Source: Dehalococcoidia bacterium
Lineage (GTDB): Bacteria > Chloroflexota > Dehalococcoidia > UBA2979
DNA length: 64,000 nucleotides
Direction: 5' to 3'
NCBI GenBank assembly: GCA_041390685.1
Contig: JAWKPL010000001.1
Location: forward strand, 2,545,269-2,609,268
Part shown: in pieces, positions 1 through 64,000 of the stretch
Layout of the letters: each line of letters opens with the position of its first letter
How positions within the stretch are numbered: the stretch's first letter is position 1
The notes under the pieces: model-generated
The model's input: the letters and a program-made list of their open reading frames with translations, nothing else
Told to the model about the DNA's origin: nothing
Databases searched by the model: none
Position numbers and translations under genes: made by a program

Positions 1-19
1 CCCCGGAGGACGTCAGCCT

Positions 20-1210
20 GTGAGCGTGTTTCGATTCCTCACCGCCGGGGAGTCCCATGGCAAAGGCCTCACCTCGATCGTCGAGGGCATCCCCGCCGGC
101 CTCCCGCTGACCGAAGACCAGATCGCCTCGGACCTCGCCCGGCGTCAGGGCGGCTACGGCCGCGGTCGCCGCCAGCAGATCGAGAAGGACCGCGCCGAGA
201 TTACCGCCGGCGTCCGCCATGGCCTGACCACCGGCGCGCCCATCGCCATGTGGGTCGTGAATGCGGACCACCAGAACGCCAACTGGCAGGTGCGCATGGC
301 TGTCGGCCCCGTGGATGAGGACGTCGAGCGCGTGACGTTGCTCCGTCCCGGCCACGCAGACCTCGCCGGCACCCAGAAGTACGGATTCGACGACGTCCGC
401 CCCATCCTCGAGCGCTCGAGCGCCCGCGAGACGACCCAGCGCGTCGCCGTCGGCGCCATCGCACGCGCCCTCCTCGCCGAAATCGGTATGGAAGTCCACT
501 CGCACGTCCTCGAGGTGGGCGACGTCGCGGCGCGCGTCCCGGACCGCATCGACTGGGCCGCCGTCGAAGCATCGCCCGTGCGCGTCGCCGATGCCGCCGC
601 CGAACCGAGGATGATCGCCGCCATCGACGCGGCGAAGGAGAACCTCGATAGCCTGGGCGGCGTCTTCGAGGTGCGCGCGAGCGGAGTACCCATCGGCCTC
701 GGCAGCCACGTGCAGTGGGACCGCCGCCTCGACGCGCGCATCGCCCAGGCGATGCTCTCCATCAACGCCGTCAAAGGCGTCGAGATCGGCGATGCCTTCG
801 CCAACGCCCGCAAGCCCGGCTCCGAGGTGCAGGACCTCATCCTGGCCGCCGATGCCTGGGAACGCCGCCCCTGGGAGCACGCCACCAACCGCGCGGGCGG
901 CCTCGAGGGCGGCATGTCGAACGGCGAAGAGATCGTCGTCCGTGCCGCGCTCAAGCCGATCTCGACGATCCCCCGCCGTCTTCCCTCCACCGACCTCCTG
1001 ACGGGTGCTGAGGCGACTGCTTTCTACGAGCGCGCCGACGCCTGCGTCGTGCCCGCGGCTGGCGTCATCGGTGAGGCGATGCTCGCCATCGTCCTCGCCG
1101 AAGCCGCGCTGGAGAAGTTCGGCGGCGACCACGTCCAGGAGTTCCGCCGCAACTGCGCCTCGTACCTCGCCACTGTCGGTCCCCGCGAACGGAAGGCCTC
1201 ACTGCCATGA
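20..1210 (+). CDS. aroC: chorismate synthase
   Basis: 396 aa. N-terminus MSVFRFLTAGESHGKGLTSIVEGIPAGLPL and overall length are typical of AroC. Stop overlaps start of next gene (ATGA). Confidence 0.93.
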   Translation: MSVFRFLTAGESHGKGLTSIVEGIPAGLPLTEDQIASDLARRQGGYGRGRRQQIEKDRAEITAGVRHGLTTGAPIAMWVVNADHQNANWQVRMAVGPVDEDVERVTLLRPGHADLAGTQKYGFDDVRPILERSSARETTQRVAVGAIARALLAEIGMEVHSHVLEVGDVAARVPDRIDWAAVEASPVRVADAAAEPRMIAAIDAAKENLDSLGGVFEVRASGVPIGLGSHVQWDRRLDARIAQAMLSINAVKGVEIGDAFANARKPGSEVQDLILAADAWERRPWEHATNRAGGLEGGMSNGEEIVVRAALKPISTIPRRLPSTDLLTGAEATAFYERADACVVPAAGVIGEAMLAIVLAEAALEKFGGDHVQEFRRNCASYLATVGPRERKASLP

Positions 1211-2907
1211 CGAGCGCCCCGGCCGAACCTTGCCGCCAGATCGTCCTCGTCGGGCTCTCCGGCGTCGGCAAGTCGACGATCGCCGAGATCCTCGCGCGCC
1301 GCCTCGGCTGGCCGCTCCTCGATACCGATGACCTGGTGAGAGACCGCCACGGCAGCTCCGCCGCCGAGCTCATCACCTCGAAGGGCGAGCCCGCCTTCCG
1401 TGAGATGGAGCGTGCCGTCGTGCACGAGGCGGCGCAGCGCACGCCCGCCGTCATCGCGACCGGCGGCGGTGCGTTCCAGCTCCCGGCCTCACGGCGCGTC
1501 CTCGGTGAGCGGGGCTTCATCTGCTACCTCGACGCCACCCCCGGCGAGATCGCCCGTCGCCTCCAGTCCAGCCCCGAGGCCAGCGACCGCCCCCTCCTCG
1601 CGGGCGAGGACGTCGAGGCGCGCCTGCAGGAACTCGATGCCGAGCGCCGCCAGGCCTACAGCCACGCCGACCTCTGGGTGCCAGTCCAGGGCCTCGATGC
1701 GGAAGCCGCGGCCGCCCGCATCCTCCACACGTGGGCCACCGAGTCCGACCGCCTCCGCGCGACGCCGCTCCGCCTCGACCGCCTCGGCGCGCCACGCCCC
1801 TCGGCTGTCCCCGAGGCGCTCGTCGACACCGGTCAGGACCGCTATCCGATCTGGATCGGCCCGGGACAGCTCGGCCGGCTCCCCGAACGCCTGCGCCTGC
1901 TCGGTCTCAGCGGCCGCGTCTTCCTCGTCTCCGACGCTAACGTCATCGAGGCGCACGGCATGCGCATCGCCCAGGCCCTCGACGGTGCGGGCATCCCGGG
2001 AGCCTCCTACATCGTCCCCGCGGGCGAAGCGTCGAAGACGCTCCGCGTCGCCGACGAACTGTACCGCTGGCTTGCCAGCCAGCGCGCCGAACGTCGCGAT
2101 GTCGTACTCGCCCTCGGCGGCGGCGTCGTCGGCGATCTCGCTGGGTACGTGGCCGCCACCTACCTTCGCGGGATGCCTCTCATCCAGGCTCCAACCTCAA
2201 CGCTCGCGATGAACGACGCGGCGATCGGCGGCAAGGTCGCGGTCGACCTGCCCGCCGGCAAGAACCTCGTCGGCGCCTTCCACCAGCCACATGCCGTCAT
2301 CGCCGACACCGACACCCTCCGCACCCTGCCGAGGCGTTCCTACACCGAGGGCTTCGGCGAGGTGATCAAACACGCGCTCATCCTGGACCCCATGCTCCTG
2401 CGCGACCTCGAGCGTCACGCCGGGTCGCTCGCCGCGGGTAGCCCCGAGCCCGAGGTCCTCGCGAGCGTCTTCACGCGCTCCGCGCGTCTGAAGGCCCTCG
2501 TCGTCTCGGCCGATCCGATGGAGCGCGGACTGCGCGCCATCCTCAACTACGGCCACACGATCGCCCACGGCATCGAGGCCGCGACCGGCTACGGCGGCGA
2601 TTACCTCCACGGCGAAGCCGTCGCGGTCGGCATGATGGGAGCCGCGCGCATCGCCGTCCGCATGGGCCTGCTCGACGAGGAGATCCTCGCCCGTCAGGGA
2701 GATGTCCTCCGTGCCTTCGGTCTGCCGCTGACGGCTCCTGGCGTCTCCGCCAGCGCCGTCCTCGAAGCGATGCGCATGGACAAGAAGGTCGTTGCCGGGA
2801 AGCTCCGCTTCGTTCTGCTCGAAGACATCGGCCGTCCGGTCATCCGCGACGATGTCCCGGAGGATCTCGTAGGCGAGGTGGTGCGCGCGTTGGTCGCAAG
2901 CTCGTGA
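1207..2907 (+). CDS. aroK-aroB: bifunctional shikimate kinase / 3-dehydroquinate synthase
   Basis: N-terminus has P-loop LVGLSGVGKSTIAEILARRLGW (shikimate kinase). C-terminal 360 aa has DHQ synthase motifs (GGGVVGDLAGYVAATYLRGMPLIQAPTSTLAMNDAAIGGKVAV, NYGHTIAHGIE). Confidence 0.88.
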   Translation: MTSAPAEPCRQIVLVGLSGVGKSTIAEILARRLGWPLLDTDDLVRDRHGSSAAELITSKGEPAFREMERAVVHEAAQRTPAVIATGGGAFQLPASRRVLGERGFICYLDATPGEIARRLQSSPEASDRPLLAGEDVEARLQELDAERRQAYSHADLWVPVQGLDAEAAAARILHTWATESDRLRATPLRLDRLGAPRPSAVPEALVDTGQDRYPIWIGPGQLGRLPERLRLLGLSGRVFLVSDANVIEAHGMRIAQALDGAGIPGASYIVPAGEASKTLRVADELYRWLASQRAERRDVVLALGGGVVGDLAGYVAATYLRGMPLIQAPTSTLAMNDAAIGGKVAVDLPAGKNLVGAFHQPHAVIADTDTLRTLPRRSYTEGFGEVIKHALILDPMLLRDLERHAGSLAAGSPEPEVLASVFTRSARLKALVVSADPMERGLRAILNYGHTIAHGIEAATGYGGDYLHGEAVAVGMMGAARIAVRMGLLDEEILARQGDVLRAFGLPLTAPGVSASAVLEAMRMDKKVVAGKLRFVLLEDIGRPVIRDDVPEDLVGEVVRALVASS

Positions 2908-2926
2908 CAGTCGCGGGGACCCGTCG

Positions 2927-3220
2927 GTGACGGCGTACCGTCGGCGCCGGCGCATCGTCGCCAAGGCCACCGGCCGCGTGCAGGGCGTCGGCTACCGCGC
3001 CTTCTGCGCCCACGAGGCGACGCGGCTGCTGATCGAGGGCTACGCGAAGAACCTCCCGGACGGCCGCACCGTCGAGGTCGTTGCCGAGGCGGACGAGCCC
3101 ACGCTCCGCACCTTCGTCGAGCGTCTGCGCGAAGGCCCGTCGATGGCCCATGTCGCTGGCGTCACGTTCCGCTGGGAAGAATCCACAGGCGAGTTCGTCG
3201 GCTTCGAAGCGGTCATCTGA
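2927..3220 (+). CDS. acyP: acylphosphatase
   Basis: 97 aa. VQGVGYRAFCAHEA...GYAKNLPDGRTVEVVAEADEP...GPSMAHVAGV matches the acylphosphatase signature. Confidence 0.8.
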   Translation: MTAYRRRRRIVAKATGRVQGVGYRAFCAHEATRLLIEGYAKNLPDGRTVEVVAEADEPTLRTFVERLREGPSMAHVAGVTFRWEESTGEFVGFEAVI

Positions 3221-3324
3221 GGCTCGCTGCGCCCCGATCGCTGACCCGGTTAGTCAGTCGCTGTGGTAGGCTCCCCTTCGCGCCATTCGCCGTCGCACCT
3301 GCATCAAGTTCGAAGGGGGATCGA

Positions 3325-4575
3325 ATGCTCGTCCAACGTGCCCGCCGGCTGCTGCTCCTGACTCCGCTGCTCGCACTCGTCCTCGGACTCGCTGCTGCCT
3401 GTTCCGACGACGGCAGCGATGACGAGTTGCCGCTCACGATCGGCGCGCTGGTCCCCCTCACCGGCTCGCTCGCCTCGTACGGTGCAGCCAGCCAGGCCGC
3501 CCTCAAGCTCGCCGCCGAGACCATCAACAGCGGCTCGGGCTCCGAGGTCAACCTCCTCATCGAGGACACCGAGACCGACCCGCAGACCGCCCTCGCGAAG
3601 CTCGAATCCCTCCATGGACGTGGTGCGAAGGTCGTCATCGGCCCCTTCGCGAGTTCCGAGGTGAACGCCGTGAAGAAGTTCGCGGACGACAACGGCATCG
3701 TCCTCGTCAGCCCCCTGAGCACCGCGCGCTCCCTCGCCGTCCCGGACGACAACGTCTTCCGCTTCACGCCCGATGACGACAAGGAGGGCCACGCCGCCGC
3801 CGCGCTCGCCTGGGCGGACGGTATCCGCACCATCATCGCCGTCAGCCGCAACGACGAGGGCAATCTCGGTCTGCAGACCGCGATGAAGGCCTCCTTCGAG
3901 AAGCTCGGCGGGAAGGTCGTGACGGGCGTGACCTATCCCGCATCCGAGACCGAGTTCTCGGACGAGATGCGTTCCGTCGCGCAGGCGCTCTCCGGCGCGA
4001 ACGGGACCGGCGGGACGGTCGGCATCTACCTCACCGCCTTTGCAGAGGTCACAGGCGTCTTCAATGCCGCGAACACGATTCCCGCCCTGCAGACCGTGAA
4101 GTGGTACGGCAGCGACAGCGTCGCGCTGAGCGCTGACCTCGTCGCCGACGAGACCGCGGCGGCCTTCGCCATGGCGGCCTACTACCCGAACCCGATCCTC
4201 GGCCTCGACGAGGCCGATGAGGCTCGGTGGAGCCCCATCCAGCAGCAACTCGCATCGACCCTCGGGCGCCAGCCCGACAGCTTCGCCCTCGCCGCGTACG
4301 ACGCGCTGATGGTCGCCCGCGAGGCACTGACCGACGCTGGCGGCGATGATGCCGCCATCGACGACATCAAGCGCGAGTTCGTCTCCGTGGCCAACGAGCA
4401 CGAGGGCCTGACCGGCCCGACGAAGCTGAACGCCGCGGGCGACCGCGACATCGCTATCTACGACTTCTGGGCCGTCTGCCGCGAGGACGGGGAGTACTTC
4501 TGGTACCGCGCCGCGACGCACGTGGCGGAAGGCGAGGGGAGCATCAGCCGCCCCGAGAAGTGCGAGGCGTCGTAG
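3325..4575 (+). CDS. ABC transporter substrate-binding lipoprotein (branched-chain amino acid / type I periplasmic binding fold)
   Basis: 416 aa. Signal peptide plus lipobox (LLALVLGLAAACSDD). Periplasmic-binding-protein-like composition. No cognate permease in window. Confidence 0.7.
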   Translation: MLVQRARRLLLLTPLLALVLGLAAACSDDGSDDELPLTIGALVPLTGSLASYGAASQAALKLAAETINSGSGSEVNLLIEDTETDPQTALAKLESLHGRGAKVVIGPFASSEVNAVKKFADDNGIVLVSPLSTARSLAVPDDNVFRFTPDDDKEGHAAAALAWADGIRTIIAVSRNDEGNLGLQTAMKASFEKLGGKVVTGVTYPASETEFSDEMRSVAQALSGANGTGGTVGIYLTAFAEVTGVFNAANTIPALQTVKWYGSDSVALSADLVADETAAAFAMAAYYPNPILGLDEADEARWSPIQQQLASTLGRQPDSFALAAYDALMVAREALTDAGGDDAAIDDIKREFVSVANEHEGLTGPTKLNAAGDRDIAIYDFWAVCREDGEYFWYRAATHVAEGEGSISRPEKCEAS

Positions 4576-4585
4576 CCCGCTCGCC

Positions 4586-5119
4586 CTACCGGCCGCGCAG
4601 ACGGTCGATGAACCCCCGCCGGCGGCTCGTCGGCGGGGGTTCGCTGTTCCCTGCATCCAGCACGCGCGCCTCGATGAGATCCGCGAGCCCGCCCGTCTCA
4701 CCTGGGCCGAATACCGCGAAGTCCCCGAGCAGGCGAGCCGACGAGACGACCGCCAGGAGATCCTCTCGCGGCGTGGCCGGCATCCCGCCGCCTCCCCCCG
4801 ATATCTCGACGGTCGGGAGGCCGGGGCCGCTGAACCCCTCGGCGATCAGCAGGTCCAGGTTCGGGTCGAGCGCGCGCACGAACGAAGGCAATTCGCCCGC
4901 CTCGAACGCTCGCGCCACCGTCACGCGCCCGCCGTTCGGAAGCGTCGCCACCGTCGTCGAGGCATCGCGCAGCACCGCCGAGGCGACACGCCTGCCTCGC
5001 TGCCGAAACGCCTCGGTCAGCGACACGGTCAGCAACGATTTCCCGGAGGCGGGCGGCCCAACGATGCAGACCAGCGCCGGCCCGCTCACGACGGTCCGGT
5101 CATAACGGCAGGGGCGCAC
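4586..5119 (-). CDS. mobB: molybdopterin-guanine dinucleotide biosynthesis adapter protein MobB
   Basis: 177 aa with P-loop VCIVGPPASGKSLLTVSL. Overlaps 3' end of moeA (operon). Confidence 0.8.
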   Translation of the reverse strand: MRPCRYDRTVVSGPALVCIVGPPASGKSLLTVSLTEAFRQRGRRVASAVLRDASTTVATLPNGGRVTVARAFEAGELPSFVRALDPNLDLLIAEGFSGPGLPTVEISGGGGGMPATPREDLLAVVSSARLLGDFAVFGPGETGGLADLIEARVLDAGNSEPPPTSRRRGFIDRLRGR

Positions 5120-6404
5120 CGAGCAGAATCACGTCGCACTCCCCGCCGCTTTCGATGCTCGCGACGTCCTCCGGCACGATCGCGTACCCGTTCGCAAGTG
5201 CCATCGAAGTCAGCACGCCCGAACCCTGCGGCCCCGTGAGATTCACGACGTAAGAGTTACCGTCGGACCTGACAATCGCGCGCGCGAAAAATCGCCGCGG
5301 GTCCGGATTCACGATGCGGTCACGAGTGACCGCGCGCACCATCGGTCGCGCCCACCCGTCCGCCTTGCCGAGCAGCGTGAACAGAGCCGGTCGTCCGAAT
5401 AACTCGAAGGTCATCAAGGCTGACACCGGATTGCCCGGCAGTCCGAGGTGGGGGACCGTCCGCTCGCCCGCTCGGAATGTCCCGAAGGCCAGCGGCTTCC
5501 CGGGGCGCATCCGCACGGTCCAGAAGCCGACCTCCCCTTCGCGGGCAAGGACCTCCTTGACCACGTCGAAGTCGCCGCGCGACACCCCCGCCGAGGTGAT
5601 CAGCAGGTCGGCCGTCTCGAGCGCCTCGTGAATGCGCTCAGTGAGCGCCTCGACGCTGTCGCGCGCGACCTCGAGGATGGTCGGGATGCCGCCGCAGTCG
5701 CGCACCGCCGCCGCGAGCCCGAACGCGTTCGAGTCGTAGATCTTGCCCGGCTGCAGCGGCTCCCCGGGGCGCAATAGTTCGTCACCGGTCGAGAGCACTG
5801 CCACCCGCGGCCGCCGGTGCACCGGCGCGCAGTCGAGGCCCAGTGATGCGAGGACGCCGATCTGCGCCGGCCCCAGCACGGTTCCTGCGGGCAGCACCAC
5901 CTCGCCCGCCCGTACATCCTCGCCGGCGTGGCGGATGTTCGCGCCAGCCCCGGCCGCAACGTCGATGCGCACGCGCCCACGAGGCGCTTCGCTCCACCGC
6001 CCGTGCTCCTGCTCGTCTGTCTCCTCGAACGGCACGACCGCATCCGCGCCCTCGGGGATCGGCGCCCCGGTCATGATGCGCACGGCCTCGCCCGCACCCA
6101 CAGTCCCCTCGAAGACGGAACCTGCCGCGAGGTAGCCCGTCACGCGCAGTTCGCGTGGCGTCGAGGTGGTCGCCCCCTCGGTGTCGGCGGCGCGCACGGC
6201 ATAGCCGTCCATGCTCGTGTTCGCCATCGGCGGGATGTTGAAGCCGCTCCGCACGTCCTCGGCCAGCACCTGCCCGAGGGCCTCCGTGAGCAGCGCCTGC
6301 TCAGTCGGCAGCGGCGCAAAGTGTTCCAGGATGCGCGCGCGCGCCTCCTCGACCGAGATCATCCCGCTCGGCCCGGGCGCCCCATGGTGCGCGATCGTCG
6401 TCAT
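5100..6404 (-). CDS. moeA: molybdopterin molybdotransferase MoeA
   Basis: 434 aa. MoeA N, linker, MoCF-biosynthesis and C-terminal domains recognisable (GMISVEEARARILEH..., SGDELL..PGKIYDSN). Confidence 0.9.
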   Translation of the reverse strand: MTTIAHHGAPGPSGMISVEEARARILEHFAPLPTEQALLTEALGQVLAEDVRSGFNIPPMANTSMDGYAVRAADTEGATTSTPRELRVTGYLAAGSVFEGTVGAGEAVRIMTGAPIPEGADAVVPFEETDEQEHGRWSEAPRGRVRIDVAAGAGANIRHAGEDVRAGEVVLPAGTVLGPAQIGVLASLGLDCAPVHRRPRVAVLSTGDELLRPGEPLQPGKIYDSNAFGLAAAVRDCGGIPTILEVARDSVEALTERIHEALETADLLITSAGVSRGDFDVVKEVLAREGEVGFWTVRMRPGKPLAFGTFRAGERTVPHLGLPGNPVSALMTFELFGRPALFTLLGKADGWARPMVRAVTRDRIVNPDPRRFFARAIVRSDGNSYVVNLTGPQGSGVLTSMALANGYAIVPEDVASIESGGECDVILLGAPLPL

Positions 6405-6443
6405 CCGTCGTGTCTCGTGGGCGCGGTCATCAGAGCGGCTGGG

Positions 6444-6698
6444 CTAGCCGAGCTGCACCGACAGGCACGTGGTGGTCCGCTGCACGCCGGGCACCCGCTG
6501 GATGTCCTCCGTGATGCACTTCCCGAGCAGGTCGAGGTCGTCCGCCTCGAGTTGCACGATCACGTCGAACGGGCCGGTGACGGTGTCCACCGCCAGCACC
6601 CGCGCCAGCGTCGGCGCGAGGTCGCGCATCGCGCGCCCCACCGCCTGTGTCCGCCCGACTTCCGTCTCTACCAGGATGTAGCCCCGAATCGGCATCAA
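6444..6698 (-). CDS. stand-alone Lrp/AsnC-type ligand-binding (RAM) domain protein
   Basis: 84 aa. MMPIRGYILVETEVGRTQAVGRAMRDLAPTLARVLAVDTVTGPFDVIVQLEADDLDLLGKCITEDIQRVPGVQRTTT is an AsnC C-terminal-like beta-alpha-beta-beta-alpha-beta domain without a DNA-binding HTH. Confidence 0.6.
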   Translation of the reverse strand: MMPIRGYILVETEVGRTQAVGRAMRDLAPTLARVLAVDTVTGPFDVIVQLEADDLDLLGKCITEDIQRVPGVQRTTTCLSVQLG

Positions 6699-6784
6699 GC
6701 GACCTTTCAGTGGTCATGGCTGTCTCTGGCTGATTGTACGGGAGGCCGCCCCCGCCTGACCGCCCCTCCCGCCCCCGACCGCGC

Positions 6785-8008
6785 TCACCCGGCGAACGCC
6801 GCGGTCGCTCCCTTCGAGGTGTTGCGACGGTGTGCCCGTAGCCACAGCGGTCCGATGGCCAGTGCGCCGGCGGCGAGCGACACGCCGAGCAGCGCGAACG
6901 CCGCCGGCAGGCCCTCCCGGTCCGCCACTGCGCCCACGACCGGACCCAGCGGCGCGATGAACAGACCCCGCGACAGCGATTCGAGTGAGAGCACCGTCGC
7001 ACGCTGCTCCGAGGGCACCCGCCGGTTCACATACCCGGTCGTCAGCGGGATGATTGTCGACTCCAGCAGCGCCAGCACCGGGATGAACGCGAACGCTGCC
7101 AGCGTCGGCGTCGCCGCGAGGCCCGCGTACGCGGCCACCCCGCCCGCCCCGAGGATCGCCAGGAACGTCACCTCGCCTGTACGTCGGAGCACCGCCGCCA
7201 CCACGAACGCCCCCACCGCGGCCGCCGCCCACGGCACCACCTGCAACGAGGAGAACGCCACGCCCACCTCGACGCCGCGGTCCAGCAGCAGCGGCTGAAC
7301 GAGGTACATCACGGCCCCCATCGCGGCGCTCAGCGCCCCGCCCAGCGCCACGAGCCACCGCAGCGCGTGATCGTGCCAGCTCAGCCGGAACGCGATCGCG
7401 ATGTTGTTGAAGTACCGCGTCACCACCCCCGCCGGAGCGCGGTGAGGCGCCTCGATCATCGCGAATGCGATGACCGCCGCGACGAGGGTCACTCCGACGC
7501 CCGCGAAGATCGTGAACTGCACGCTTGTCAGCACAGCCAGCGGTCCGCCAATCGCCGTCGCGACCGCGGCGCCGACCCACACCAGCGCCTCCCCGCGCCC
7601 CGCGTGACGCTCGTACTCGTCCTCCCGGCCCAGCGCCTGCAGCGTGTCGTACAACAGCGCGAGGTCCGCGCCCGACATCAGTGCCGCCGACACCGCCCAC
7701 AACATGAACGACGCGAGCAGCACCGGGAACGACGTCGTGAACGCAAACAGCACCAGCGCGAGCGCAAGCACCACGCAGCCCAGCCCCACCGACAGTGACC
7801 GCCCCCAGCGGTCCGCCACGGCCCCCGTCGGCACCTCGAGTAGCACCGTCGCGAGGAAATAGAGCCCGTCCGCACCCGTCACCTCGGCCAGCGAGAAGCC
7901 CTGCTCGACCGTGAGGTACACGATCCACACGGGGATCCATACCTGCGCGTCGCGCAGGAACCGGTACAGGTAGAACAGGCGGATGTTCATCTCGAGCGAG
8001 CGGCGCAT
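6785..8008 (-). CDS. MFS transporter
   Basis: 407 aa, about 12 predicted hydrophobic helices, MFS-like loop motifs (VADRWGRSLSVGLG). Confidence 0.8.
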   Translation of the reverse strand: MRRSLEMNIRLFYLYRFLRDAQVWIPVWIVYLTVEQGFSLAEVTGADGLYFLATVLLEVPTGAVADRWGRSLSVGLGCVVLALALVLFAFTTSFPVLLASFMLWAVSAALMSGADLALLYDTLQALGREDEYERHAGRGEALVWVGAAVATAIGGPLAVLTSVQFTIFAGVGVTLVAAVIAFAMIEAPHRAPAGVVTRYFNNIAIAFRLSWHDHALRWLVALGGALSAAMGAVMYLVQPLLLDRGVEVGVAFSSLQVVPWAAAAVGAFVVAAVLRRTGEVTFLAILGAGGVAAYAGLAATPTLAAFAFIPVLALLESTIIPLTTGYVNRRVPSEQRATVLSLESLSRGLFIAPLGPVVGAVADREGLPAAFALLGVSLAAGALAIGPLWLRAHRRNTSKGATAAFAG

Positions 8009-8053
8009 GCCGTCTACTCTAGCCGCTGTCCCCCGCGCCCTGCCCCCAACGGC

Positions 8054-9136
8054 TTGCTGCCGCTACACTGCCCCTCGATGACTGCCACCGGTCCGGCCGC
8101 CAGCCTCGAGGAAATCGCACGCGACGCCCGCGACGGTCTCGCAGCCGCCGAGGACGAACGCGCCCTCGAAGTGTGGCGCACCGCCACGCTCGGTCGCAGC
8201 GGCACCCTCACCTCGGTCCTCCGCAGTCTCGGCGGCCTCCCGCCCGAGGAGCGCCGGGCGGTGGGCGAGGCCGCCAACCGCGTGAAGGACGAACTCGAGG
8301 CAGCGCTCGCGGCGCGCCGCGAGGCCCTCCGTGCCGCGGCGCTTGCTGCCCAGGTCGCCGCGGGCGCCGTCGACGTCACCCTGCCCGGCCGCCCCGTGAT
8401 GCGCGGCGGCCTGCACCCCGTCACCCGCACCAGGCGCGAGATCCTCGCCGCCTTCACCCGCATGGGCTTCGATACCGTCGAGGGCCCCGAGGTCGAGCTC
8501 GACGAGTACAACTTCGAGCGCCTGCGCATCCCCGCCGACCACCCCGCCCGCGACATGTGGGACACCTTCTGGCTCTCCTACGAGGTCGGCGGTGTCCGTC
8601 CCATGCTCTTGCGCACGCACACGTCGCCCATGCAGGTCCGCCACATGGAGACCCACGAGCCGCCCATCCGGATCGCCGTCCCGGGACGCTGCTACCGCTA
8701 CGAGGCCACGGACGCCACCCACGAGTGGATGCTCCAGCAGGTCGAGCTGCTCGTGGTCGGCGAGGGTGTCTCGATGGCACAGCTGAAGGGGACGCTCCAG
8801 GAGTTCGCCCGTCAGATCTTCGGCGCCGAGACCCGCGTGCTCCTCCGCAACTCGTATTTCCCCTTCGTCGAGCCCGGCGTCGAGCTGGCCGTCTCCTGCT
8901 TCGCCTGCCCCGGCACCGATCCCGCCTGCTCCGTGTGCCGCGGCTCCGGCTGGCTTGAGATCATGGGCGCCGGGATGGTGCACCCCGAGATCCTCGCCGC
9001 CGCCGGCTACGACACCGAGCGCTACACGGGCTTCGCTGCCGGCATGGGCGTCGAGCGCATCGCCATGCTCAAGTACGGCGTCGAGGACATCCGTCATTTC
9101 TACGCCAACGACCTCCGTTTCCTCGCTCAGTTCTGA
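8054..9136 (+). CDS. pheS: phenylalanine--tRNA ligase alpha subunit
   Basis: 360 aa. Class II aaRS motifs (FDTVEGPEVELDEYNFERLRIPADHPARDMWDTFW, GAGMVHPEIL). No pheT follows. Confidence 0.95.
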   Translation: MLPLHCPSMTATGPAASLEEIARDARDGLAAAEDERALEVWRTATLGRSGTLTSVLRSLGGLPPEERRAVGEAANRVKDELEAALAARREALRAAALAAQVAAGAVDVTLPGRPVMRGGLHPVTRTRREILAAFTRMGFDTVEGPEVELDEYNFERLRIPADHPARDMWDTFWLSYEVGGVRPMLLRTHTSPMQVRHMETHEPPIRIAVPGRCYRYEATDATHEWMLQQVELLVVGEGVSMAQLKGTLQEFARQIFGAETRVLLRNSYFPFVEPGVELAVSCFACPGTDPACSVCRGSGWLEIMGAGMVHPEILAAAGYDTERYTGFAAGMGVERIAMLKYGVEDIRHFYANDLRFLAQF

Positions 9137-9149
9137 CGCCGGGGACCGC

Positions 9150-9647
9150 ATGGCGCAGTCGAACGCGCAGTCCGGCATCCGCCTCGAGTTGCTCTGGCTC
9201 CTCGCACTCCTGCTCTCGCTCCTGGCCGTCGTGACATGGCGCTTCGCGCTCGCCCCCGGCGACGACGAGCCCGCCGCGGGTGCCGCCACCGCCACGCCGG
9301 CCGCAACCTCCGCCGCGGTCCGCGTGTGCGGCGAGGAGGTCGACAGCCCTGGCTCCGAACTGAACCTCGCGGCCCGCGAGTGTCTGCTTGCCGCGGCGCC
9401 CACGGGCGAGCGCGTCGACTTCACCACCACCCGCTTCACTGTCGAGGGCCAGCCCGTATACTGGCGCGTCCGCGTCCTCGCCTGGGGGGACATCGAGGTC
9501 ACCATCGACAACCGCGCGGATGAGTTTTCCGGCCCTGCGCGCCGCCGCATCCTCACCCACCGCTGCACCTCGCTCGCACGCTCCGCGACTGAGGAACACC
9601 GCATCGATGTGCTCGGCTGCACCGGCGGCGAAAGCCTCACCTTCTAG
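9150..9647 (+). CDS. hypothetical membrane-anchored/secreted protein
   Basis: 165 aa from ATG at 9150. N-terminal hydrophobic helix LELLWLLALLLSLLAVVTW. No recognisable domain. Confidence 0.45.
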   Translation: MAQSNAQSGIRLELLWLLALLLSLLAVVTWRFALAPGDDEPAAGAATATPAATSAAVRVCGEEVDSPGSELNLAARECLLAAAPTGERVDFTTTRFTVEGQPVYWRVRVLAWGDIEVTIDNRADEFSGPARRRILTHRCTSLARSATEEHRIDVLGCTGGESLTF

Positions 9648-9895
9648 TCCGGCAGGCCGTCGGACGAGGTCTCATCGCCAGGCACAACAACACGGATAGA
9701 AATGTCGGAAGTAATCGCACAGCGCCCGAAGTGCGGACGTGATAAAGAAACGCATCTCCGTCAACACGATCGATGGTGAATATTTGACTTTGTGATGGGT
9801 AAACCACCGCAACCGTCGATCGTGATTTGAAGTTATCCATCCGCAGCAATTACGGTTTCTCGCGCGGCAACACGCATTTCCAGAGGGGAGACCAT

Positions 9896-11683
9896 ATGTC
9901 AGATCCATTCGAGGTGCAGGAGGGGCGCTGGTCGATGAACCGACGCGCTCTCCTTCGGGGTGGCTCGCTCGCCGTCGCCGGCGTCGCCGCCGCTGCCCTC
10001 ATCGGCTGCGGCAGTGACGACGAGGAGTCGGACTCCGGCTCGGGCGACTCGACCGGCACCCCCGCGGCTACCGGCACCGCCGCCGCCTCCAACGTCGACC
10101 AGGGCCCGGGCCTGCCGTACCCGTTCAACTTCAAGGAGCCCGACAAGACCCCCAAGGACGGCGGCACCATGACCGTCGGCGTCGCCTGGGATGTCTCGAC
10201 GATGGACCCGACGAAGTCCGCCGCCGGCGGCACGATCACTGTCCCGAACATCGTCTACGACCGCCTCATCGGCTTTAAGTCCGGCATCCACTACGACCGC
10301 CTGAAGCTCGAGCTCAAGCCGGAGCTGGCCAGCTCCTGGGAGCGCAGCCCGGATGGCCTCGTCTACACATTCAAGATCCGCCCCGGCGTGAAGTGGCAGA
10401 ACGTGGCGCCGTTGAGCGGCCGCGCCTTCGTCGCCTCCGACGCCGCGTTCGCGTACGAGCGCTACCGCAAGGAAGGCGTCCACACCGCGATCTGGTCGGA
10501 TGTCGACAAGATCGAGGCGCCTGATGACGCCACCCTGAAGATCACACTGAAGAAGCCGCTCGTCGACTTCATCAACAACCTCGGCGGCCGTTACCAGACC
10601 ATCTTCCCGAAGGAGCTGGTCGAGAACGACGCCATCTCCAAGACACCCATCGGCACCGGTCCGATGATCTTCAAGGACGCCACTCCGCAGCAGCAGGTGA
10701 CGTTCACGAAGAACCCCGACTACTGGCAGGGCAAGATCCACCTCGACGGCTGGGTCTTCAGGATCATGCCGGACATCGCTGCGCGTACCGCTGCCTTCCG
10801 TGCCGGCCAGCTGGACTACGCGTACAGCATCGCCGCGAAGCTCAGCGAGGCCCAGAACATCGAGAAGTCGATGAGCGGCCTGCAGATGCAGATCACCGGT
10901 GGCCAGGCCGGTGGCTACGGCTTCGGCATGAACGTCCAGAACGAGAAGTTCAAGGATGAGCGTGTCCGCCGCGCCATCGCCCTCGCGCAGGACCACCAGA
11001 CGACGCTCCAGCTCATCTACGAGGGCCTGGGCGTCGCACTGCCCGACCAGTTCTGGACCTTCGTCTACGACACGGAGCCGTCGATCCAGAACGGCGACCT
11101 CGGTCAGTGGAACAAGTGGGGCGGCGACGCCGCGGAGGCCAAGAAGCTCCTCGAGGCCGCCGGCGCGTCCAACCTCACCATCGACGCCACGTACTACACC
11201 TACGCCGGCTACGACGCCACGCGCCCGGAGGTCCTCACTGACCAGTTCCGCCGCGCCGGCATCAACTTCAACGCCAAGAAGGTGGAGTACACGGAGTTCA
11301 ACTCGCAGTGGGTCGGCGCCAAGCTCGCCGAGGCCACCACGAGTGGCTGGGGCGCGCCGGGCTTCGACGCGGACAACTACTTCTACAACCAGGTCCACTC
11401 CACGTCGCCCGGCAACCGGCACCAGATCAAGGACGCCCAGATCGACCAGTGGGCTGAGCAGCAGCGCGTCGAACTCGACCCGGCGAAGCGCAAGGAACTG
11501 CTCAAGAACATCTGGAACCGCATCTGGACCGACCAGATGTACCGCATCCCCCAGAGCGGTGGGTACGCCTTCGAGCTGTACCAGCCCTGGCTCCGCGGCT
11601 TCCGTTCGGGTGGCCCCAACGGCAGCAGCAGCTACTTCTACGACTGGGGCGAGCAGGTCATCGACATGTGGCTCGACAAGTAG
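9896..11683 (+). CDS. ABC transporter substrate-binding protein, family 5 (peptide/nickel/opine type)
   Basis: About 595 aa from ATG 9896, which follows a GGGGAG RBS. Twin-arginine-like signal MNRRALLRGGSLAVAGVAAAALIGCGSDD. SBP_bac_5-like body. Confidence 0.85.
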   Translation: MSDPFEVQEGRWSMNRRALLRGGSLAVAGVAAAALIGCGSDDEESDSGSGDSTGTPAATGTAAASNVDQGPGLPYPFNFKEPDKTPKDGGTMTVGVAWDVSTMDPTKSAAGGTITVPNIVYDRLIGFKSGIHYDRLKLELKPELASSWERSPDGLVYTFKIRPGVKWQNVAPLSGRAFVASDAAFAYERYRKEGVHTAIWSDVDKIEAPDDATLKITLKKPLVDFINNLGGRYQTIFPKELVENDAISKTPIGTGPMIFKDATPQQQVTFTKNPDYWQGKIHLDGWVFRIMPDIAARTAAFRAGQLDYAYSIAAKLSEAQNIEKSMSGLQMQITGGQAGGYGFGMNVQNEKFKDERVRRAIALAQDHQTTLQLIYEGLGVALPDQFWTFVYDTEPSIQNGDLGQWNKWGGDAAEAKKLLEAAGASNLTIDATYYTYAGYDATRPEVLTDQFRRAGINFNAKKVEYTEFNSQWVGAKLAEATTSGWGAPGFDADNYFYNQVHSTSPGNRHQIKDAQIDQWAEQQRVELDPAKRKELLKNIWNRIWTDQMYRIPQSGGYAFELYQPWLRGFRSGGPNGSSSYFYDWGEQVIDMWLDK

Positions 11684-11759
11684 TCGAGCGGCATCGGTAG
11701 CTCGTGGGTCCGTCCCGTGTCACTTGATCGTGGCACGGGGCGGACCTACCGTTTTCTCG

Positions 11760-11849
11760 ATGGAATCGACCACCATGACGCTCCACGCGCACCACGAGCA
11801 TGCCCATGCCCGCCACGTCGCGCCGCCGCGAGGTTGTCTCCGTCCATAG
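11760..11849 (+). promoter_or_regulatory. putative his operon leader peptide ORF (attenuator)
   Basis: 29-codon ORF MESTTMTLHAHHEHAHARHVAPPRGCLRP has 6 His codons within 11 codons (CAC GCG CAC CAC GAG CAT GCC CAT GCC CGC CAC). It lies about 25 nt upstream of a strong terminator hairpin and about 150 nt upstream of hisZ. Confidence 0.55.
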
Positions 11850-11872
11850 ACCACATCGGACCGGTTGATAAC

Positions 11873-11905
11873 ACGCCGCGGCGACTCCCGCGGCGTTTTG
11901 TTGTG
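11873..11905 (+). terminator. intrinsic terminator / attenuator hairpin upstream of hisZ
   Basis: Perfect 9-bp inverted repeat ACGCCGCGG-cgactc-CCGCGGCGT followed by TTTGTTGTG. Confidence 0.7.
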
Positions 11906-11996
11906 CGAACCGCCCCCAGACCAAGGAACGCGACCATTGAGCACCGTAGAATCCCTCGAGGAGACCCCCGCGCCCTCCGGCGCCTCAGGAGACAAC

Positions 11997-12977
11997 ATGG
12001 ATCACGTCTGGCGCAGCCGCGGCATGCGCGACTTCGGCCCCGACGAGATGCGACGCTTCCGTCGCGCGGAGCGCGCCTTCCTCGATGTGACATCCAGCCG
12101 CGGCTACGTCGAGATCCGCACCCCCGCCATTGAGCCCCTCCACCTCTTCACCGCGACCGGTTCGCTGTCCCCACAACTCCTCGACCGCGTGTATTCATTC
12201 CTCGACTGGGACGGATGGAGCGGCGAACGCGTCGTCCTGCGCCCCGACAACACGGTCCCCGCCGCCCGCTGGTACGAGGCCCACTGGCACGGCGCCAGCC
12301 CCGCCCGCCTTTCCTACGTGCAGCCCGTCTACCGCTTCGAGCCCGGCGACGAGGAGCGCGAGCAATGGCAGTGCGGCGTCGAGCTGTTCGACCTCGGCGC
12401 GCTCGAGGCCGACCGCGAGCTTCTGGTGCTGGGCGCCGATGTGCTCGCCGCCCTTGGTCTGAGCGACCTGACATTCGAACTGGCGCACGCCGGCCTCGTG
12501 CGTGCCATCCTCGATGCCGCCGGCCTCGATCCGGTCGCGCAGCTTGCGACGTACGACCGCCTCCTCCAGGGCGACCCGACAGTCGTGACCGAACTGATCG
12601 CGCTTCACCCCGACCGTGGAGCGGCGCTGCGTCTGCTGTTCGACGTCGACGGGACGGGCGGCGGCTACATCGCTAACCTGCGGTCGAGCCTCGGCGCGGC
12701 CGTCCCTGGCGCCGAGGGCCCGCTCCTCGAACTCGAAGCGGCAGCCGCGGCCCTCGATGACGCTGGCTACTCGTATCGCCTGGTCCCGGCCACGGCACGC
12801 AACTTCGAGTACTACACCGGCCTCACCTTCCGCCTGAGCGCCGGCAGCGCCGAGTGCGTTCGCGGCGGCCGCTACGATGGCCTCGGCGGTGCGCTCGGCG
12901 ACCGCTCCGCGCCCGCCTCCGGCTTCGCAGCCGACCTCGTCGCCCTCGCCACGCTCCTTGAGGCGTACGAGGAATGA
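11997..12977 (+). CDS. hisZ: ATP phosphoribosyltransferase regulatory subunit HisZ
   Basis: 326 aa from ATG 11997. HisRS-like catalytic core without anticodon domain (MDHVWRSRGMRDFGPDEMRRFRRAERAFLDVTSSRGYVEIRTPAIEP). Precedes hisG. Confidence 0.85.
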   Translation: MDHVWRSRGMRDFGPDEMRRFRRAERAFLDVTSSRGYVEIRTPAIEPLHLFTATGSLSPQLLDRVYSFLDWDGWSGERVVLRPDNTVPAARWYEAHWHGASPARLSYVQPVYRFEPGDEEREQWQCGVELFDLGALEADRELLVLGADVLAALGLSDLTFELAHAGLVRAILDAAGLDPVAQLATYDRLLQGDPTVVTELIALHPDRGAALRLLFDVDGTGGGYIANLRSSLGAAVPGAEGPLLELEAAAAALDDAGYSYRLVPATARNFEYYTGLTFRLSAGSAECVRGGRYDGLGGALGDRSAPASGFAADLVALATLLEAYEE

Positions 12978-14383
12978 GCGGCGAGATTCGTGTCGCGCTG
13001 CCTCGCGGCGAGCTGCGCGAGGCGCTCGCCAAGCAGCTGCGCGCCGTCGGCTTCGTCGCTGAAGGCTACGGCGAGGGTTCGCGCGCGTACCGCTTCACCG
13101 TCACCGGCCACCCCGGCGTGGTCGTGCGCGTCTTCTCTGACCGCGACATCCCCATCCAGGTGGCGCTGGGGCAGTACGACCTCGGGATCACGCGCAGCGC
13201 CTGGGTCGACGAACTCCTCGTACGCTACGCGCAGGACTCGATCGTCGCGCTCCGCCCGCTCGACCTTGGACGCGAGCGCCTCGTCATCGCCGCCCCGCCC
13301 GGTACGGATCTCGATGCGCTCGCCACCTCACGAGTCGTGCGCGTGGCCACGGAGTACCCCCACCTCACGTCTCGCTTCATGAACCGTCTGCGCGTTCCCT
13401 CCTACCGCCTCTATGAGGTCTGGGGACAGGCTCAGGCCTGGCCCCCTGAGGACGCGGACCTCGCCGCCGTGCCGGAGCAGACCCTGGCCGGGGAAGACCT
13501 GGTCGCCCTCGCCACCGTGCACGAGGGCTCGCCGATGCTCATCGCGAACCGTGCTTCGCTGGCCACCCGCGACCTCGCGAGCGCCCTCGATGCCCTGCTC
13601 CGTCTACCGATGCAGCCGGCGCCGGTCGGGCCGGTCGACCCCCGGCCGCTGCCGCGTGGCCGCGCCCCGCGCCTCGCGGCGCCGCCCGAGCGCACGGCGT
13701 TCCGTATCGCCGTGCCGGACGGTCACGCGCAACGGCACACCGTTGCCGCTCTCGCCGAGGCCGGCATCAGCTTCGACGGCTACGAGGAGCGCGCCGCCGT
13801 CCGCCGCCCTCGCTCGTCGCTGCCCGGCGTCGAGGTGAAAGTCATCCGTCCGCAGGACATGCCGATGGCCGTCGCCCTGGGCGCGTACGACCTGGCCCTC
13901 ACCGGCCGCGACTGGCTCGCTGCCCACCTCTCGGCCTTCCCCGGCTCGCCGGTCATCGAGCTCGCCGACCTCCGCCGCAGCCGCTACTCTCTCGGCGCCG
14001 TCGTGCCCGATGACCTGCCAGCGGATACCATCGACCAGGCCATCGCGTACTGGCGTCGCGACGACCCGAACAGGCCCATCCGCGTGGCCTCCGAATACGT
14101 CGCGCTCGCTGACGACTACGCCCGCGAACGGCGCCTCGGCCGCTACCAGGTGATCCCCATCGCCGGAGCCTCCGAGGGCTTCGTACCAGACGACGCCGAG
14201 ATCCTCATCGAGGGTTCAGAGACCGGCACCACCCTGCGCGCCAATCGGCTGCGTATGATCGATATCACGATGGAGTCGACCAACTGCGCGATCGGTGCGC
14301 TGCAGCGCCCAACCGGAGCACGCGGCGAGATGCGCGACCAGTTCGTGGAGCGGCTGCGCGCCGCTGCCTCGGTGGTGGCATAG
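12974..14383 (+). CDS. hisG: ATP phosphoribosyltransferase, tandem-duplicated short-form HisG (two HisG domains in one chain)
   Basis: 469 aa. Residues 1-230 (IRVALPRGELREALAKQL...DIPIQVALGQYDLGIT...LIANRAS) and 235-469 (FRIAVPDGHAQRH...MPMAVALGAYDLALTG...GSETGTTLRANRLRMI) each resemble a complete HisG-S. Confidence 0.85.
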   Translation: MSGEIRVALPRGELREALAKQLRAVGFVAEGYGEGSRAYRFTVTGHPGVVVRVFSDRDIPIQVALGQYDLGITRSAWVDELLVRYAQDSIVALRPLDLGRERLVIAAPPGTDLDALATSRVVRVATEYPHLTSRFMNRLRVPSYRLYEVWGQAQAWPPEDADLAAVPEQTLAGEDLVALATVHEGSPMLIANRASLATRDLASALDALLRLPMQPAPVGPVDPRPLPRGRAPRLAAPPERTAFRIAVPDGHAQRHTVAALAEAGISFDGYEERAAVRRPRSSLPGVEVKVIRPQDMPMAVALGAYDLALTGRDWLAAHLSAFPGSPVIELADLRRSRYSLGAVVPDDLPADTIDQAIAYWRRDDPNRPIRVASEYVALADDYARERRLGRYQVIPIAGASEGFVPDDAEILIEGSETGTTLRANRLRMIDITMESTNCAIGALQRPTGARGEMRDQFVERLRAAASVVA

Positions 14384-14385
14384 CC

Positions 14386-15138
14386 GTGCCCTCCCTCGGG
14401 TCGCACCTGGCCAGCGCGCGCCTCCTCGCCGGGCGTCTCGCCCACTCCGGCATCGACGAGGACCGCGGTGCCTTTTACCTCGGCGCGACCGCGCCCGACA
14501 TCCGTGTCCTCACGCGCCTCGACCGCGAGCACACGCACTTCTTCACGCTCGACGACTTCGAGGATCAGGACTCCATCGCGCGCCTGTTCGCCGAGCACCC
14601 GCACCTGCGCGACGCAGTCGTCCTCGACGCGACGACCCGCGCCTTCATGGCCGGCTACCTGACCCACCTGCTCATGGATCAGCGGTACATCGAGCGCATC
14701 TACCGCGAGTTCTTCGGCGCGTCGTCTGCTTATGCCCAGGACCCGCGAGGCAACGTCCTCGATCGTCTGCTCCAGTACGAGATGGACCGCCGCGAGCGCG
14801 AGGACGTCGACGCCATGACCGAAATCCGCGAGGCCCTCGCGGGCACCAGCGCCGCTGCCGACGTCGGCTTCATCGAGCGCGCCACCCTGCAGCAGTGGCG
14901 CGAGGTGGCCTGCGATATCGCTGGCCAGCCGCCCACGTGGGACCGCTTTCAGCGCATCGCCAGTAGGCACCTGCCCGCGGCGGGCATCGATACCGAGGAA
15001 GCCCTCGAGCAGTTCTACCGCGACCTGCCCGACCTCCTGAAGGAGACCATCGACCACGTGACCGAGGAGCGCATGCGCGAGTTCATCGACCTGACCGTGG
15101 ACGACACCACCGATCGCCTGCGGGAGTACCTCCAGTGA
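14386..15138 (+). CDS. hypothetical protein, zinc-dependent phospholipase C / S1-P1 nuclease-like fold, embedded in his operon
   Basis: 250 aa. GTG start 2 nt after the hisG stop. Its 3' end overlaps the hisD start. His-rich N-terminal motifs (GSHLASARLLAGRLAHSG, HTHFF, HPHLRD, GYLTHLLMD). Confidence 0.5.
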   Translation: MPSLGSHLASARLLAGRLAHSGIDEDRGAFYLGATAPDIRVLTRLDREHTHFFTLDDFEDQDSIARLFAEHPHLRDAVVLDATTRAFMAGYLTHLLMDQRYIERIYREFFGASSAYAQDPRGNVLDRLLQYEMDRREREDVDAMTEIREALAGTSAAADVGFIERATLQQWREVACDIAGQPPTWDRFQRIASRHLPAAGIDTEEALEQFYRDLPDLLKETIDHVTEERMREFIDLTVDDTTDRLREYLQ

Positions 15139-16469
15139 CCGGGTACGCGCTTCGCATCGTCGAGGGCGCAGAAGCCGCGCGCGCGTCCGTCCTCCGGCGC
15201 GAGGCCGCCGAGACGACCCTCCCCGAGGCGGTACAGCGCTCGATCATCGAGACCTTCGGCGAACCGCTCACCGCCGCTCAGGTCGTCGCCCGCATCATCG
15301 AAGATGTCCGCCGCGAGGGCGACGCCGCCGTCAAGCGCTACTCGCAGCGCTTCGACGGCTCCGCCGACGCGCCGATGGAAGTCACCCCCGAGGAGATCGA
15401 CGCTGCCTTCTCGATGGTGCCGGCCGAGCTCCTCGAAGCCGTCGAGTTCATGGCCGACCGCGTGCGCGCTTTCCACGTCCACCAGCGCGAGCACGGCCCG
15501 CAGCCGTTCACCGAGCACGGCCTCGGCATGATCGTGCGCCCCATCCAGCGCGCCGGCATCTACATGACCGGCAACGTGGCCGTGCTTCCCTCGTCAGTCG
15601 TCCACACTGCCGCGCCCGCCGTCGCCGCCGGCGTCGAGGAGATCGTCGGCGTCACCGCCGCGCGCGAGGACGGCTCCGTCCACCCGCTCAAGCTCGTCGC
15701 CTCCCGCCTGGCTGGCGTGCAGCGCGTCTTCCGCGCCTCCGGCGCGCAGGCGCTCGCTGCCCTTGCCTTCGGCACGGACTCCATCCCCCGCGTCGAAAAG
15801 GTCTTTGGCCCCGGGAACATCTTCGTGACCCTCGCCAAGCAACAGCTCTACGGCCAGGTCGGCATCGACGCTCTCTACGGCCCCACCGAGACCGTCGTCC
15901 TCGCGGACGACTCCGCTGCCCCCGACCTCTGTGCCGCTGACCTCCTCGCCCAGGCGGAGCACGACGCGCTCGCCCGCCCCGTCCTCATCACCACGAGCCT
16001 CGACCACGCCCGCGAGGTCGCCGAGGAGCTCGAGGCCCAGCTTGCAGACCTTGAGCGCGGCGCAGTCGCCCGTGCCGCCATCGAGCGGGGCGGCGCCGTC
16101 GTCGCCGCCACCCTCGACGAGGCCATCATGCTCGCGAACGAGTTCGCCCCGGAGCACCTCTGCCTCGTCACCCGCGACCCCGAGGCCGTGGCCGCGCGTA
16201 TCGAGAACGCCGGCGGTCTCTTCATCGGCGAATCCTCCCCGGAGGTGCTCGGCGACTACGTCGCCGGCCCGAGCCACGTCATGCCCACCGGCGGCTCGGC
16301 CCGCTTCGCCTCACCCCTCACCGTCAACGACTTCCTGAAGACGATCTCCACCATCGCCCTCTCCGAGGACGAGTTGCGCCGCATCGGCCCCTACGCCGCC
16401 GCCCTCGCACGCGCTGAGGGCCTCACCGGCCACGCCCGCTCCATCGAGCTCCGTCTCGAGGGCCGCTAG
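15135..16469 (+). CDS. hisD: histidinol dehydrogenase
   Basis: 444 aa. HisD motifs conserved (QAEHD, GPGNIFVT, GESSPEVLGDY). Confidence 0.95.
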   Translation: MTGYALRIVEGAEAARASVLRREAAETTLPEAVQRSIIETFGEPLTAAQVVARIIEDVRREGDAAVKRYSQRFDGSADAPMEVTPEEIDAAFSMVPAELLEAVEFMADRVRAFHVHQREHGPQPFTEHGLGMIVRPIQRAGIYMTGNVAVLPSSVVHTAAPAVAAGVEEIVGVTAAREDGSVHPLKLVASRLAGVQRVFRASGAQALAALAFGTDSIPRVEKVFGPGNIFVTLAKQQLYGQVGIDALYGPTETVVLADDSAAPDLCAADLLAQAEHDALARPVLITTSLDHAREVAEELEAQLADLERGAVARAAIERGGAVVAATLDEAIMLANEFAPEHLCLVTRDPEAVAARIENAGGLFIGESSPEVLGDYVAGPSHVMPTGGSARFASPLTVNDFLKTISTIALSEDELRRIGPYAAALARAEGLTGHARSIELRLEGR

Positions 16470-17570
16470 ATGCCGCCCTTTGATCTCGCCGCCGCCCTCC
16501 GCCCCGCCCTCCGCGGCATGCAGGGCTACAGCCCGATCGCTCCACCCGAGGAGGTCGCCGCCCGCTACGGCATCCCCGTGGAACGCATCGTGAAGCTCGA
16601 TGCCAACGAGAACCCGTACGGCCCATCGCCGCGCGCCCTCGAGGCGGTCCGCGCCCTCGTCGGCGCCAACCGCTACCCCGACCCCGACCAGCGCGCCATC
16701 CGCGCGGCCCTGGCCGCCCGCCACGGCGTCGACCCCGACTGCATCGTCGCCGGCGCCGGCTCTGATGAGATCATCGACCTGCTCTTCCGCTCCTTCGTCA
16801 GCCCCGGCGACCGCGTCGTGGTCGCCTCCCCCACCTTCGGCATGTACGCCTTCGACGGTGAGCTGCAGGGCGCCGAGGTCGTCGACGTCCCGCTGCGCGA
16901 TGGCTGGGCGTTCGACGCCGAGGCCCTCGTCGAGGCGGCCTCGACCGCTCGTCTCGCCTGCATCCCCTCCCCGAACAACCCGACCGGCAACCTGCTCCCA
17001 CGCGACCTCGCCGAGGCCATCGCCGGCTCCGGAGCCCTCCTCGTCGTCGACGAGGCCTACATCGAGTTCTCGCACGCCGAGTCGCTGGCCGCCGCCGCCG
17101 CTGCGGGCGGCTCCATCGTGGTGCTGCGCACCTTCAGCAAGTGGGGCGGCCTCGCCGGCCTCCGCATCGGCTACGGCATCATGCCCCGCGAGGTCGCCCG
17201 GACGCTCATGCTCGTCAAGCAGCCCTACGGCGTGAACGTCGCCGCCGAGGCCGCCGCGCTCGCGTCCCTCGAGGATGTGGCGCTCCTCGATGAACGAGCC
17301 TGCACCCTCGCCGGCGAGCGCGATCGCATGGCCGAGGCCGTGCGCGCCCTCGGCTGGCTCGAACCCGCCCCCTCCGAGGCGAACTTCGTCCTCTGCCGCC
17401 TCCTCCGCTCCGACGGTGTGACCGTCCGCGAGGCGCTCCGTCGTCGCGGCATCTTCGTCCGCACCTTCGACCACCCCCGCCTGACCAATCACGTCCGCAT
17501 CTCCGCCGGACGCCCCGAGGACACCGAGCGGCTGCTCGCCGCGCTCAACGAGATCGAGGGACAGCTGTGA
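16470..17570 (+). CDS. hisC: histidinol-phosphate aminotransferase
   Basis: 366 aa class II aminotransferase (KLDANENPYGPSP, RTFSKWGGLAGLRIGY). Start abuts the hisD stop. Confidence 0.9.
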   Translation: MPPFDLAAALRPALRGMQGYSPIAPPEEVAARYGIPVERIVKLDANENPYGPSPRALEAVRALVGANRYPDPDQRAIRAALAARHGVDPDCIVAGAGSDEIIDLLFRSFVSPGDRVVVASPTFGMYAFDGELQGAEVVDVPLRDGWAFDAEALVEAASTARLACIPSPNNPTGNLLPRDLAEAIAGSGALLVVDEAYIEFSHAESLAAAAAAGGSIVVLRTFSKWGGLAGLRIGYGIMPREVARTLMLVKQPYGVNVAAEAAALASLEDVALLDERACTLAGERDRMAEAVRALGWLEPAPSEANFVLCRLLRSDGVTVREALRRRGIFVRTFDHPRLTNHVRISAGRPEDTERLLAALNEIEGQL

Positions 17571-18175
17571 CGAATAGCCTCGGACGCCGCGCCGTCGTCG
17601 ACCGCGAGACCGCGGAGACCCGCATCCACGTCGACCTCCAGGTCGACGGCCGCGGACTCGCCACCGTCCGCACGGGCATCGGCTTCTACGACCACATGCT
17701 GAGCGCCTTCGCGAAGCACGGCCGCTTCGACCTCGAACTGACCTGCGAAGGCGACCTCGAGGTGGACGCGCACCACACGATGGAGGACTGCGCCATCGCC
17801 CTCGGCGCCGCCTTCGACCGCGCCCTCGGCGACCGCGCCGGCCTGGTGCGTATGGGCGACGCCCTCGTCCCCCTGGACGAGGCGCTGATTCAGGCCGCCA
17901 TCGACCTCTCCGGCCGCCCCTTCGCCGCCATCTCGCTCGCCTTCGGCGGCGAGCGCATCGGCGAGGCCCCCACCGAGATGGTCGCGCACGTGCTGCAGTC
18001 GTTCTCCGTCGGCGCGCGCCTCACGCTGCACGTCCGCCAGCTCTCCGGCGCCAACGACCACCACATCGCCGAGGCCACGATGAAGGCCCTCGGACGCGCC
18101 CTCGATGCCGCCACCCGCCCCGACGACCGCATCGCCGGCGAAGTCCCGAGCACGAAGGGCACCCTGACGACATAA
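17567..18175 (+). CDS. hisB: imidazoleglycerol-phosphate dehydratase
   Basis: 202 aa with IGPD motifs (IGFYDHMLSAFAKHGRFDLELTCEGDLEVDAHHTMEDCAIALG). Confidence 0.95.
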   Translation: MTNSLGRRAVVDRETAETRIHVDLQVDGRGLATVRTGIGFYDHMLSAFAKHGRFDLELTCEGDLEVDAHHTMEDCAIALGAAFDRALGDRAGLVRMGDALVPLDEALIQAAIDLSGRPFAAISLAFGGERIGEAPTEMVAHVLQSFSVGARLTLHVRQLSGANDHHIAEATMKALGRALDAATRPDDRIAGEVPSTKGTLTT

Positions 18176-18179
18176 CCGG

Positions 18180-19070
18180 TCAGCGTGACGCAGCGCCGAT
18201 GTGCACCAGCACCTCGGCGATACCGCCCACCTCCCCGCGCAGCCTCGCATCGACGGCCTGAGCGATCGCGTGCGCCTCCTGCACCGTGAGTCCGGGATCG
18301 ACGTGGATATGCAGGTCGACGCGCACCTGCCCCGGCTCGCCGCGCGACCGCACGGCATGACAGTCCTCGACACCGGCGACGCCACACGCCAGGAGGCGCA
18401 GCTGCTCCACATCCAGCGGGGTCACATCCGTGAGCGTCGCCGCGGCGTCGCGCACGATCGACCAGGCGCGCCATGCCACCACGCCGCCCATCACGAGTGC
18501 GACGAGGGGGTCGAAGCGCAGCAGCCCGCCGTAGCTGGCAGCGATGCCCGCCAGCACAGCGATCGCCGCCACTGCATCGGCAAGGCTGTGGGTCGCCTCG
18601 GAACGCAGGATCCGGCTCGACAGGTGCGCGTCTGCTCGCCGGAGCACGAGGAACAGCCCGCCGTTGGCCGCCGCCGACGCGGCCATCAGCGCGATCCCCC
18701 ACCCGCCCCGCGAGACCTCCTCCGGATGGATCAGTCGGGGGATCGCGACCGCCGCGATCAGCCCGACGGCCGCGAGGAGCAACATGCCGATCACGAGTGC
18801 GCTCAGCGACTCGAAGCGCTCGTAGCCGTAGGGGTGCCGTGCGTCGGCCGGTCGCGTGCTCAGCCAGATGCCGCCCAGCGACGAGACGTGCGCCGCCGCG
18901 CCGATCGTGACGTGCACCGCACTGGCCGTGATCCCGGCGCTACCGGTGAACCACGCGCCGCCGAACTGCGCCATCGCCAGGAGCGCGTGCACACCGACGG
19001 CCAGTGCCAGCGGTCGCACGAGCGCACGCCGTCGCTGCGCCCCCGTCTCCCGAGACGGCCCGCCCTGCAT
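18180..19070 (-). CDS. cation diffusion facilitator family transporter
   Basis: 296 aa from ATG at 19070. 6-TM CDF core (HPYGYERFESLSALVIGMLLL, SEATHSLADAVAAIAVLAGI) with C-terminal cytoplasmic domain. Start overlaps the stop of the upstream ZIP gene by 1 nt (TGATG). Confidence 0.85.
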   Translation of the reverse strand: MQGGPSRETGAQRRRALVRPLALAVGVHALLAMAQFGGAWFTGSAGITASAVHVTIGAAAHVSSLGGIWLSTRPADARHPYGYERFESLSALVIGMLLLAAVGLIAAVAIPRLIHPEEVSRGGWGIALMAASAAANGGLFLVLRRADAHLSSRILRSEATHSLADAVAAIAVLAGIAASYGGLLRFDPLVALVMGGVVAWRAWSIVRDAAATLTDVTPLDVEQLRLLACGVAGVEDCHAVRSRGEPGQVRVDLHIHVDPGLTVQEAHAIAQAVDARLRGEVGGIAEVLVHIGAASR

Positions 19071-19855
19071 CACGCCACCTCCATCGAGGCGAGGCCGTAA
19101 AGGCCGGGCAGTGACAGCGCGAAGAGCCCGGTCAACACCAGCTTCTCGCGAAGACCAATGGGCTCGCGCAGCTCGGGCAGGAGGTCGCTGCTGGCGATGT
19201 AGATGAAGTTCCCCGCCGCGAACGGCACAAGCAGCTCCGTGTCGATCCCTCCCGATGCCACGTAAGCCACGAGCGCGCCCACGAGGAACGTGAGGCCGGA
19301 GAGCAGGTTGTACGTGAGCGCCTGCCGCTTCCTCCAGCCCCGGCTGACCAGGATGCCGAAGTCGCCGAGCTCCTGAGGCACCTCGTGGGCCGCGGCGACG
19401 AACCACGTAACGATGCCAAGGCGGGCGTCGATCAAGAACGTACCCGCGACGGCGATGCCTCCAAGCAGGTTGTGCAGCCCGTCGGCCAGCAGGATCAGAT
19501 AACCCAGCGGCTCGTGGGCAGCCACGAGGCGGTGCGAGTGGTGCCAGTGCAGGAACTGCTCAAGGAGGAAGAAGACGACGAACCCCGCCGCGAGCGATCC
19601 GTACACCGGCAGTTCGTTGCCGATGTGATCGACCGCCTCCGGCAGCAGGTGAAAGAGCGCCCCGCCGAACAGCGAACCGGCGGCCACCGCCACCAGCGGG
19701 TTGAGCAACCGGTCGAGCCACCGCGGGGGCAGCACCAGCGTCACCGCACCGCTCAGCGCGATCGCCGACATGGCGAGCCCGCCCGCCACGATCCAGGCGA
19801 GCTCACTCACACGCGACCTCGCGCGTTGGCACGGTCCCGCGTCGCGCAAGACCAC
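19070..19855 (-). CDS. ZIP family metal transporter
   Basis: 261 aa, ZupT-like (HEVPQELGDFGILVSRG, HNLLGGIAVAGTFL). Probable GTG start at 19855. Confidence 0.8.
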   Translation of the reverse strand: MVLRDAGPCQRARSRVSELAWIVAGGLAMSAIALSGAVTLVLPPRWLDRLLNPLVAVAAGSLFGGALFHLLPEAVDHIGNELPVYGSLAAGFVVFFLLEQFLHWHHSHRLVAAHEPLGYLILLADGLHNLLGGIAVAGTFLIDARLGIVTWFVAAAHEVPQELGDFGILVSRGWRKRQALTYNLLSGLTFLVGALVAYVASGGIDTELLVPFAAGNFIYIASSDLLPELREPIGLREKLVLTGLFALSLPGLYGLASMEVA

Positions 19856-19903
19856 GCGCGCAGCACAGCACGGCGCTCCACCGGCCGGGACTCCGACGCG
19901 TCG

Positions 19904-20380
19904 TTACTCGACGAGGCTGCGGAGCATCCAGGCCGTCTTCTCGTGCACCTGCAAGCGCTGGGTAAGAAGGTCTGCGGTCACCTGATCGTCGGCAGACTCC
20001 GCAGGCGCGAAGGCGCCGCGAATGGTCTGAGCGACAGCCTCATGTCCGGCCAGCAGTTCCTCGATCATCGCGCCGGCGTCCGGCACTCCATTCGGTTCCC
20101 GGATCGAGGTCAGCATCATGAACTGCCGGTACGTCGCCGGGGCGTGCGCTCCCAGCGCTCGGATCCGCTCCGCGACCAGGTCGGTCGCGAGCCACAGCTC
20201 GTTGTACTGCTCCTCGAACATTAGATGCAGTTCGCGGAACCGCGGCCCCGTCACGTTCCAGTGGAAGTTGTGGGTCTTCAGGTACAGCGTGAACGTATCC
20301 GCGAGCACGGGACCCAGCGCCTCGGCGACTGCGGCGCGGGCCGCTGCCTCGCCAGTCGCCACGTCCTGTCGGTCGACCAC
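19904..20380 (-). CDS. dps: Dps family DNA-binding ferritin-like protein
   Basis: 158 aa (LADTFTLYLKTHNFHWNVTGPRFRELHLMFEEQYNELWLATDLVAERIRALG). Confidence 0.9.
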   Translation of the reverse strand: MVDRQDVATGEAAARAAVAEALGPVLADTFTLYLKTHNFHWNVTGPRFRELHLMFEEQYNELWLATDLVAERIRALGAHAPATYRQFMMLTSIREPNGVPDAGAMIEELLAGHEAVAQTIRGAFAPAESADDQVTADLLTQRLQVHEKTAWMLRSLVE

Positions 20381-20651
20381 AGTGGTGTCCCTCCTTGAAT
20401 CCGCACCCGCCAGGTCCGCGACCGCATGCGCTCGGGAGCGCAGCGACGAGGAATTCCCCGGTCACCGGCGGTCGAGGGGTTCAGAGGTTCGATAGTCATC
20501 GCTCGGCCGGATCGGCCGCGCCACCTGCCTCGACGCCATGCCCATCATGACAGCGGTGATCGAGGACTGCCGCCCCCTTCGTCGCTGCTTCCGGGAACCG
20601 ATCGTCCTGAACCTGCTCAATCATCCGTCCGGCCGGCAACACGCGAGACGG

Positions 20652-21149
20652 CTACCCTTCGCCCTCGAACGGCCCTTGAGGGTTCCCCGTGTCTTCTCGC
20701 GCCTCGTCCCGTCGCGTCCGGTCGGGGTCCCCATGCCGCTCCAGCCCGAGCCGGTAGATCATGTCCGACAGCGGCGACAGCTCGAGGAGCACCACGACCG
20801 TCGCCGTGATCAACACCGCGGTCAGCCACATGTTCTCCGCAACCGCGAGCCCGATGCCCGCCAGCACCCACACGGTCGCCGCCGTCGTCACGCCCCGCAC
20901 GTCATGGCCCCGCTGGAAGATCAGCCCCGCGCCGAGGAACCCGATGCCCTGCACCACGCCGGCCGCCACGCGCGAGTCCCCGTACAGCACGCTCGTCTCC
21001 CCGAACAGCGCCGCCCCCGCGCACACCAGCGCCGAGGTCCGCACCCCCGCCTCGTGGCCGCGATACTCCCGCTCGATGCCAATCGCCGCGCCGAGGACCA
21101 GCGCCAGCAACAGCCGCCCGACCACCTCGATCTGGTCGCCGTTGGTCAT
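20652..21149 (-). CDS. MgtC/SapB family membrane protein
   Basis: 165 aa (RLLLALVLGAAIGIEREYRGHEAGVRTSALVCAGAALF). Confidence 0.85.
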   Translation of the reverse strand: MTNGDQIEVVGRLLLALVLGAAIGIEREYRGHEAGVRTSALVCAGAALFGETSVLYGDSRVAAGVVQGIGFLGAGLIFQRGHDVRGVTTAATVWVLAGIGLAVAENMWLTAVLITATVVVLLELSPLSDMIYRLGLERHGDPDRTRRDEAREDTGNPQGPFEGEG

Positions 21150-21251
21150 CGGCGCACGCTCCCCGCTCGTTGGCTGGACACAACGCCAGTCGAGGCCAGA
21201 TCGTAGCAGTACGGCCGAATCAGGCCGCGCTGAGGAAGGTCAGCCCGCTCG

Positions 21252-21656
21252 ATGAACCTCGACTACGCGTTTCTCTGTGACAGCGCCCAGGAAGGCGGCG
21301 GGAAGGTCCACGCCCTCGGCATCGGTTTCGACACCATCGCCGCCGCCGGGGCCCCCGTGACCCACCCCCTGCTCACCGTGGTCCTTCAGCTCCGCTACTC
21401 GGTCGCCGAGGCCGGCGACAAGGCGCTCTCCGTCCGCCTCATCGACGCCGACGGCCGCAACGTCGTGAACCCCGTCGACCACACGGTGCCCTTCCCCTCG
21501 CCCGAGGGCGCCCGCACCAACACCGCGCGCCTCATCGTCGCCTTCGCCGGCGTCCAGTTCGCCGCCTTCGGCGACTACGCCGTCCACGTCACGGTAAACG
21601 GCGGCGAGATCGCCAGCCTCCCGCTGTCGCTCGTTCCCGCCGCGCCCCCCGCATGA
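21252..21656 (+). CDS. hypothetical protein
   Basis: 134 aa, no recognisable motif. Stop overlaps the start of the downstream IMPase-family gene (ATGA), suggesting co-translation. Confidence 0.4.
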   Translation: MNLDYAFLCDSAQEGGGKVHALGIGFDTIAAAGAPVTHPLLTVVLQLRYSVAEAGDKALSVRLIDADGRNVVNPVDHTVPFPSPEGARTNTARLIVAFAGVQFAAFGDYAVHVTVNGGEIASLPLSLVPAAPPA

Positions 21657-22468
21657 CGCCCGACCTGCTCGCCTTCGCCCTCGAGCTCGCCGACCTGGCC
21701 GACGGCATCACGATGCGCCACTACCGAGGCGGCGGCGACGTCTGGCGGAAGGCGGACGGCACCCTCGTGACGCTCGCCGACACCTCCGCCGAGTCCGCCA
21801 TCCGGGCTCGCATCCTCGAACGCTTCCCCGCCCACGCCATCGAGGGCGAGGAGGAAGGCCTGAGCCTCCCCCCCATGCCGATGGACGACCCCGCCCAGGC
21901 CACCCCGCCCCCCGGCCGCGTGCAGTGGATCGTCGACCCCATCGACGGCACCCATAACTTCGCCCGCGGCGCGCCCGTCTGGGCCACGCTCATCGCCTGC
22001 GAGGTCAACGGCCGCCTCGAGGTCGGCGTCGCCTCCGCCCCCGCCCTCGGCGCCCGCTGGTGGGCCGCCCGCGGCGAGGGCGCGCACCGCCGCGACGCCC
22101 TCACCGGCGTCACCGAGCGCATCCACGTCTCCACCCGCGCCCGCATCGAGGACGCCCAGGTCCTCTACGGTTCCTACACCCTCACCACGGCCGCCTGGGG
22201 TGGCCGCGCCGACGCCCTCCTGCGCGCCAGCTGGCGTCAGCGCGGCTTCGGCGACTTCTGGGGCCACTGCCTCGTCGCCGAAGGTGTCGCCGAAGTCATG
22301 CTCGAGGGCGAAATCGCCCCCTACGACATCGCCGCCCTCATGGTCATCGTGGAAGAAGCCGGCGGCCGCATGACCGACATCGAGGGCGTGGCGCGCATCG
22401 ACGCGGGGCACTGCATCACCACGAACGGCGTGGTGCATGAGGAAGTGCTGGGGGTGCTGCGGCGTTGA
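21653..22468 (+). CDS. inositol monophosphatase family protein, candidate histidinol-phosphatase (HisN-type)
   Basis: 271 aa. IMPase motifs (WIVDPIDGTHNFARGAPVWATLIA, EEE.. metal ligands). Near the his operon. Its 3' 190 bp is duplicated downstream at 23215-23409. Confidence 0.75.
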   Translation: MTPDLLAFALELADLADGITMRHYRGGGDVWRKADGTLVTLADTSAESAIRARILERFPAHAIEGEEEGLSLPPMPMDDPAQATPPPGRVQWIVDPIDGTHNFARGAPVWATLIACEVNGRLEVGVASAPALGARWWAARGEGAHRRDALTGVTERIHVSTRARIEDAQVLYGSYTLTTAAWGGRADALLRASWRQRGFGDFWGHCLVAEGVAEVMLEGEIAPYDIAALMVIVEEAGGRMTDIEGVARIDAGHCITTNGVVHEEVLGVLRR

Positions 22469-22500
22469 CGGGCCGACATCGCCCGCCGCCTACTCGCTGA

Positions 22501-22917
22501 CTACACGTGTACGATCCGGGCCGGCAGCCCGAGCGCCGAGCGCCAGGGCCATCTCCGGTCGGTCGTCAGGATGACGTCCGCGTCCAGCACCACCGCCGTC
22601 GCGATCACCAGCGCATCCGGAAGGCGTAGCCGCGACCCGTGCCGCGCCCTCAGCACGGCCGCCGCCTCCGCGACCGCCTCGTCGAGCGGCACCACACGCA
22701 CAGGGAAGCGGCCAACGAACGCCCGCACCTGCTCGACTGCTGCATCGCCACGCCGGCTCGGTCCGACCAGCACCTCCGCATAGGCTGAAGCTGCAAGCGC
22801 GAGACTGTCCCCTGCGGCGCTGGCCGCCGCGAGGGCCTCTCGGGCGGGGGCATGGTGCGTGTCTGCGGCGTCGAGGAACGCGATCAGGACGCCGGCATCG
22901 AGGACGATCAGGCCCAT
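22501..22917 (-). CDS. vapC: type II toxin VapC (PIN domain ribonuclease)
   Basis: 138 aa. MGLIVLDAGVLIAFLD...acidic PIN residues. Overlaps the vapB 3' end. Confidence 0.85.
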   Translation of the reverse strand: MGLIVLDAGVLIAFLDAADTHHAPAREALAAASAAGDSLALAASAYAEVLVGPSRRGDAAVEQVRAFVGRFPVRVVPLDEAVAEAAAVLRARHGSRLRLPDALVIATAVVLDADVILTTDRRWPWRSALGLPARIVHV

Positions 22918-23159
22918 TCGCCCCGCAAGCGCTCAAGCTCGTCGCGCTCATAGACACCGGTGAGACGGCCGGCAAACTCCGCGATGACATCGGCCTCACG
23001 CTGCAGCACCACGCGCCCGGGCCCCTCGACGGTCGCCACGAGGCGTTCACCGACGTGCAGCCCTGCCTCCTCCATGGCGCGCACGGGGATCGTGACCTGG
23101 TGTTTGCGACTGATGCGGGTACGCTGTGTGGCGCGACCACCATTCTTTACTTCACTCAT
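22908..23159 (-). CDS. vapB: type II antitoxin VapB (AbrB/MazE/SpoVT fold)
   Basis: 83 aa from ATG 23159 (MSEVKNGGRATQRTRISRKHQVTIPVRAMEEAGLHVGERL...). Swapped-hairpin antitoxin motif. 4-nt overlap with vapC. Confidence 0.75.
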   Translation of the reverse strand: MSEVKNGGRATQRTRISRKHQVTIPVRAMEEAGLHVGERLVATVEGPGRVVLQREADVIAEFAGRLTGVYERDELERLRGEWA

Positions 23160-23196
23160 GAAAGTAAAGCTACCGTGCTGCCGCCCTCGCCGCAAG

Positions 23197-23409
23197 CAGC
23201 GATCGGCGACATGGTGCTCGCCTCCACGTCGCCGAAGTCATGCTCGATGGCGAAATCGCCCCCCCTGCGACATCGCCGCTCTCATGGTCATCGTCGAAGA
23301 AGCCGGCGGCCGCATGACCGACATCGAGGGCGTGGCGCGCATCCACGCGGGGCACTGCATCACCACGAACGGCGTGGTGCATGAGGAAGTGCTGGGGGCG
23401 CTGGCATAG
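23197..23409 (+). pseudogene. degenerate duplicated 3' fragment of the IMPase-family gene
   Basis: About 190 nt nearly identical to 22275-22468 (cgccgaagtcatgctcga...gaagtgctggggg). Has a +2 nt indel (C5 to C7 run, tac to tgc) and a few substitutions. No start codon. Encodes ...DIAALMVIVEEAGGRMTDIEGVARIHAGHCITTNGVVHEEVLGALA. Confidence 0.65.
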
Positions 23410-23454
23410 ACGAGTGCTTGGCGGTCTCGACGTCGATACCATATCGTTAGCGCC

Positions 23455-26400
23455 ATGACTAATCGTCTCCCAAATGTCGATTTCCGACAGATTCGGCCCT
23501 ATGGGCAGCCAGCTTCCCGATCGAGCGGGTTCGAGGAGCTCGCGTCGATCTTGATCGAGCATGGCGCGGTCGACTGGCCTAGCGGCACACGATTTCACCG
23601 CTTCGGGAACCCCGATGGCGGCCGTGAGGCGAAGGCTGTGCTCCCGAATGGGGACGTCTGGGCATGGCAGGCAAAGTACCTATTCGAATTCGATTCGTCT
23701 GCGGCCGGACAGGTGACTTCCTCAGTGCGCCGTGTTCTGGAGAGTGAACCGGACCTGAAGCGCTATTTCGTCGCTATGCCGCTAGACATGCCAGCAGGCG
23801 ACACGAAAGACCGCACGTCGGCGCACACGCGCTGGACTGAGAAGGTCTCTGAATGGGAGCAGCTTGCTCGCAAGAACAACCTTAACGTGGAGTTTGTCTT
23901 CGTCGGCGCCCATGAGCTCGTCACGACGCTAACTGAGGCTGAGCACGCTGGGCGCCTACGGTACTGGTTCGGCCTCGACATCTTGACCCCCGAATGGCAG
24001 GAACGTCGCCTTGAGGAGGCCAAAGCAAAGGCGGGGCGCCGCTATACGCCAAGCCTCCACGTGGAAGTGGAGGCAGTCCGGTCCCTCGATGCGGTCGGCC
24101 GCCGCGATGCTTACGTGTCACGATGGCAGGCGATCCTCGCCGAATTGAGGGAAGCCCGACGATGGACTTGGCGGCCGCCGAAGGACGCCGCTGACGAGTT
24201 TGCCGAGGCACTTCCTAAGTGCGAAGCCGCACTCGATGAGGCCGACGTGGCACTTGGACTCATGATTACCGCGGCCCGGTCGACGGAGGATCTTCCTCGG
24301 ATCGAGAGCCCGCTTAACCTCGCGATGGAAGCCGTAGGCGAGGCGGAAGAACTCCTTCACCGACACTCGTTGACCAAAGGCGGCTATTTCGTTGGAGATG
24401 CTGCCTCCCTGTACTCGCACATACGAGATGCGATCGGTGCGCTGTGGCAGGCCAGAGAACTCGCGAACGCCGCGGCGACACACGCGGCACGTGACAAGGT
24501 GCTTCTCGTAACAGGACGCGCTGGCGTCGGAAAGACGCATCTCCTATGCGATGTGGCGACTCGGCGAACTGCTGACGGGTACCCAACTGTTGTCCTTCTC
24601 GGGCAGGACTTCGATGGCAGGTCGCTACTCTCGCAAATCAGCGAACGGACACAACTCGGTGGGACACTGGACGACATCCTGGGTGTGCTCGATGCTGCGG
24701 CGGAAGCCTCCAGCTGCACTGCGCTCTTGATCATCGACGCGCTAAACGAGAGCGAACGTGCCGAGCGTTGGAGGGATGAATCTCGAGCTCTACTCGCCGC
24801 TGCCACCCGATTTTCTCACATAGCAGTAGTGCTGTCTTGCCGCTTGGAGTTCGTTGAAAAGGTCATTGGTGACCACCGACTGCCAACGGTCGAGCACGTC
24901 GGTTTTGCAGAAGCGACCGACGTTGCTGTTCAACGATTTACCCGGGAATTTGGGCTGGAGCCACCGACGTTCCCTCTGCTCAACCCGGAGTTCAGCAACC
25001 CGCTCTTCCTCAAGCTAACGTGTGAGGCCCTCTCAACGCTTGGGAGGACTCGCTTTCCCTTTGGTTCAGCCGGCCTCACTACGATATACGAGGTCTTCTT
25101 GGAGGCTGTGAACAAGCGGCTTTCCGAACCCCATCGCTGCGACTATGACGAGCACAGCGACGCAGTTGGCCAAGCGATACGAGAGATAGCGCTCCTCGGC
25201 CCCGGTCCGCTTGATCGAGCTGACGTGCAACGCATCACCGATAGGATTTTGCCCGGCCATTCGTGGTCTCGATCGCTGATGAACGGGCTGATCTCCGAGG
25301 GAGTCCTCCTGGAGATCTACGACAGGCGAATCGTCTTCGGGTACCAGCGGTTGGGAGACATGACGCGCGCGGGCGCAATCGCCGAGAGGGGTCCAGATGG
25401 CGTGCGCGCGTGGCTCCAGCAGCTCGACGACGATGTCTGGCGCGAGGCGGGGGTGTTGGCCGCGCTGGCCGTGATCGTGCCGGAGCGCCACGGCCAGGAA
25501 CTCGTCATCCTCGCCGCAGATGACGAAGGTAGGGTCTCATACCACATCGTCGACAGCTTTCTCGAGAGCCTGCTCCTTCGCGCCCCGGAGTCGATATCAC
25601 CACGCGCGGTCGAGATCGTTCAACGGTTGCTGGATGACGGACACCGCGTAGGCGAGATCTGGGATCGCCTGTTCCGTCTCGCCTGCGTGTCTGGCAATCC
25701 ACTAAACGCCGAATGGCTTCATGCTCGTCTCGCTGGCTATGAAGTGGCGGATCGTGACCGGATCTGGTCTGAATGGCTTGTCGACTCAGCGAGTCCCGAT
25801 GACGAGAGTCCCGTCCGCCGTCTGCTGGAATGGGCGTGGCCTGCAGACCTCGAAAGTCGCGCCCCAGTCCCCGACGATATCGCTAATCTCGCAACGCTTA
25901 CGCTTGGCTGGCTTCTGACAACCACTGATCGCCGCGTGCGAGATCGTGCGACCAAGGCGCTCGTGAGCGTCGGCGAACGAGCGCCGCAGGCCTTCGCCAG
26001 CGCCCTCAAGCGATTCCGTGGAACGAGCGACCCATACATTCTAGAGCGACTGGTGGCAGCTGGATGTGGCGTGGTCTTGAGGAGCAGCGATGCGAGCACT
26101 GTGCACGTTATCGCAGACGGCGTGCTGGAACTCCTTGCGGATGGATGGCCCGTGCACCTGATGACGCGGGACTACGCGCGACGCACCTTTGCCGTCGCAC
26201 ATACCCGCGGCTGGTCTGGCCCGGCATCCCTGCCACCGTACGGGGCGACTTGGCCGCTTCCGACGACCCCAGCCGACGAGATCGAAGTCCTCGCTGGACC
26301 ACCGGACTATGCCTACGCGTCGATCTGGCACTCACTCACCGGCATGGGCGACTTTGGCCGTTATATCCTGCAGTCCGCGCTTCGTAATTTCGAAACGAAG

Positions 26401-27639
26401 GATGCGGGAGCACTGCAGCGAGAGGCGGCGCAAGCGATATTCGATCGGGTGCTCGAGCTTGGCTGGACCCCAGAGCGTTTCGGCGAAATCGATCGGTCGC
26501 GACCAGGGGCCTCCAGGTTCAATCGCGTAGTTGAGCGAGTCGGTAAGAAGTATCAGTGGATCGGCTTCTACGAGGTACTGGGCCGCATCGCTGACCACCA
26601 CGGCATACAGCCGAGGTGGGGCGACGAAGAACGGGGGCCGTACGCGTATCCGGAGCAACTCGTGTGGCGCGACATTGACCCGACCGTACTCGTCCGCAAG
26701 CCCGCGCAGTCACCTACGCAGGAGCACCAGTGGTTTTCGCCGGTCGAGGCGCGTTTTCCGCCGGGCGTCTCTGACGACTACCCGATCGACATGAGCGGTG
26801 CCCCCGATCCATTGGACTTGATCGCAGTCTCCGATCCTGGCACCGCACAGTGGTTAGTCGTGGTCAGCGAGCCCGACTGGAAGCAGCCACTAGCGGTGGA
26901 GATCGAGGCACTGCGCGTACCGCGCCGCCAACTATGGATGGGCCTTCGCGCGTACCTCGTTCCGCTCGCCGACATGGCTGCACTGCGGGCGTGGGCTGGG
27001 GACAAGGACTGGTCGGATGGGTGGATGCCCGCGCTTCCGAATGTATCCAACGTGCTGCTGGGTGCGCATCCGGACGACCCCGCGTGGGCTGCGGCCGACG
27101 GACAGGTCGACGGGTGGCGCGGAAGGGACGGGCACATACCGCCCGTCGAGCTCATAGAAGTTGCTGCATGGTACGCCGGTACCGGCACCTCGCGGGATTT
27201 GTCTGCCGAGGACAAGACACTGGGGTACGTTCCGAGTAAACGATTGCTCGAGCTAACCGATCTCTCCAGTGGAGTCGATTTCACTTGGAGTGATGCCTTG
27301 GGCGTCGCTGTCTGCGATCCCAGCGCGACCTCAGGTGGCCCAGCGGCCCTCATCATGCGGCGCGATCTCGTGGCGCGACTCGCACACGCTGGACTGACCC
27401 TCTTCTGGACGGTGGTCGTTAACAGCGAGCTCCACCGCAGCGACTACTCAATTCCCGGTGACGACCATCGCTGGGTCAGCGCGACAGCCTCGTACATCCT
27501 CACCGGCGACCGGGTGGAGCTGATCGGTGCCAGAGCCTCCCGACTCCAGGCAGGGGCAGTGCGGGAGCGAGAAGTGAAGTGGTCCCCAAGGGCGATAGAG
27601 GACGAGGTCGGGGGCGCCGGCGCGCAGCATCGGAGATAG
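23455..27639 (+). CDS. large STAND/NACHT-type P-loop NTPase with N-terminal PD-(D/E)xK-like nuclease domain and C-terminal HEAT-like helical repeats; candidate Avs-like antiphage defense protein
   Basis: 1394 aa in a single uninterrupted ORF with visibly lower GC than its surroundings. N-terminal 170 aa has FEELASILIE...GNPDGGREAKAV...GDVWAWQAKY (D / ExK / QxK pattern). Residues about 345-470 have Walker A LLVTGRAGVGKTHLL, Walker B ALLIIDALNESE (hhhhDxxNE, NACHT-like) and sensor-1 IAVVLSCR. The C-terminal 850 aa is helical with HEAT-like repeats (RVRDRATKALVSVGE...). Confidence 0.75.
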   Translation: MTNRLPNVDFRQIRPYGQPASRSSGFEELASILIEHGAVDWPSGTRFHRFGNPDGGREAKAVLPNGDVWAWQAKYLFEFDSSAAGQVTSSVRRVLESEPDLKRYFVAMPLDMPAGDTKDRTSAHTRWTEKVSEWEQLARKNNLNVEFVFVGAHELVTTLTEAEHAGRLRYWFGLDILTPEWQERRLEEAKAKAGRRYTPSLHVEVEAVRSLDAVGRRDAYVSRWQAILAELREARRWTWRPPKDAADEFAEALPKCEAALDEADVALGLMITAARSTEDLPRIESPLNLAMEAVGEAEELLHRHSLTKGGYFVGDAASLYSHIRDAIGALWQARELANAAATHAARDKVLLVTGRAGVGKTHLLCDVATRRTADGYPTVVLLGQDFDGRSLLSQISERTQLGGTLDDILGVLDAAAEASSCTALLIIDALNESERAERWRDESRALLAAATRFSHIAVVLSCRLEFVEKVIGDHRLPTVEHVGFAEATDVAVQRFTREFGLEPPTFPLLNPEFSNPLFLKLTCEALSTLGRTRFPFGSAGLTTIYEVFLEAVNKRLSEPHRCDYDEHSDAVGQAIREIALLGPGPLDRADVQRITDRILPGHSWSRSLMNGLISEGVLLEIYDRRIVFGYQRLGDMTRAGAIAERGPDGVRAWLQQLDDDVWREAGVLAALAVIVPERHGQELVILAADDEGRVSYHIVDSFLESLLLRAPESISPRAVEIVQRLLDDGHRVGEIWDRLFRLACVSGNPLNAEWLHARLAGYEVADRDRIWSEWLVDSASPDDESPVRRLLEWAWPADLESRAPVPDDIANLATLTLGWLLTTTDRRVRDRATKALVSVGERAPQAFASALKRFRGTSDPYILERLVAAGCGVVLRSSDASTVHVIADGVLELLADGWPVHLMTRDYARRTFAVAHTRGWSGPASLPPYGATWPLPTTPADEIEVLAGPPDYAYASIWHSLTGMGDFGRYILQSALRNFETKDAGALQREAAQAIFDRVLELGWTPERFGEIDRSRPGASRFNRVVERVGKKYQWIGFYEVLGRIADHHGIQPRWGDEERGPYAYPEQLVWRDIDPTVLVRKPAQSPTQEHQWFSPVEARFPPGVSDDYPIDMSGAPDPLDLIAVSDPGTAQWLVVVSEPDWKQPLAVEIEALRVPRRQLWMGLRAYLVPLADMAALRAWAGDKDWSDGWMPALPNVSNVLLGAHPDDPAWAAADGQVDGWRGRDGHIPPVELIEVAAWYAGTGTSRDLSAEDKTLGYVPSKRLLELTDLSSGVDFTWSDALGVAVCDPSATSGGPAALIMRRDLVARLAHAGLTLFWTVVVNSELHRSDYSIPGDDHRWVSATASYILTGDRVELIGARASRLQAGAVREREVKWSPRAIEDEVGGAGAQHRR

Positions 27640-27704
27640 CCGGTGGACCCACAATCCACCGTTTCGACGTGGTCAGAGTCCCGCGTCTGCGCTCGTCCTC
27701 CCCC

Positions 27705-27938
27705 CTACCCCGCCACAACCTCCCCCACCTCATACCTGAAGTCCTCGATCACCGGGTTCGCCAGCAACTGCTCGCACATCGAGCGGATCGCCGCCTCCGC
27801 CGCCCCCGCGTCCGAGGCCTCCAGGGTCACCTCGATGCGCTTGCCCACGCGCACGGTGCTCACCCCCTCGAAACCCAGCGTGTGCAGGCCGTCGCGCACC
27901 GCCAGCCCCTGCGGGTCGTTCACCAGCGGCTTCAGCAT
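27705..27938 (-). CDS. purS: phosphoribosylformylglycinamidine synthase subunit PurS
   Basis: 77 aa (MLKPLVNDPQGLAVRDGLHTLGFEGVSTVRVGKRIEVTLEA...). Confidence 0.9.
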   Translation of the reverse strand: MLKPLVNDPQGLAVRDGLHTLGFEGVSTVRVGKRIEVTLEASDAGAAEAAIRSMCEQLLANPVIEDFRYEVGEVVAG

Positions 27939-27994
27939 CACATTGATTCGCGCTTGAAAGGTCGGCACGAGGGCTCCTCGCTGTTTGTGTGTCG

Positions 27995-28891
27995 TTAGTC
28001 CGGCAGGCTCGCCCCCGTGAGGAGGCGGTACGCTTCGCGATAGCGCTCGGAGGTCGCCTGCACCACCTCGGACGGCAGGTCCGGCGCCGGCGGCCGCTTC
28101 GCCCACCCCGACGCCGTCAGCCAGTCGCGCAGTGGCTGCTTGTCGAACGACGGCTGGTCGCGCCCCGGCTGGTACTGGTCCACGGGCCAGAACCGTGAGG
28201 AGTCCGGCGTCAGCGCCTCGTCGATCAGCGTCACTTCGCCGTCCAGCATCCCGAACTCGAACTTCGTGTCCGCGATGATGATCCCGCGCTCCAGCGCCAC
28301 CTCCGCCGCGTAGCGGTACAGCGCCAGCGACCGCAGCCGCATCACGTGCGCGCGGTCCGGCCCCACCAGCGCCTCGACGTCCGCATAGCTGATGGGCTCG
28401 TCGTGCTCCCCCACGGCGGCCTTCGAGGATGGCGTGAAGATCGGCTCGAACAGCCGGTCGCTCTGCACCAGCCCCGGCGGCAGCTCCACGCCGCTCACCC
28501 GCCCCGTCGCGTGGTAGTCCGCCCACCCCGACCCCGCGAGGTAGCCCCGCACCACGCACTCCACGGGCAGCGGCTCCGCCTTCCGCACGACCATCGACCG
28601 TCCGAAGAACGACGCGTCCGCGTCCGCCCCCAGCGCCGAGGCGTTCGACGCCTCGAGCACCGCGACCATGTGGTTTGGCACCACCGCCGCCGTGCGGTCG
28701 AACCAGTACGCCGACAGCCGCGTCAGCACCTCCCCCTTCCGAGGGATGCCCTGCGGCATCACGACGTCGAAGGCCGAGATGCGGTCCGTCGCCACCATCA
28801 GCATCCGGTCGCCCGGCAGCTCGTACAGGTCGCGCACCTTGCCGCGATGCAGCAGCCCCGGCCGCTCCGTCGTCAGCAGCACCTCGCTCAT
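27995..28891 (-). CDS. purC: phosphoribosylaminoimidazole-succinocarboxamide synthase
   Basis: 298 aa from ATG 28891 (LLHRGKVRDLYELPGDRMLMVATDRISAFD). Overlaps the purB stop. Confidence 0.9.
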   Translation of the reverse strand: MSEVLLTTERPGLLHRGKVRDLYELPGDRMLMVATDRISAFDVVMPQGIPRKGEVLTRLSAYWFDRTAAVVPNHMVAVLEASNASALGADADASFFGRSMVVRKAEPLPVECVVRGYLAGSGWADYHATGRVSGVELPPGLVQSDRLFEPIFTPSSKAAVGEHDEPISYADVEALVGPDRAHVMRLRSLALYRYAAEVALERGIIIADTKFEFGMLDGEVTLIDEALTPDSSRFWPVDQYQPGRDQPSFDKQPLRDWLTASGWAKRPPAPDLPSEVVQATSERYREAYRLLTGASLPD

Positions 28892-30189
28892 CGCGGCAGC
28901 AGTCCGATGCGCCGGAACGACTCGTCGACGTGCACGAGGTACGCCCCGTAGTCGAAGACCGCGTCCAGTCGCGCGGCGTCGAGGCGCTCGGTCACCTCGG
29001 GGTCCCCCTCGAGCAGCCCGCGCAGCGGCGTCTGCTGCTCCCACGCCGTCATTGAGTGTCGCTGCACGATCTGGTACGCCGCCTCGCGCGTCAGCCCCGT
29101 CTCGATGAGCGCGAGCAGCACCTTCTGCGAGAACACGAGCCCCTGCGTCCGCTCGAGGTTCGCGCGCATCCGCGGCGGGTACACCACCAGGCCATCCATG
29201 ACCCCGGTGAAGATGTGCAGCATGTACGCGAGCAGCCCGGTCGCGTCGGGGAGGATGATGCGCTCCGCCCCCGAGTGCGAGATGTCCCGCTCGTGCCACA
29301 GCGCCACGTTCTCGAGGCCCGTCACCGCGTACCCGCGCAGCGTCCGCGCCAGCCCGCACACGCGCTCGCACAGCTCCGGGTTCCGCTTGTGCGGCATCGA
29401 GGACGACCCGGTCTGGCCCGCCTCGAACGGCTCCTCGGCCTCGAGGATCTCCGTGCGCTGGAGCCCTCGAATCTCCGTCGCGAACTTCTCGAGCGAGGCC
29501 CCCACGCCCGCGAGCACCGCGAGGAAGTGCGCGTGTCGGTCGCGCTGGATGATCTGCGTCGTCACTTCCGCCACCGCTAGCCCGAGGTGCGCGCACGCCT
29601 GCTCCTCGACGGCCGGGGGCACTGTGGCGTGCGTTCCCACCGGGCCGGACATCTGCCCCACGGCCACGGTCGCGCGCGCCTGGCGCAGGCGCTCCTCGTG
29701 CCGCGCGATCTCTGCCACCCACACCGCGAGCTTGAGCCCGAACGTCGTCGGTTCGGCGTGCACGCCGTGCGTCCGTCCGACGCAGATCGTGTCTTTGTGC
29801 TCCACCGCCCGCCGTCCGACGACCTCGCGCAGCCGCGCCAATTGCCCGAGCAACAGGTCGGTCGCGGCCACCAGTTGGAGGCTCGTCGCCGTGTCCCACA
29901 CGTCCGAGGACGTCAGCCCGAGGTGCACCCACCTCGATTCCGGCCCCAGCGAGTCCGCCACCGATCGCAGGAACGCGGTCACGTCGTGGTGCGTCTCCGC
30001 GATGTAGCGGTCGATGTCGCCGATGTCGATCCGTGCGTTCGAGGCGATCAGCCGCGCATCCTCGGCGGGTACGACGCCCGCATCCGCCCACGCCTGCACG
30101 ACCGCGATCTCGACGTCCAGCCAGCGCTGGAACTTGAACTCGTCCGCCCAGATCGCCGTCATCTCCGGACGGCTGTATCGAGGAATCAC
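28888..30189 (-). CDS. purB: adenylosuccinate lyase
   Basis: 433 aa (MIPRYSRPEMTAIWADEFKFQRWLDVEIAVVQAW..., SSMPHKRNP fumarate-lyase signature). Confidence 0.95.
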   Translation of the reverse strand: MIPRYSRPEMTAIWADEFKFQRWLDVEIAVVQAWADAGVVPAEDARLIASNARIDIGDIDRYIAETHHDVTAFLRSVADSLGPESRWVHLGLTSSDVWDTATSLQLVAATDLLLGQLARLREVVGRRAVEHKDTICVGRTHGVHAEPTTFGLKLAVWVAEIARHEERLRQARATVAVGQMSGPVGTHATVPPAVEEQACAHLGLAVAEVTTQIIQRDRHAHFLAVLAGVGASLEKFATEIRGLQRTEILEAEEPFEAGQTGSSSMPHKRNPELCERVCGLARTLRGYAVTGLENVALWHERDISHSGAERIILPDATGLLAYMLHIFTGVMDGLVVYPPRMRANLERTQGLVFSQKVLLALIETGLTREAAYQIVQRHSMTAWEQQTPLRGLLEGDPEVTERLDAARLDAVFDYGAYLVHVDESFRRIGLLPR

Positions 30190-30530
30190 GGGGCGTCGTC
30201 CACGAAGTCGTCGCGCACCGGCGAGAACACTTCGATGAGGATCGCCGCGTCGACTGCTTCGACATAATGCGGGAGCCCGCTCGGGATCAGGTACGAGTCC
30301 CCCGCCTCGAGCTCGAACTCCTCGCTCCCGATGCGGAAGCGCACCTGCCCGGCCGCCACGTGCCCCGCCTGCTCGTGCGGGTGCGTGTGCTCGGGCACGT
30401 TCGACCCCGGCGCGATGCGGATCTCCACCATCGTCAGCCGCTCACCCGAGGCCAGCGTGCGCCGCACGACGCCGGGGAAGGCGTCGTGCACGGGCACCGC
30501 CGCGTACGTCTTCGTCCGAAACTCGCTCAT
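30186..30530 (-). CDS. cupin domain protein
   Basis: 114 aa with cupin His motifs (GSNVPEHTHPHEQAGHVAAGQV...PSGLPHYVEA). Confidence 0.7.
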   Translation of the reverse strand: MSEFRTKTYAAVPVHDAFPGVVRRTLASGERLTMVEIRIAPGSNVPEHTHPHEQAGHVAAGQVRFRIGSEEFELEAGDSYLIPSGLPHYVEAVDAAILIEVFSPVRDDFVDDAP

Positions 30531-30916
30531 CCTGCCGCCAGTCTGCTCACCATCGGGTCCGGCCCGATGAGTATCTGCGCCAGTTCGCGGCTCACCGCGT
30601 CCCGCTCATGTTGGTCGCCGAACAGCGCCACGCCGTCCACGACGCGCGCGAACGCCGCGATCGCCCCCTCGATGCGCTCCCGGTGCGCCTCGAGGAGAGC
30701 GCGCGGGATCTCCGGCGGCCGCACGTTGCGGATCACCAGCTCCCGGTTTCCCTCGAGCGCGTGCAGCACCTCGAGGCCCATCGACTCGCGCCCCTCGCCC
30801 CACGCCGCAATGAAGTGCAGGCACGGCGCCGAGGCCGGTTGCTCCGGCCACGCCGGCAGCGCATCGAGGTCAGTCGACCGCCGGCACTCCCGCATCGGGC
30901 ACCGCACCGAGGTCAC
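30527..30916 (-). CDS. hypothetical protein
   Basis: 129 aa, no recognised motif. Overlapping start/stop with neighbours (operonic). Confidence 0.4.
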   Translation of the reverse strand: MTSVRCPMRECRRSTDLDALPAWPEQPASAPCLHFIAAWGEGRESMGLEVLHALEGNRELVIRNVRPPEIPRALLEAHRERIEGAIAAFARVVDGVALFGDQHERDAVSRELAQILIGPDPMVSRLAAG

Positions 30917-31149
30917 TGCGTACTCGCCGGCTGCGGAACCGAACGGATCGCCTCCGCGATCGCTCCGGCATCGGGCAACCCCTCGAGATGCACGCCGCGA
31001 CTCACGAACAGGAACTCGACGCCGACAACCCCCTGGTCGCCGCGGTCCAGCACTCGCTGTTCATCAATCCGCGTCGAGGTGATCCGGCCCGACTTCGGTC
31101 GAAACCGCACGTACATCGCGTCGGATTCCTGGTCGTAGCTCACCTGCAT
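30913..31149 (-). CDS. DUF2283 family protein (putative antitoxin-like partner)
   Basis: 78 aa. MQVSYDQESDAMYVRFRPKSGRITSTRIDEQRVLD matches the DUF2283 pattern M.I.YD.E.D.LYI.F. Confidence 0.6.
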   Translation of the reverse strand: MQVSYDQESDAMYVRFRPKSGRITSTRIDEQRVLDRGDQGVVGVEFLFVSRGVHLEGLPDAGAIAEAIRSVPQPASTQ

Positions 31150-31156
31150 CGTTGAC

Positions 31157-31354
31157 TCACCGGTGCGGCGGTTCCGAGTCGCGGACGACGATCACGTGCA
31201 ACGCTCGCCCACCAACGATTCCATCGTATTCGACCGCTGTTTCGCCGGGCGTCACGGTATGAGGTGAAGCGATGACAGCCGCTGCCTCGTCCACGGTGAT
31301 TTCGTCGTCCATCTTGTCGAGGGCGTGACTCGTGTACCGGACGGGTAAGGTCAT
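31157..31354 (-). CDS. DUF4258 family protein (putative toxin-like partner)
   Basis: 65 aa from ATG 31354 (MTLPVRYTSHALDKMDDEITVDEAAAVIASPH...). DUF4258 typically pairs with DUF2283. Overlaps the purD 3' end by 4 nt. Confidence 0.55.
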   Translation of the reverse strand: MTLPVRYTSHALDKMDDEITVDEAAAVIASPHTVTPGETAVEYDGIVGGRALHVIVVRDSEPPHR

Positions 31355-32640
31355 TTCGCATGCACGGCATCTTCCGCGGTCGCCCCGATGTCCGTTCGGT
31401 AGTGCATCCCCTCGAAGCGAATGCGCCGCACGTTGTCGTATGCCCGCGCCCGTGCGTCGGCGACCGTCGCACCGCTCGCCACGACGCACAGCACCCGCCC
31501 GCCCGAGGTGCGCAGCACCCCGGCGTCGTCGCGCTTCGCCCCCGCGAGGAACACCTGTACGTCCGCGTCGACGTCCCCAACGCCTTCGATGGGGAAGCCC
31601 GTCTCGTACGCCCCCGGGTAGCCCCCCGAGGCCAGCACGACGCCCACTGTCGCCGCCCCGCTCCACTCGACCGGCACGTCCGCCAGCCGCCCGTGCGCGA
31701 CCGCATCGCAGATCGCGAGGAGGTCCGACTGCAGTCGAGGCAGCAGCACCTCCGTCTCCGGGTCGCCGAAGCGGCAGTTGAACTCCACCACCCGCGGCCC
31801 CGCGTCGGTCACCATCATCCCCGGGTACAGCACCCCTCGATATGGCCGCCCCGCGGCCGCCATCGCCCGCACGGTCGCCTCGGTCACCTCGCGCTCGATG
31901 AACGAGGCGTACTCGGCGCTCAGCCAGCCCGGCGGCGAATACACGCCCATCCCCCCGGTGTTCGGTCCGAGGTTGCCGTCGAACACCGGCTTGTGGTCGC
32001 ACGAGAACGGCATGTGCCGCACCGTCACGCCATCCGAGAACGCATGCGCCGAGGTCTCCGGCCCCCGCATCCGCTCCTCGATCACGACGCGCGCGCCGGC
32101 GTCCCCGAACGCTCGCCCGACCATCGTCTCGTCGATCGCCGCGAGGGCCTGCGCCACGTCGTCGCACACCGTGACGCCCTTCCCGAGCGCCAGCCCGTCC
32201 GCCTTCACCACACACGGCCCGCCGAGGGCTTCGACGTACTGTCTGGCCTCCGCCGCGTCCTCGAACACGCGCGACTCGGCGGTCGGGATGCCCGCGTCCC
32301 GCATGACCTGCTTCGCGAACGACTTCGACCATTCGAGTTTCGCCGCCGCCCTGGTGGGCCCGAACGCCGCGATCCCCGCGGCAGCCAGCGCATCGACGAC
32401 GCCCGCCGCAAGCGGGTCGTCCGGCGCCACGATCACGAGGTCCGCGCGCACCCGCTGCGCCAGCGCCACGACCCCCTCGACGTCCGTCGCGCGCACCTCG
32501 ACGTTCTCGCCAAGCTCCGCCGTCCCGGCGTTCCCCGGCGCAATCCACAGCTTCCCGAGCATCGAGGACAGCGCGAGCTTCCACGCAATCGCGTGCTCCC
32601 GCCCGCCCGACCCGAGGAGGACGACGTTGAGGGCAGTCAT
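31351..32640 (-). CDS. purD: phosphoribosylamine--glycine ligase
   Basis: 429 aa (MTALNVVLLGSGGREHAIAWKLA, ATP-grasp core). Confidence 0.95.
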   Translation of the reverse strand: MTALNVVLLGSGGREHAIAWKLALSSMLGKLWIAPGNAGTAELGENVEVRATDVEGVVALAQRVRADLVIVAPDDPLAAGVVDALAAAGIAAFGPTRAAAKLEWSKSFAKQVMRDAGIPTAESRVFEDAAEARQYVEALGGPCVVKADGLALGKGVTVCDDVAQALAAIDETMVGRAFGDAGARVVIEERMRGPETSAHAFSDGVTVRHMPFSCDHKPVFDGNLGPNTGGMGVYSPPGWLSAEYASFIEREVTEATVRAMAAAGRPYRGVLYPGMMVTDAGPRVVEFNCRFGDPETEVLLPRLQSDLLAICDAVAHGRLADVPVEWSGAATVGVVLASGGYPGAYETGFPIEGVGDVDADVQVFLAGAKRDDAGVLRTSGGRVLCVVASGATVADARARAYDNVRRIRFEGMHYRTDIGATAEDAVHAK

Positions 32641-33344
32641 ACTTCAAGCTCGGTTAAGCGGTCAGCGAGATCGCTAAGAGCTTTTCGAATTGCGTGTCTG
32701 GGCAGCGCAAAAACAAAGCGCCGCGTTCTGCCGGTTGTAACCACCGCGTCGCGGTAGTGCTGATTTCCGTAGGAAATCTTGTGGGTTTCAATGCTGGGAC
32801 GAGATCCGAAATGGTCTAGTACTGGGTACCAAGTGGATTCGCTGCTTCCTAGGAGCACCAGGACACGCGGCTTCACAATCCGTATTAGCTCAATACCGAT
32901 AGGCATTCCAGAGCAGAATAGATCTCTTGGTAACTTGTCTACGGATGATGATCGAAATGGGATTACGTTTCCCGTGGGTGAATTCCGAAGAAGTTGCTCG
33001 CCTGTCTTAGTGCGCCCACCTGCGAGCCCGTAAGTTTCGGCTACGTCATACGCTACCTTTTGTAGGGGATACTGACCGCGTGGCCTGCCTGACCAACACT
33101 CATCGAGAAACGCAGAGTACGGCTTCCTTCTCGTTCGGTAGGGCTTCCCAGGATCTTTCGGATCGGCGTTGTCAGGATCTCCGCCAGGATTGATCCCTAG
33201 TAGCATGAAGTCGTGTGACATAAACGTACTTGGGTGAGAATAAATGAGACGGTACCCTTTTGCTGGATCAGCAACATCTCTCGTACTCAGAATCGAGAGA
33301 CACTTTCGATCGAGCGCTCTCAATTGGCTTTCCACCGAGAACAT
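32637..33344 (-). CDS. uracil-DNA glycosylase superfamily protein (MUG/HDG-like, GINPG motif)
   Basis: 235 aa from ATG 33344 (MFSVESQLRAL...). Motif FMLLGINPGGDP resembles the family-2/6 UDG motif-1 (G-I-N-P-G). GC is visibly lower (about 50%) than flanking genes. Confidence 0.45.
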   Translation of the reverse strand: MFSVESQLRALDRKCLSILSTRDVADPAKGYRLIYSHPSTFMSHDFMLLGINPGGDPDNADPKDPGKPYRTRRKPYSAFLDECWSGRPRGQYPLQKVAYDVAETYGLAGGRTKTGEQLLRNSPTGNVIPFRSSSVDKLPRDLFCSGMPIGIELIRIVKPRVLVLLGSSESTWYPVLDHFGSRPSIETHKISYGNQHYRDAVVTTGRTRRFVFALPRHAIRKALSDLADRLTELEV

Positions 33345-33352
33345 CGCAGCCG

Positions 33353-35020
33353 TCACTCCCACTCGATGGTGCCGGGCGGCTTCGAGGTGATGTCGTACAC
33401 CACCCGGTTCACCCCCGGCACCTCGTTCACGATCCGCGTCGAGATCCGCCCCAGGAGGTCGTACGGTAGCCGCGCCCAGTCCGCCGTCATCGCGTCCTCG
33501 GCGGTCACGCACCGCAGCGCCACGCAGTAGCCGTACGTGCGGAAGTCGCCCTGCACGCCCACTGTCTTCGTGTCCGTGAGCACCGCGAACGACTGCCAGA
33601 GGTCGTAGTACAGCGCCGCGTTCCGGATCTCGTCCATCACGATCCAGTCCGCCGCCCGCAGGATGTCGAGCTTCTCCCGCGTCACCTCGCCGATGACGCG
33701 GATCGCGAGGCCGGGACCGGGGAACGGCTGCCGGTACACCATCTCGTCGGGTAGCCCCAGCTCTTTGCCCACCCGCCGCACCTCGTCCTTGAACAGGTTG
33801 CGCAGCGGCTCGATGAGCGTGAACTGCATGTCCTTCGGCAGCCCGCCGACGTTGTGATGCGTTTTGATCTTCGCCGCCGCGCTGCTCCCCGTGGACGCCG
33901 ATTCGATGACGTCCGGGTACGTCGTCCCCTGGCAGATGAAGTCGACCGTGCCGAGGTGTGTCGCTTCCGCCTCGAAGACGCGGATGAACGTCTCGCCGAT
34001 CCGCTTGCGTTTGGTTTCAGGCGCCGTCACCTCTGCCAGCTCGGACATAAACCGGTCGGTCGAGTCGACATGGATGAGGTTCATCGACATGTGCTGCCGG
34101 AACGTGCTCACGACGCGTTCCGCCTCGCCGAGGCGCAGCAGCCCGTTGTCGACGAAGATGCACGTCAGCTGGTCGCCAATCGCCCGATGTACCAGCGTCG
34201 CCGCCACGGCCGAGTCGACCCCGCCCGACAGCGCACAGATGACCTTGCCGTCGCCCACGCGCTCGCGGATGTGCTCCACCGACTCCTCGATGAAGTTCGA
34301 CGCGGTCCAGTCGCCGCTGCACCCCGCGACGTCGAGCACGAAGTTGCGGATCAGCTGGTCGCCCTGCGGCGTGTGCACCACCTCCGGGTGGAACTGGATC
34401 CCGAGGTGTCCTCCGGCGTCCGCCATCACCGCCACCGGCGACGACTCCGACTGCGCGATCGAGCGGAACCCCGGCGGCAGTTCCGCGACGTGGTCGCCGT
34501 GCGACATCCAGACGGGCATCGAGGACGGCAGCCCCCGCAGCAGCGGGTTCGAGCTGTCAGACAGCGTGATCACGGCGTGCCCGTACTCCCGCACCGAGGC
34601 CGGCACGACCCGCCCGCCGAGCGTGTGCGCCAGCAGCTGCATCCCGTAGCAGATGCCTAGCACCGGCAGCTTCGAGGCGATCACGTACGGGGACAGCGTC
34701 GGCGCGCCCTCCTCGTACACGGAGGCCGGTCCGCCCGACAGCACGAATCCCTTCACGCGCAGGTGGTTCAGGTCCTCGGGCTTCGTGTCCCACGGCACCA
34801 GCTCCGAGTACACGCCGGCCTCGCGGATACGCCGCGCGATCAGCATCGAGAACTGCGACCCGTAGTCGAGGACCACGATCGCCTCGGGCGCGTTCGGGGC
34901 GGGCGTGAAGATCTGGCCGGGCTCCCGGTCGGACGCGATCTCGAGATACGTCCCGACCTCGCTGTCGCCGGAAGCGCGAATCCTGGGAGGCGCGCCTGCT
35001 GCCTCGTTGCTGTCAGTCAT
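33353..35020 (-). CDS. guaA: GMP synthase (glutamine-hydrolysing)
   Basis: About 555 aa from ATG 35020. GATase1 ([39 protein letters not shown]) and ATP-PPase ([10 protein letters not shown]) domains. 45-aa non-conserved N-terminal leader. Confidence 0.9.
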
Positions 35021-35122
35021 TGCGCTCGGATTCGGAGGGGAAGACGCCGCTAGGGCCGGATCGTATCGAGGCCCTATAGTGCGGTCAATGAACCCTGTAG
35101 CCACGCTCCGCGCGGTACGCCG

Positions 35123-35734
35123 GTGCCGCTGATCTCCCCCGGCCGCCTCGATGACGTCGCTCGCCTGCTCCTCGCCGGCGAGGTCGTCGCCATTCCCACC
35201 GACACCGTCTACGGCCTCGCTGCCCGTGTCGACGATCCCGAGGCCATCACCAGCCTCGCGACATTGAAGGGCCGCGACCCGCAGCAGCCAATCGCCGTCC
35301 TCTTCGACGCGCTGGAGGCGGTCGCCCCCCTCATCGACCCGCCCGAGGTATTCCACCGCCTTGCCGCGTTCTGGCCCGGCGCGCTGACCCTGATCGTCCC
35401 GGCCCGTCCGGACGCTTTCGTCCCGCTCCTCGTCCCGAGGGGTGCCATCGGCCTGCGCCAGCCCGACGACCCCCTCGCCCGCGAGCTGCTCCGCCGCTGC
35501 GGCGGCCGGCTCGCCGTCACGAGCGCGAACCTCCACGGCCAGCCCGCCGCCTCCACCGCCGCCGAGGTCATCGCCGCCTTTGGCGACGACCTCCCCGTCC
35601 TCGACGGCGGCCCCAGGGGCGACGCCGCCTCCACGGTGATCGACCTCACCGAGGCGTCGCCGCGCGTCCTCCGCGAGGGCCCCCTCACCGCCGCACAGCT
35701 CGGCCTTGCGCCGGAGAAGGAAGGGGCACCCTGA
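35123..35734 (+). CDS. tsaC: L-threonylcarbamoyladenylate synthase (YrdC/TsaC family)
   Basis: 203 aa ([31 protein letters not shown]). Confidence 0.8.
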
Positions 35735-35865
35735 CTGTCCGGCCCCCGCCCCCGTCGGCGGAGGAGGGTAGGGGGTCCCACGCGGCCCCGCGATACCACC
35801 GAGGCCGTTGAGCCCACTTCGTGTACGATCGGGGTCAGCCCACATTCACACCGGACGAGGCAGGC

Positions 35866-36309
35866 ATGCGCATCGCGATCGGCGCCGACCACGCGGGGTT
35901 CGCGCTCAAGGAAATCCTCCGCAGGGAGCTCGAAGCCCTCGGCGACGAGGTCGCCGACTTCGGCACCCACTCTGAGGACTCGGTGGACTACCCGGACATC
36001 GCCCTCCCGCTCGCGAACTCCATCGCCCGCGCTGAGCACGACTTCGGCATCTTGATCTGCTCCAACGGCGTCGGCCCGTCCATCGCCGCGAACAAGGTCC
36101 ACGGCATCCGCGCCGCCCTCTGCCACGATGTCTTCTCCGCGAAACGTGCGCGCCAGCACACGGACGCCAACATCCTCTGCCTCGGCTCCTGGGCCATCGG
36201 CCGCGGTGCCGCCTCCGAGATCCTCCGCGCCTTCCGCGACGCCACCTTCGAGGGTGGGCGTCACCAGCGACGCGTCGACAAGATCAACGCGGTCGACCGC
36301 CCCGACTGA
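35866..36309 (+). CDS. rpiB: ribose-5-phosphate isomerase B
   Basis: 147 aa from ATG 35866 (MRIAIGADHAGFALKEIL...ICSNGVGPSIAANK). Confidence 0.9.
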   Translation: MRIAIGADHAGFALKEILRRELEALGDEVADFGTHSEDSVDYPDIALPLANSIARAEHDFGILICSNGVGPSIAANKVHGIRAALCHDVFSAKRARQHTDANILCLGSWAIGRGAASEILRAFRDATFEGGRHQRRVDKINAVDRPD

Positions 36310-36311
36310 CG

Positions 36312-38663
36312 GTGCCCCTCGACTGGTCGCGCGGACTCGACGCCGCCCGCCTCGCTGCCGGCGTCGCACGCGCCACGTACGTGACGCTCCGTAAGACCGC
36401 CCACCCCGTCGAGGACGGCACGCTCGCAGTCGCCGGCCTCGACGCACCCGTCGAAGTGCTACGCGACCGCTACGGCGTCCCCCACATCGTCGCCACCACC
36501 GAGCGCGATGCCTTCTTCGGCCAGGGCTTCGTCCACGCCCAGGACAGGCTCTTCCAGATGGACGCGATGCGCCACGCCGCCGCCGGCCGCGTCTCCGAGT
36601 GGGCCGGCCGTGCGGGCCTCGAAGCCGACCGCTTCATGCGCCGCCTCGGCTTCGCCGACATCGCCGGCCGCGACCTCGCCGCCACCGGTCACGAGGAGCG
36701 CGACCTGTTGTTCGCCTACGCCCGGGGCGTGAACGCCGCCATTCGCACGCTCCCCGCGCTGCCGCCCGAGTACGCCGTCCTCGGCGCGAAGCCGGAGCCC
36801 TGGCATCCCGAACACTCGATGCTGCTCGGACGTTTCGTGCTCTTCTCGTTCGCAGTGAACTGGGACACCGAGTTGCTCCGCGAGCGCCTCCTCCGCGGCC
36901 TCGGCGCCGAGCGCGCCGCGCTCATCGACCCGGCCTATCCCGAGCACGCGTACGCTTCGGCCGGCGTCCCGATTGGCCCCGCCGCCGAGCGGCTGCTGGG
37001 GGCCTACGAAGCCGCCCTCGAGGCGGGCCTCGACGTCGACGGCGCCTCGAACGCCTGGGCCGTCAGCGCACGTCGCACGACCACCGGCGCCCCGCTCCTC
37101 GCCAGCGACCCCCACCTGGAGTCCCGCATGCCCGGCCTGCTGCACGTGTCCCACGTGCGAGGCGGGCGCTTCGACTGCATCGGCGCGGGCGTGGCCGGCA
37201 TTCCCGGCATCGCCATGGGCCACAGCCGCGACATCGCCTGGGGCATCACGGCCGGTCTCGCCGACGTCAGCGACTGCTACATCGAGACCGTCGACCCCGC
37301 CGACCCGACGCGCTACCTCACGCCCGACGGCTGGCGTACTGGGCGCACCCGCATCGAGCGCATCCGCGTCCGCGGCGGCCGTACTGTCGAGGAGCGCGTC
37401 CTGGAGACGCGACACGGGCCGGTCATCGGTCCCGCCGTCCGAGGCGAAGACCGGGCGGTGGCGCTACGCTCCACGGCCCTCGAGCCGGGCGACCCGCTCG
37501 GCCCCGTGCTCGACCTCAGCCGCGCCACGACCGTCGAGGAGTTCGAAGCCGCCGTCGCGCGGCGGCCCGGCGTGCCCTTCAACTACGTCTATGCCGCCCG
37601 CGATGGCCGCATCGGCTACCGCATGTCGGGCCGCATCCCGAAGCGTGAGCACGGTCAGGGTCTGTTGCCTCAGGATGGCGCGCGCTCACCCGGCCCGCCG
37701 CCCTGCCTCAACCCCGAGGACATGCCCCGCCTCCTCGACCCCGCGGCGGGCTTCGTGGCGAACAGCAACAACGCGCCCGGAGGCGACTACGAGCTGGGCG
37801 CGGACTGGTGCGAGCCATGGCGCGTCGAGCGCGTCGTCGCGCTCCTCGAGGCCACGCCGGTGCATTCCGTTGCTTCGTTCCAGGCCATCCAGGTCGACGT
37901 GTACTCGGGGGCGCTGGCCCGCCTGCGCGATCTCCTCATCGACGCCCTCCCGTCCGAGGACGAGACGCGCCGCTTCCTCGCCGCCTGGGATGGCACGTTG
38001 GGCACGGACAGCGCGGCCGCGGCCCTCGTGGCGCGCACCTACCAGCATCTCGCCCGGAGCCTCGCCACGCGGCTGGCCGGGCCCTACGCCTCGACAGCCC
38101 TCGGCAGTGGCCTCGGCATCATCGGCGGTGGTTCGTTCGGCTACCGCCTCCAGGGCGCCGTCCTCGACGCCCTCGCCACCCCCGAGCCTCCCCGCTTCGC
38201 CGGCGCGGCCGACCGCGACCGTGCCCTCAGGGCCGCGTTCGACGCCGCACTCGCCTCCCTCGAGGGAGAACAAGGGTCCGCACGCTCGCACTGGCAGTGG
38301 GGCAACGCCCACCGCTGGCGCCTGCCCCACCTCCTCGAGCACGTCCCCGGCCTCGGCCGCTGGTACTCGCGAGGGCCCTACCCCTTCCCCGGCGACGGCA
38401 ACACCGTGCTCCAGGCCGGCTACGGCGTCGCTGCCGGGACCGGCCGCGTCACGACGCTACCCGGCTACCGGCAGGTCATCGACCTCGCGGACTTCGATCG
38501 CTCGGTCTTCCAGCTCTCGACGGGCAACTCCGGCATCCCCGGCCACCCTCGCTACGACGACTGCATCGAGGAGTTCGTCGCCGGACGCTACCGCTCGCTG
38601 CTGTACGCTCCGGATGCGATCGAGGCGGCGCTGGAGCACCGCCTGCGCTTGGAGCCCGCATGA
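36312..38663 (+). CDS. penicillin acylase family protein (peptidase S45, Ntn-hydrolase)
   Basis: 783 aa (VPHIVATTERDAFFGQGFVHAQDRLFQMD, beta-subunit N-terminal SNAWAV). Confidence 0.85.
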   Translation: MPLDWSRGLDAARLAAGVARATYVTLRKTAHPVEDGTLAVAGLDAPVEVLRDRYGVPHIVATTERDAFFGQGFVHAQDRLFQMDAMRHAAAGRVSEWAGRAGLEADRFMRRLGFADIAGRDLAATGHEERDLLFAYARGVNAAIRTLPALPPEYAVLGAKPEPWHPEHSMLLGRFVLFSFAVNWDTELLRERLLRGLGAERAALIDPAYPEHAYASAGVPIGPAAERLLGAYEAALEAGLDVDGASNAWAVSARRTTTGAPLLASDPHLESRMPGLLHVSHVRGGRFDCIGAGVAGIPGIAMGHSRDIAWGITAGLADVSDCYIETVDPADPTRYLTPDGWRTGRTRIERIRVRGGRTVEERVLETRHGPVIGPAVRGEDRAVALRSTALEPGDPLGPVLDLSRATTVEEFEAAVARRPGVPFNYVYAARDGRIGYRMSGRIPKREHGQGLLPQDGARSPGPPPCLNPEDMPRLLDPAAGFVANSNNAPGGDYELGADWCEPWRVERVVALLEATPVHSVASFQAIQVDVYSGALARLRDLLIDALPSEDETRRFLAAWDGTLGTDSAAAALVARTYQHLARSLATRLAGPYASTALGSGLGIIGGGSFGYRLQGAVLDALATPEPPRFAGAADRDRALRAAFDAALASLEGEQGSARSHWQWGNAHRWRLPHLLEHVPGLGRWYSRGPYPFPGDGNTVLQAGYGVAAGTGRVTTLPGYRQVIDLADFDRSVFQLSTGNSGIPGHPRYDDCIEEFVAGRYRSLLYAPDAIEAALEHRLRLEPA

Positions 38664-39676
38664 CTCACTCCCTCGCCGGCCGCTTCGAGCGCTACCGGCC
38701 GCTGGTCATTGACGAGATGCGCGCCGTCGTCGGCGACGACACCACGCGGCTGTCTGCCTGGATGCGCTACCACCTCGGATGGGAGGACGCCGCCGGCCGG
38801 CCCCTCGATGGCGCCTCCGGAAAGCTGCTGCGCCCCTCCGCCCTCCTGCTCGCGACCGAACTCGTTGGCGGCTCCATCGAGGAGGCACTGCCCGCCGCGG
38901 CCGCCGTCGAGCTGGTCCACAACTTCTCCCTGCTCCACGACGACGTCGAGGACCGTAGCGAACGCCGTCACGGGCGCCCTGCTCTGTGGACGTTCGCCGG
39001 CGTGCCTCAGGCCATCAACACCGGCGACGGCATGTACACCCTCGCCCGCCTGGCGATGCACCGCCTGCTCGAGGCCGGCCTCGAGGAACGCCGCGTCCTC
39101 GAGTCCATGCGCGAACTCGACGAGGCATGCCTCCGCCTCGTCGAGGGGCAGTACCTCGACATCTCCTTCGAGGACCGCAACGACGTCACGCGCGCCGAGT
39201 ACCTCGCGATGACCGCCGGTAAGACCGCCGCGATGTTCTCCGCGCCGTTTGCCATCGGCGCGCTCCTCGGCGGCGCCTCCGGTGACCTCGTCACGGCATT
39301 CCGCGAGTTCGGTTACCACGTCGGCCTCGCCTTCCAGGCCATGGACGATATCCTCGGCATCTGGGGCGAGCCCGAGGTCACTGGCAAGCCCGTCGGCGAC
39401 GACCTCGCCTCCCGCAAGATGACCTACCCCGTCATCGCCGCCATGGCATCGCCCGCCGTCGGCGCCGCCCTCGTCGAGGCCTACGCCGAGCCCACCGCTA
39501 CGGTCGAATCCCTGCGCGAGCTGGTCGTCCAGGGCGAGGGCCGCACTCACACCGAGCACTTCATGCAGAGCGCCGTCGAATCTGCCCTCGCCGCACTCGG
39601 CGCCGCGGCGCTCTCCCCTGCCGCAGAAGCCCTCTTCGAGGAGTTCGCGCGTCTCGCCTCCGCGCGCGTCCGCTGA
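38660..39676 (+). CDS. polyprenyl synthetase family protein (trans-isoprenyl diphosphate synthase)
   Basis: 338 aa from ATG 38660 (overlaps acylase stop, ATGA). FARM LLHDDVED and SARM DDILG motifs. Confidence 0.85.
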   Translation: MTHSLAGRFERYRPLVIDEMRAVVGDDTTRLSAWMRYHLGWEDAAGRPLDGASGKLLRPSALLLATELVGGSIEEALPAAAAVELVHNFSLLHDDVEDRSERRHGRPALWTFAGVPQAINTGDGMYTLARLAMHRLLEAGLEERRVLESMRELDEACLRLVEGQYLDISFEDRNDVTRAEYLAMTAGKTAAMFSAPFAIGALLGGASGDLVTAFREFGYHVGLAFQAMDDILGIWGEPEVTGKPVGDDLASRKMTYPVIAAMASPAVGAALVEAYAEPTATVESLRELVVQGEGRTHTEHFMQSAVESALAALGAAALSPAAEALFEEFARLASARVR

Positions 39677-39781
39677 TCGGCGCTCGCACGGTTCGAGTGT
39701 GGTGGACAGCACCCCGACAATCTGGCCAGTAGCGGTCGATGTGCTAGCGTCGATCGAGACGGTCGCGGCCTCGGCCGCTGG

Positions 39782-40984
39782 ATGCTGGAGAGCGTGGTGA
39801 AGAAGAAGACCATCCGCGACATCGACCTGCAGGGCCAGCGCGTGCTCCTCCGGGTCGACTACAACGTCCAGGTGGAGAACGGCCGTATCGTCGACGATAC
39901 GAGGCTCCGCGAGTCCCTTCCCACCATCCATGAGCTGCGTAAGGCGGGCGCCTGCGTCATCGTCTGCTCGCACCGCGGGCGCCCCCGTGGCGGCATCGAC
40001 GAGTCGCTCCGCAACGCCCCCGTGGCCCTCCATCTCACCGAGATGCTCGGCGTCCCGGTCCGCACGGCTCAGGACTGCATCGGGCCCGAGGCCGAGGCTC
40101 AGGCCGCTGCGTTGCGACCCGGCGATGTCCTGATGCTCGAGAACGTCCGCTTCCACCCCGAGGAGGAAGCCAACAACGACGAGTTCGCGCGCGCCCTCGC
40201 CCGCCTCGGCGACGTCTTCGTGAACGACGCGTTCGGCACCGCCCACCGTGCCCACGCCTCCACCGTCGGCGTCACGAAGTACCTGCCCTCCGTCGCCGGG
40301 CTCCTGCTCGAGCGCGAAGTCGATTACCTGACGAAGGTCACCGACAGCCCGGAACGCCCCTTCGGCATCGTCCTCGGCGGCTCCAAGGTCTCCGACAAGA
40401 TCGCCATCCTGGAAAACCTCACCCGCTGCGCCGATGTCATCTGCATCGGTGGCGCGATCGCGAACACGTTCCTGAAGGCCCGCGGCATCGACGTCGCCGA
40501 CTCCCTCGTCGAGAACGACGGCCTCGCCGGCGCCCGTTACATCATGGCGCTCGCCGAGCATCGAGGTGACATCGAGATCGTCCTCCCCTCGGACGTGGTC
40601 GTCGCCTTCGGCGGTGCCGAGGGCGCGCTCGTGCGCACCGTCTCCGTCGCCCAGGTGCCGGTGAACTGGCGCATCCTCGATGTGGGTCCCGGCACGGTGC
40701 AGTCCTTCGCCAGTGCCCTCCAGCGCTGTAAGACGGTCGTCTGGAACGGGCCCATGGGCCTCTTTGAACGCGAGCCCTTCGACCGCGGTTCGATGGCCGT
40801 CGCCCGCGTCCTCGGCGAGCTCCGCTCCGCCACCACCGTGGTCGGCGGTGGCGAGACGGTCGCCGCCCTCCGCCGTGCGCACGTCGCGGAGCGCATCTCA
40901 CACGTCTCGACCGGGGGCGGCGCGTCACTCGCGATGCTGCAGGGCAAGCCGCTTCCCGCCGTAGACGCGCTGCTCGATGCGTGA
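39782..40984 (+). CDS. pgk: phosphoglycerate kinase
   Basis: 400 aa (RVDYNVQVENGRIVDDTRLRESLPTI, GGGASL). Confidence 0.95.
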   Translation: MLESVVKKKTIRDIDLQGQRVLLRVDYNVQVENGRIVDDTRLRESLPTIHELRKAGACVIVCSHRGRPRGGIDESLRNAPVALHLTEMLGVPVRTAQDCIGPEAEAQAAALRPGDVLMLENVRFHPEEEANNDEFARALARLGDVFVNDAFGTAHRAHASTVGVTKYLPSVAGLLLEREVDYLTKVTDSPERPFGIVLGGSKVSDKIAILENLTRCADVICIGGAIANTFLKARGIDVADSLVENDGLAGARYIMALAEHRGDIEIVLPSDVVVAFGGAEGALVRTVSVAQVPVNWRILDVGPGTVQSFASALQRCKTVVWNGPMGLFEREPFDRGSMAVARVLGELRSATTVVGGGETVAALRRAHVAERISHVSTGGGASLAMLQGKPLPAVDALLDA

Positions 40985-41016
40985 CGCCCGCCGAGACGGC
41001 CCGGTAGCATAGCGCC

Positions 41017-42219
41017 ATGGACATTGACCTCATCCGCCGGCTCTCCATCCCGGGAGAGTCCAAAGTGCTCCTGTGCGTGCTCGACGGTCTCGGCGGCCTC
41101 CCCGGCCCCCGCGGCCGCAGCGAGCTCGAGGAAGCGCATCCGCGCCACCTCGACCGCCTTGCCGAGGAAGGCGCCGTCGGCCAGACGATCCCGGTCGGCT
41201 ACGGCATCACCCCTGGTTCCGGCCCCGGGCATCTCGCGCTCTTCGGCTACGACCCGCTCGTGTACGAGGTCGGCCGCGGCGTCCTCGAGGCCACCGGCAT
41301 CGACTTCGCCCTCGAAGGCGACGACCTCGCCGCCCGCGGCAATCTCTGCACGGTCGACGCAGAAGGCGTGATCGTCGACCGGCGCGCCGGTCGCGTCGCC
41401 ACCGAGGTCACCGCGGAGATCTGCGCCGAGCTCGAGTCGTCGATCTCGCTCCCCGGCGTGCGCGTCTTCGTCCGGCCCGTCCGCGAGCACCGCTTCGTCC
41501 TCGTCCTCCGCGGCGAGGGCCTGAGCGACGCCATCACCGAGACCGACCCCCAGCGGGAGGGCGTCCGCCCCCGCCGCGCGGAAGCGAAGGCCATCGAGGC
41601 CTCCCGCACCGCCGAGCTGGTCAACCAGTTCGTCGCCGACGCCGGTCGGCTCCTCGCGAAGCGCGACCAGGCCAACGGCATGACCCTGCGCGGCTGGGCG
41701 AAGCGACCCGACCTCCCGCAGATGCCCGATCTCTGGAAGCTCCGCGCCGCCGCTGTCGCCGTCTACCCGATGTACCGAGGGCTCGCCCGGCTCGTCGGCA
41801 TGGACGTCCTCGACGCCGGCGCGAACATGGAGTCACAGATCGAGGCGCTCCGCCGCCACTGGGACCAGTACGACTTCTTCTTCCTCCATTACAAGTACAC
41901 GGACTCCGCCGGTGAGGATGGCGACTTCGCGCGCAAGCAACAGGCCATCCGCGACTTCGATGCCTGCGTGCCGTCCCTCCAGACACTCCGCCCGAACGTG
42001 ATGGTCGTCACCGGTGACCACTCCACGCCTTCGATGATGGCCGCGCATTCGTGGCACCCCGTCCCCTTCCTCCTCCGAGGTGACAACGTGCGCGTTGACG
42101 CGGCGAACCGCTTCAACGAGGTCGAGTGCTCGCGCGGAGGCTTCGGCACCTTCCCCGCGAAGGAGGTCCTCCCGCTCGCCTTCGCCCACGCCGGCCGCAT
42201 GACGAAGTACGGCGCCTGA
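41017..42219 (+). CDS. apgM: 2,3-bisphosphoglycerate-independent phosphoglycerate mutase, archaeal-type (ApgM)
   Basis: 400 aa (KVLLCVLDGLGGLP..., TGDHSTPS). Confidence 0.88.
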   Translation: MDIDLIRRLSIPGESKVLLCVLDGLGGLPGPRGRSELEEAHPRHLDRLAEEGAVGQTIPVGYGITPGSGPGHLALFGYDPLVYEVGRGVLEATGIDFALEGDDLAARGNLCTVDAEGVIVDRRAGRVATEVTAEICAELESSISLPGVRVFVRPVREHRFVLVLRGEGLSDAITETDPQREGVRPRRAEAKAIEASRTAELVNQFVADAGRLLAKRDQANGMTLRGWAKRPDLPQMPDLWKLRAAAVAVYPMYRGLARLVGMDVLDAGANMESQIEALRRHWDQYDFFFLHYKYTDSAGEDGDFARKQQAIRDFDACVPSLQTLRPNVMVVTGDHSTPSMMAAHSWHPVPFLLRGDNVRVDAANRFNEVECSRGGFGTFPAKEVLPLAFAHAGRMTKYGA

Positions 42220-42989
42220 TGCCGCTCCGCCGCCCCATCGTCGCCGGCAACTGGAAGATGCACCTCGACCGCTCCGCCGCGGCCGACCTTGTCGCGGCCC
42301 TTCGAGGCGCACTTGACGGCCTCGCCGGCATCGACGTCGTGCTCTGTCCGCCGCTGCCATGGCTGCCCGACACGGCCGACCGCCTGCGGGGCAGCACGCT
42401 CGAGGTCGGCGCACAGAACGTCTACTGGGAGCCCCACGGCGCCTACACCGGCGAGGTGAGCGCCGCGATGCTCGCCGGCCTCGTCGACTACGTAATCATC
42501 GGCCACTCCGAGCGTCGCCACGTCTTCGGCGAGACCGACGAGGAGACCGCGAAGAAGCTCGATGCCGTTCTCGGCCTCGGCATGCGCCCCATCCTCGCCG
42601 TGGGCGAGTTGCGCGAGGAACGCGAGGCCGGCCAGACGCCACACGTGCTTCAGCGCCAGCTGCTCGCCGCGTTCGCGGATGTCGACCGTCTCCCCGAGGA
42701 CTTCGTCGTCGCCTACGAGCCGGTCTGGGCGATTGGCACGGGCCTGACTGCCACGCCGGAGACCGCGCAGCAGGCCTGCGCCGATGTCCGCCGCATCCTC
42801 GCCGAGCGCTTCGGCGATGCCACAGCCGAGGCGTGCCGCATCCAGTACGGCGGCTCGGTGAACGCCGAGAACGCGGCCGCCCTCGCCGCCGCGCCGGACA
42901 TCGACGGCCTCCTCGTCGGTGGGGCGTCCCTGAACGCCGAGGCGTTCACCACGATCTGCCGCGCCGTCGCCGCCACGAAGGGCTCGTGA
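42219..42989 (+). CDS. tpiA: triosephosphate isomerase
   Basis: 256 aa from ATG 42219, overlapping the apgM stop (MPLRRPIVAGNWKMH, IIGHSERR, AYEPVWAIGTG). Confidence 0.95.
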   Translation: MPLRRPIVAGNWKMHLDRSAAADLVAALRGALDGLAGIDVVLCPPLPWLPDTADRLRGSTLEVGAQNVYWEPHGAYTGEVSAAMLAGLVDYVIIGHSERRHVFGETDEETAKKLDAVLGLGMRPILAVGELREEREAGQTPHVLQRQLLAAFADVDRLPEDFVVAYEPVWAIGTGLTATPETAQQACADVRRILAERFGDATAEACRIQYGGSVNAENAAALAAAPDIDGLLVGGASLNAEAFTTICRAVAATKGS

Positions 42990-43918
42990 TCGCCTCCTTC
43001 CGAGGCCGCGTCGTTGCCCTCGTCGGCGCCACCGCCTCCGGCAAGACGGCCGCCGCCATCGAGGTCGCTCGCCGCCTTCCCGTCGAGGTCGTGTCGGCGG
43101 ACTCCCGCCAGGTGCGCGCGGCAATGCGCATCGGCACCGCCGCCCCCACCGACGAGGAACTCGCCGCCGTCCCCCATCACCTCGTGGGCGTCGTCGCCCC
43201 CGACGCCCCCTGGTCGCTCGCCGAGTTCCTCGCTCGCGCCCGCGCGGCCCTGGAGGACATCTGGGGCCGTGGCAGGCTCCCGCTCATCGTCGGCGGCACC
43301 GGCCAGTACGTCTGGGCGCTCCTCGAGGGCTGGCAGCCGCCTGCTGTGCCCCCTGATCCCGCCCTCCGCGCCCGCCTCGAGGGCGAGGCGGCGCGTTGCG
43401 GCCCCGCCCCCCTGATCGAGGAGCTGCGGGCGCTCGATCCCGCCGCCCTCGCCCGTGTCGACCAGCGCAATCCGCGCCGTCTCATCCGCGCGATCGAGGT
43501 CGCGAGATCCGCTGCCGCCGGCGCCGGCCCTCCGCCCGCCGTCCAGGCGCCCGAGTTCGCGTCGGCGGTCGTGGGCCTCCGCTGGGACCGCGAGCGGCTG
43601 CACGCCCGCGCGGACGCTCGCGTGGAGGCCATGTACGCCTCCGGACTGCTCGAGGAGACGCGCGCCCTCCTCGACCGCTACCCACCGGACCTCCCAGCCT
43701 TCCAGTCCATCGGCTACGCCGAGGCTGCCCGCGTCCTTCGAGCTGGATGGGATCTCGTGACCGCCATCGAGCGCACGCGAATCGAGACGCACCGCCTCAT
43801 CCGCATGCAGGCCACCTGGTTCCGCGCCGATGATCCGCGCATCCGCTGGGTCGATGGCGCTCGCGTCGACGACGTCGTGCGCGCGGTTGAGGAGGCCGCC
43901 GCTTCGCGCGTAGGATGA
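42986..43918 (+). CDS. miaA: tRNA dimethylallyltransferase
   Basis: 310 aa from GTG 42986 (overlaps tpiA stop). VVALVGATASGKTAAAIEVARRLPVEVVSADSRQV. Confidence 0.88.
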   Translation: MIASFRGRVVALVGATASGKTAAAIEVARRLPVEVVSADSRQVRAAMRIGTAAPTDEELAAVPHHLVGVVAPDAPWSLAEFLARARAALEDIWGRGRLPLIVGGTGQYVWALLEGWQPPAVPPDPALRARLEGEAARCGPAPLIEELRALDPAALARVDQRNPRRLIRAIEVARSAAAGAGPPPAVQAPEFASAVVGLRWDRERLHARADARVEAMYASGLLEETRALLDRYPPDLPAFQSIGYAEAARVLRAGWDLVTAIERTRIETHRLIRMQATWFRADDPRIRWVDGARVDDVVRAVEEAAASRVG

Positions 43919-43922
43919 TCCG

Positions 43923-44786
43923 ATGGTGACGGCGTTCCCCTTCTGGAAGCTCCACGGCACCGGCAACGACTTCGTCCTCGCTGAGGCGAATGTGGCCGAC
44001 GACGCCGCATGGCCTGCCCTCGCGCGGCGCGTCTGCGACCGCCACTTCGGTGTCGGCGCGGACGGCCTGATCTTCGTCCTCCCCTCCGAGGTCGCCGCCC
44101 GCCGCATGCGCATCTTCAACCCCGATGGCTCAGAGGCCGAGATGTGCGGCAACGGCATCCGCTGCTTCGTGAAGTACGTGCTCGACCGGGCCATCGTCGA
44201 CGCCCCCGACGGCGTCCTCACCGTAGAGACGGGCGCGGGCATCCTCGAGGCGCGCGCCACCCGCAACGACGCCGGCCGCGTGGAGTCGGTCCGCGTCAGC
44301 CTCGGCCCGCCTCGCTTCCGGCCCCAGGACATCGGCGCGCTCGTGGAGGCCCCGGCGCCCGTGCTCAACCTGCCCCTGACCGCCGCTGGCGAGCACCTCC
44401 AGCTCAACCTCGTCTCGATGGGCAACCCCCACGCCGTGGCCTTCCTTGACGCCGCGCCCGCAAGCTTCGACCTCGAGCGCATCGGCCCCGCCGTCGAGCA
44501 TGACCCGCTGTTCGCTCACCGAACCAACTTCGAGGTCGCACGCGTCCTCGACCGCGACCATGTCGAGATGCGCGTCTGGGAACGCGGCGCGGGCATCACC
44601 CTCGCCTGCGGCACCGGCGCCGCCGCCGTCGTTGTCGCCGGCCGCCTCCATGGTCTCGTCAGCGATTCCGTCGAGGTGCGCGTCCCCGGCGGGCCGCTCC
44701 GGCTGGAGTGGGACGGCGAAGGCGATGTCTACCTCGAAGGGCCCGCCGTCAGAGTCTTCGAATCCGTCTGGGAGGACGCCGAGTGA
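43923..44786 (+). CDS. dapF: diaminopimelate epimerase
   Basis: 287 aa (FWKLHGTGNDFVL, catalytic Cys motifs GNGIRC / CGTGAAA). Confidence 0.95.
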   Translation: MVTAFPFWKLHGTGNDFVLAEANVADDAAWPALARRVCDRHFGVGADGLIFVLPSEVAARRMRIFNPDGSEAEMCGNGIRCFVKYVLDRAIVDAPDGVLTVETGAGILEARATRNDAGRVESVRVSLGPPRFRPQDIGALVEAPAPVLNLPLTAAGEHLQLNLVSMGNPHAVAFLDAAPASFDLERIGPAVEHDPLFAHRTNFEVARVLDRDHVEMRVWERGAGITLACGTGAAAVVVAGRLHGLVSDSVEVRVPGGPLRLEWDGEGDVYLEGPAVRVFESVWEDAE

Positions 44787-45667
44787 CCCAGGACCGCCGC
44801 ATCATCGAGACCCGCGCCGCCGTACGGAACACGCCCCTCAAGCCGCGCGATTGGGAGTCGATCCTCGACGATGACGATACCGAGGCCGTCGAGGTCGATG
44901 GCGGCGAGATGGCCCTCGTCGTCCGCGGTGGGCAACTCCACCTCATGTTCGCCTTCGATTCCAACGAGGTGATGAAAGCCGCCTTCAACCCGATGTGGAC
45001 CGCCCTCAAACCGAAGCTCAAGCGCTTCAAGTCCTACCAGTACTGCCGCTTCGACCTCGTCGCCTTCCCCGTCCGCGAGTGGATCGACCACATGCTCGAC
45101 GAGGCCGACTTCCTCCTCCAGGGCGGCTGGACCGAGATGGAGCACCGCGACCCCGCCGACATCGCCCCGCCCGAGCCCCCAGCCGGCATCCGCATCCGCC
45201 GGGCCGCCGCCGATGACCTCCCCCGCATCCTGGAGATCGAGGCCGCCTCGTACGGCCCCTTCTCCGATGGCCCCGAGGTGACGGCCGCCCGCTTCGAGGC
45301 CGCCCCGTGGACCGGTGTGCTCGACGAGGATGGCGAGGTCGTTGCATACGCCATCAACGCTGCCGTCGACGGCAACCTCGGCCGCACGCTCTCGCTCGGT
45401 GTCGCCCCCGAGGCGCGCGGCGAGCAGCTCGGCTCCACCATGCTGCAGGCCGCCGCCTATCAACTCGCCGCCACCGGCGCGCGCCGCCTCGCCGCCACCG
45501 CTCGCCCCGATGTCCCCGGCTCCATCGACGCCGCCCGCCGCGTCGGGTACCGGCCCGGCCACAGCGGCACCGAGTTCCGCCGCTCGCTCGACGAGCGCGC
45601 GAACAAGGAGCGTCGCGAACAGCGGCACATCCAGGGCATGAAGGTCCGCTTCGGCGACTGGCGCTGA
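44783..45667 (+). CDS. GNAT family N-acetyltransferase with N-terminal extension
   Basis: 294 aa from GTG 44783 (overlaps dapF stop). The C-terminal half has GNAT motif A-like AVDGNLGRTLSLGVAPEARGEQLGSTMLQAAA. Confidence 0.55.
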   Translation: MTQDRRIIETRAAVRNTPLKPRDWESILDDDDTEAVEVDGGEMALVVRGGQLHLMFAFDSNEVMKAAFNPMWTALKPKLKRFKSYQYCRFDLVAFPVREWIDHMLDEADFLLQGGWTEMEHRDPADIAPPEPPAGIRIRRAAADDLPRILEIEAASYGPFSDGPEVTAARFEAAPWTGVLDEDGEVVAYAINAAVDGNLGRTLSLGVAPEARGEQLGSTMLQAAAYQLAATGARRLAATARPDVPGSIDAARRVGYRPGHSGTEFRRSLDERANKERREQRHIQGMKVRFGDWR

Positions 45668-45769
45668 GCGCCGCAGTAACTCATCGCGGCCGCCGGCGAC
45701 GCTGGCGTCAGCTCGCCCGCTCAGGCACTCTTTCGTCGCACCAATCGAGGTCTCACTGACGGAGGCACC

Positions 45770-46954
45770 ATGAAACTCGCTCGTCGCGTCGAGCAACTGC
45801 CGCCCTACCTCTTTGCCCGCATCTCCGAGCTCATCGCCCAGAAGCGCGCGGCGGGCGTCGATGTCATCTCGTTCGGGATCGGCGACCCCGACCTGCCAAC
45901 GCCCGATTACATCCTCGACAGCCTGAAGCGCGCCGCCGACGTGCCGGTCAACCACCGCTACCCCGAGACCGAGGGCTTGCCCGAGTTTCGCCAGGCCGTC
46001 GCGCGTTGGTACGAGCGCCGCCACAGCGTCCAGCTCGACCCCGAGCGCGAGGTCGTCTCGCTCATCGGCTCGAAGGAGGGCATCGGTCACCTCCCACTCT
46101 GTCTCGTCGACCCCGGTGACGTCGTCCTCATCACCGACCCGGGCTACCCGGTCTACGAGATCGGCACGATGTTCTGCGGCGGCGAGTCCGTCAAAGTCCC
46201 CCTGCGCGAGGAGGACGGCTGGCTGCCCCGCTTCGAGGACATCCCCGCCGATATCGCCGGCCGAGCGAAGATCATCTGGCTCAACTACCCCAACAACCCC
46301 ACCGGCGCCGTCGCCGACCTCGCCTTCTACGAGCAGGCCGTCGCCTGGGCGAAGGCACACGACGTCGTGATCGCCCATGACCTCGCCTACTCCGAGGTCA
46401 CCTACGACGGCTACGTCGCCCCCTCCATCCTCGAGGTCGACGGCGCCCGCGACGTCGCCATCGAGTTCAACTCGCTCTCCAAGTCCTTCAACATGACCGG
46501 CTGGCGCATCGGCATGGCCGTCGGCAACGCCACCCTCGTCGACGCCCTCCGGCGCGTGAAGTCGAACCTCGACAGCGGCGTCCCGCAGGCCGTCCAGCAG
46601 ATGGCCATCACCGCCCTCGATGGCCCGCCCGACGCCATCACTTCACATAACGATACGTACCGTCGCCGCCGTGACCGTGTCGTCGAGGTGCTCCGCCAGC
46701 TCGGACTCCGCGTTGACCCGCCGAAGGCCTCGCTCTACGTCTGGGCCCGCCTCCCCGAGGGTGAGCGCTCCTCCGCCGACTACGCCGGACGCCTGATCGA
46801 CGCTACCGGCGTCGTCGTCACCCCGGGTGTCAGCTACGGTGCGGCAGGGGAGGGCTACATCCGCCTCTCGCTGACCCTTCCGGACGACCGCGTGGAGGAG
46901 GGCCTCCGCCGCCTCTCCGCGTTCGCTCGCGGCGAACAGGTGCTCGACGCCTGA
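45770..46954 (+). CDS. dapL: LL-diaminopimelate aminotransferase (DapL-type) / class I aminotransferase
   Basis: 394 aa (ISFGIGDPDLPTP..., SLSKSFNMTGWRIG). Adjacent to dapF. Confidence 0.75.
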   Translation: MKLARRVEQLPPYLFARISELIAQKRAAGVDVISFGIGDPDLPTPDYILDSLKRAADVPVNHRYPETEGLPEFRQAVARWYERRHSVQLDPEREVVSLIGSKEGIGHLPLCLVDPGDVVLITDPGYPVYEIGTMFCGGESVKVPLREEDGWLPRFEDIPADIAGRAKIIWLNYPNNPTGAVADLAFYEQAVAWAKAHDVVIAHDLAYSEVTYDGYVAPSILEVDGARDVAIEFNSLSKSFNMTGWRIGMAVGNATLVDALRRVKSNLDSGVPQAVQQMAITALDGPPDAITSHNDTYRRRRDRVVEVLRQLGLRVDPPKASLYVWARLPEGERSSADYAGRLIDATGVVVTPGVSYGAAGEGYIRLSLTLPDDRVEEGLRRLSAFARGEQVLDA

Positions 46955-47167
46955 CCAGATGCGTTACGATCGAGGGCAACCCATGAGCTGCGGAGGCCGC
47001 TGATTCCTCGACGTCGCCCATTTCGCACCAACGACACAGCAGCCATCGGCAGCGGCGCCCGCGCCCGCGTCTCGAGGAGCAACGGCGCCCGCGGCGACGG
47101 CGTCTCCACCGCTCCGGTCAAAGAGCGCGCCTACCTCGTCGGCCTCGACCACGGCCAGAACGGCCTC

Positions 47168-48256
47168 ATGTCCGAGGACGAGTCGCTCCGCGAGCTTGCC
47201 CGCCTCGCCCGGACGGCGGGCACCGTCGTCGTCGGGCAGAGCGTGCAGCGCCGCCAGCACCCCGACCCCGCGACCTACGTCGGCTCCGGCAAGCTCGAGG
47301 AGATCAAGGACGCCCGCGAGCGCACCGACTACAGCCTCGTCGTCTTCGACGAGCAGTTGTCGCCCGCCCAGCAGCTCCGCCTCGAATCAGCGCTCGAGGT
47401 GAAAGTCCTCGACCGGAGCGCGCTCATCCTCGACATCTTCGCGAGCCGCGCTCGCACCCGTGAAGCCCGCCTCCAGGTGGAGCTCGCTCAGCACGAGTAC
47501 CTCCTGCCGCGTCTGCGCGGCCAGTGGCAACACCTCGAGCGCATGGAAGGTGCCGTCGGCCTCCGTGGCCCCGGTGAGACCCAGCTCGAGACCGACCGCC
47601 GCCTCATCGGCCAGCGCATCGCCCGTCTCAAGCGTGAGATCGATGCCGTCCGCCGCCAGCGCGCCCTCCACCGCCGACGCCGCACCCGCGAGGGCGTCCC
47701 CGTCGTCGCACTCGTCGGCTACACGAACGCCGGCAAGTCCTCCCTCCTGCGCACCCTCGCAGGCACCGAGGTACTCGCGGCGGACACCCTCTTCGCGACG
47801 CTCGACCCGCTCACACGGCGCGTCGCGCTTCCCGGCAACGAGACCATCCTCGTCACCGACACCGTGGGCTTCATCCAGAAGCTCCCCACGCAGCTCATCT
47901 CAGCCTTCCGCGCGACGCTCGAGGAGTTGGAGAGCGCCGATCTTCTCCTCCACGTCGTCGATGCCACCTCGCCCGCCATCGAGGCGCAATGGGCCACCGT
48001 CATGGAGACCCTCGACACCTTGGGCCTGGCCGGCAGGCCGATGCTCACTGTCCTCAACAAGGCCGATGGCCTCACCCGTCCCGATGGCCAGCCCGTCGCT
48101 TCCGAGGCCGACCTGCCGCACGTCGAGGTCGCAAGCCCGGCGCCCGGCGCCGCACTCCTCGTCTCCGCCACCGAAGGCTGGGGCATCGACGCCCTCCGCC
48201 GCCGCCTCGCCTTCGAGATGTTCGGCGTCCGCCCCGAGGTGGCGGCCCCGGCTTAG
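47168..48256 (+). CDS. hflX: GTPase HflX
   Basis: 362 aa from the first ATG. G-domain VALVGYTNAGKSSLL and DTVGF. The in-frame upstream sequence encodes the conserved N-terminal KERAYLVGL but has no canonical start codon. Confidence 0.85.
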   Translation: MSEDESLRELARLARTAGTVVVGQSVQRRQHPDPATYVGSGKLEEIKDARERTDYSLVVFDEQLSPAQQLRLESALEVKVLDRSALILDIFASRARTREARLQVELAQHEYLLPRLRGQWQHLERMEGAVGLRGPGETQLETDRRLIGQRIARLKREIDAVRRQRALHRRRRTREGVPVVALVGYTNAGKSSLLRTLAGTEVLAADTLFATLDPLTRRVALPGNETILVTDTVGFIQKLPTQLISAFRATLEELESADLLLHVVDATSPAIEAQWATVMETLDTLGLAGRPMLTVLNKADGLTRPDGQPVASEADLPHVEVASPAPGAALLVSATEGWGIDALRRRLAFEMFGVRPEVAAPA

Positions 48257-49425
48257 TCCCGCTCGCGCTCGCAGATCATCGCCACATGCTCCCCTCGCAC
48301 CCGAGTGAGGATCACGCTCGCCACCCCTGCCTCCGGCTCCGCAATTCCCCTCCCCCGCTCCCGGGGACGGGGGCTCACCTCCGGTTTCGGTCGCCTCGAC
48401 AACCCGCGGTTCAAGCGCCGCTCCAGGTCGTTCGTATCCACCGGCGACCCGCGCCGCCCCACCTCCACTCGCCCGAACCCCAGCGCCCGCACCCGCTCTT
48501 CGATCCGCCGCGCGGAAAACGCGGACCACTCGAGCACCCGGAACCGTCGCGCGAACGGCGACTCCACGGCAGCGTCCGCGGTGAGATACGCGATCCGCTC
48601 ATCCAGCTTCCACGCCCCGAGCTGCTCCGCCAGCGCCTCGATGAGCCCCGCACGTCCGACCGCCGGGTCCGGGTCGTACAGGTACAGCCCCGGCTCCCCG
48701 GTCGCTGTCCGCCCGTCATCCGGCTCCGCGGACAGCGAACACGAAGGCTCCAGCAGCGTTGCCGTCCGCGGCGACCGCGCCAGTTCCCCGAGCCACAGCA
48801 CCGCGGCCTTCAGCTCACGACCCGCCGAGATGAACTCGATCTCGCCCCCCGCCGGCAGCCGTTCGAGGTCGATCCCGGGCGCCAGCTTGATCCCCGCCCC
48901 GCGCCGCCCCGAGGCGACCTCGGTCACGCGCCGCAGCGACGGCGACCAGCGCTCCGGCTCCAGCCGCCGCCCGGCCGCGTCGCGACGGGCTGGGTCCGCC
49001 CACACCGCCTCGATGCCAGCTGGGGGAGTCCATTCGTCGAGGTCCGCGCGCAGCGTCTCGACGCGCCCCGTCACCCCGCGCACTGAGGCGTTCGCCCGCA
49101 CCATCGCCAGCCGCGTCTCATCACGGTCGACCGCCAGCACCCGCGCGACGCGCGCGATGGCAAGCGCGTCCCCGCCCATCCCGCAACCGAGGTCGGCGAC
49201 CGTCTCGAATCCTGCGAACCGCTCTGCGATGTGCCGCGCGACGAGGTCGGGGCTGGCCTGCTCCCCCGCCTCGCGGTCGCAGAACAACCAGTCCGCGTCC
49301 TCGATCTTCCCCCGTGCCGCCCGTCGTCCGGCCGCGAGCGTCATCGCCGCCCGCGCACGCTCAGCTCCATAGCGCCGCCCGAGCTGTCGCAGCGCCGTCA
49401 ACTCGCCCGACCGCTCCAGGAGCAT
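48253..49425 (-). CDS. class I SAM-dependent methyltransferase
   Basis: 390 aa from ATG 49425 (a GTG at 49491 is also possible). Motif I VADLGCGMGGDALAIA. 3' end overlaps the hflX stop region (convergent). Confidence 0.6.
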   Translation of the reverse strand: MLLERSGELTALRQLGRRYGAERARAAMTLAAGRRAARGKIEDADWLFCDREAGEQASPDLVARHIAERFAGFETVADLGCGMGGDALAIARVARVLAVDRDETRLAMVRANASVRGVTGRVETLRADLDEWTPPAGIEAVWADPARRDAAGRRLEPERWSPSLRRVTEVASGRRGAGIKLAPGIDLERLPAGGEIEFISAGRELKAAVLWLGELARSPRTATLLEPSCSLSAEPDDGRTATGEPGLYLYDPDPAVGRAGLIEALAEQLGAWKLDERIAYLTADAAVESPFARRFRVLEWSAFSARRIEERVRALGFGRVEVGRRGSPVDTNDLERRLNRGLSRRPKPEVSPRPRERGRGIAEPEAGVASVILTRVRGEHVAMICERERD

Positions 49426-49504
49426 CGACGCCTCGCCGGCGGCCGTGCGGCCGCCCTCCGTCTGCAGCCAGTCGAGGTCCGCGGCATCCACCGCTGCCGC
49501 CCGC

Positions 49505-50353
49505 CTACCGCGCGGCGCGGACCGTCTGCGCGATCGGGTCGTCGAGCCAGTCCCGCCCCGCGAACTCTGCGCGTAGCGCCGTGGCTGCCTCCCGCAGGAC
49601 ACCGCCGCCGCTGTCGCGGATCCACTTCGCGGCGCGCGGCTCTCCCGCGAACGCGGACGGCACGTCGTCGAGCCACGACGCGACACGCCTGCCCAGCGCC
49701 GTCTCTCGCGCCGCGGCGAGCAGCCACTCCGCCGGCGGGTGCGAACCTCCATCGAGGACGCAGGCCAGCCGGCACACCGATGCCGCCGCTTCCGCCGCCG
49801 ATAGCACGGCCCCGCGGTCGGCGTCCTCCTCACCCAGCGGCGCCCCCGCGAGCGCCTCCAGCGACTGCGCCGCTTGTATGTACAGCGGTCGTGCCACGCG
49901 CTCGAGCGCGTCCGCCGGCAGCCGCGCTGCCATCCCCACCAGCGAGTCGAAGCGGTGCAGCGGGTCGTGCAGCGCCTGCCCGTGCCGCGCCAGCCACTTC
50001 ATCTCGAGCGACCGCCGTGTCACCCCTTCGAGGTGCCGCCCCGCCGACTCCGAGGTGAGCACCGCCAGCTGCATCGCCGGCACCGTGTCAGTCGCCCGCA
50101 CGTGCACCAGTGTCGACCCGTCTCGCACCAGTGGGTTCCGCAACTCGGGCCGCAACGACCGCGCCTCGGGCCCATCGAGGATCAGCCACAGGAGGGCGGG
50201 AGCGTCCGTGCGCGCCCACTCCACCGCGGGCGGCCGTACGAGCACCAGCAGCGCCCGCGTCGCGACCTCGTCCCACGGCGCCCCATCGAGGAGCGCTCGC
50301 GCCGCCTCCGCGGTCGCCGCCCGCCGCTCCGCAAGCTCCTCGGTCGACGTCAT
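49505..50353 (-). CDS. hypothetical protein
   Basis: 282 aa, Ala/Arg-rich, no motif. Start overlaps the upstream flavodoxin-like gene stop. Confidence 0.4.
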   Translation of the reverse strand: MTSTEELAERRAATAEAARALLDGAPWDEVATRALLVLVRPPAVEWARTDAPALLWLILDGPEARSLRPELRNPLVRDGSTLVHVRATDTVPAMQLAVLTSESAGRHLEGVTRRSLEMKWLARHGQALHDPLHRFDSLVGMAARLPADALERVARPLYIQAAQSLEALAGAPLGEEDADRGAVLSAAEAAASVCRLACVLDGGSHPPAEWLLAAARETALGRRVASWLDDVPSAFAGEPRAAKWIRDSGGGVLREAATALRAEFAGRDWLDDPIAQTVRAAR

Positions 50354-50853
50354 TGCAGCCTCACTGCCAACTCCGCCACCCGCCGCCCAAGGACGCGCGC
50401 CTGCTCACGGTCGTCATCGTTGACCTCCGCGTGCGCGGTCGCCCCGTAATACGAGCCCGACCGTCGCATCCGCTCCGACCACGGCAGACCCACAAAGACC
50501 ATCCCGTGGCCCAGGATCAGGTGCATCAGCTGCAGCAGCGTCGCCTCGATCCCGCCGTGCGGCGACCACCCGGCCGTGAACGCGCCCCCGGGCTTCCCTG
50601 CCAGCTCGCCCGACTCCCACACGTCACCGCTCCGGTCCATCCAGTCCTTCAGCTTCCCCGTGATCCCCGTCCAGTTCGGCGACCCGAGGATCAGCCCGTC
50701 CGCCGTCAGCAGCTCCTCCGGCCGCGCCTCGTCCACCGTCCGCGCCCGCACCTCGGCGCCGGCCACACTTTCCACACCCGCGCACACGGCGCGCGCCAAC
50801 TCCGCCACCAGTCCCTCGCGGCTGTCGTACAGGACGAGGACCGTCGCCGTCAT
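50350..50853 (-). CDS. flavodoxin-like fold NAD(P)H-dependent FMN reductase / WrbA-like
   Basis: 167 aa (VLVLYDSREGLVAELARAV...LILGSPNWTGITGKLKDWMD). Confidence 0.7.
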   Translation of the reverse strand: MTATVLVLYDSREGLVAELARAVCAGVESVAGAEVRARTVDEARPEELLTADGLILGSPNWTGITGKLKDWMDRSGDVWESGELAGKPGGAFTAGWSPHGGIEATLLQLMHLILGHGMVFVGLPWSERMRRSGSYYGATAHAEVNDDDREQARVLGRRVAELAVRLQ

Positions 50854-50856
50854 GTT

Positions 50857-51117
50857 CTAACCGTCAGTGCCGGTGTGGTCGGTGATCACCTGCCGGAAGT
50901 GCGTGATCCGCTCTTCGATCTCCGGCTCCACATCCTGCAGCCGCTCCCGCAGGCCGGAGATCAGCGCCACCGCTCCCCCGTATGCCACGAACCACTCCAC
51001 GCCCTGCAGCACGGCGTGCGTGAATGGGTGCCGTCCGCCACGATGTCGGAGGTAGCCCCAGGCCAATCCCGCCGCCAGCGCCGCCAGCGCGAAGCGCAAC
51101 TGCTGTCGTTCGTTCAC
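50857..51117 (-). CDS. small hypothetical membrane protein
   Basis: 86 aa with two hydrophobic segments. First gene of the minus-strand operon. Confidence 0.4.
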   Translation of the reverse strand: MNERQQLRFALAALAAGLAWGYLRHRGGRHPFTHAVLQGVEWFVAYGGAVALISGLRERLQDVEPEIEERITHFRQVITDHTGTDG

Positions 51118-51303
51118 GTCGTCTCCCTTGCCTCATCGTACGGGCGGCAGGCAATCGCGTACAGCGATCGCGACGGGGGGACGAACGTCAGTAGCGGACG
51201 ATGCGTCGACGTGGCAGACTACGCGCGTCGTACTACTCAGGTCAGATCGGTGTATGCTGCGCGGCGGCCCGGAGGGCCGTGCAGCACGAGAAGGAGAGGC
51301 GAT

Positions 51304-52185
51304 TTGCAGGACGTCACTTACCGTCGGCCCGCCACCTTGCAAGAGGCGGTGCAACTGCTCAAGGACAACGGCCCCACGGCTCGCGTCCTCGCGGGCGGCA
51401 CGGACATCATCGTCATGGCGCGTGAGCGGCGTCGCGACACCAGCATGTTCGTCGATATTAAGGCCATTCCGGAACTCACCGGCATTCGCTTCGATGCGAA
51501 TGAGGGCCTCACCCTCGGCGCGGCCACGCCTCTCTACCAGGTCTACCGCAATGAGACGATTCAGCGGCTCTACCCCTGCCTCGTCGACTCCGCGTCGCTC
51601 ATCGGCGGCACCGCCATCCAGGGGCGCGCCAGCTTCGGCGGCAACCTCTGCAACTCCGGCCCCGCCGCGGACAGCATCCCCTCGCTCATCGTCCTCGAGG
51701 GCAAGGCCCGCATCGTCGGACCCAACGGCGAGCGCACGGTCGCGGTCGAGGACTTCTGCACCGGCCCGGGCCGCAACGTCCTCGAGGCCGGCGAGATCCT
51801 CGTCTCGCTCAGCTTCCCCGCCCCGCACCCGAACAGCGGCGCTCGCTTCCTCCGCTTCATCCCCCGTAACGAGATGGACATCGCCGTCGTCAACGCGGCG
51901 ACCGCCCTCCGCTTCGAGGGTGACACAGTCGCGGCCGCCCGCATCGCCATCGGCGCCGTAGCCCCCACGCCCCTCTTCGTCCCGGCCGCCGGCGCTGCCC
52001 TCGTCGGCAAACCCCTGACGGACGAGACAATCGCAGCCGCCGCCAACGCATCGCGCGATGCGGCCACGCCCATCGACGACATGCGCGGCTCTGTCCGCCA
52101 GCGCAAGCACCTCTCGTACGTCCTCACCGAGCGGACCATCCGCGACGCGGCTCGCCGCGCCCGCGGTGAAACCCTGGAGCACTAA
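51304..52185 (+). CDS. xanthine dehydrogenase family FAD-binding subunit (CoxM/CutM-like)
   Basis: 293 aa from TTG 51304, preceded by AAGGAGAGG. VTYRRPATLQEAVQLLKDNGPTARVLAGGTDIIV FAD-binding motif. Confidence 0.85.
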   Translation: MQDVTYRRPATLQEAVQLLKDNGPTARVLAGGTDIIVMARERRRDTSMFVDIKAIPELTGIRFDANEGLTLGAATPLYQVYRNETIQRLYPCLVDSASLIGGTAIQGRASFGGNLCNSGPAADSIPSLIVLEGKARIVGPNGERTVAVEDFCTGPGRNVLEAGEILVSLSFPAPHPNSGARFLRFIPRNEMDIAVVNAATALRFEGDTVAAARIAIGAVAPTPLFVPAAGAALVGKPLTDETIAAAANASRDAATPIDDMRGSVRQRKHLSYVLTERTIRDAARRARGETLEH

Positions 52186-52188
52186 GCC

Positions 52189-52662
52189 TTGAGCAACCGC
52201 ATCATCATCAACACCGTCATCAACGGGGAGCCCACCGAGTTCCTCGCCGACGAGCGCGACAGCCTCCTCGAGGCGCTACGTGAGCGCATCGGCCTCACCG
52301 GCGTCAAAGAGGGATGCAACAACGGTAACTGTGGCGCCTGCGCCGTCATCATGGACGGCCGCCTCGTGAACTCCTGCTGCGTCATGGCCGCCGAGGTCGA
52401 GGGCGCGGACATCACCACCGTCGAAGGCCTCGCGAAGGGCGGCGAGCTCACCCCCCTCCAGCAGACCTTCCTCGAGGACGCCGCCCTCCAGTGCGGCATC
52501 TGCACCCCGGGCTTCCTCGTCGCCGCCACCGCGCTCCTCGACGTGAACCCGCACCCGACCGAGCACGAAATCCGCTACTGGCTCGCCGGGAACCTCTGCC
52601 GCTGCACTGGCTACGACAAGATCATCCGCGCCGTGCAGCACGCCGCCGAACGCTCCGCGTAG
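52189..52662 (+). CDS. (2Fe-2S)-binding small subunit of molybdenum hydroxylase (CoxS-like)
   Basis: 157 aa. Two [2Fe-2S] Cys clusters (CNNGNCGACAV, CGICTPGF...CRCTGY). Confidence 0.9.
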   Translation: MSNRIIINTVINGEPTEFLADERDSLLEALRERIGLTGVKEGCNNGNCGACAVIMDGRLVNSCCVMAAEVEGADITTVEGLAKGGELTPLQQTFLEDAALQCGICTPGFLVAATALLDVNPHPTEHEIRYWLAGNLCRCTGYDKIIRAVQHAAERSA

Positions 52663-52688
52663 CGGCCGCAACACATCCGTAGTGTATG

Positions 52689-52719
52689 GATATGGTGCGT
52701 CGAATAAACGCACCATATC
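52689..52719. repeat. perfect 12-bp inverted repeat between coxS-like and coxL-like genes
   Basis: GATATGGTGCGT-cgaataa-ACGCACCATATC, in a lower-GC 115-nt intergenic gap. Hairpin or dimeric regulator site. Confidence 0.6.
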
Positions 52720-52778
52720 CAGTAGAATGTCGGCTATCGAACCGGCACTCGCTCAATTCGACGTTAGGAGACTCCTGC

Positions 52779-55046
52779 ATGGTCGCGACTGAGCCATACA
52801 AGATCGTCGGCACGCGTCCTGTTCGCCCGGACGGGGTGGACAAGGTCACCGGGCGTGCCAACTACGGCTCGGACATCAAGCTCCCCGGCATGCTCTACGC
52901 GCGCGTCAAGCGCAGCCCGCATGCCCACGCCATCATCAAGAACATCGACGTCTCGAAGGCCCTCGCCCTCCCCGGCGTCAAGGCCGTCGTCACACGCGCC
53001 GACTTCCGCGAGGCTGGCCCCGGACTCATCGACATCGGCGAAGGGCCCCCGGTCAACCTCAGGTTCATGCTCGACAACGTCTGCGCCGGCGACAAAGTCG
53101 TCTACAAGGGCCACGCCGTCGCCTCCGTCGCGGCCACCGACCTCCACACCGCCGAGGACGCCATGAACCTGATCGAGGTCGAGTACGAGGTACTCCCCCC
53201 GGTCATGAACGTCCGCGACGCCATGCTCGAGTCCGCTCCGCTCATCCACGGCAACGAGCTCACCGGCGGCCTCACCGCCGCTGACATGGGCAAGCGCCCC
53301 TCCAACATCGCCAACCGCGTCGAGTTCGAGATGGGAGACATCGAGGCCGGCTTCGCTCAGGCCGACGTCGTCGTCGAGCGCGAGTTCGAGACCGCGATGT
53401 ACCACCAGGGCTACATCGAGCCCCACAACGCCACCGTCATCTGGAACCAGGATGACGACATCACGATCTGGACCAGCACTCAGGGCAGCTTCTCCGTGCG
53501 CACCGCGAGCGCCATGATCCTCGGTGTCCCGGTCTCCAGCGTGAAGGTCGTCCCGATGGAGATCGGCGGCGGCTTCGGCGGCAAGATCCCGGTCTACCTG
53601 GAACCCCACGCCGCGCTCCTCTCGAAGAAGACCGGCGGCGCCCCCGTCAAGATGTGGATGACCCGCGACGAAGTCCTCGAGGCCACCGGTCCAACCTCCG
53701 GCACCTTCGCGCGCGTCAAGATCGGCGCCAGGCGCGACGGCACGCTTGTGTCCGCCAGGGTCCACCTTGCCTTCGAGGCTGGCGGCTTCCCCGGCTCCCC
53801 CGTTGGCGCCGGCGCCATGTGCGCCCTCGGGCCGTACACGATCCCGAACGCCTTCGTCGAGGGCTTCGACGTCGTCGTGAACCGCCCGAAAGTTGCCGCC
53901 TACCGCGCCCCCGGCGCCCCCGCCGCCGAGTACGCCGTAGAGTCGGTCATCGACGAGATCGCCGAACAGCTCGGCATGGACCCCATGGACTTCCGCCTGA
54001 AGAACGCGGCCGTCGAGGGCACCCGGCGACCGGACGGCGCCACCATGGGCGTCATCGGCAACGTCCAGGTCATGGAGGCCATCAAGGACAGCCCCCACTA
54101 CAAGTCGGAACTCGAGGGCGAGAACCGCGGCCGTGGCGTCGCCATGGGCTTCTGGTTCAACGCCGGCATGGAGTCCGCGGCCTACGCGACCGTCGTCTCT
54201 GACGGCACCGTCGCCCTGGTCACCGGCGCCACCGACATCGGCGGCACCCGCGCCACCCACGCCATGCAGCTCGCCGAAACCCTCGGCATCCCCTACGAGG
54301 ACGTCAAGCCCCACGTGGTCGACACCGACTCCATCGGCTGGACCGGCGTCACCGGCGGCAGCCGCACGACCTTCGCCGGCGGCTGGGCCGTCTACGAGGC
54401 CGCCATGGACATCCGTGTCCAGATGGAGGAGCGCGCCGCCAAGATCTGGGAAGTCGACCGCGAGCACGTCCGCTACGAGAACGGTGCCGTCCACGGCCCC
54501 GAGGGCAAGACGTTCACCTTCAAGGAGCTCGCTGCCCAGCTGCCGCACACCGGCGGTACCATCGCCGGCCACGCGGACGTCAACCCGACCACCGTCGGTG
54601 CGGCCTTCGCCGGCCACATCTGCGACGTCGAGGTCGACCCCGACACCGGCAAGGTCACCATCCTCCGCTACACCGCCGTCCAGGACGTCGGCACCGCGGT
54701 GCACCCCTCCTACGTCGAGGGCCAGATCCAGGGTGGCGCTTCGCAGGGCATCGGCATGGCGCTCAGCGAGGAGTACTTCTACGACGACAACGGTGTCATG
54801 CGGAACTCGAGCCTCCTCGACTACCGCATGCCCACCGCGCTCGACCTCCCGATGATCGACACGATCCTCGTCGAGGTCCCGAACCCCGGCCACCCCTACG
54901 GTGTCCGTGGCGTCGGTGAAGTCCCGATCGTCCCGCCGCTGGCGGCCGTCGCCAACGCGATCTACCACGCGACCGGTGTCCGCGTGCACAAGCTCCCGGC
55001 GAACCCGCGCAACCTCCTCGAGGAGCTGCTCCCGCCGGAGGCCTAG
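52779..55046 (+). CDS. molybdopterin-binding large subunit of xanthine dehydrogenase family enzyme (CoxL-like, substrate uncertain)
   Basis: 755 aa from ATG 52779 (RBS AGGAG 8 nt upstream). Active-site loop reads AAYRAPGAP, which matches neither the form I (VAYRCSFR) nor the form II (AYRGAGR) CODH motif. Confidence 0.88.
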   Translation: MVATEPYKIVGTRPVRPDGVDKVTGRANYGSDIKLPGMLYARVKRSPHAHAIIKNIDVSKALALPGVKAVVTRADFREAGPGLIDIGEGPPVNLRFMLDNVCAGDKVVYKGHAVASVAATDLHTAEDAMNLIEVEYEVLPPVMNVRDAMLESAPLIHGNELTGGLTAADMGKRPSNIANRVEFEMGDIEAGFAQADVVVEREFETAMYHQGYIEPHNATVIWNQDDDITIWTSTQGSFSVRTASAMILGVPVSSVKVVPMEIGGGFGGKIPVYLEPHAALLSKKTGGAPVKMWMTRDEVLEATGPTSGTFARVKIGARRDGTLVSARVHLAFEAGGFPGSPVGAGAMCALGPYTIPNAFVEGFDVVVNRPKVAAYRAPGAPAAEYAVESVIDEIAEQLGMDPMDFRLKNAAVEGTRRPDGATMGVIGNVQVMEAIKDSPHYKSELEGENRGRGVAMGFWFNAGMESAAYATVVSDGTVALVTGATDIGGTRATHAMQLAETLGIPYEDVKPHVVDTDSIGWTGVTGGSRTTFAGGWAVYEAAMDIRVQMEERAAKIWEVDREHVRYENGAVHGPEGKTFTFKELAAQLPHTGGTIAGHADVNPTTVGAAFAGHICDVEVDPDTGKVTILRYTAVQDVGTAVHPSYVEGQIQGGASQGIGMALSEEYFYDDNGVMRNSSLLDYRMPTALDLPMIDTILVEVPNPGHPYGVRGVGEVPIVPPLAAVANAIYHATGVRVHKLPANPRNLLEELLPPEA

Positions 55047-55080
55047 TCGGTCGTCGACGTTCCACTCGGGAACACACCGC

Positions 55081-55108
55081 GAGGGGCATGGCAGCAGCCG
55101 TGCCCCTC
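55081..55108. terminator. hairpin between convergent coxL-like and SnoaL-like genes
   Basis: GAGGGGCA-tggcagcagccg-TGCCCCTC, an 8-bp GC-rich stem. No U-tract, so a bidirectional terminator is possible but not certain. Confidence 0.4.
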
Positions 55109-55213
55109 GCGCGATCCCCACGGACCGCCGCCTGCCTGATCGTGCGCGCGACGCGGCCGCGTCGGGTCGAGAGCGGCGGCTAAGGAGGATCGGCCTACGC
55201 CGGTTCCCGAAGC

Positions 55214-55621
55214 CTACTTTCCCTGACCGAGGGCCGCGGTGCCGGGCCGTCCGGTCCACGCTACTGCCCGTGAGAACTTGCCGTCCTTCACCTCGTAGAG
55301 GCTAAAAGCGTAGACGGCAACCTTGGTGCCAGGCGGCCCGAAGCGTTCATTGCCCCCGGTGTTCGTCCCGGTCCAGAGCTCTTCGATACCGAACCAGTCG
55401 CCCTCACTGGCGAGCACCCGAAGCACCTCCGTCTTCCGGTCGGGGCATGCGGCAGTCGCGAGCTGTTCGAGTTCATACATCTGCGTCCGATTGTGCGTGA
55501 TGCCCTGTGCAGGCCGGTATGCTTCGAAATCGTCCGCGTAGAGGTCGATGTAGTGGTCGAAGTCGGTGTTGTAGACACCTTCATGGTGTTTGGCCAACCG
55601 TGTGGCCTCCTCGATGTTCAT
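55214..55621 (-). CDS. SnoaL-like / NTF2-like domain protein
   Basis: About 135 aa (MNIEEATRLAKHHEGVYNTDFDHYIDLYADDFEAYRP...). Confidence 0.6.
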   Translation of the reverse strand: MNIEEATRLAKHHEGVYNTDFDHYIDLYADDFEAYRPAQGITHNRTQMYELEQLATAACPDRKTEVLRVLASEGDWFGIEELWTGTNTGGNERFGPPGTKVAVYAFSLYEVKDGKFSRAVAWTGRPGTAALGQGK

Positions 55622-55731
55622 CACGCCTTCCCTTTCCCAGCGCCACCCGCGTGCTCCGACTGAATCACTGGCCCGCGGATCTTGGTCGCCCGCGCCTCCC
55701 GCCCCGCGCGCGCAGAAGATACACTGAGGCC

Positions 55732-55995
55732 ATGCCGCTCGTCTTCATCCCATCCCTGATGCGCAACATGACCGAGAACCAGGACCGCGTGCAGGTCGAA
55801 GGCGCCACGCTGCGCCAGGTCGTCGACAACCTCGACGCGCGCTACCCCGGCATCAAGGAACTCGTCGTGCAGGACGGCCGCGTCCGACCCGGCCTCGCCC
55901 TCGCCATCAACGGAGAGATCGCCACCACCGGCCTCATGGCCAGAGTCCCTGACGAGGCCGAAGTCCAGATCCTCCCCGCCATCGGCGGAGGATGA
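55732..55995 (+). CDS. MoaD/ThiS family sulfur-carrier-like protein
   Basis: 87 aa ending in ...ILPAIGGG (C-terminal Gly-Gly). Beta-grasp length. Confidence 0.65.
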   Translation: MPLVFIPSLMRNMTENQDRVQVEGATLRQVVDNLDARYPGIKELVVQDGRVRPGLALAINGEIATTGLMARVPDEAEVQILPAIGGG

Positions 55996-56087
55996 CATAA
56001 CGCGACAGGCCGCATGACTGCGGCCTGTCTCTACTTCTCGGCAGGGGAGTGGCCGCCGAGCCGTCAGCCCCGGCCCTCAGTCGCCCG

Positions 56088-56633
56088 CTAGTCCCCCAGC
56101 AGCGTGTCGTACCCCAGGTCGCGGATCTCCTCCACGTACTCCGACCGCCAGCCCGGCGAGGGGATGCGGCGGTTACGCTCGCGGAACTCGTGGTGGTACA
56201 TCAGGTACTCCTCCTCGAGCCGCTGACGCCACTCCGTCTCCTCCCGGAACGCGTCCGGATCGACCTCCTCCAGGGGACGGTCGATGTCCTCGTCCGGCAG
56301 CTCCACCTCGTCGCGCCAGTACTCCGCCAGGTAGTCCAGCGACTCCTCGAGGTCCCGCCGGCAGTCCAGCATGTACGTCTCGAGGGCCTGCGACGCATCG
56401 ACGGGCGTGCCGCGCAGCCGCTCGATCCGCGCACACTCAGTGCACAGCGTGATCAACTTCCGCGCCTCGCACTCCTCGCCCCGCGGACAGTTCCGGTGCC
56501 GCGGCGCGAACGCGTTCAGCGTCGGCTTCCGCGAATACCCCACCACGAGCGTCTCGAACGTCTGCTCGCACCGAGGGCACACGAGATGGTCCGCGAAGAT
56601 CCGATTGATCGCTTCTTCCCAGTTGATTTGCAT
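56088..56633 (-). CDS. hypothetical zinc-ribbon protein
   Basis: 181 aa. CPRCEQ...CPRGEEC...CTEC Cys pairs, acidic C-terminal half. Confidence 0.45.
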   Translation of the reverse strand: MQINWEEAINRIFADHLVCPRCEQTFETLVVGYSRKPTLNAFAPRHRNCPRGEECEARKLITLCTECARIERLRGTPVDASQALETYMLDCRRDLEESLDYLAEYWRDEVELPDEDIDRPLEEVDPDAFREETEWRQRLEEEYLMYHHEFRERNRRIPSPGWRSEYVEEIRDLGYDTLLGD

Positions 56634-56946
56634 CCTCGGCTCCCTCAGCCCGTTTCTCCGATCCTACGGCGGGCCAACCTCGTGTCAATCGCCGCCGGGC
56701 GCCCCGCGGGACCCCGCCGCCTGCCCCGTATCCCTCTTGCCGCTCGCCTCTGCCGCAGTACGCCGAATGTGTTAGAAAGTCCGTAGGAGTGAGTGGACTG
56801 TGCAGCACGGCGCGCCCGCTCCTCCACGCCGCTGTGCAGTGGGCCGACCCATCGAACCCGCGGCCCCTGCCTCCCGACGCCCGAACCACGTTTCTCGCGG
56901 GCGCCGGTGAGAGCGCCGCCTGGAAAGGGCACGAGTGACGTCCTAG

Positions 56947-58059
56947 GTGGGGTACCCGGTTTCCATCGATGCCATTCGCCCCGTGTCGCAGCCGCGTTTG
57001 AGCGTCGCACTTCGCTTCCCGCTCGCGCTGCCGGCCGTGGTCTGGTCGGTGCTTCTCATGGGAGGTGCTCCCGTTGCGCTCGTCGCCGCGCTGGTCGTGA
57101 CCGGACGCGTTCCCCGCTGGCTCTACGAGTTCCAGGTCAACGTGAATCGCTGAAACACCAGAGCTCTTGCCTACCTGCTCCTGCTGACCGACGAGTATGC
57201 ACGCTTCGAAGGTGAACATCCCGTCTCGTATGAGGTGGTAGGCGCGCATCCAATATCGAGGCGGCGTGTCGTGATCTGGAAACTGATATCTGCCATCCCT
57301 CACGGCCTCCTACTCGCGCTGCTCGCGGTTCTGCTGGTGCCAGTCACCGTCGTTGGCTGGCTCGTCTGCCTTGTTCGTGGCAGCAACCCCGACGGTCTTC
57401 ATCGATACGGGGTCGGGGTGCTGAGGTGGGGTGGGAGACTGCAGGCGTATCTGATATCTCTGACGGACGACTACCCCCCCTTCTCGTTCCGTTCCGACGC
57501 AACAGCGTCAACCGCCGCAACTGTGGCCGGATCAACGATGGGCGTGACCCTTGTGGGGTTGTCGTTCACGGCGCTCGCCGGCCTCGTGGCATTTGGTGGT
57601 GAGCGATCGGTGGCCGCCGTGAGCTACCAGGGTCTGCTGACCGAAGGTATCAGCGTTCAGGCAGAAGTGATTTCTGCGAATGTGGTCCTCCACGCAGCAG
57701 CCGATCCAATGCAGCAAGCGGACTGGTTCCTGCGACCCGATGCCGGCAAAAGGATCGTGGCTTTCGCATTCACCGTGACGAATCAACGCCCAGGGTCTCC
57801 CGGGGGCGTCGGCTCTGCGGTCCCGGTTCGGGGCAGTGCATTCAGTCTCATCGACGAGCACGGCGCGACGCACACGCCCATCCTGGTCCTTTCGGACGGT
57901 CGTCCCACGCCGTTCTCCATCGACCTGAGGCAGACGGTGGAGGTTCTGACATACTTCGAGCTGCACGACGGCGTACGCCCGTCGCAGCTGGTCTGGGACG
58001 TTCTTGACTACATCTCGTTTCCTCGCATCGGTGAGACGATTGTGTTCGAGTTCCGGTAG
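56947..58059 (+). pseudogene. tandem DUF4389 domain membrane protein interrupted by a single in-frame TGA (57151-57153)
   Basis: ORFs 56947-57153 and 57235-58059 are in the same frame. Translating through the TGA gives ...RVPRWLYEFQVNVNR*NTRALAYLLLLTDEYARFEG... (first DUF4389 copy: hydrophobic hairpin plus LTDEYxxF), followed by a second copy (...LRWGGRLQAYLISLTDDYPPFSF). Confidence 0.5.
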
Positions 58060-58274
58060 GTGGTCCTCCCGCGTGGCGTCGACCACCGTCGCCGGTTCGT
58101 GACACCGGAGCCGACGACACGAGCCGCTGTCTCAGGCCGGACACCCTCGTAACACACGCTGACAAGCGTTCTACGCTCGGATCGGCCGCGACGCCTGGCA
58201 AAGCATCGAGCGCGACGACCTCCTGGCCGAGCTCGACGCCGAGTTCGGGCCAGCCTAGCCCTCGCCCGCGCCGC

Positions 58275-58772
58275 TCAATCGCCGCCCAGCGCCCCGCGGA
58301 ACCCCGCAGCCTGCCCCGGCATCTCCTCCACATCCACCGCCAGCACCGCGATGTTTGAGTGCCCGCCGGCCGCCGTCAGCCCGGCCGCCACCCGCTCCCA
58401 GATCCACCGCGCGAGCAGTTCCGCCGTCGTGTTCTCGATCGGCAACGCCGCGACGTCCGAGGCTGGGAACACGTACGTCCGCTCCCCGAACCGCACCGTC
58501 CACCGCCCGTCCCCCTCCTCGATGCCGAGGAGCGTCGAGTCCCGCTGCAGCAGGAACCGGTGGTCCAGCGCCTCGCACGCCTCGCGCGCCAGCCGCTTCA
58601 GCACCCCGAAGTCGATCACCCACCGGTCCGAGGTCAGCCCGCCCTCCACGCGGCAGCGCACCTCGTAGTTGTGCCCGTGCAGCGGCTCCAGTTCGTCGCC
58701 CAGCGTCGCCATATGCGCGGCCGCGAACCGCAGCCGCACCCCCTCCACAGTGACGTGATACTCGGAGGTCAT
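58275..58772 (-). CDS. queD: 6-carboxytetrahydropterin synthase QueD / PTPS family protein
   Basis: 165 aa from ATG 58772 (LEPLHGHNYEVRCRVEG, catalytic His/Glu pattern). Confidence 0.7.
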   Translation of the reverse strand: MTSEYHVTVEGVRLRFAAAHMATLGDELEPLHGHNYEVRCRVEGGLTSDRWVIDFGVLKRLAREACEALDHRFLLQRDSTLLGIEEGDGRWTVRFGERTYVFPASDVAALPIENTTAELLARWIWERVAAGLTAAGGHSNIAVLAVDVEEMPGQAAGFRGALGGD

Positions 58773-58783
58773 CGCCACCTCGC

Positions 58784-59128
58784 TCACAGCGACATAAAGA
58801 GCGTGAAGAGCTGAGGGTTGACACCCGTGATCCGCGCGCGCAGCTCGGGGCTCAGCTCCCCGCACAACTCGCCCGTGACCGTGCCCGTTGCCAGGATCGG
58901 CTCCATCAGCGCGGCCATGTGCTCCCCGTGCTCGATCAGCGCGTCCGAGTCCCGAAACCGCTCGAGGACGAGCGCCTCGGACTCGTCCGCGTTGAAGTAC
59001 GTCTCGTACTGGAGCGTCCCGCGATCCTGCGACCGCACGATCTCCATCGCCTGCGCCGAGAGCCGCTTGAACTCCTCAACCATGCCCGCATGAAACCGGA
59101 ACCGCACGATGCCCTGCAGCTCGCTCAT
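58784..59128 (-). CDS. antibiotic biosynthesis monooxygenase (ABM) / Dabb-like small protein
   Basis: 114 aa from ATG 59128 (GGGAGG RBS). Ferredoxin-like fold pattern. Confidence 0.5.
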   Translation of the reverse strand: MSELQGIVRFRFHAGMVEEFKRLSAQAMEIVRSQDRGTLQYETYFNADESEALVLERFRDSDALIEHGEHMAALMEPILATGTVTGELCGELSPELRARITGVNPQLFTLFMSL

Positions 59129-59267
59129 CGGCTCGCCTCCCGACTTCCCGGTCCAACCCCGATCGGAGAGTGGCGCCCTCGCCCCTCGGCGCCGTTCAGA
59201 CAACACGAGGGCAGCTCGTCTGAGCTGCCCTCGTGTGAATGGGCGGTACGTGCGTTTGCGCGGCCCG

Positions 59268-60140
59268 CTAGATGTGCAGCCCCGTCAGCAGAGCATCGAC
59301 GTCGCGGACGCGCACCTTCGTGCGCTCGCGCGCCTCGGCTAGCCGGTCCTGCAGCGGCACGCTATCCGGGTTCTGGTACACCAGGCCGACCGGGATGCCC
59401 TTCTGCCGCACCAGCCGCATCGCCGCCTCCAGGTCGCCTGCGTCGTGGTCGGCCGGCACCGGGTACGCCGCCGGCTCGATCCCCTTCGCCGGGTTGCCCT
59501 TGAGCGCCTCGTACGTGTCGTTGTACGTCGTGCACGGCGACTGCACGTGCACGATCGAGAACCCTCGATGGTCCATCGCCTGCGAGATGTACTGCGCCAG
59601 GTCCTTCGGCCGCGACGACACCGCCGAGGCCACGAACGACACCCCCAGCGCCAGGTACAGGTCGAGCGGCCGCATTGCCTCCTCGAGCTTCCCGTATGGG
59701 GTCGTCGGCGTGATCTCGCCGAACGCCGTCGTCGGCGAAGCCTGACCCTTCGTCAGGCCGTAGATGCCGTTGTCCATCACCACGACCGTCACGTCGAGGT
59801 TGCGCTTCGCCTGCGGGCCGATGTGCTCGCCGCCGATGCTCAGGAAGTCGCCGTCGCCCGCCGCGACCAGCACGTTCAAGTCCGGCCGCGAGGTCTTCAC
59901 GCCCCACGCGATGGGCAGCGTGCGCCCGTGGATGCCGTGGAACCCGTACGGCTGCGGCCCCTCCTGCAGGTGCACGAGGTTGCCCGAGCACCCGATGCCC
60001 GCGATCAGCACCGTGTTCTCGATCGGCTCCTTCAGCCGGTTCACGCGGTCCGCCAGCGCCAGCTCGATGCCGCGCACGACACCGAAGTCACCGCAGCCGG
60101 GGCACCACTTGAAGTCGTACTCGGGATTGCGCTTGCTCAT
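59268..60140 (-). CDS. korB: 2-oxoacid:ferredoxin oxidoreductase beta subunit (TPP-binding)
   Basis: 290 aa (WCPGCGDFGV..., GDGDFLSIGGEH TPP motif). Confidence 0.9.
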   Translation of the reverse strand: MSKRNPEYDFKWCPGCGDFGVVRGIELALADRVNRLKEPIENTVLIAGIGCSGNLVHLQEGPQPYGFHGIHGRTLPIAWGVKTSRPDLNVLVAAGDGDFLSIGGEHIGPQAKRNLDVTVVVMDNGIYGLTKGQASPTTAFGEITPTTPYGKLEEAMRPLDLYLALGVSFVASAVSSRPKDLAQYISQAMDHRGFSIVHVQSPCTTYNDTYEALKGNPAKGIEPAAYPVPADHDAGDLEAAMRLVRQKGIPVGLVYQNPDSVPLQDRLAEARERTKVRVRDVDALLTGLHI

Positions 60141-61849
60141 ACCGCAGCCAGCCTTCCGCTTGTGCTCCGCAGGTGCTCCCGGACTTGCTCAACCAGGAAC
60201 TGCTCCTTGAAGGGCAGTCCGGTGTATTGCGTAACGGAGACTGCGTTAATTCCCATCGATCGCAGGATACTAGAGAACTGCCCGAGGTAGTTCAGCTCCG
60301 GCACGATCACCAGGTCCTTCTTCTTCAGTTCCTCGACCAGCGCCGGGGGCAGCGGGTTGAGGTACATCGTGAAGTACCACGCCACGTCTTCGCCGGCCTC
60401 CACCAGCCGGTTGAACGCCGCCCGCGCCGGCCCCTTCGAGCCGCCCCAGGGCATGATCGCCACACTCGCCTCGGTCCGCTCGGCCTCGTACGTCCCGTCC
60501 TCGAGCAGCTTCAGCTTGTTGAACCGCCGCTCCATCATGTCGACGTGCACGTGCGGCTGGTGCGTCGTGTCGCCCTGCTCGTCGTGCTCACTCGCGTTGG
60601 CGACATAAGCACCAGGGTTCCCCGGCACCGGGAACGGCGTCAGTTCGCGCCCCTGGTATCGCCGGTTGCCCATCGATCCGTCCGAGACGACCCGCCGCTC
60701 GGCCTGTACCTGGCTCAAGTCGGGCCGGTCCACGTCTTCGTTGCGCTCGGCGATCGACATCTCCGTCAGCAGGATCACGGGGCCCTGGTAGCGCTCTGCC
60801 CAGTTGAGGGCATCGACGCCGGCCTGGAAGCACTCGGCGACCGATCCGGGCGCGATCACCGGGACGCGCATGTCGCCGTGGCCCGGGTTCAGCGCGGTGA
60901 ACAGGTCGGACTGCTCGGTCTTGGTCGGCAGACCCGTCGCCGGGCCGCCGCGCTGCACGTCCACCACCACGCACGGGATCTCGGCCATCCACGCGAGGCC
61001 CAGGCCTTCGCCCATCAGGCTCAGCCCGGGGCCGGCCGTCGAGGTCATCGCCTTCCGGCCCGCGTACCCGGCGCCGATGATCGCCGCGATTGATTCGATT
61101 TCTGAGCTCGCCTGACCGACGAAGCTGTCCGGCCCGTTCAGGTTGCTCTCCATGTACACGAGGATCGTCGTGGCTGGAGAGATCGGGTAGCCGTAGAACG
61201 TCTCGAGGCCGGCCGCTAGCGCGCCCAGCGCCAGGAAGCTGTTCCCGTTGACCAGGATGCGCTGCCGCTCGCTCGGGGTCGCCTCGTCCAGCGCCTCGAC
61301 CGAGTACCCGCTCGACCGCGCCGCCTGGATGCCCACCTCGAGCGCTTTCACGTTGCCGCCGATGATCTCGGCGTCGTTCGGCCGCCCTCGCGTGAACCGC
61401 TCTTTGATCCAGTCCACGAAGTAGTCCGCACGCATCGACGCCAGCTCGGCGACTGCGCCGATCATGATGATGTTCGCCGCGCGCGGGTTGCCCGTCTCGC
61501 GCGCCAGCGCCTCAGCGTCCAGACCGATCACGTTCCCAGGCGGCTCCGTGTCGAAGCCGCGCGAGTTGTAAATCAGCACCCCGCCGTCACGCAGGTCGCT
61601 GATGTGCGTCTCGTACGCCTGCCGGTTCAGCGCCACGAGCACGTCCAGCTGGTCGCCCTGCGTCAGGATCTTGTTGGTCGATACGCGCGTCTGCGCCCAT
61701 ACGGGGCCACCCTCGATCTGCGAGGGGTACGTCGCGAACGTCTGCACGTGATAGCCCACACGCGCCGCCGCCTGCGCGAGGCCCTCCGCCGCGGTTACCT
61801 GTCCCTGTCCACCTTCACCGGCGAAACGGACTACGAGGTCTGTACCCAT
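60137..61849 (-). CDS. korA: 2-oxoacid:ferredoxin oxidoreductase alpha subunit (fused gamma-alpha)
   Basis: 570 aa. N-terminal gamma-like domain (VVRFAGEGGQGQVTAAE) fused to the alpha domain. Overlaps the korB start. Confidence 0.9.
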   Translation of the reverse strand: MGTDLVVRFAGEGGQGQVTAAEGLAQAAARVGYHVQTFATYPSQIEGGPVWAQTRVSTNKILTQGDQLDVLVALNRQAYETHISDLRDGGVLIYNSRGFDTEPPGNVIGLDAEALARETGNPRAANIIMIGAVAELASMRADYFVDWIKERFTRGRPNDAEIIGGNVKALEVGIQAARSSGYSVEALDEATPSERQRILVNGNSFLALGALAAGLETFYGYPISPATTILVYMESNLNGPDSFVGQASSEIESIAAIIGAGYAGRKAMTSTAGPGLSLMGEGLGLAWMAEIPCVVVDVQRGGPATGLPTKTEQSDLFTALNPGHGDMRVPVIAPGSVAECFQAGVDALNWAERYQGPVILLTEMSIAERNEDVDRPDLSQVQAERRVVSDGSMGNRRYQGRELTPFPVPGNPGAYVANASEHDEQGDTTHQPHVHVDMMERRFNKLKLLEDGTYEAERTEASVAIMPWGGSKGPARAAFNRLVEAGEDVAWYFTMYLNPLPPALVEELKKKDLVIVPELNYLGQFSSILRSMGINAVSVTQYTGLPFKEQFLVEQVREHLRSTSGRLAAV

Positions 61850-62109
61850 GGATCCCTCTGACCTTACCTGATGACCCGAAACGCGCCTCGGGACCGGCTA
61901 TCGCACGCGTGGCCAGCACGAACCGCTCAGCCTCTCGGCCGCCGGTACGGCTGACCATTCGTTACACGCCGCGGAGCCGCGAGGCTCCCCCCAAACTCCG
62001 CAAGTATCGGACTCCCGGCAGATTACGTTCAACATGCCGGAACCCGATGGCGCGGCTATCATAACACCGCCCCGTTGGCGCAAAAGAGACCCCCCGGAGG
62101 CGCCCCATC

Positions 62110-62346
62110 ATGGTCAAGGCCTACGTTCTCATCGTCACCAACCCCGGCTCCACACGCGCCGTCCTCGACCGCCTGCGCGACGTGCCGGGCATCCAGTCCG
62201 TCCACGAGGTGATGGGGCCCTACGACATCGTCGTCGAACTCGTCACGGACACCCTGACAGACATCCCGCCCATCCTCTCCGACCGCATTCGCACCGTGGA
62301 TGGCATCCAGTCGACGACCTCGCTCGTCGCCTTCCCGAACGAGTAG
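62110..62346 (+). CDS. stand-alone Lrp/AsnC-type ligand-binding (RAM) domain protein
   Basis: 78 aa (MVKAYVLIVTNPGSTRAVLDRLRDVPGIQSVHEVMGPYDIVVELVTDT...). Second such protein in the window. Confidence 0.6.
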   Translation: MVKAYVLIVTNPGSTRAVLDRLRDVPGIQSVHEVMGPYDIVVELVTDTLTDIPPILSDRIRTVDGIQSTTSLVAFPNE

Positions 62347-62350
62347 CCCT

Positions 62351-62824
62351 ATGCCCGTCACCCTCGAGGCCGGCGACCACGCCCCCGACTTCGATCTCCC
62401 GGATCAGGACGGGCGTCGGCACCGCCTGCGCGACTACCGAGGCCAGACGGTCGTCCTCTACTTCTACCCGAAGGACGACACGCCCGGCTGCACCAGGGAA
62501 GCCTGCTCCTTCCGCGACAACGAGCCCGCGATCCGCGCCACCGGCGCGGTCATCCTCGGCGTCTCCGCCGACTCCGCGCAGTCCCACCAGCGCTTCCGCG
62601 AGAAGCACGCCCTCCCGTTCCCTCTCCTCGTCGACGACGGCGCCGAGGTCTCGTCCGCCTACGGTGCCTGGGGGGAGAAGGTGCTCTACGGCCGACGCTC
62701 CATCGGCATGACCCGCTCCACCTTCATCATCGGCCCGGATGGTGTGCTCCAGAAGGTATGGAAGCGCGCCCGCGCTGAGGGCCACGGCGACGCCGTGCTT
62801 ACCGCGCTCCTGTCGCGGGCCTGA
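62351..62824 (+). CDS. bcp: thioredoxin-dependent thiol peroxidase (Bcp/PrxQ peroxiredoxin)
   Basis: 157 aa (VVLYFYPKDDTPGCTREACSFRD peroxidatic Cys motif). Confidence 0.9.
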   Translation: MPVTLEAGDHAPDFDLPDQDGRRHRLRDYRGQTVVLYFYPKDDTPGCTREACSFRDNEPAIRATGAVILGVSADSAQSHQRFREKHALPFPLLVDDGAEVSSAYGAWGEKVLYGRRSIGMTRSTFIIGPDGVLQKVWKRARAEGHGDAVLTALLSRA

Positions 62825-62905
62825 GCCGCGACCTGGCCGGTGGAAGGCAACGCAAACGCCGGCGCGTGGGGCGCCGGCGTCGCAATCGTCAGCATGGGCG
62901 GTGGC

Positions 62906-63124
62906 TTACGCCGCGATCCGCTCGTGAAGCTCCGTCAGCACACGCCCGCCGCAGTGCGAGCACTGCAGACCGTGCGTCGTCTTCACCGCGTGGTCGCGCA
63001 GCGCACCGAACGCCGGCTCCACTACATGCAGGTCATCCTTGCCGTGTCGCTCGGGGTGCGACTCGAAGTCCCCCAGGTAGCGCCCACAGGCGAGGCACCG
63101 CAATTCACCTCGCAATGTCCACAT
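62906..63124 (-). CDS. small zinc-ribbon protein
   Basis: 72 aa with CLACG...CSHCGG pairs. GGAGG RBS upstream. Confidence 0.45.
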   Translation of the reverse strand: MWTLRGELRCLACGRYLGDFESHPERHGKDDLHVVEPAFGALRDHAVKTTHGLQCSHCGGRVLTELHERIAA

Positions 63125-63588
63125 CGTGATTCCTCCTGTTCGTACCCACCGGGTACCCGGTATAGGTATGGAGCGATTATACCCCTACGGGGTACTGGGT
63201 CAAGACCCCCGGGCAGCATCGGCGGCAGGGGAGGGGGCCGGTGGCGGGCCGCCTCCGCAGCCCACCGTCCGGCAGCCGCGCATCGGGGCTTCCGGGGTCG
63301 TGCGGAGTTCGGCTCAGCCCGACGTCACGCCACGACCTCGACGGAAATCGCCGTTGCGTGGACCGGGACCACGCGGCCGGCGATCGACAACGTCGCCGTC
63401 AGACCGATGGCTGCGGATCAGCCCGTGGTTCCACCCCACCCGCCATCTCGTTCTCTGCAATCACACATAACGGAGATAGGGCGCAATACTTCTCGAGGCC
63501 CCTGACTCCCGCTGCCCCACAAGAAAGGAGTGCTAGACTCAAGAGGCCGCACCCACGCTCGGCGCCGCCGACCAAAGGAGCACCCGTA

Positions 63589-64000
63589 TGGGCCAGAACG
63601 GCGTACGTAACGTCATGCTGGCGGTCATCTCCGTCCTCATCGCGACCATGCTCTTCGCCGTCGGCTTCCTGACGCGCGTCGTCGTCGAGCCTGACCAACA
63701 GGACGCCGCCCCCGCCACCACCGCCGGCCAGGCCCTCGAGCCCGGCGAGGTCGACTCCGTGATCCTCGACGAGATCATCTCCATCCTCCAGGACGACTTC
63801 GTCGACCCCTCGCGAATCGACCCTGAACTCCTCTATCAGGGCGCCATCCAGGGCATCTTCACGCAGCTCAACGACCCCCACTCCACCTACATCGACCCCC
63901 GGACCTACGCCCTCTCCAAGGACGACTTCTCCGGCGCCTTCCAGGGCATCGGCGCCACCGTGGCCAAAGAAGGAGATTATGTCGTCATCGTCCGGCCCCT
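63589..64000 (+). CDS. ctpA: S41 family C-terminal processing peptidase (5' partial, runs off window)
   Basis: AAAGGAG RBS, N-terminal TM helix (VMLAVISVLIATMLFAVGFL), then S41 N-terminal region (ILDEIISILQDDFVDP...LYQGAIQGI...DPHSTYIDP). Confidence 0.75.

Follow-up and report, generated by a model that had tools for sequence, protein, structure and literature searches.

The window, by which we mean the whole 64,000-nucleotide stretch of Dehalococcoidia DNA analyzed here, carries on its forward strand a hisZ-hisG gene pair, the products of which carry out the first, feedback-controlled step of histidine synthesis. The first gene and presumed regulatory target, hisZ (11997-12977), encodes the ATP phosphoribosyltransferase regulatory subunit (Pfam tRNA-synt_His, 4.5e-53; TIGR00443 is the top NCBIfam match), and the protein database contains an identical (100%) protein, named hisZ, that comes from a Dehalococcoidia MAG; HisZ homologues number in the thousands, and the nearest named ones are from Chloroflexota. 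The start of hisZ is ambiguous, with two candidates: ATG 11997, with AGGAG at 11987-11991 as its Shine-Dalgarno sequence, and TTG 11937, at which the 346-aa database protein would begin. The second gene, hisG (12974-14383, forward strand; Pfam and NCBIfam), encodes a fused tandem double HisG of 469 aa, and we treat it as co-regulated with hisZ because the two genes share 4 nt (ATGA) where hisZ stops and hisG starts.

Several features of the downstream genes are recorded here as side observations. The two halves of the 469-aa hisG product are 30% identical to one another (E = 4e-17), with a HisG match in each half; every relative found in the PDB is a HisG chain with one domain, 206-300 aa long. 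In nearly all of the related loci with a complete ORF at this place, that ORF is about 460-545 aa long (mostly 461-494) and shares nucleotides with the hisZ stop codon (usually 4 nt, ATGA). A further ORF (14386-15138) starts 3 nt past the hisG stop and may be co-transcribed with hisZ-hisG; it matches Zn-dependent phospholipase C weakly, with a score just under the Pfam cutoff (26.3 versus 26.8 bits).

Upstream of hisZ, a gene for a family-5 solute-binding protein (SBP_bac_5 in Pfam; 9827-11683) is followed by its own terminator (11704-11759, forward strand; a 20-pair hairpin at 11704-11749 and then CGTTTTCTCG, called by the terminator scan), and this in turn by a 29-codon ORF at 11760-11849 (forward strand; MESTTMTLHAHHEHAHARHVAPPRGCLRP; stop codon TAG at 11847-11849), within which a second in-frame start is possible at ATG 11775. 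Six of the first 19 codons of this leader ORF (codons 9, 11, 12, 14, 16 and 19, read as CAC or CAT and beginning at 11784, 11790, 11793, 11799, 11805 and 11814) specify histidine, which places six His codons within 11 codons at 11784-11816 on the forward strand. The initial annotation had singled out both the ORF, with this translation, and the His run, and both are present as described. The run is the sole case of at least six His codons per 11 among approximately 110,000 stop-free 11-codon windows in the six frames of the 64 kb, and it arose in none of 100 first-order Markov simulations. The leader frame is open far upstream (10956-11849); an open frame by itself means little, because frames usually stay open at 69% GC.

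We assembled a comparative set by a HisZ-alignment scan that took one genome per species, resulting in 80 loci (L001-L080), all from Chloroflexota MAGs. A module consisting of a promoter, a His ORF, a conserved box, a stop codon and a terminator recurs in 45 of the 81 related hisZ loci. The ORFs of this family are 25-35 codons long and mostly contain 4-9 His codons in an H-x-H pattern. The conserved box (CCGTCGCG) comes next, then the stop codon and lastly the terminator. His-rich short ORFs precede hisZ in most loci whose HisZ is about 58% or more identical to that of the window, and among the more distant loci L050-L080 we saw no His-rich leader except in L060. A covariance model (R1), built from the stretch running from box 2 (described below) through the terminator, gave exactly one significant match per source in 45 of the 81 sources, in each case just upstream of hisZ and on the coding strand. 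The match in the window (11810-11903, forward strand; 59.7 bits, E = 1e-9) is the only significant one there, and no second copy was found in the window or elsewhere across 565 kb.

The alignment of 42 distinct leaders shows what has been kept in these ORFs (many family members are closely related, and cell counts therefore overstate the number of independent events). At the two positions of the core H-x-H, histidine is present in 42 of 42 and 41 of 42 leaders, encoded by CAT and CAC in 27 and 15 cases at the first and in 34 and 7 at the second, and the residue between them takes seven identities; the remaining His columns behave in a like manner. The number of His codons per leader ranges from 2 to 9 (median 5), and the amino-terminal residues are not conserved. 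Because histidine is kept while the choice of CAT or CAC and the intervening residue vary, selection appears to act on His as a codon class and not on the peptide or the nucleotide sequence. It is this comparative evidence, with homologous leaders in about 45 loci, that makes the predicted leader ORF real, and the conservation upon which the initial annotation had made its reading depend is thus found.

With regard to the position of the promoter, a further point on which that reading turned, a conserved motif resembling a promoter directly precedes the leader ORF, and there is a possible additional promoter past the terminator (considered below). The putative leader promoter (11724-11752, forward strand) consists of a -35 box TTGATC at 11724-11729, a 17-nt spacer and a -10 box TACCGT at 11747-11752, with 7 nt between the -10 box and ATG 11760. 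We searched for TTGnnn-N16-18-TAnnnT-N5-12-start with the start in the reading frame of the His ORF and found it in most of the 45 element-bearing loci (all but L025 and L051), with a -35 box that is mostly TTGACC or TTGATC; the family form is TTGAYC-17-TAnnnT, with the start codon 5-10 nt past the -10 box. A stricter pattern combined with a short ORF has one match on both strands of the window, namely that at the leader. A scan of 11000-13000 with an E. coli-type consensus called no promoter, and the promoter call consequently rests on conservation of TTGnnn-17-TAnnnT across the family.

We infer that transcription starts at or within a few nucleotides of ATG 11760. No Shine-Dalgarno sequence precedes this ATG, and because family start codons lie only 5-10 nt past the -10 box the leader transcript is probably leaderless or nearly so. 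As a side observation, the -35 box TTGATC lies, in the window, in the loop of the hairpin that terminates the SBP_bac_5 gene, and the T-tract of that 20-pair terminator overlaps the leader's -10 box and start; an overlap of the upstream terminator with the leader promoter was also seen in L001 and L051.

The intrinsic terminator that separates the leader from hisZ (11873-11905, forward strand) has a stem formed by 11873-11881 with 11888-11896, a CGACTC loop and a T-tail, TTTGTTGTG, at 11897-11905. The terminator scan calls the site at 11873-11896 (nine pairs, eight of them GC, a 6-nt loop and the tail TTTGTTGTGC), and alone it folds at -21.1 kcal/mol (z = -2.3). The GC-rich 9-bp hairpin and T-tail that the initial annotation had described are therefore as claimed, although the gap between the leader stop and the hairpin is 23 nt and not the 24 nt given; its placing of hisZ about 90 nt further on holds for ATG 11997 (92 nt after the T-tail), whereas TTG 11937 would give 32 nt. 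In the rest of the family, terminators were placed by alignment and covariance model, since a perfect-stem finder missed bulged ones and an RNAfold-based finder over-extended stems; placed in this way, the family terminator is 84% paired.

The tail following the stem is T-rich in 32 of 44 loci, the window included. The other 12 have at most three T in the 9 nt after the stem but have retained box 2, stem and His run, which leaves room for a switch that acts other than by intrinsic termination, at least in these members (for example, through Rho or through polymerase pausing under leader translation). We consider this unlikely, given the canonical T-rich tails in the window and 31 other loci and the fact that U-poor terminators have been reported in high-GC bacteria.

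Directly after the His run in every family member is a segment, which we call box 2 (11821-11830, forward strand; CGCCGCCGCG in the window and GCCGTCGCG as family consensus, read Pro-Ser-Arg), that is conserved at the nucleotide level: among the 42 leaders the first codon is CCG in 39, and the next is TCG in 33 and CCG in 9. The consensus of the terminator 5' arm, CGCGACGGC, is complementary to box 2. Pairing of box 2 with 11874-11883 is present in the minimum free energy (MFE) fold of 11808-11884, and box 2 pairing is present in the MFE fold of 11740-11910 also. Across the family, the nine-pair helix between box 2 and the terminator 5' arm is 91.5% paired on a MAFFT alignment, and 95.6% paired over 40 distinct sequences on an alignment made with a model that knew only the terminator structure. 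By comparison, slid controls were 21-53% paired, and none of 500 shuffles reached the observed values. Compensatory changes occur at three of the nine pairs (UA to CG in seven sequences, CG to UA in five and GC to CG in four). The change at the U-A pair (columns 20/101) produces an A·C mismatch in the terminator, indicating that selection at these columns acts on the antiterminator. Judged from the covariation, box 2 is conserved as RNA, and its pairing with the terminator 5' arm is the antiterminator.

In the window the predicted antiterminator is a long, imperfect hairpin (11821-11883, forward strand) with box 2 as the 5' strand of its base helix; its 3' strand (11874-11876 plus 11878-11883) is the terminator 5' arm, and its apical loop (11846-11857) contains the leader stop codon. 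The fold of 11808-11884 has an energy of -31.5 kcal/mol (z = -2.1). The antiterminator proposed in the initial annotation, in which gcgccgccgcg pairs with the left arm of the terminator, was essentially right, and the base helix of the hairpin covaries. The whole 171-nt region (11740-11910) folds no more stably than its shuffles (z = -0.54), and the global MFE is for this reason uninformative here.

That z-score, together with a frame that is open from 10956, is what a chance origin would have in its favor, namely a GC-rich open frame with a few CAC codons that happens to lie beside an unrelated terminator. We give this next to no credence, because conservation and covariation refute it; the uniqueness of the His run and the single promoter-pattern match in the window also speak against it. 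Another possibility is that the short ORF encodes a functional His-rich, metal-binding micropeptide, with the hairpin serving as an ordinary terminator or stabilizer; the H-x-H repeats do resemble metal-binding motifs, and the carboxyl-terminal Pro-Ser-Arg motif is conserved. The number of His residues (2-9), the length and all non-His residues vary freely, however, and Pro-Ser-Arg is conserved as nucleotides that covary with the terminator arm, including through a change that alters the peptide (Ser to Pro). With the element also lying always directly upstream of hisZ, we regard a micropeptide as very improbable.

Several individual folds hinted at an anti-antiterminator (a 1:2 pairing) involving a CGCGACG element, and we rejected this candidate because box 2 and upstream leader sequence pair no better than dinucleotide shuffles do: for the best such pairing the median z is 0, with 2 of 44 loci below -1.64. 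With no anti-antiterminator supported, the design is one of three elements and not the classical four. The 1:2 anti-antiterminator belongs to the E. coli paradigm, and membership in the class of ribosome-mediated attenuators does not depend on it. The initial annotation's assignment to ribosome-mediated attenuation of his operons is supported (by the His run, the terminator and the covarying antiterminator), with the refinement that the design is one of three elements.

Taken together, we think it highly probable that the element is a ribosome-mediated leader-peptide transcription attenuator, which would couple hisZ-hisG expression to the supply of charged tRNA-His. Transcription would start at or near ATG 11760, and a ribosome would translate the 29-codon leader as RNA polymerase moves ahead. 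When His-tRNA is scarce, the ribosome would stall in the His run (11784-11816) and leave box 2 (11821-11830) free; the terminator 5' arm (11874-11883), once made, would pair with it to give the antiterminator hairpin (11821-11883), the terminator would not form, and polymerase would read on into hisZ-hisG. When His-tRNA is plentiful, the ribosome would pass box 2 and reach the stop codon in the apical loop, and by stripping away the 5' strand of the antiterminator it would allow the 9-bp terminator (11873-11896 plus the U-tail) to form and end transcription. Leader translation, its timing and the response to histidine are what we infer in this scheme.

The geometry of the family bears on this model. 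In most of 44 loci, 6 nt separate the end of the last His codon from the CCG with which box 2 is read (median 6, range 3-15), and the distance from the end of box 2 to the end of the stop codon is 19 nt in most of the 44 (median 19). We modeled occlusion by folding nascent RNA that ends at the terminator 5' arm under a mask representing the ribosome. Masking the first three His codons leaves the antiterminator helix at a median probability of 0.96-0.97 (at the first, 33 of 36 loci exceed 0.5); under a wide mask this falls to 0.25-0.30, whether the mask is at the last His codon or at the stop. Taking the ribosomal helicase site to be approximately 11 nt downstream of the first nucleotide of the P-site codon, we used a narrower mask as well (-15 to +8 relative to the first A-site nucleotide). 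Over 38 loci, the narrow mask gives a median helix probability of at least 0.89 through the last His codon, 0.27 one codon further on and then 0 until the stop, an outcome that depends on the assumed ribosome boundary. On this reading of the model, a ribosome stalled on any His codon would leave the antiterminator intact, and a ribosome past the run would destroy it. When the full terminator is included, equilibrium folding under ribosome masks reproduces the switch in only 15 of 35 loci, since strong terminators prevail under those conditions, and the attenuator model thus depends on kinetics.

The region between the terminator and hisZ is also conserved. In the window, a motif AAGGAAC ... 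GTAGAAT (11923-11952, forward strand) contains both TTG 11937 and TAGAAT 11947-11952; in the leader clade as a whole the motif takes the form GGGAC/AAGGAAC ... GTA(G/C)AATG and lies 34-100 nt upstream of the conserved hisZ amino terminus. One reading of this conservation is that the attenuator is real and is one of two inputs, a second promoter with its -10 box at 11947-11952 giving basal, unattenuated transcription of hisZ-hisG. Consistent with this, TA(G/C)AAT is conserved between the terminator and hisZ in the leader clade, the window, L001 and L051 retain TAGAAT even though no ATG lies within it, and a distant clade has TAGAAT as a clear -10 box with TTGAAT 17 nt upstream. In the leader clade, however, no -35 element accompanies the motif, and in all 21 of the 21 loci with TA(G/C)AATG the ATG shares the reading frame of hisZ, over a variety of distances, and follows a Shine-Dalgarno-like motif (GGGA/AGGAA), so that a translation start fits better. 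A second promoter is accordingly possible in our view and rather doubtful. The pattern suggests that GGGAC..GTA(G/C)AATG is the hisZ start with its Shine-Dalgarno sequence; in the window, the 11923-11952 motif may mark where hisZ starts, may be a -10 box (active or a relic), or may combine the two.

The distant clade offers some observations of its own. Eight of its loci (L035, L043, L050, L056, L057, L063, L074 and L077) have no His leader and carry TAGAAT about 30-105 nt (mostly 30-60 nt) before hisZ; the TTGAAT -35 box was seen in loci of the clade other than these eight. The same eight share a conserved 5' UTR hairpin, GTCCCTGCCC-GAAA-GGGCGGGGAC, for which Rfam gave no match; it may represent another type of cis-regulatory element acting on hisZ-hisG.

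Some loci depart from the plan of the family. In L051 (82% HisZ identity; 2766-2906) the leader is degenerate (MTHAASRTRAHACSAMPLRARLRR, with only two His), and its start has a GAGGAG Shine-Dalgarno sequence and an ATG equivalent to that at 11775 in the window; antiterminator-like and terminator hairpins are kept, and the element may be an attenuator that is decaying or has been re-purposed. The leaders of L010, L021 and L034 likewise contain only two His; box 2 is recognizable in L010 and L034 and altered in L021, and in all three the usual terminator is replaced by a much longer GC-only hairpin (for example, GGCGGCGCGCCGGCGGCGCCGCC). These three loci score at chance level with R1 or are undetected by it.

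Leader-peptide attenuation is a textbook mechanism, documented mostly in Proteobacteria and in some Firmicutes and Actinobacteria, and a His attenuator before hisZ-hisG in 45 related Chloroflexota assemblies, all uncultured MAGs, would extend its range. The R1 model and alignments A3 and A5 make a clean comparative set that could be used for a new Rfam family, and they add regulatory annotation to a clade with hardly any known regulation. With its apparent leaderless start and its constant spacing between His run, antiterminator and stop codon, the element could, in addition, serve as a small natural system for studying how the place of a ribosome decides the way an RNA folds.

Searches against Rfam 15 gave no relevant match in 11500-12200 at E values up to 10 (the his leader family RF00514 included), nor at the gathering threshold in the window and 20 related loci, and in the same searches the T-box riboswitch model (RF00230) had no match. 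In the full-text literature we found no description of such an element for Chloroflexi or Dehalococcoidia.

Among known systems, the closest in principle is the hisL leader (RF00514) of Enterobacteria and other gamma-proteobacteria, in which an ORF with His codons likewise precedes the first his gene, terminator and antiterminator are mutually exclusive, and ribosome stalling reads the charging of His-tRNA. The window's element matches hisL in neither sequence nor structure: hisL has seven His codons in a row and the window has interleaved H-x-H; hisL folds by a multi-hairpin A:B/C:D/E:F scheme, whereas three elements and no 1:2 pairing are supported in the window's family; and hisL is led by a Shine-Dalgarno sequence and controls hisG...I, whereas the window's leader is probably leaderless and would control hisZ-hisG. 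His-specific T-box riboswitches of Firmicutes and Actinobacteria likewise respond to the charging of tRNA-His and regulate his genes by means of a terminator and antiterminator; in addition to lacking a match to them, the present element is too short and has a conserved translated ORF within it.

His-leader attenuators have been predicted before hisZ or the his operon in the Bacillus cereus group, Peptostreptococcaceae and Erysipelotrichales (PMC2965389; PMC9413887). Like the element described here, these combine a His leader, a terminator and an antiterminator before hisZ, lie outside Proteobacteria and are known from comparative genomics only; going by their descriptions, they differ in being from another phylum, in having unrelated sequence and in having three to five consecutive His codons (PMC9413887). 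For the start of the leader there are parallels in the 14 leaderless leader peptides predicted in Deinococcus deserti (PMC4007540) and in the Cys-responsive leaderless short ORFs shown in mycobacteria (bioRxiv 10.1101/834739). The leader in the window has TAnnnT a few nucleotides upstream and no Shine-Dalgarno sequence, as these do, and would resemble them further if, as the promoter motif predicts, its start codon lies at the 5' terminus of the mRNA or beside it; it differs in that the amino acid sensed would be histidine.

The mechanism is thus of a known kind, and the sequence family, the phylum, the likely leaderless start, the interleaved H-x-H pattern and the three-element layout appear to be undescribed. 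We lean, with some caution, toward regarding the window's element as the founding example of an undescribed attenuator family confined to one Chloroflexota clade. Such a family would be leaderless and built of three RNA elements, with the stop codon in the apical loop and a fixed ribosome ruler (the last His codon placed exactly 6 nt ahead of the antiterminator helix, as near as a stalled ribosome can be while leaving that helix intact), and its origin would be independent of the proteobacterial and Firmicute His leaders. Set beside those systems, it is not a new principle but an ordinary mechanism in a new lineage, with unusually clean comparative support.

Follow-up and report, generated by a model that had tools for sequence, protein, structure and literature searches.

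The hisN gene at the left of the variable interval analysed here is intact, and a second, pseudogenised hisN 3' end (copy B; the end of the live gene is copy A) lies just upstream of the control region of a vapBC toxin-antitoxin cassette, inside the interval between hisN and purS. The chances are slightly better than even, in our judgement, that this fragment is a relic of recombination-driven turnover of cargo at a hisN|purS accessory-gene hotspot. Alignment with the nearest sequenced relatives shows a vapB-fragment junction that arose once, before the split from those relatives. Directly after the fragment, the same alignments show different cargo that has been put in place since then: avs2 here, a truncated RHS gene and its low-GC neighbours in the sister lineages. 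They also show, by the pattern of shared substitutions, that homologous exchange has overwritten the sequence of the fragment one or more times. The coordinates of the relevant features (Table 1) are those of the window, the whole 64-kb stretch of DNA that was analysed.

Table 1. Features of the hisN-purS interval and its borders in the window
Feature	Position	Strand	Basis
Intact hisN-like IMPase-family histidinol-phosphatase gene, 271 aa	21653..22468	+	Pfam Inositol_P, synteny, named homologues
Repeat copy A, live hisN 3' end	22286..22459	+	BLASTN vs copy B
Spacer, hisN stop to vapC stop, 32 nt	22469..22500	.	Convergent genes; read from sequence; identical in L088
vapC, PIN-domain toxin, 138 aa	22501..22917	-	Pfam PIN E=1.5e-18
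vapB, AbrB/MazE-type antitoxin, 83 aa	22908..23159	-	Pfam MazE_antitoxin, TIGR01439
Putative vapBC control region	23145..23204	-	Palindrome and hexamers read from sequence
Non-hisN junction segment GGCGACATGGTGCTCGCCTCCAC	23205..23227	.	Directly left of copy B; common to L088/L089/L090
Repeat copy B, hisN 3'-end pseudogene fragment	23228..23403	+	BLASTN, MAFFT, site table
Left end of avs2 block	23405..23454	+	L081 homology begins at 23405
avs2, AVAST type 2 antiviral STAND NTPase, 1394 aa	23455..27639	+	PADLOC, NCBIfam; outside repeat
purS, right-hand core-gene boundary of variable interval	27705..27950	-	Pfam PurS E=2.8e-29

The repeat and its surroundings

The first-pass annotation of this DNA had read a direct repeat, about 96% identical, of the 3' end of the IMPase-family gene. 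The repeat is real: BLASTN matches the two copies at 168 of 176 positions (95.5%; 6 mismatches and one 2-nt gap; E=5e-80), MAFFT is concordant, and the repeat-finder output breaks the pair into a 143-nt block and a 36-nt block, each at 97%. The gap falls, as had been said, in a run of C (CCCCC vs CCCCCCC). The outer limits first proposed (22275-22468 and 23215-23409) are too generous by ~11-13 nt on the left, where only a chance TCGCC is common to both copies, and by ~6-9 nt on the right, where the tails CTGCGGCGTTGA and CTGGCATAG each end in a stop codon and are not homologous. Degraded homology further to the left of 22286 (a shared GGCGAC, CTCG..CC) was considered and rejected: the counterpart fragment that occupies the copy-B position in L088-type relatives (B') is ~89% identical up to that point, after which similarity drops abruptly. 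A third copy of the repeat was found neither in the 64-kb window (BLASTN/tblastn) nor in L088, and a search between the avs2 stop and purS found no degenerate hisN copy there.

Copy A ends the last gene of the his cluster, which is recognisable by hisG/hisD/hisC/hisB synteny in relatives. The product of that gene matches Pfam Inositol_P (E=2.9e-42) and TIGR02067 HisN (228 bits, under the cutoff of 275), and its homologues carry histidinol-phosphatase as their source annotation. Exact-protein look-ups of the window's HisN and PurS (two start variants) and a metagenome DNA-pattern scan with a conserved 42-mer from the hisN 3' end had no match; a contig scan with HisN returned only distant relatives (<=49% identity), none of them with a second gene end. 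Copy B is a frameshifted fragment that lacks the first 633 nt of hisN as well as the native last codons and stop. Relative to copy A it has a 2-nt insertion and 6 substitutions, 5 of which are private to it; at site 22351 it retains C, as do L088_A, L088_B and the outgroups.

Between the two copies lies only vapC-vapB, as the first-pass annotation stated. VapC is 96% identical to P0121, which is encoded at the same position in L088/L089/L090. VapB matches Pfam MazE_antitoxin (E=3e-5; 24.3 bits, slightly under the cutoff of 24.7) and the TIGR01439 AbrB domain (E=1.4e-3); the matches of both proteins lie under NCBIfam and Pfam family cutoffs, and the PIN domain itself is clear. The vapB stop overlaps the vapC start by 10 nt. 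With a PIN toxin, a small antitoxin encoded upstream, an overlapping operon and a palindrome, the pair is a predicted type II VapBC module. The palindrome is an 8-nt perfect inverted repeat (CTTTACTT/AAGTAAAG) that spans the vapB start (23145-23169), and minus-strand hexamers TTGCGG-17-TAGCTT, with the -10 at 23167-23172 and the -35 at 23190-23195, constitute a weak candidate promoter. Palindrome and hexamers are kept in the 85%-identical cassette of L091, which lies in another genomic context. The control region is nevertheless termed putative, because a consensus promoter/terminator scan of 22300-23600 found nothing. A metagenome DNA-pattern scan with the vapB operator 30-mer had no match, and no attC-like conserved ends of the cassette were found, L091 sharing only the coding region and the operator. 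The tRNA search was negative for the window, L088 and L091; a candidate tRNA-like 3' sequence was seen at the contig edge of L091.

The joint between this cassette and copy B is formed by GGCGACATGGTGCTCGCCTCCAC, which recurs in L088/L089/L090 apart from a single A/G difference; in L088 a further ~90 nt lie to the left of the segment. The shared segment is the mark of a single origin of the vapB-fragment joint. Comparison with L088 reveals no homology and no clear microhomology at this left junction of the fragment.

On the other side, avs2 starts 51 nt past the aligned end of copy B and GC falls from ~0.72 to 0.57-0.66 across it, which bears out the low-GC STAND gene that had been annotated right after the second copy. 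The gene is identified as Avs2, with a predicted antiviral function, by PADLOC PDLC02164 (E=9.6e-298 over residues 6-982), a second model that covers residues 8-1328 and NCBIfam Avs2 (E=2e-214; 715 bits, under the equivalog cutoff of 1000), together with a weak Pfam match to AAA_16. The protein is 98% identical to P0241 of the hisN-avs2-purS loci described below; the ~80 nt (stop codon and intergenic DNA) that separate the hisN end from the avs2 block in L081 are absent here.

The hisN-purS interval in relatives

The gene order hisN...purS-purC-purB is kept in relatives down to 66% HisN identity. The interval between hisN and purS is variable wherever it was compared: it has six different contents among related lineages (the L088 type being seen from the hisN side only) and ranges in size from 0.2 to >10 kb; elsewhere it holds one 63-aa ORF (L099), three small genes (L082) or, according to gene tables, a HAD hydrolase (P0017 contigs). 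avs2 is 98-99.7% identical to that of a relative in which the flanks are only 75-96% identical. The interval is an accessory/defence hotspot flanked by convergent core genes.

The comparison with relatives that the first-pass annotation had proposed gave a mixed outcome. Two MAGs and two further contigs (L081/L095/L097/L098) have the arrangement hisN-avs2-purS, lacking both vapBC and a second hisN end. In L088/L089/L090, whose his genes match those of the window at 99.1% identity, hisN-vapCB occurs together with the fragment and the left junction is the same, but a truncated RHS gene takes the place of avs2 downstream of the fragment; in L088, according to ORF calls and Pfam/NCBIfam matches, that gene is fused to the fragment and succeeded by at least 9 kb of low-GC ORFs. 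With the HisN C-terminus as tblastn query, a second copy was found only in the window, L088 and L089, the L090 fragment lying at a contig edge (BLASTN). None of ~94 other hisN loci has a second hisN gene end (tblastn), which argues that the end of hisN is not a recurrent attachment site. The genomes compared include none that has hisN-vapCB but lacks the fragment, and none that qualifies as the donor lineage of B'. The fragment-bearing relatives are few and consist of MAGs or short contigs, with the vapCB-fragment arrangement present in four assemblies, and the right junctions in the window and in L088 both bear later deletions.

These comparisons separate two claims that had been made together. 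That 22470-27700 is accessory DNA stands, on the strength of its variable content, its GC dip and the identity of avs2; that the repeat marks the boundary of this island does not, since the copies delimit only vapBC, about 770 bp (22469-23227), and avs2 lies outside them and is found without vapBC in all four hisN-avs2-purS loci. Repeats beside cargo should be taken for island boundaries only where comparative data back this up.

An artefactual origin of the arrangement, by a chimeric join of two strain variants (hisN-vapCB-fragment-RHS and hisN-avs2) through shared hisN k-mers, would be consistent with a source that is probably metagenome-derived, with a clade known only from MAGs, with related contigs that break inside purC and RHS, and with the location of the 2-nt indel in a homopolymer run. 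It is highly improbable all the same. Copy B falls short of an intact gene end, with five substitutions of its own and without the tail, the stop codon and ~80 nt of the avs2-type allele. B'-type sequence would need to give way to A-type sequence within the 10-nt GTCGCCGAAG, which is too short for a k-mer mis-join, and the vapCB-fragment arrangement recurs in four independent assemblies.

Age of the fragment and exchange between the copies

The fragment is 88.9% identical to the resident hisN in L088 as against 95.5% in the window (BLASTN). At 17 core sites B' departs from every A-type gene end; at several of these it has the state of outgroup hisN genes, 7 of them reading unambiguously (site table). 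It is an outlier along its whole length, branching outside the gene ends of the window, L088 and L081, while copy A clusters with its orthologues at the gene ends of L088 and L081, so that the intact gene looks like the lineage's own orthologue. Identity to the live gene of only ~89%, in combination with outgroup-type states, makes the fragment old or foreign. A recent integration scar does not survive this comparison, the same fragment being shared by L088/L089/L090 at 88.9% identity to the resident gene and with those outgroup-type states.

Copy B, in contrast to B', has the A-type state at all 17 of the B'-specific sites. It shares with copy A four clustered substitutions found only in the window (22390, 22405, 22408 and 22421), and it is of the window-A type, not the L081 type, at 10 of 10 sites that separate window A from L081. 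The ~96% identity seen in the window is therefore attributable to later exchange between the copies: on this pattern of sites, copy B was overwritten here, whether through gene conversion or through recombination with the hisN end of a conspecific, and resident copy A or a donor hisN end as the template would leave the same pattern. Divergence between the window and L088 is also uneven along hisN, amounting to 6.1% in the 3' 183 nt vs 2.8% in the 5' part (13% vs 4% at third codon positions). The arrival of avs2 from an L081-like donor with a crossover in the fragment was considered and rejected on the evidence of the 10 sites; a conspecific donor of avs2 is possible. A near-identical repeat can be old and kept young by gene conversion, and repeat identity is consequently a poor clock for a recent integration.

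It is equally conceivable that B' is a duplicate that arose in place long ago and has retained ancestral states. The corresponding local origin would be a tandem duplication from mid-hisN through vapBC with the second vapBC then deleted (or an insertion of vapBC into a local duplication), followed by decay and occasional gene conversion. Such a history dispenses with a foreign hisN, accounts for a left junction without homology as the novel joint of the tandem, and invokes a gene conversion between the copies that is required independently anyway; B' is, moreover, damaged, having lost one nucleotide and carrying GAG in place of a conserved GGR motif. We nonetheless regard it as improbable: the position of B' outside the window, L088 and L081 gene ends requires the duplicate to predate the clade, and the change along the lineage of B' itself, at most ~10 of 176 sites plus one indel, looks low for neutral sequence so old (third-position divergence in the clade is ~12%). 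The L081 lineage would also need to have lost both vapBC and the fragment, and no trace of a second vapBC copy was found.

The first-pass annotation had favoured an element that integrates into the 3' end of the gene and restores it. Under such a model one expects the intact gene to hold the copy that came with the element and the displaced fragment to be of native origin; the opposite is seen, copy A grouping with the uninterrupted L081 gene end and B' being the outlier throughout. In full, this model has a vapBC element with a replacement hisN 3' end integrated by an integrase, so that copy A is partly element-derived and copy B is the native end that the element displaced, with subsequent loss of the integrase and of most of the element; it is unlikely, although it has points of its own. 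Direct repeats of a gene 3' end around foreign DNA, with the gene left intact, constitute exactly the e14 icd/icdC architecture (PMC13626634), and TA pairs are common cargo of such elements (PMC5543033). The states of B' are of ancestral type (tail VLRILR, cf. outgroup VLRxLRG), in contrast to the derived VLGVL tail of all A-type ends, so that B' could be the native end and the A-type end could have come from an element in the clade's ancestor. The A-clade 3' ends are, furthermore, 16.7% diverged from P0002, compared with 10.3% for the 5' part; divergence of the 3' part from P0003 is, however, normal (13.9% vs 12.0%). The A-type end also terminates an uninterrupted gene in L081/L095, and B' has no A-clade-like segment, which would push the crossover to the very 3' edge, contrary to what a gene-restoring design requires. 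To the right of the fragment there is avs2 in one lineage and RHS in another, not conserved native DNA, and the site is not reused in the ~94 other hisN loci. The absence of an integrase or recombinase from the window, already noted in the first annotation, holds up in a Pfam scan of 48 of its ORFs and extends to the L088 island, over 9.4 kb beyond B' (precomputed Pfam matches and 10 rescanned ORFs). An ancient integration in the clade's ancestor retains some residual probability.

A proposed route and its known counterparts

For the favoured reading, turnover of cargo by recombination, the fragment would most likely have entered without an integrase, in an event anchored by homology at a single end. 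Homologous exchange in the pur genes, combined with illegitimate joining upstream of vapB, would bring in a piece of a donor hisN together with its downstream cargo. Homology-facilitated illegitimate recombination of this kind is a proposed origin of gene 3' ends that have been displaced and of orphans (PMC5361080). The template for the later overwriting of the fragment in the window would have been the resident gene, by gene conversion, or else a hisN end supplied by a conspecific donor of avs2, an event to which we attribute the 95.5% identity of the copies here as against ~89% in the sisters. After that, copy B would have gained its approximately five private substitutions and 2-nt frameshift and suffered the deletion of its tail, stop codon and ~80 nt. 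A fragment so placed could supply ~175 nt of homology, allowing incoming hisN-cargo-purS DNA to cross over downstream of vapBC and not inside hisN; the toxin would presumably act against recombinants that have lost vapBC, A x B pop-outs among them. Toxin-antitoxin pairs do stabilise chromosomal regions (PMC5543033), and for defence hotspots that lie between core genes and have no mobility genes, transfer by homologous recombination has been proposed (PMC10250203; PMC10121019).

These steps can be carried further, to a fragment and vapBC that jointly act as an integrase-free landing pad, with a left homology arm that is portable and that gene conversion keeps in working order, and a TA pair that kills hisN-crossover and pop-out recombinants, so that incoming cargo is steered downstream. 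This is a speculative extension to which we assign little credence. Were it true, defence cargo (avs2 vs RHS) could be swapped without risk to an essential histidine gene, and the channelling of incoming cargo by the fragment would offer a simple mechanism for how defence hotspots without mobility genes arise.

Known systems resemble the locus in part. In E. coli, the e14 cryptic prophage in icd (PMC13626634, citing Hill et al. 1989) likewise has an intact housekeeping gene and a direct 3'-end fragment downstream (the icdC pseudogene) that bracket foreign DNA, and recombination between the copies can delete the insert and leave a chimeric gene. e14 differs in having its own integrase, site-specific excision and a prophage-borne copy in the live gene. 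At hisN, no integrase was found in the DNA scanned, the live copy groups with that of an uninterrupted relative, the insert is a 0.7-kb TA cassette and the cargo after the fragment varies. Arrays of Rhs, CDI and T6SS effector-immunity genes, in which orphan modules and shifted 3' ends are put down to homologous together with homology-facilitated illegitimate recombination (PMC5361080), would on the proposed route share with it one-sided homology, older material shifted downstream as gene-end fragments and independence of an integrase; fragments in such arrays can later become recombination substrates, and the hisN fragment of the sister lineage is itself fused to a truncated RHS gene. Those arrays repeat a piece of a polymorphic toxin gene, however, whereas the piece repeated here is from the bordering biosynthetic gene, and what is retained is vapBC, not an immunity gene.

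The cDHS of P. aeruginosa (PMC10250203) and the hotspots of E. coli (PMC10121019) correspond to hisN|purS as fixed core-gene intervals of varying cargo (here Avs2, VapBC, RHS and small unknowns) without mobility genes, and also in having one cargo gene near-identical across lineages with diverged flanks. The present interval differs in belonging to an uncultured high-GC Dehalococcoidia-like lineage with few genomes, in its small size and in containing a core-gene fragment that records some of its recombination history; it provides an example from the uncultured Chloroflexota of accessory and defence genes turning over between core genes with no visible mobility gene. Finally, RelBE/ParDE of superintegrons and MosAT of SXT (PMC5543033) are, like vapBC here, type II TA pairs between direct repeats that would otherwise favour deletion; by analogy with them, vapBC has a putative stabilising role at this locus.

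The repeated hisN end and the genes between its copies

The his cluster ends with a 271-aa gene of the IMPase family (Pfam Inositol_P, E=3e-42) that is best described as hisN-like; it scores 228 bits with TIGR02067, below the cutoff of that model. A first-pass annotation had claimed that the 3' end of this gene is repeated downstream, and this is confirmed: BLASTN aligns the live end (copy A) with a frameshifted fragment (copy B) at 168 of 176 positions (E=5e-80), the differences being 6 mismatches and a 2-nt gap within a run of C, and repeat search and MAFFT alignment recover the same pair. No third copy was found by sequence search of the 64-kb window. The core of the repeat stands as first drawn; its limits were slightly too wide, by 11-13 nt on the left, where only a chance TCGCC is common to both copies, and by 6-9 nt on the right, where CTGCGGCGTTGA and CTGGCATAG each end in a stop codon yet are not homologous. 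ORF and Pfam annotation bear out that only vapC and vapB, which overlap by 10 nt, lie between the copies (see table).

A vapBC cassette 85% identical to this one occurs in an unrelated context on another contig (L091), and the start of its vapB is spanned by the same palindrome. The cassette lies ~240 nt upstream of a contig-edge sequence that looks like a tRNA's 3' half; ARAGORN makes no call there, probably because the sequence is cut off.

Coordinates of features in the window and at related loci
Feature	Sequence	Position	Strand	Remarks
CDF cation-efflux gene	window	18180-19406	-	in 2.5-kb block
ZIP transporter	window	19070-19855	-	in 2.5-kb block
Dps/ferritin-like gene	window	19904-20380	-	in 2.5-kb block
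2.5-kb block	window	18171-20649		
DUF6941 gene	window	21252-21656		overlaps hisN start (ATGA, 21653-21656)
Copy A	window	22286-22459		live 3' end of hisN-like gene
vapC	window			PIN, E=1.5e-18
vapB	window			MazE/AbrB-like, slightly below Pfam cutoff
Copy B	window	23228-23403		
avs2 block	window	23405-27640		
avs2 block	L081	10902-15140		
RHS ORF	L088	7957-9623	- (of locus)	509 aa; start codon within hisN fragment
Additional segment	L088	9624-9713		~90 nt
vapBC cassette	L091	1-993		
MazE + PIN pair	L099	9844-10520		

The hisN-purS interval among relatives

The nearest database relatives of the window's high-GC lineage are MAGs labelled Dehalococcoidia; a collection of species-representative genomes holds no HisN more than 49% identical. 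In relatives of a first type (L081, L095, L097 and L098; HisN 92% identical to the window's), hisN and its stop codon are followed by ~117 nt, avs2 and purS, and both vapBC and a second hisN end are absent. In a second type (L088, L089 and L090; his genes 99.1% identical), hisN is followed by the same 32-nt spacer as in the window, vapC, vapB and a hisN 3' fragment, B', which is joined to the region upstream of vapB through the window's own junction: GGCGACAT(A/G)GTGCTCGCCTCCAC and then, across the join, GTCGCCGAAG. To the left of the junction segment L088 has additional nucleotides, including a GACCGG/CCGGTC hairpin, with no counterpart between window positions 23204 and 23205; they appear to have been lost from the window or else gained by L088. 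To the right of B' there is no avs2. Its place is taken by an N-terminally truncated RHS ORF that starts inside B', carries YD repeats and an Rhs core end, and closes with a short C-terminal tip; beyond it in L088 lie at least 9 kb of small low-GC ORFs (0.51-0.65) with no significant Pfam match. Different lineages have replaced the cargo to the right of the fragment independently of one another. The fragment is known from only four assemblies, all of them MAGs or short contigs, and metagenome scans for DNA patterns (a hisN 3' 42-mer and a vapB operator 30-mer) gave no match.

More distant relatives retain hisN convergent with purS-purC-purB around yet other contents: three small genes in L082 (HisN 74% identical), a HAD hydrolase in the contigs of P0017 (70%) and a single 63-aa ORF in L099 (66%). 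This variation in content marks the interval as a hotspot for accessory genes between two core-gene borders. The interpretation first offered is supported in part: the proposed boundaries, hisN on the left and purS on the right, describe the hotspot; they do not describe one element defined by the repeat.

The window's 1394-aa gene, first labelled STAND, is Avs2 (PADLOC, E=9.6e-298; the NCBIfam Avs2 model gives 715 bits, below its equivalog cutoff) and is followed by purS on the opposite strand. It is 98-99.7% identical to avs2 of the first-type relatives, whereas the neighbouring core genes are just 75-96% identical; the next-best homologues are at most 70% identical and, among named sources, several are from Actinomycetota. 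The gene has recently passed between lineages, and these values suggest the recent horizontal spread of a single defence gene inside the clade.

History of the fragment

The 3'-terminal 183 nt of hisN were aligned for ten sequences and the variable sites tabulated. In L088, B' and the resident gene are 88.9% identical (BLASTN). At 17 core sites B' is unlike both window copies, the live L088 end and the uninterrupted L081 end, and several of its states there match outgroup hisN (P0002, P0003, P0008), 7 of them read unambiguously from the site table; its tail, VLRILR (outgroup VLRxLRG), is among these outgroup-type states. B' therefore branched off before the gene ends of the window, L088 and L081 parted, and is either old or derived from another lineage. 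As to its origin, small site counts favour a fragment that mostly lived inside a working gene elsewhere: its own lineage accounts for at most ~10 changed sites and one 1-nt deletion, against a within-clade third-position divergence of ~12%.

The repeats have the geometry expected of an integrative element at the 3' end of hisN, like prophage e14 at icd (PMC13626634), and several results speak against one. No recombinase is found among 48 ORFs of the window or in the island of L088, the DNA on the fragment's right side is not conserved, and the site has not been used a second time: none of ~94 other hisN loci has a second hisN end. The live end clusters with that of the uninterrupted orthologue, and the fragment is the outlier over its whole length, the reverse of a gene-restoring design. 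Integration in the ancestor of the clade, with all A-type ends derived from the element and B' the native end, would accommodate a slightly higher 3' divergence from P0002 (16.7% vs 10.3%); the comparison with P0003 is incompatible with it, and its probability is low.

In the window, all 17 states specific to B' are missing from copy B. This copy agrees with copy A at all 10 sites that separate copy A from the L081 end, and four clustered substitutions (22390, 22405, 22408, 22421) are common to the two window copies alone, being missing from both L088 ends and from L081. A second, independent duplication is implausible because the left junction is common to the window and L088; copy B was therefore overwritten after the split from L088, either by gene conversion from resident copy A or from a conspecific donor's hisN end as avs2 was imported. 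Copy B has since acquired ~5 private substitutions and a 2-nt insertion, and has lost the last codons, the stop codon and ~80 nt still present in L081. In keeping with exchange at the hisN end, the window and L088 diverge by 6.1% in the 3' 183 nt and by 2.8% in the 5' part (third positions, 13% vs 4%). The vapB-fragment junction has a single origin, with homologous exchange taking place later within the fragment. An assembly chimera is unlikely: copy B has private changes and deletions, and the switch of sequence type would have to sit within one 10-mer. A purely local origin, by tandem duplication and a later deletion, is possible at the price of more steps.

Proposed mechanism and neighbouring loci

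The founding event would have been integrase-free and guided by homology on a single side, pairing a homologous crossover within the pur genes with illegitimate joining upstream of vapB. One-sided recombination of this sort is the origin proposed for the displaced gene ends and the orphan modules of T6SS and Rhs arrays (PMC5361080), and for core defence hotspots it has been suggested that content moves by homologous recombination across conserved flanks (PMC10250203; see also PMC10121019). The fragment would now supply, downstream of vapBC, ~175 nt of homologous sequence, and the toxin would penalise loss of vapBC, whether by recombination between copies A and B or by crossover in hisN; such a penalty has been demonstrated at other toxin-antitoxin loci of chromosomes (review, PMC5543033). 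All the parts are of known kinds: VapBC pair, Avs2, core-flanked hotspot, gene-end pseudogene and gene conversion. What is modestly new is that an uncultured Chloroflexota lineage combines them, with direct evidence that the fragment has taken part in recombination.

The 2.5-kb block is missing from L088/L089 and L081, where hisB (IGPD) abuts mgtC, and looks like a second variable islet, within the his cluster; its CDF and ZIP ORFs overlap as listed, so their starts are uncertain. The uncharacterised DUF6941 gene has orthologues in L081, L082 and L088, stands directly upstream of hisN down to 70% HisN identity and is absent in L099; its translation appears to be coupled to that of the last gene in the his cluster. 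The MazE + PIN pair of L099 differs from the window's vapBC and is inserted in the same pur cluster, flanked by purB and a cupin gene; insertion of small toxin-antitoxin cassettes into intergenic gaps seems to recur in this region.

Follow-up and report, generated by a model that had tools for sequence, protein, structure and literature searches.

The 4185-nt gene avs2, at positions 23455..27639 (+ strand, stop codon included) of the window, i.e. the whole 64,000-nt stretch of DNA analysed, very probably encodes a stand-alone Avs2 (AVAST type 2) anti-phage pattern-recognition protein, with the domain order of KpAvs2 from Klebsiella pneumoniae and acting by the mechanism proposed below. Its membership of Avs2 is shown here, as judged by sequence, in every domain of the protein. 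The gene is real, intact and horizontally acquired. Because Avs2 is a family already described and structurally solved, it represents an ordinary further member and no novel type of system, and nothing in it should surprise a specialist. The chief value of the finding lies in annotation: this protein and its many relatives in Actinomycetota and Chloroflexota can be named as Avs2 with a Mrr-like nuclease.

An intact gene of foreign composition

The gene starts with ATG and encodes 1394 aa in one unbroken ORF, as the original prediction had it, and its length and start codon match those of full-length homologues. GC content is 0.61-0.64 across 23-27 kb versus 0.70-0.72 in the flanks (1-kb windows). 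The predicted contrast with the background was thus found, the announced value of 58-60% being slightly low against a measured mean of 62.4% for avs2 (0.69/0.49/0.69 at the three codon positions). GC3 is 0.69, versus 0.80-0.94 for the native neighbouring genes of the window. By this foreign composition avs2 looks horizontally acquired, and both GC3 and the 1-kb windows fit the acquisition that the initial description of a low-GC island implied.

All motifs quoted initially were recovered in the translation: FEELASILIE (aa 26-35), NPDGG (aa 52-56), QAKY (aa 72-75), Walker A LLVTGRAGVGKTHLL (aa 350-364), Walker B ALLIIDALNESE (aa 423-434), IAVVLSCR (aa 456-463) and the HEAT-like motif RVRDRATKALVSVGE (aa 827-841). 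Across 12 homologues (48-70% identity), D54, Q72 and K74 are invariant, and so are the STAND motif residues G354, G357, G359, K360 and T361 (GxxGxGKT), as well as D428, N431, E432, S461, C462 and R463. The Walker A lysine, the Walker B acidic residues and the sensor-1 arginine are all intact. Comparison with a 98%-identical orthologue (58 nucleotide differences) gave a pN/pS of 0.24, which shows that avs2 is under purifying selection.

This constraint, together with an ORF that is full length relative to its homologues and with the integrity of all catalytic and NTPase motifs, makes it very improbable that avs2 is an inactive relic, i.e. a defence gene acquired once and persisting without function between hisN and purS. 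Three observations would fit a relic: a scan of 22400-28100, the 45-nt upstream gap included, yielded no sigma-70-like promoter, no Shine-Dalgarno sequence before the ATG was obvious by eye, and an orphan gene fragment lies directly upstream of avs2. However, the consensus used for the promoter scan is of E. coli type and may not be that of the host.

Avs2 homology in every domain

The PADLOC Avs2 profile PDLC02164 matched with E=9.6e-298, and PDLC02162 aligned aa 8-1328 with its positions 3-1345 of 1379, the Avs2 match running in order through effector, NTPase, sensor and C-terminal domain. When four segments were scanned separately with PADLOC, strong matches were to Avs2 models only, with E-values of 2e-40 (aa 6-179, nuclease, to profiles that include this type of nuclease), 6.8e-92 (NTPase), 1.2e-85 (helical sensor) and 2e-66. 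The NCBIfam Avs2 model NF041813 matched aa 192-982 only, with E=2e-214 and 715 bits versus a curated cut-off of 1000, which is a naming threshold and no biological feature, the model being built around relatives with other effectors and longer sensors. GenBank labels the avs2 product and its relatives only as "ATP-binding" or "NACHT domain-containing", and these generic labels on the relatives are explained by scores below the NCBIfam cut-off. The solved EcAvs2 from E. coli (PDB 9o4e, cryo-EM with the PhiV-1 terminase; PMC13601566) aligns over aa 177-974 and 989-1321 (E=6.5e-119; by part, 7e-81 and 7e-35), that is, along the linker, the STAND NTPase and both sensors. The Avs2 sensor has been reported as clade-specific (PMC13581612). 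These matches bear out the architecture first proposed (nuclease, STAND NTPase and repeat sensor) and its assignment to Avs; the idea of an undescribed Avs-like variant is dropped, since existing Avs2 profiles match end to end and the domain order is that of KpAvs2. Against the Avs2 call stand the sub-cut-off NCBIfam score and its limited coverage, a low identity to EcAvs2, several changed contact residues (see below), the absence of about 110 residues (EcAvs2 990-1098; PDLC02164 positions 1003-1114) and the absence here of an accessory gene like the Avap2 of KpAvs2.

The N-terminal effector (aa 1-176, 23455..23982, +) is a predicted Mrr-like PD-(D/E)xK nuclease. No Pfam family matched aa 1-182, even at E<=5, and the assignment rests on motif and fold: an alpha-beta-beta-beta-alpha-beta core in which an acidic residue precedes strand 2 and strand 3 carries (E/Q)xK. 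The nuclease fold shown here is the one anticipated for this N-terminus. Candidate catalytic residues are E27/E28, D54 (23614-23616) and Q72-A-K74 (23668-23676), all on the + strand. KpAvs2 (Bechon et al., Nat Commun 2024, PMC11564622), compared here by its published description, likewise has a Mrr-family PD-(D/E)xK nuclease, a helical bundle, a STAND NTPase and a long Avs2 C-terminal sensor, in the same order. Its nuclease lysine (K71, versus K74 here) and Walker A lysine (K337, versus K360) stand at near-equal positions; KpAvs2 degrades DNA, and either K71A in the nuclease or K337A in the STAND Walker A abolishes defence (PMC11564622). In EcAvs2, by contrast, the N-terminus is an uncharacterised effector. 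EcAvs4 (PDB 8dgf), a sensor of the portal protein, has a nuclease sharing only 12% sequence identity with the one found here, and an NTPase and sensor unrelated at the Avs2 level.

A helical linker joins the effector to the NTPase (about aa 177-333, 23983..24453, +); it aligns with EcAvs2 from residue 165 onward, in a region that forms a helical extension or bundle in EcAvs2 and KpAvs2 (PMC13601566, PMC11564622). The STAND NTPase module follows at about aa 334-560 (24454..25134, +, limits approximate), with a strong alignment to the EcAvs2 ATPase. It contains Walker A GRAGVGKT (aa 354-361, 24514-24537, +), Walker B LLIIDALNE (aa 424-432, + strand, within the 30 bases 24721-24750, which encode aa 423-432) and sensor-1 SCR (aa 461-463, 24835-24843, +). 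Pfam matches on aa 334-463 were all sub-threshold: 23.2 bits for AAA_16, 18.6 for nSTAND3 and 16.9 for NACHT (gathering 26.7). The NTPase is assigned to STAND because of its homology to Avs2; of the NACHT-clade STAND NTPase initially predicted, the STAND part is therefore kept and the NACHT part is no more than a candidate placement, AAA_16 and nSTAND3 scoring as well or better.

The alpha-helical repeat sensor, the so-called TPR domain of Avs2, spans about aa 561-974 (25135..26376, +), where the 9o4e alignment extends to residue 989; it harbours the HEAT-like motif and D966, which corresponds to D981 of EcAvs2. Along their lengths, this protein and EcAvs2 have in common the Walker A and B motifs, RDxxTKALVS, the GDF motif carrying D981, and ERxGKKYQWI. 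A sensor made of HEAT repeats rather than TPR, as first suggested, found no support: HEAT_2 (Pfam) scored 12-14.5 bits versus a threshold of 27.7, with E=0.27 for the full-length protein and E=0.044 for the segment alone, and the stretch RRVRDRATKALVS pairs column for column with NRELRDCSTKALVS of EcAvs2, inside the domain termed TPR (PMC13601566).

The C-terminal sensor (aa 975-1394, 26377..27636, +) comprises a short helical part and then a beta-rich domain, so that the announced 850 aa or so of helical repeats hold for about aa 560-974 only. It aligns with EcAvs2 1099-1442 (E=1.1e-35). In its model (pLDDT 72), strands dominate from about aa 1120, and the sole confident Foldseek match in the PDB is the terminase-bound Avs3 SeAvs3 (8dgc, probability 0.96), in agreement with the published C-terminal sensor common to Avs2 and Avs3 (PMC13601566). 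SeAvs3, which senses terminase and switches on its N-terminal nuclease by tetramerising, differs by another TPR domain, a larger size (about 2000 aa) and a Cap4-like nuclease, and it gave no match to this Avs2 at the sequence level.

Proposed mechanism and trigger

The steps below, from trigger and tetramer assembly to DNA degradation and abortive infection, are inferred from the publications on EcAvs2 and KpAvs2. In the uninfected cell, Avs2 would be monomeric, with its nuclease off. Upon infection, the two sensors (helical and C-terminal) and the linker would together provide the pocket that binds a conserved phage protein, most likely the large terminase subunit through its ATPase domain. 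ATP-bound STAND modules would then form a tetramer, bringing four N-terminal nuclease domains together into an active state, and cellular and phage DNA would be degraded without sequence preference, so that infection is aborted.

Target recognition in the Actinomycetota/Chloroflexota short-form subclade of Avs2-Mrr proteins might differ from that of EcAvs2. At the published EcAvs2 contact residues, HMMER alignments of low local confidence place 2 of 7 identical residues and 1 conservative change, E1364 to D (read by eye), while T1128 has become P, R1130 A, E1362 S and W1266 L. In view of these partial ATP and terminase contacts, of the sub-cut-off NCBIfam score and of the residues missing between the helical and C-terminal sensors, a non-terminase trigger, or a terminase recognised without the bridging ATP of EcAvs2, is conceivable for a protein with the same Avs2 fold and effector. 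Moreover, KpAvs2 and EcAvs2 are known to respond to the non-terminase proteins Ksap1, Ksap2 and vs.8 (PMC11564622, PMC13601566). Still, we consider it unlikely that this subclade relies mainly on such a trigger or on terminase without bridging ATP: every Avs2 tested to date is activated by terminase, and single contact mutations are reported to leave defence in place, recognition relying on complementary shapes across an extensive, redundant interface (PMC13601566).

Neighbourhood, relatives and transfer

The locus is a single-gene islet beside a vapBC cassette. The adjacent module, noted in the original prediction, consists of vapC (PIN toxin, 138 aa, 22501..22917, -; Pfam PIN E=1.5e-18), a neighbour outside Avs2, preceded by the small AbrB/MazE-type antitoxin gene vapB (83 aa, 22908..23159, -; Pfam MazE_antitoxin E=3.1e-5, 24.3 bits versus a cut-off of 24.7, i.e. 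0.4 bits under). The two genes overlap by 10 nt, and the orthologous loci of L001 and L002 lack vapC. The gene-end duplication also described there is equally present. Its first copy (22286..22459) is the 3' end of an intact inositol-monophosphatase (IMPase)-family gene (21653..22468, +), and its second (23228..23403) is an orphan duplicate of that end, 97% identical to the first, which stops 50 nt upstream of the avs2 start. The term "defence island" does not suit the surroundings: ten neighbouring ORFs gave no PADLOC match, and avs2 and vapBC are flanked by housekeeping genes, the his operon and IMPase gene on one side and purS-purC-purB on the other. KpAvs2, in contrast, shares its operon with two other genes, Avap1 (radical SAM) and Avap2, the latter being required against some phages (PMC11564622); neither flanks avs2 here. 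The locus is an example of a lone defence gene sitting between genes of core biosynthesis.

Two related MAGs carry the gene at this site too. The block avs2-purS-purC is 98% identical to these MAGs, versus 86% for the his operon on the opposite side; avs2 was apparently exchanged together with one flank. A defence gene may recently have passed between related lineages here, with homologous recombination taking place in the core-gene flanks. A combined scenario, in which the short-form subclade recognises its target differently and, separately, a recent defence-gene transfer took place at this locus, seems rather unlikely to us.

Relatives were found in 66 species, spread over phyla of Bacteria and Archaea and set in contexts unrelated to one another, and on 62 plasmids, some of them annotated avs2. 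Their surroundings are scattered, non-conserved and often associated with defence or mobility, as expected of the variable loci initially proposed; neighbours in some cases are Type ISP restriction-modification, GmrSD or transposase genes, and the his/pur linkage was not seen across many genera. A STAND or AAA+ ATPase with a housekeeping or regulatory role unrelated to phage defence, which the position between histidine and purine biosynthesis genes, here and in two related MAGs, could suggest, has next to no probability left given this patchy distribution over phyla and plasmids, the lack of a conserved neighbourhood and the foreign composition of the gene. The matches to Avs2 profiles and structure, nuclease effector included, already contradict such a role. 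Studies of the Avs2 family have been confined almost entirely to E. coli, Klebsiella and Salmonella, and this protein contributes a member from a high-GC host outside the enterobacteria; KpAvs2 comes from an enterobacterium, whereas the host here is of the high-GC Chloroflexota/Actinomycetota type.

Assignment of the gene to the Avs2 family

The gene is a single unbroken ORF of 1394 aa with an ATG start, at 23455..27639 (+), and every motif quoted in the original prediction was found in its translation. The low GC content claimed for it was also recovered: per 1-kb window, GC is 0.61-0.64 over the gene versus 0.70-0.72 on either side. At codon positions 1, 2 and 3 the values are 0.69, 0.49 and 0.69, while GC3 in the other genes of the window is 0.80-0.94. 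This contrast is genuine, and as expected for a horizontally acquired gene. Comparison with the orthologue in locus L001, from a related Dehalococcoidia metagenome-assembled genome (MAG), gave a pN/pS of 0.24 (58 nucleotide and 24 amino-acid differences), which shows purifying selection on the gene. The exact protein sequence was looked up without a match; its nearest relative, P0001, is 98% identical. When the protein is aligned with eleven homologues of 48-70% identity, the key motif residues do not vary.

Against Pfam, the full-length protein and its segments gave P-loop matches only (AAA_16, nSTAND3 and NACHT, all sub-threshold). Neither the nuclease nor the C-terminal domain found a match, so by Pfam alone the protein would stay unassigned. 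Profiles of defence systems gave an unambiguous answer. The PADLOC Avs2 profile PDLC02164 matched aa 6-982 (E=9.6e-298), and a second one, PDLC02162, matched aa 8-1328 against positions 3-1345 of its 1379 (E=5.7e-186). The NCBIfam model NF041813, "AVAST type 2 anti-phage system protein Avs2", gave E=2e-214 for a match limited to aa 192-982, with a score of 715 bits, below its curated 1000-bit cut-off. When segments 1-180, 181-560, 561-980 and 981-1394 were scanned one by one, all four matched Avs2 models (E=2e-40 to 7e-92) and nothing else of weight. Among solved structures, the sole real match was E. coli Avs2 (EcAvs2, PDB 9o4e), over aa 177-974 and 989-1321 (E=6.5e-119). Each domain is that of Avs2, or an Avs-type Mrr nuclease, with intact catalytic motifs.

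The protein had been proposed as a possible undescribed variant. It is instead an Avs2 with a nuclease of the type found in Klebsiella pneumoniae Avs2 (KpAvs2), divergent and of high GC, and it adds a member to a family for which genetics, biochemistry and a 2.3 Å structure are already published.

Domains and comparison with characterised Avs2 proteins

The predicted architecture was correct, the domain order being that of KpAvs2, which is made of an Mrr-family endonuclease, a STAND NTPase and the Avs2 C-terminal domain (PMC11564622). KpAvs2 loses its defence activity with either K71A (nuclease) or K337A (Walker A), and once activated it degrades DNA indiscriminately (PMC11564622); the corresponding lysines here, K74 and K360, lie at nearly the same positions.

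The nuclease (aa 1-176) has no equivalent in EcAvs2, which carries another, uncharacterised effector domain in its place (PMC13601566). An AlphaFold model of this region, built with ten homologues as input (pLDDT 75, pTM 0.74), places a helix at 22-38, strands at 46-50, 57-62 and 68-73, a helix at 81-97 and a strand at 101-107. This modelled topology corresponds to the alpha-beta-beta-beta-alpha-beta core of PD-(D/E)xK nucleases, the fold anticipated from the sequence. D54 precedes the second strand and Q72-A-K74 lies on the third, D54, Q72 and K74 being invariant among homologues. The linker that follows (aa 177-333) aligns to the EcAvs2 helical extension. Likewise, the Walker A (GRAGVGKT, aa 354-361), Walker B (LLIIDALNE, aa 424-432) and sensor-1 (SCR, aa 461-463) motifs align with the EcAvs2 ATPase, as predicted for the STAND module.

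The HEAT reading of the sensor was rejected. The sensor had been described as HEAT-like helical repeats running to the protein end, but Pfam HEAT_2 stayed far under threshold, and aa ~561-974 align with the EcAvs2 domain named TPR in the structure paper. The stretch taken as HEAT-like, RRVRDRATKALVS, has NRELRDCSTKALVS as its EcAvs2 counterpart in the alignment, and is therefore a family feature rather than a distinguishing one. The remainder, aa 975-1394, does not consist of helical repeats. It aligns with the C-terminal sensor of EcAvs2 (1099-1442, E=1e-35), and in its model (pLDDT 72) strands predominate from about aa 1120. Searched with Foldseek against the PDB library, this model gave one confident match only, the terminase-bound Avs3 (8dgc, probability 0.96); 9o4e, which the sequence search did return, was not recovered. 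According to the published account, Avs2 and Avs3 have this sensor in common (PMC13601566). The protein lacks an equivalent of some 110 EcAvs2 residues (990-1098). No such gap interrupts the match to the shorter of the PADLOC models, PDLC02162, so known Avs2 sequences already include this short form.

EcAvs2 assembles as a C4 tetramer in which each protomer binds one terminase ATPase domain, together with a bridging ATP (PMC13601566). By analogy with such homologues, the sensor pocket would bind a phage protein, for which the large-terminase ATPase domain is the likeliest candidate. ATP-dependent tetramerisation through the STAND module would then draw together and activate four nuclease domains, and the resulting non-specific DNA degradation would abort the infection. 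Equivalents of the published EcAvs2 contact residues were read from HMMER alignments that are locally weak: in these, D981 (D966 here) and R1132 are kept, E1364 becomes D, and T1128, R1130, E1362 and W1266 are replaced by P, A, S and L, respectively. The EcAvs2 study emphasizes that recognition is redundant and shape-based (PMC13601566). These changes are a caveat on the trigger, not on membership of the Avs2 family.

Distribution of relatives

More distant whole-protein relatives were found in 66 species, predominantly Actinomycetota, but also Ignavibacteriales, Spirochaetota, Alphaproteobacteria, Myxococcota and Methanobacteria, and on 62 plasmids, where some are annotated avs2. Four of their neighbourhoods were described and have nothing in common: one holds a Type ISP restriction-modification system and a large AAA_15/21 protein, another GmrSD and a transposase, the third, flanked by glnA and glnE, includes an excisionase-like HTH gene, and the fourth contains a Fic gene. 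In one close relative, P0110 (55% identical over 86% of the protein), a TIR_2 domain (PF13676) replaces the Mrr-like nuclease, the junction falling just ahead of a conserved AKAGRRY motif. Here an effector has been swapped inside the same Avs2 subclade. Such swapping is typical of Avs proteins.

No full-length relative was found in the phage collection. Its sole match was a "hypothetical protein" of Staphylococcus phage UPMK_1 (MG543995.1, 103402-104856), 26.6% identical to aa 629-1092, i.e. the helical sensor part only (E=8e-28).

Genomic setting and possible traces of recombination

The suggestion that the gene belongs to a defence island was rejected: PADLOC gave no match in ten neighbouring ORFs, and the flanks are housekeeping genes such as those of the his and pur pathways. 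To the left lie hisC and hisB, genes for a CDF transporter, a ZIP transporter and a ferritin/Dps, MgtC and DUF6941 genes, and an inositol-monophosphatase-family (IMPase) gene (21653..22468). To the right, on the strand opposite avs2, lie purS (27705..27968), purC and purB (28888..30189), then a cupin gene, a DUF2283 pair, purD and guaA. The locus is a one-gene islet inside a housekeeping region. The idea of an integrative element using a tRNA as its attachment site was likewise rejected, the window containing no tRNA, tmRNA or Rfam family and the scanned ORFs no integrase. A consensus promoter scan of 22400-28100 gave zero sites. Terminator-like sites were at chance level. The 65 nt that separate avs2 from purS contain none, and the nearest is at 27968-27980 (+), between purS and purC.

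A 98%-identical protein occupies the same site, directly behind the IMPase gene and ahead of purS, in two "Dehalococcoidia bacterium" MAGs (GCA_019694855.1 and GCA_046328275.1). Compared with these, the window carries an extra cassette of vapC (22501..22917, -) and vapB (22908..23159, -). This cassette lies between two direct copies, 175 nt long and 97% identical, of the IMPase 3' end (region 22286-23403). The second copy is nearer to the first (97%) than to the MAG sequence (90.7%), and no integrase or transposase was seen near the cassette. A 217-aa ORF at 22490..23143 (-) was discarded as a spurious Arg/Pro-rich frame overlying the true vapB and vapC.

Nucleotide identity to the MAG loci L001 and L002 is 85.8-86.7% over the his operon and IMPase gene (10156-18171 and 20754-22456). 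It rises to 97.8-98.0% over 23405-28486, a block that starts 50 nt before avs2, spans purS and was followed only into purC, where both MAG contigs stop. This jump suggests a recent recombination tract comprising avs2 and one core-gene flank.

All four assemblies with the 98% orthologue (L001-L004) break near avs2: both MAG contigs stop within purC, and the two Logan contigs contain hardly anything besides avs2. These breaks are consistent with strain-level variation around the locus. Elsewhere, the three metal-homeostasis genes between hisB and MgtC (CDF cation-efflux, ZIP transporter and ferritin/Dps; 18180-20650, -) are absent from L001 and L002, where MgtC directly follows hisB. Between purD and guaA, a stretch of low GC (0.62-0.65) at ~32640-33345 (-) holds an ORF that matches nothing in Pfam or PADLOC (~235 aa when counted from MFSVESQ...); the stretch may be another small foreign insertion. 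Finally, between the cupin gene and purD (30527-31149, -), a DUF2283 gene (78 aa, E=4.6e-8) precedes and overlaps a 129-aa ORF that has no match in Pfam or PADLOC; the pair looks like a small two-gene toxin-antitoxin-like module.
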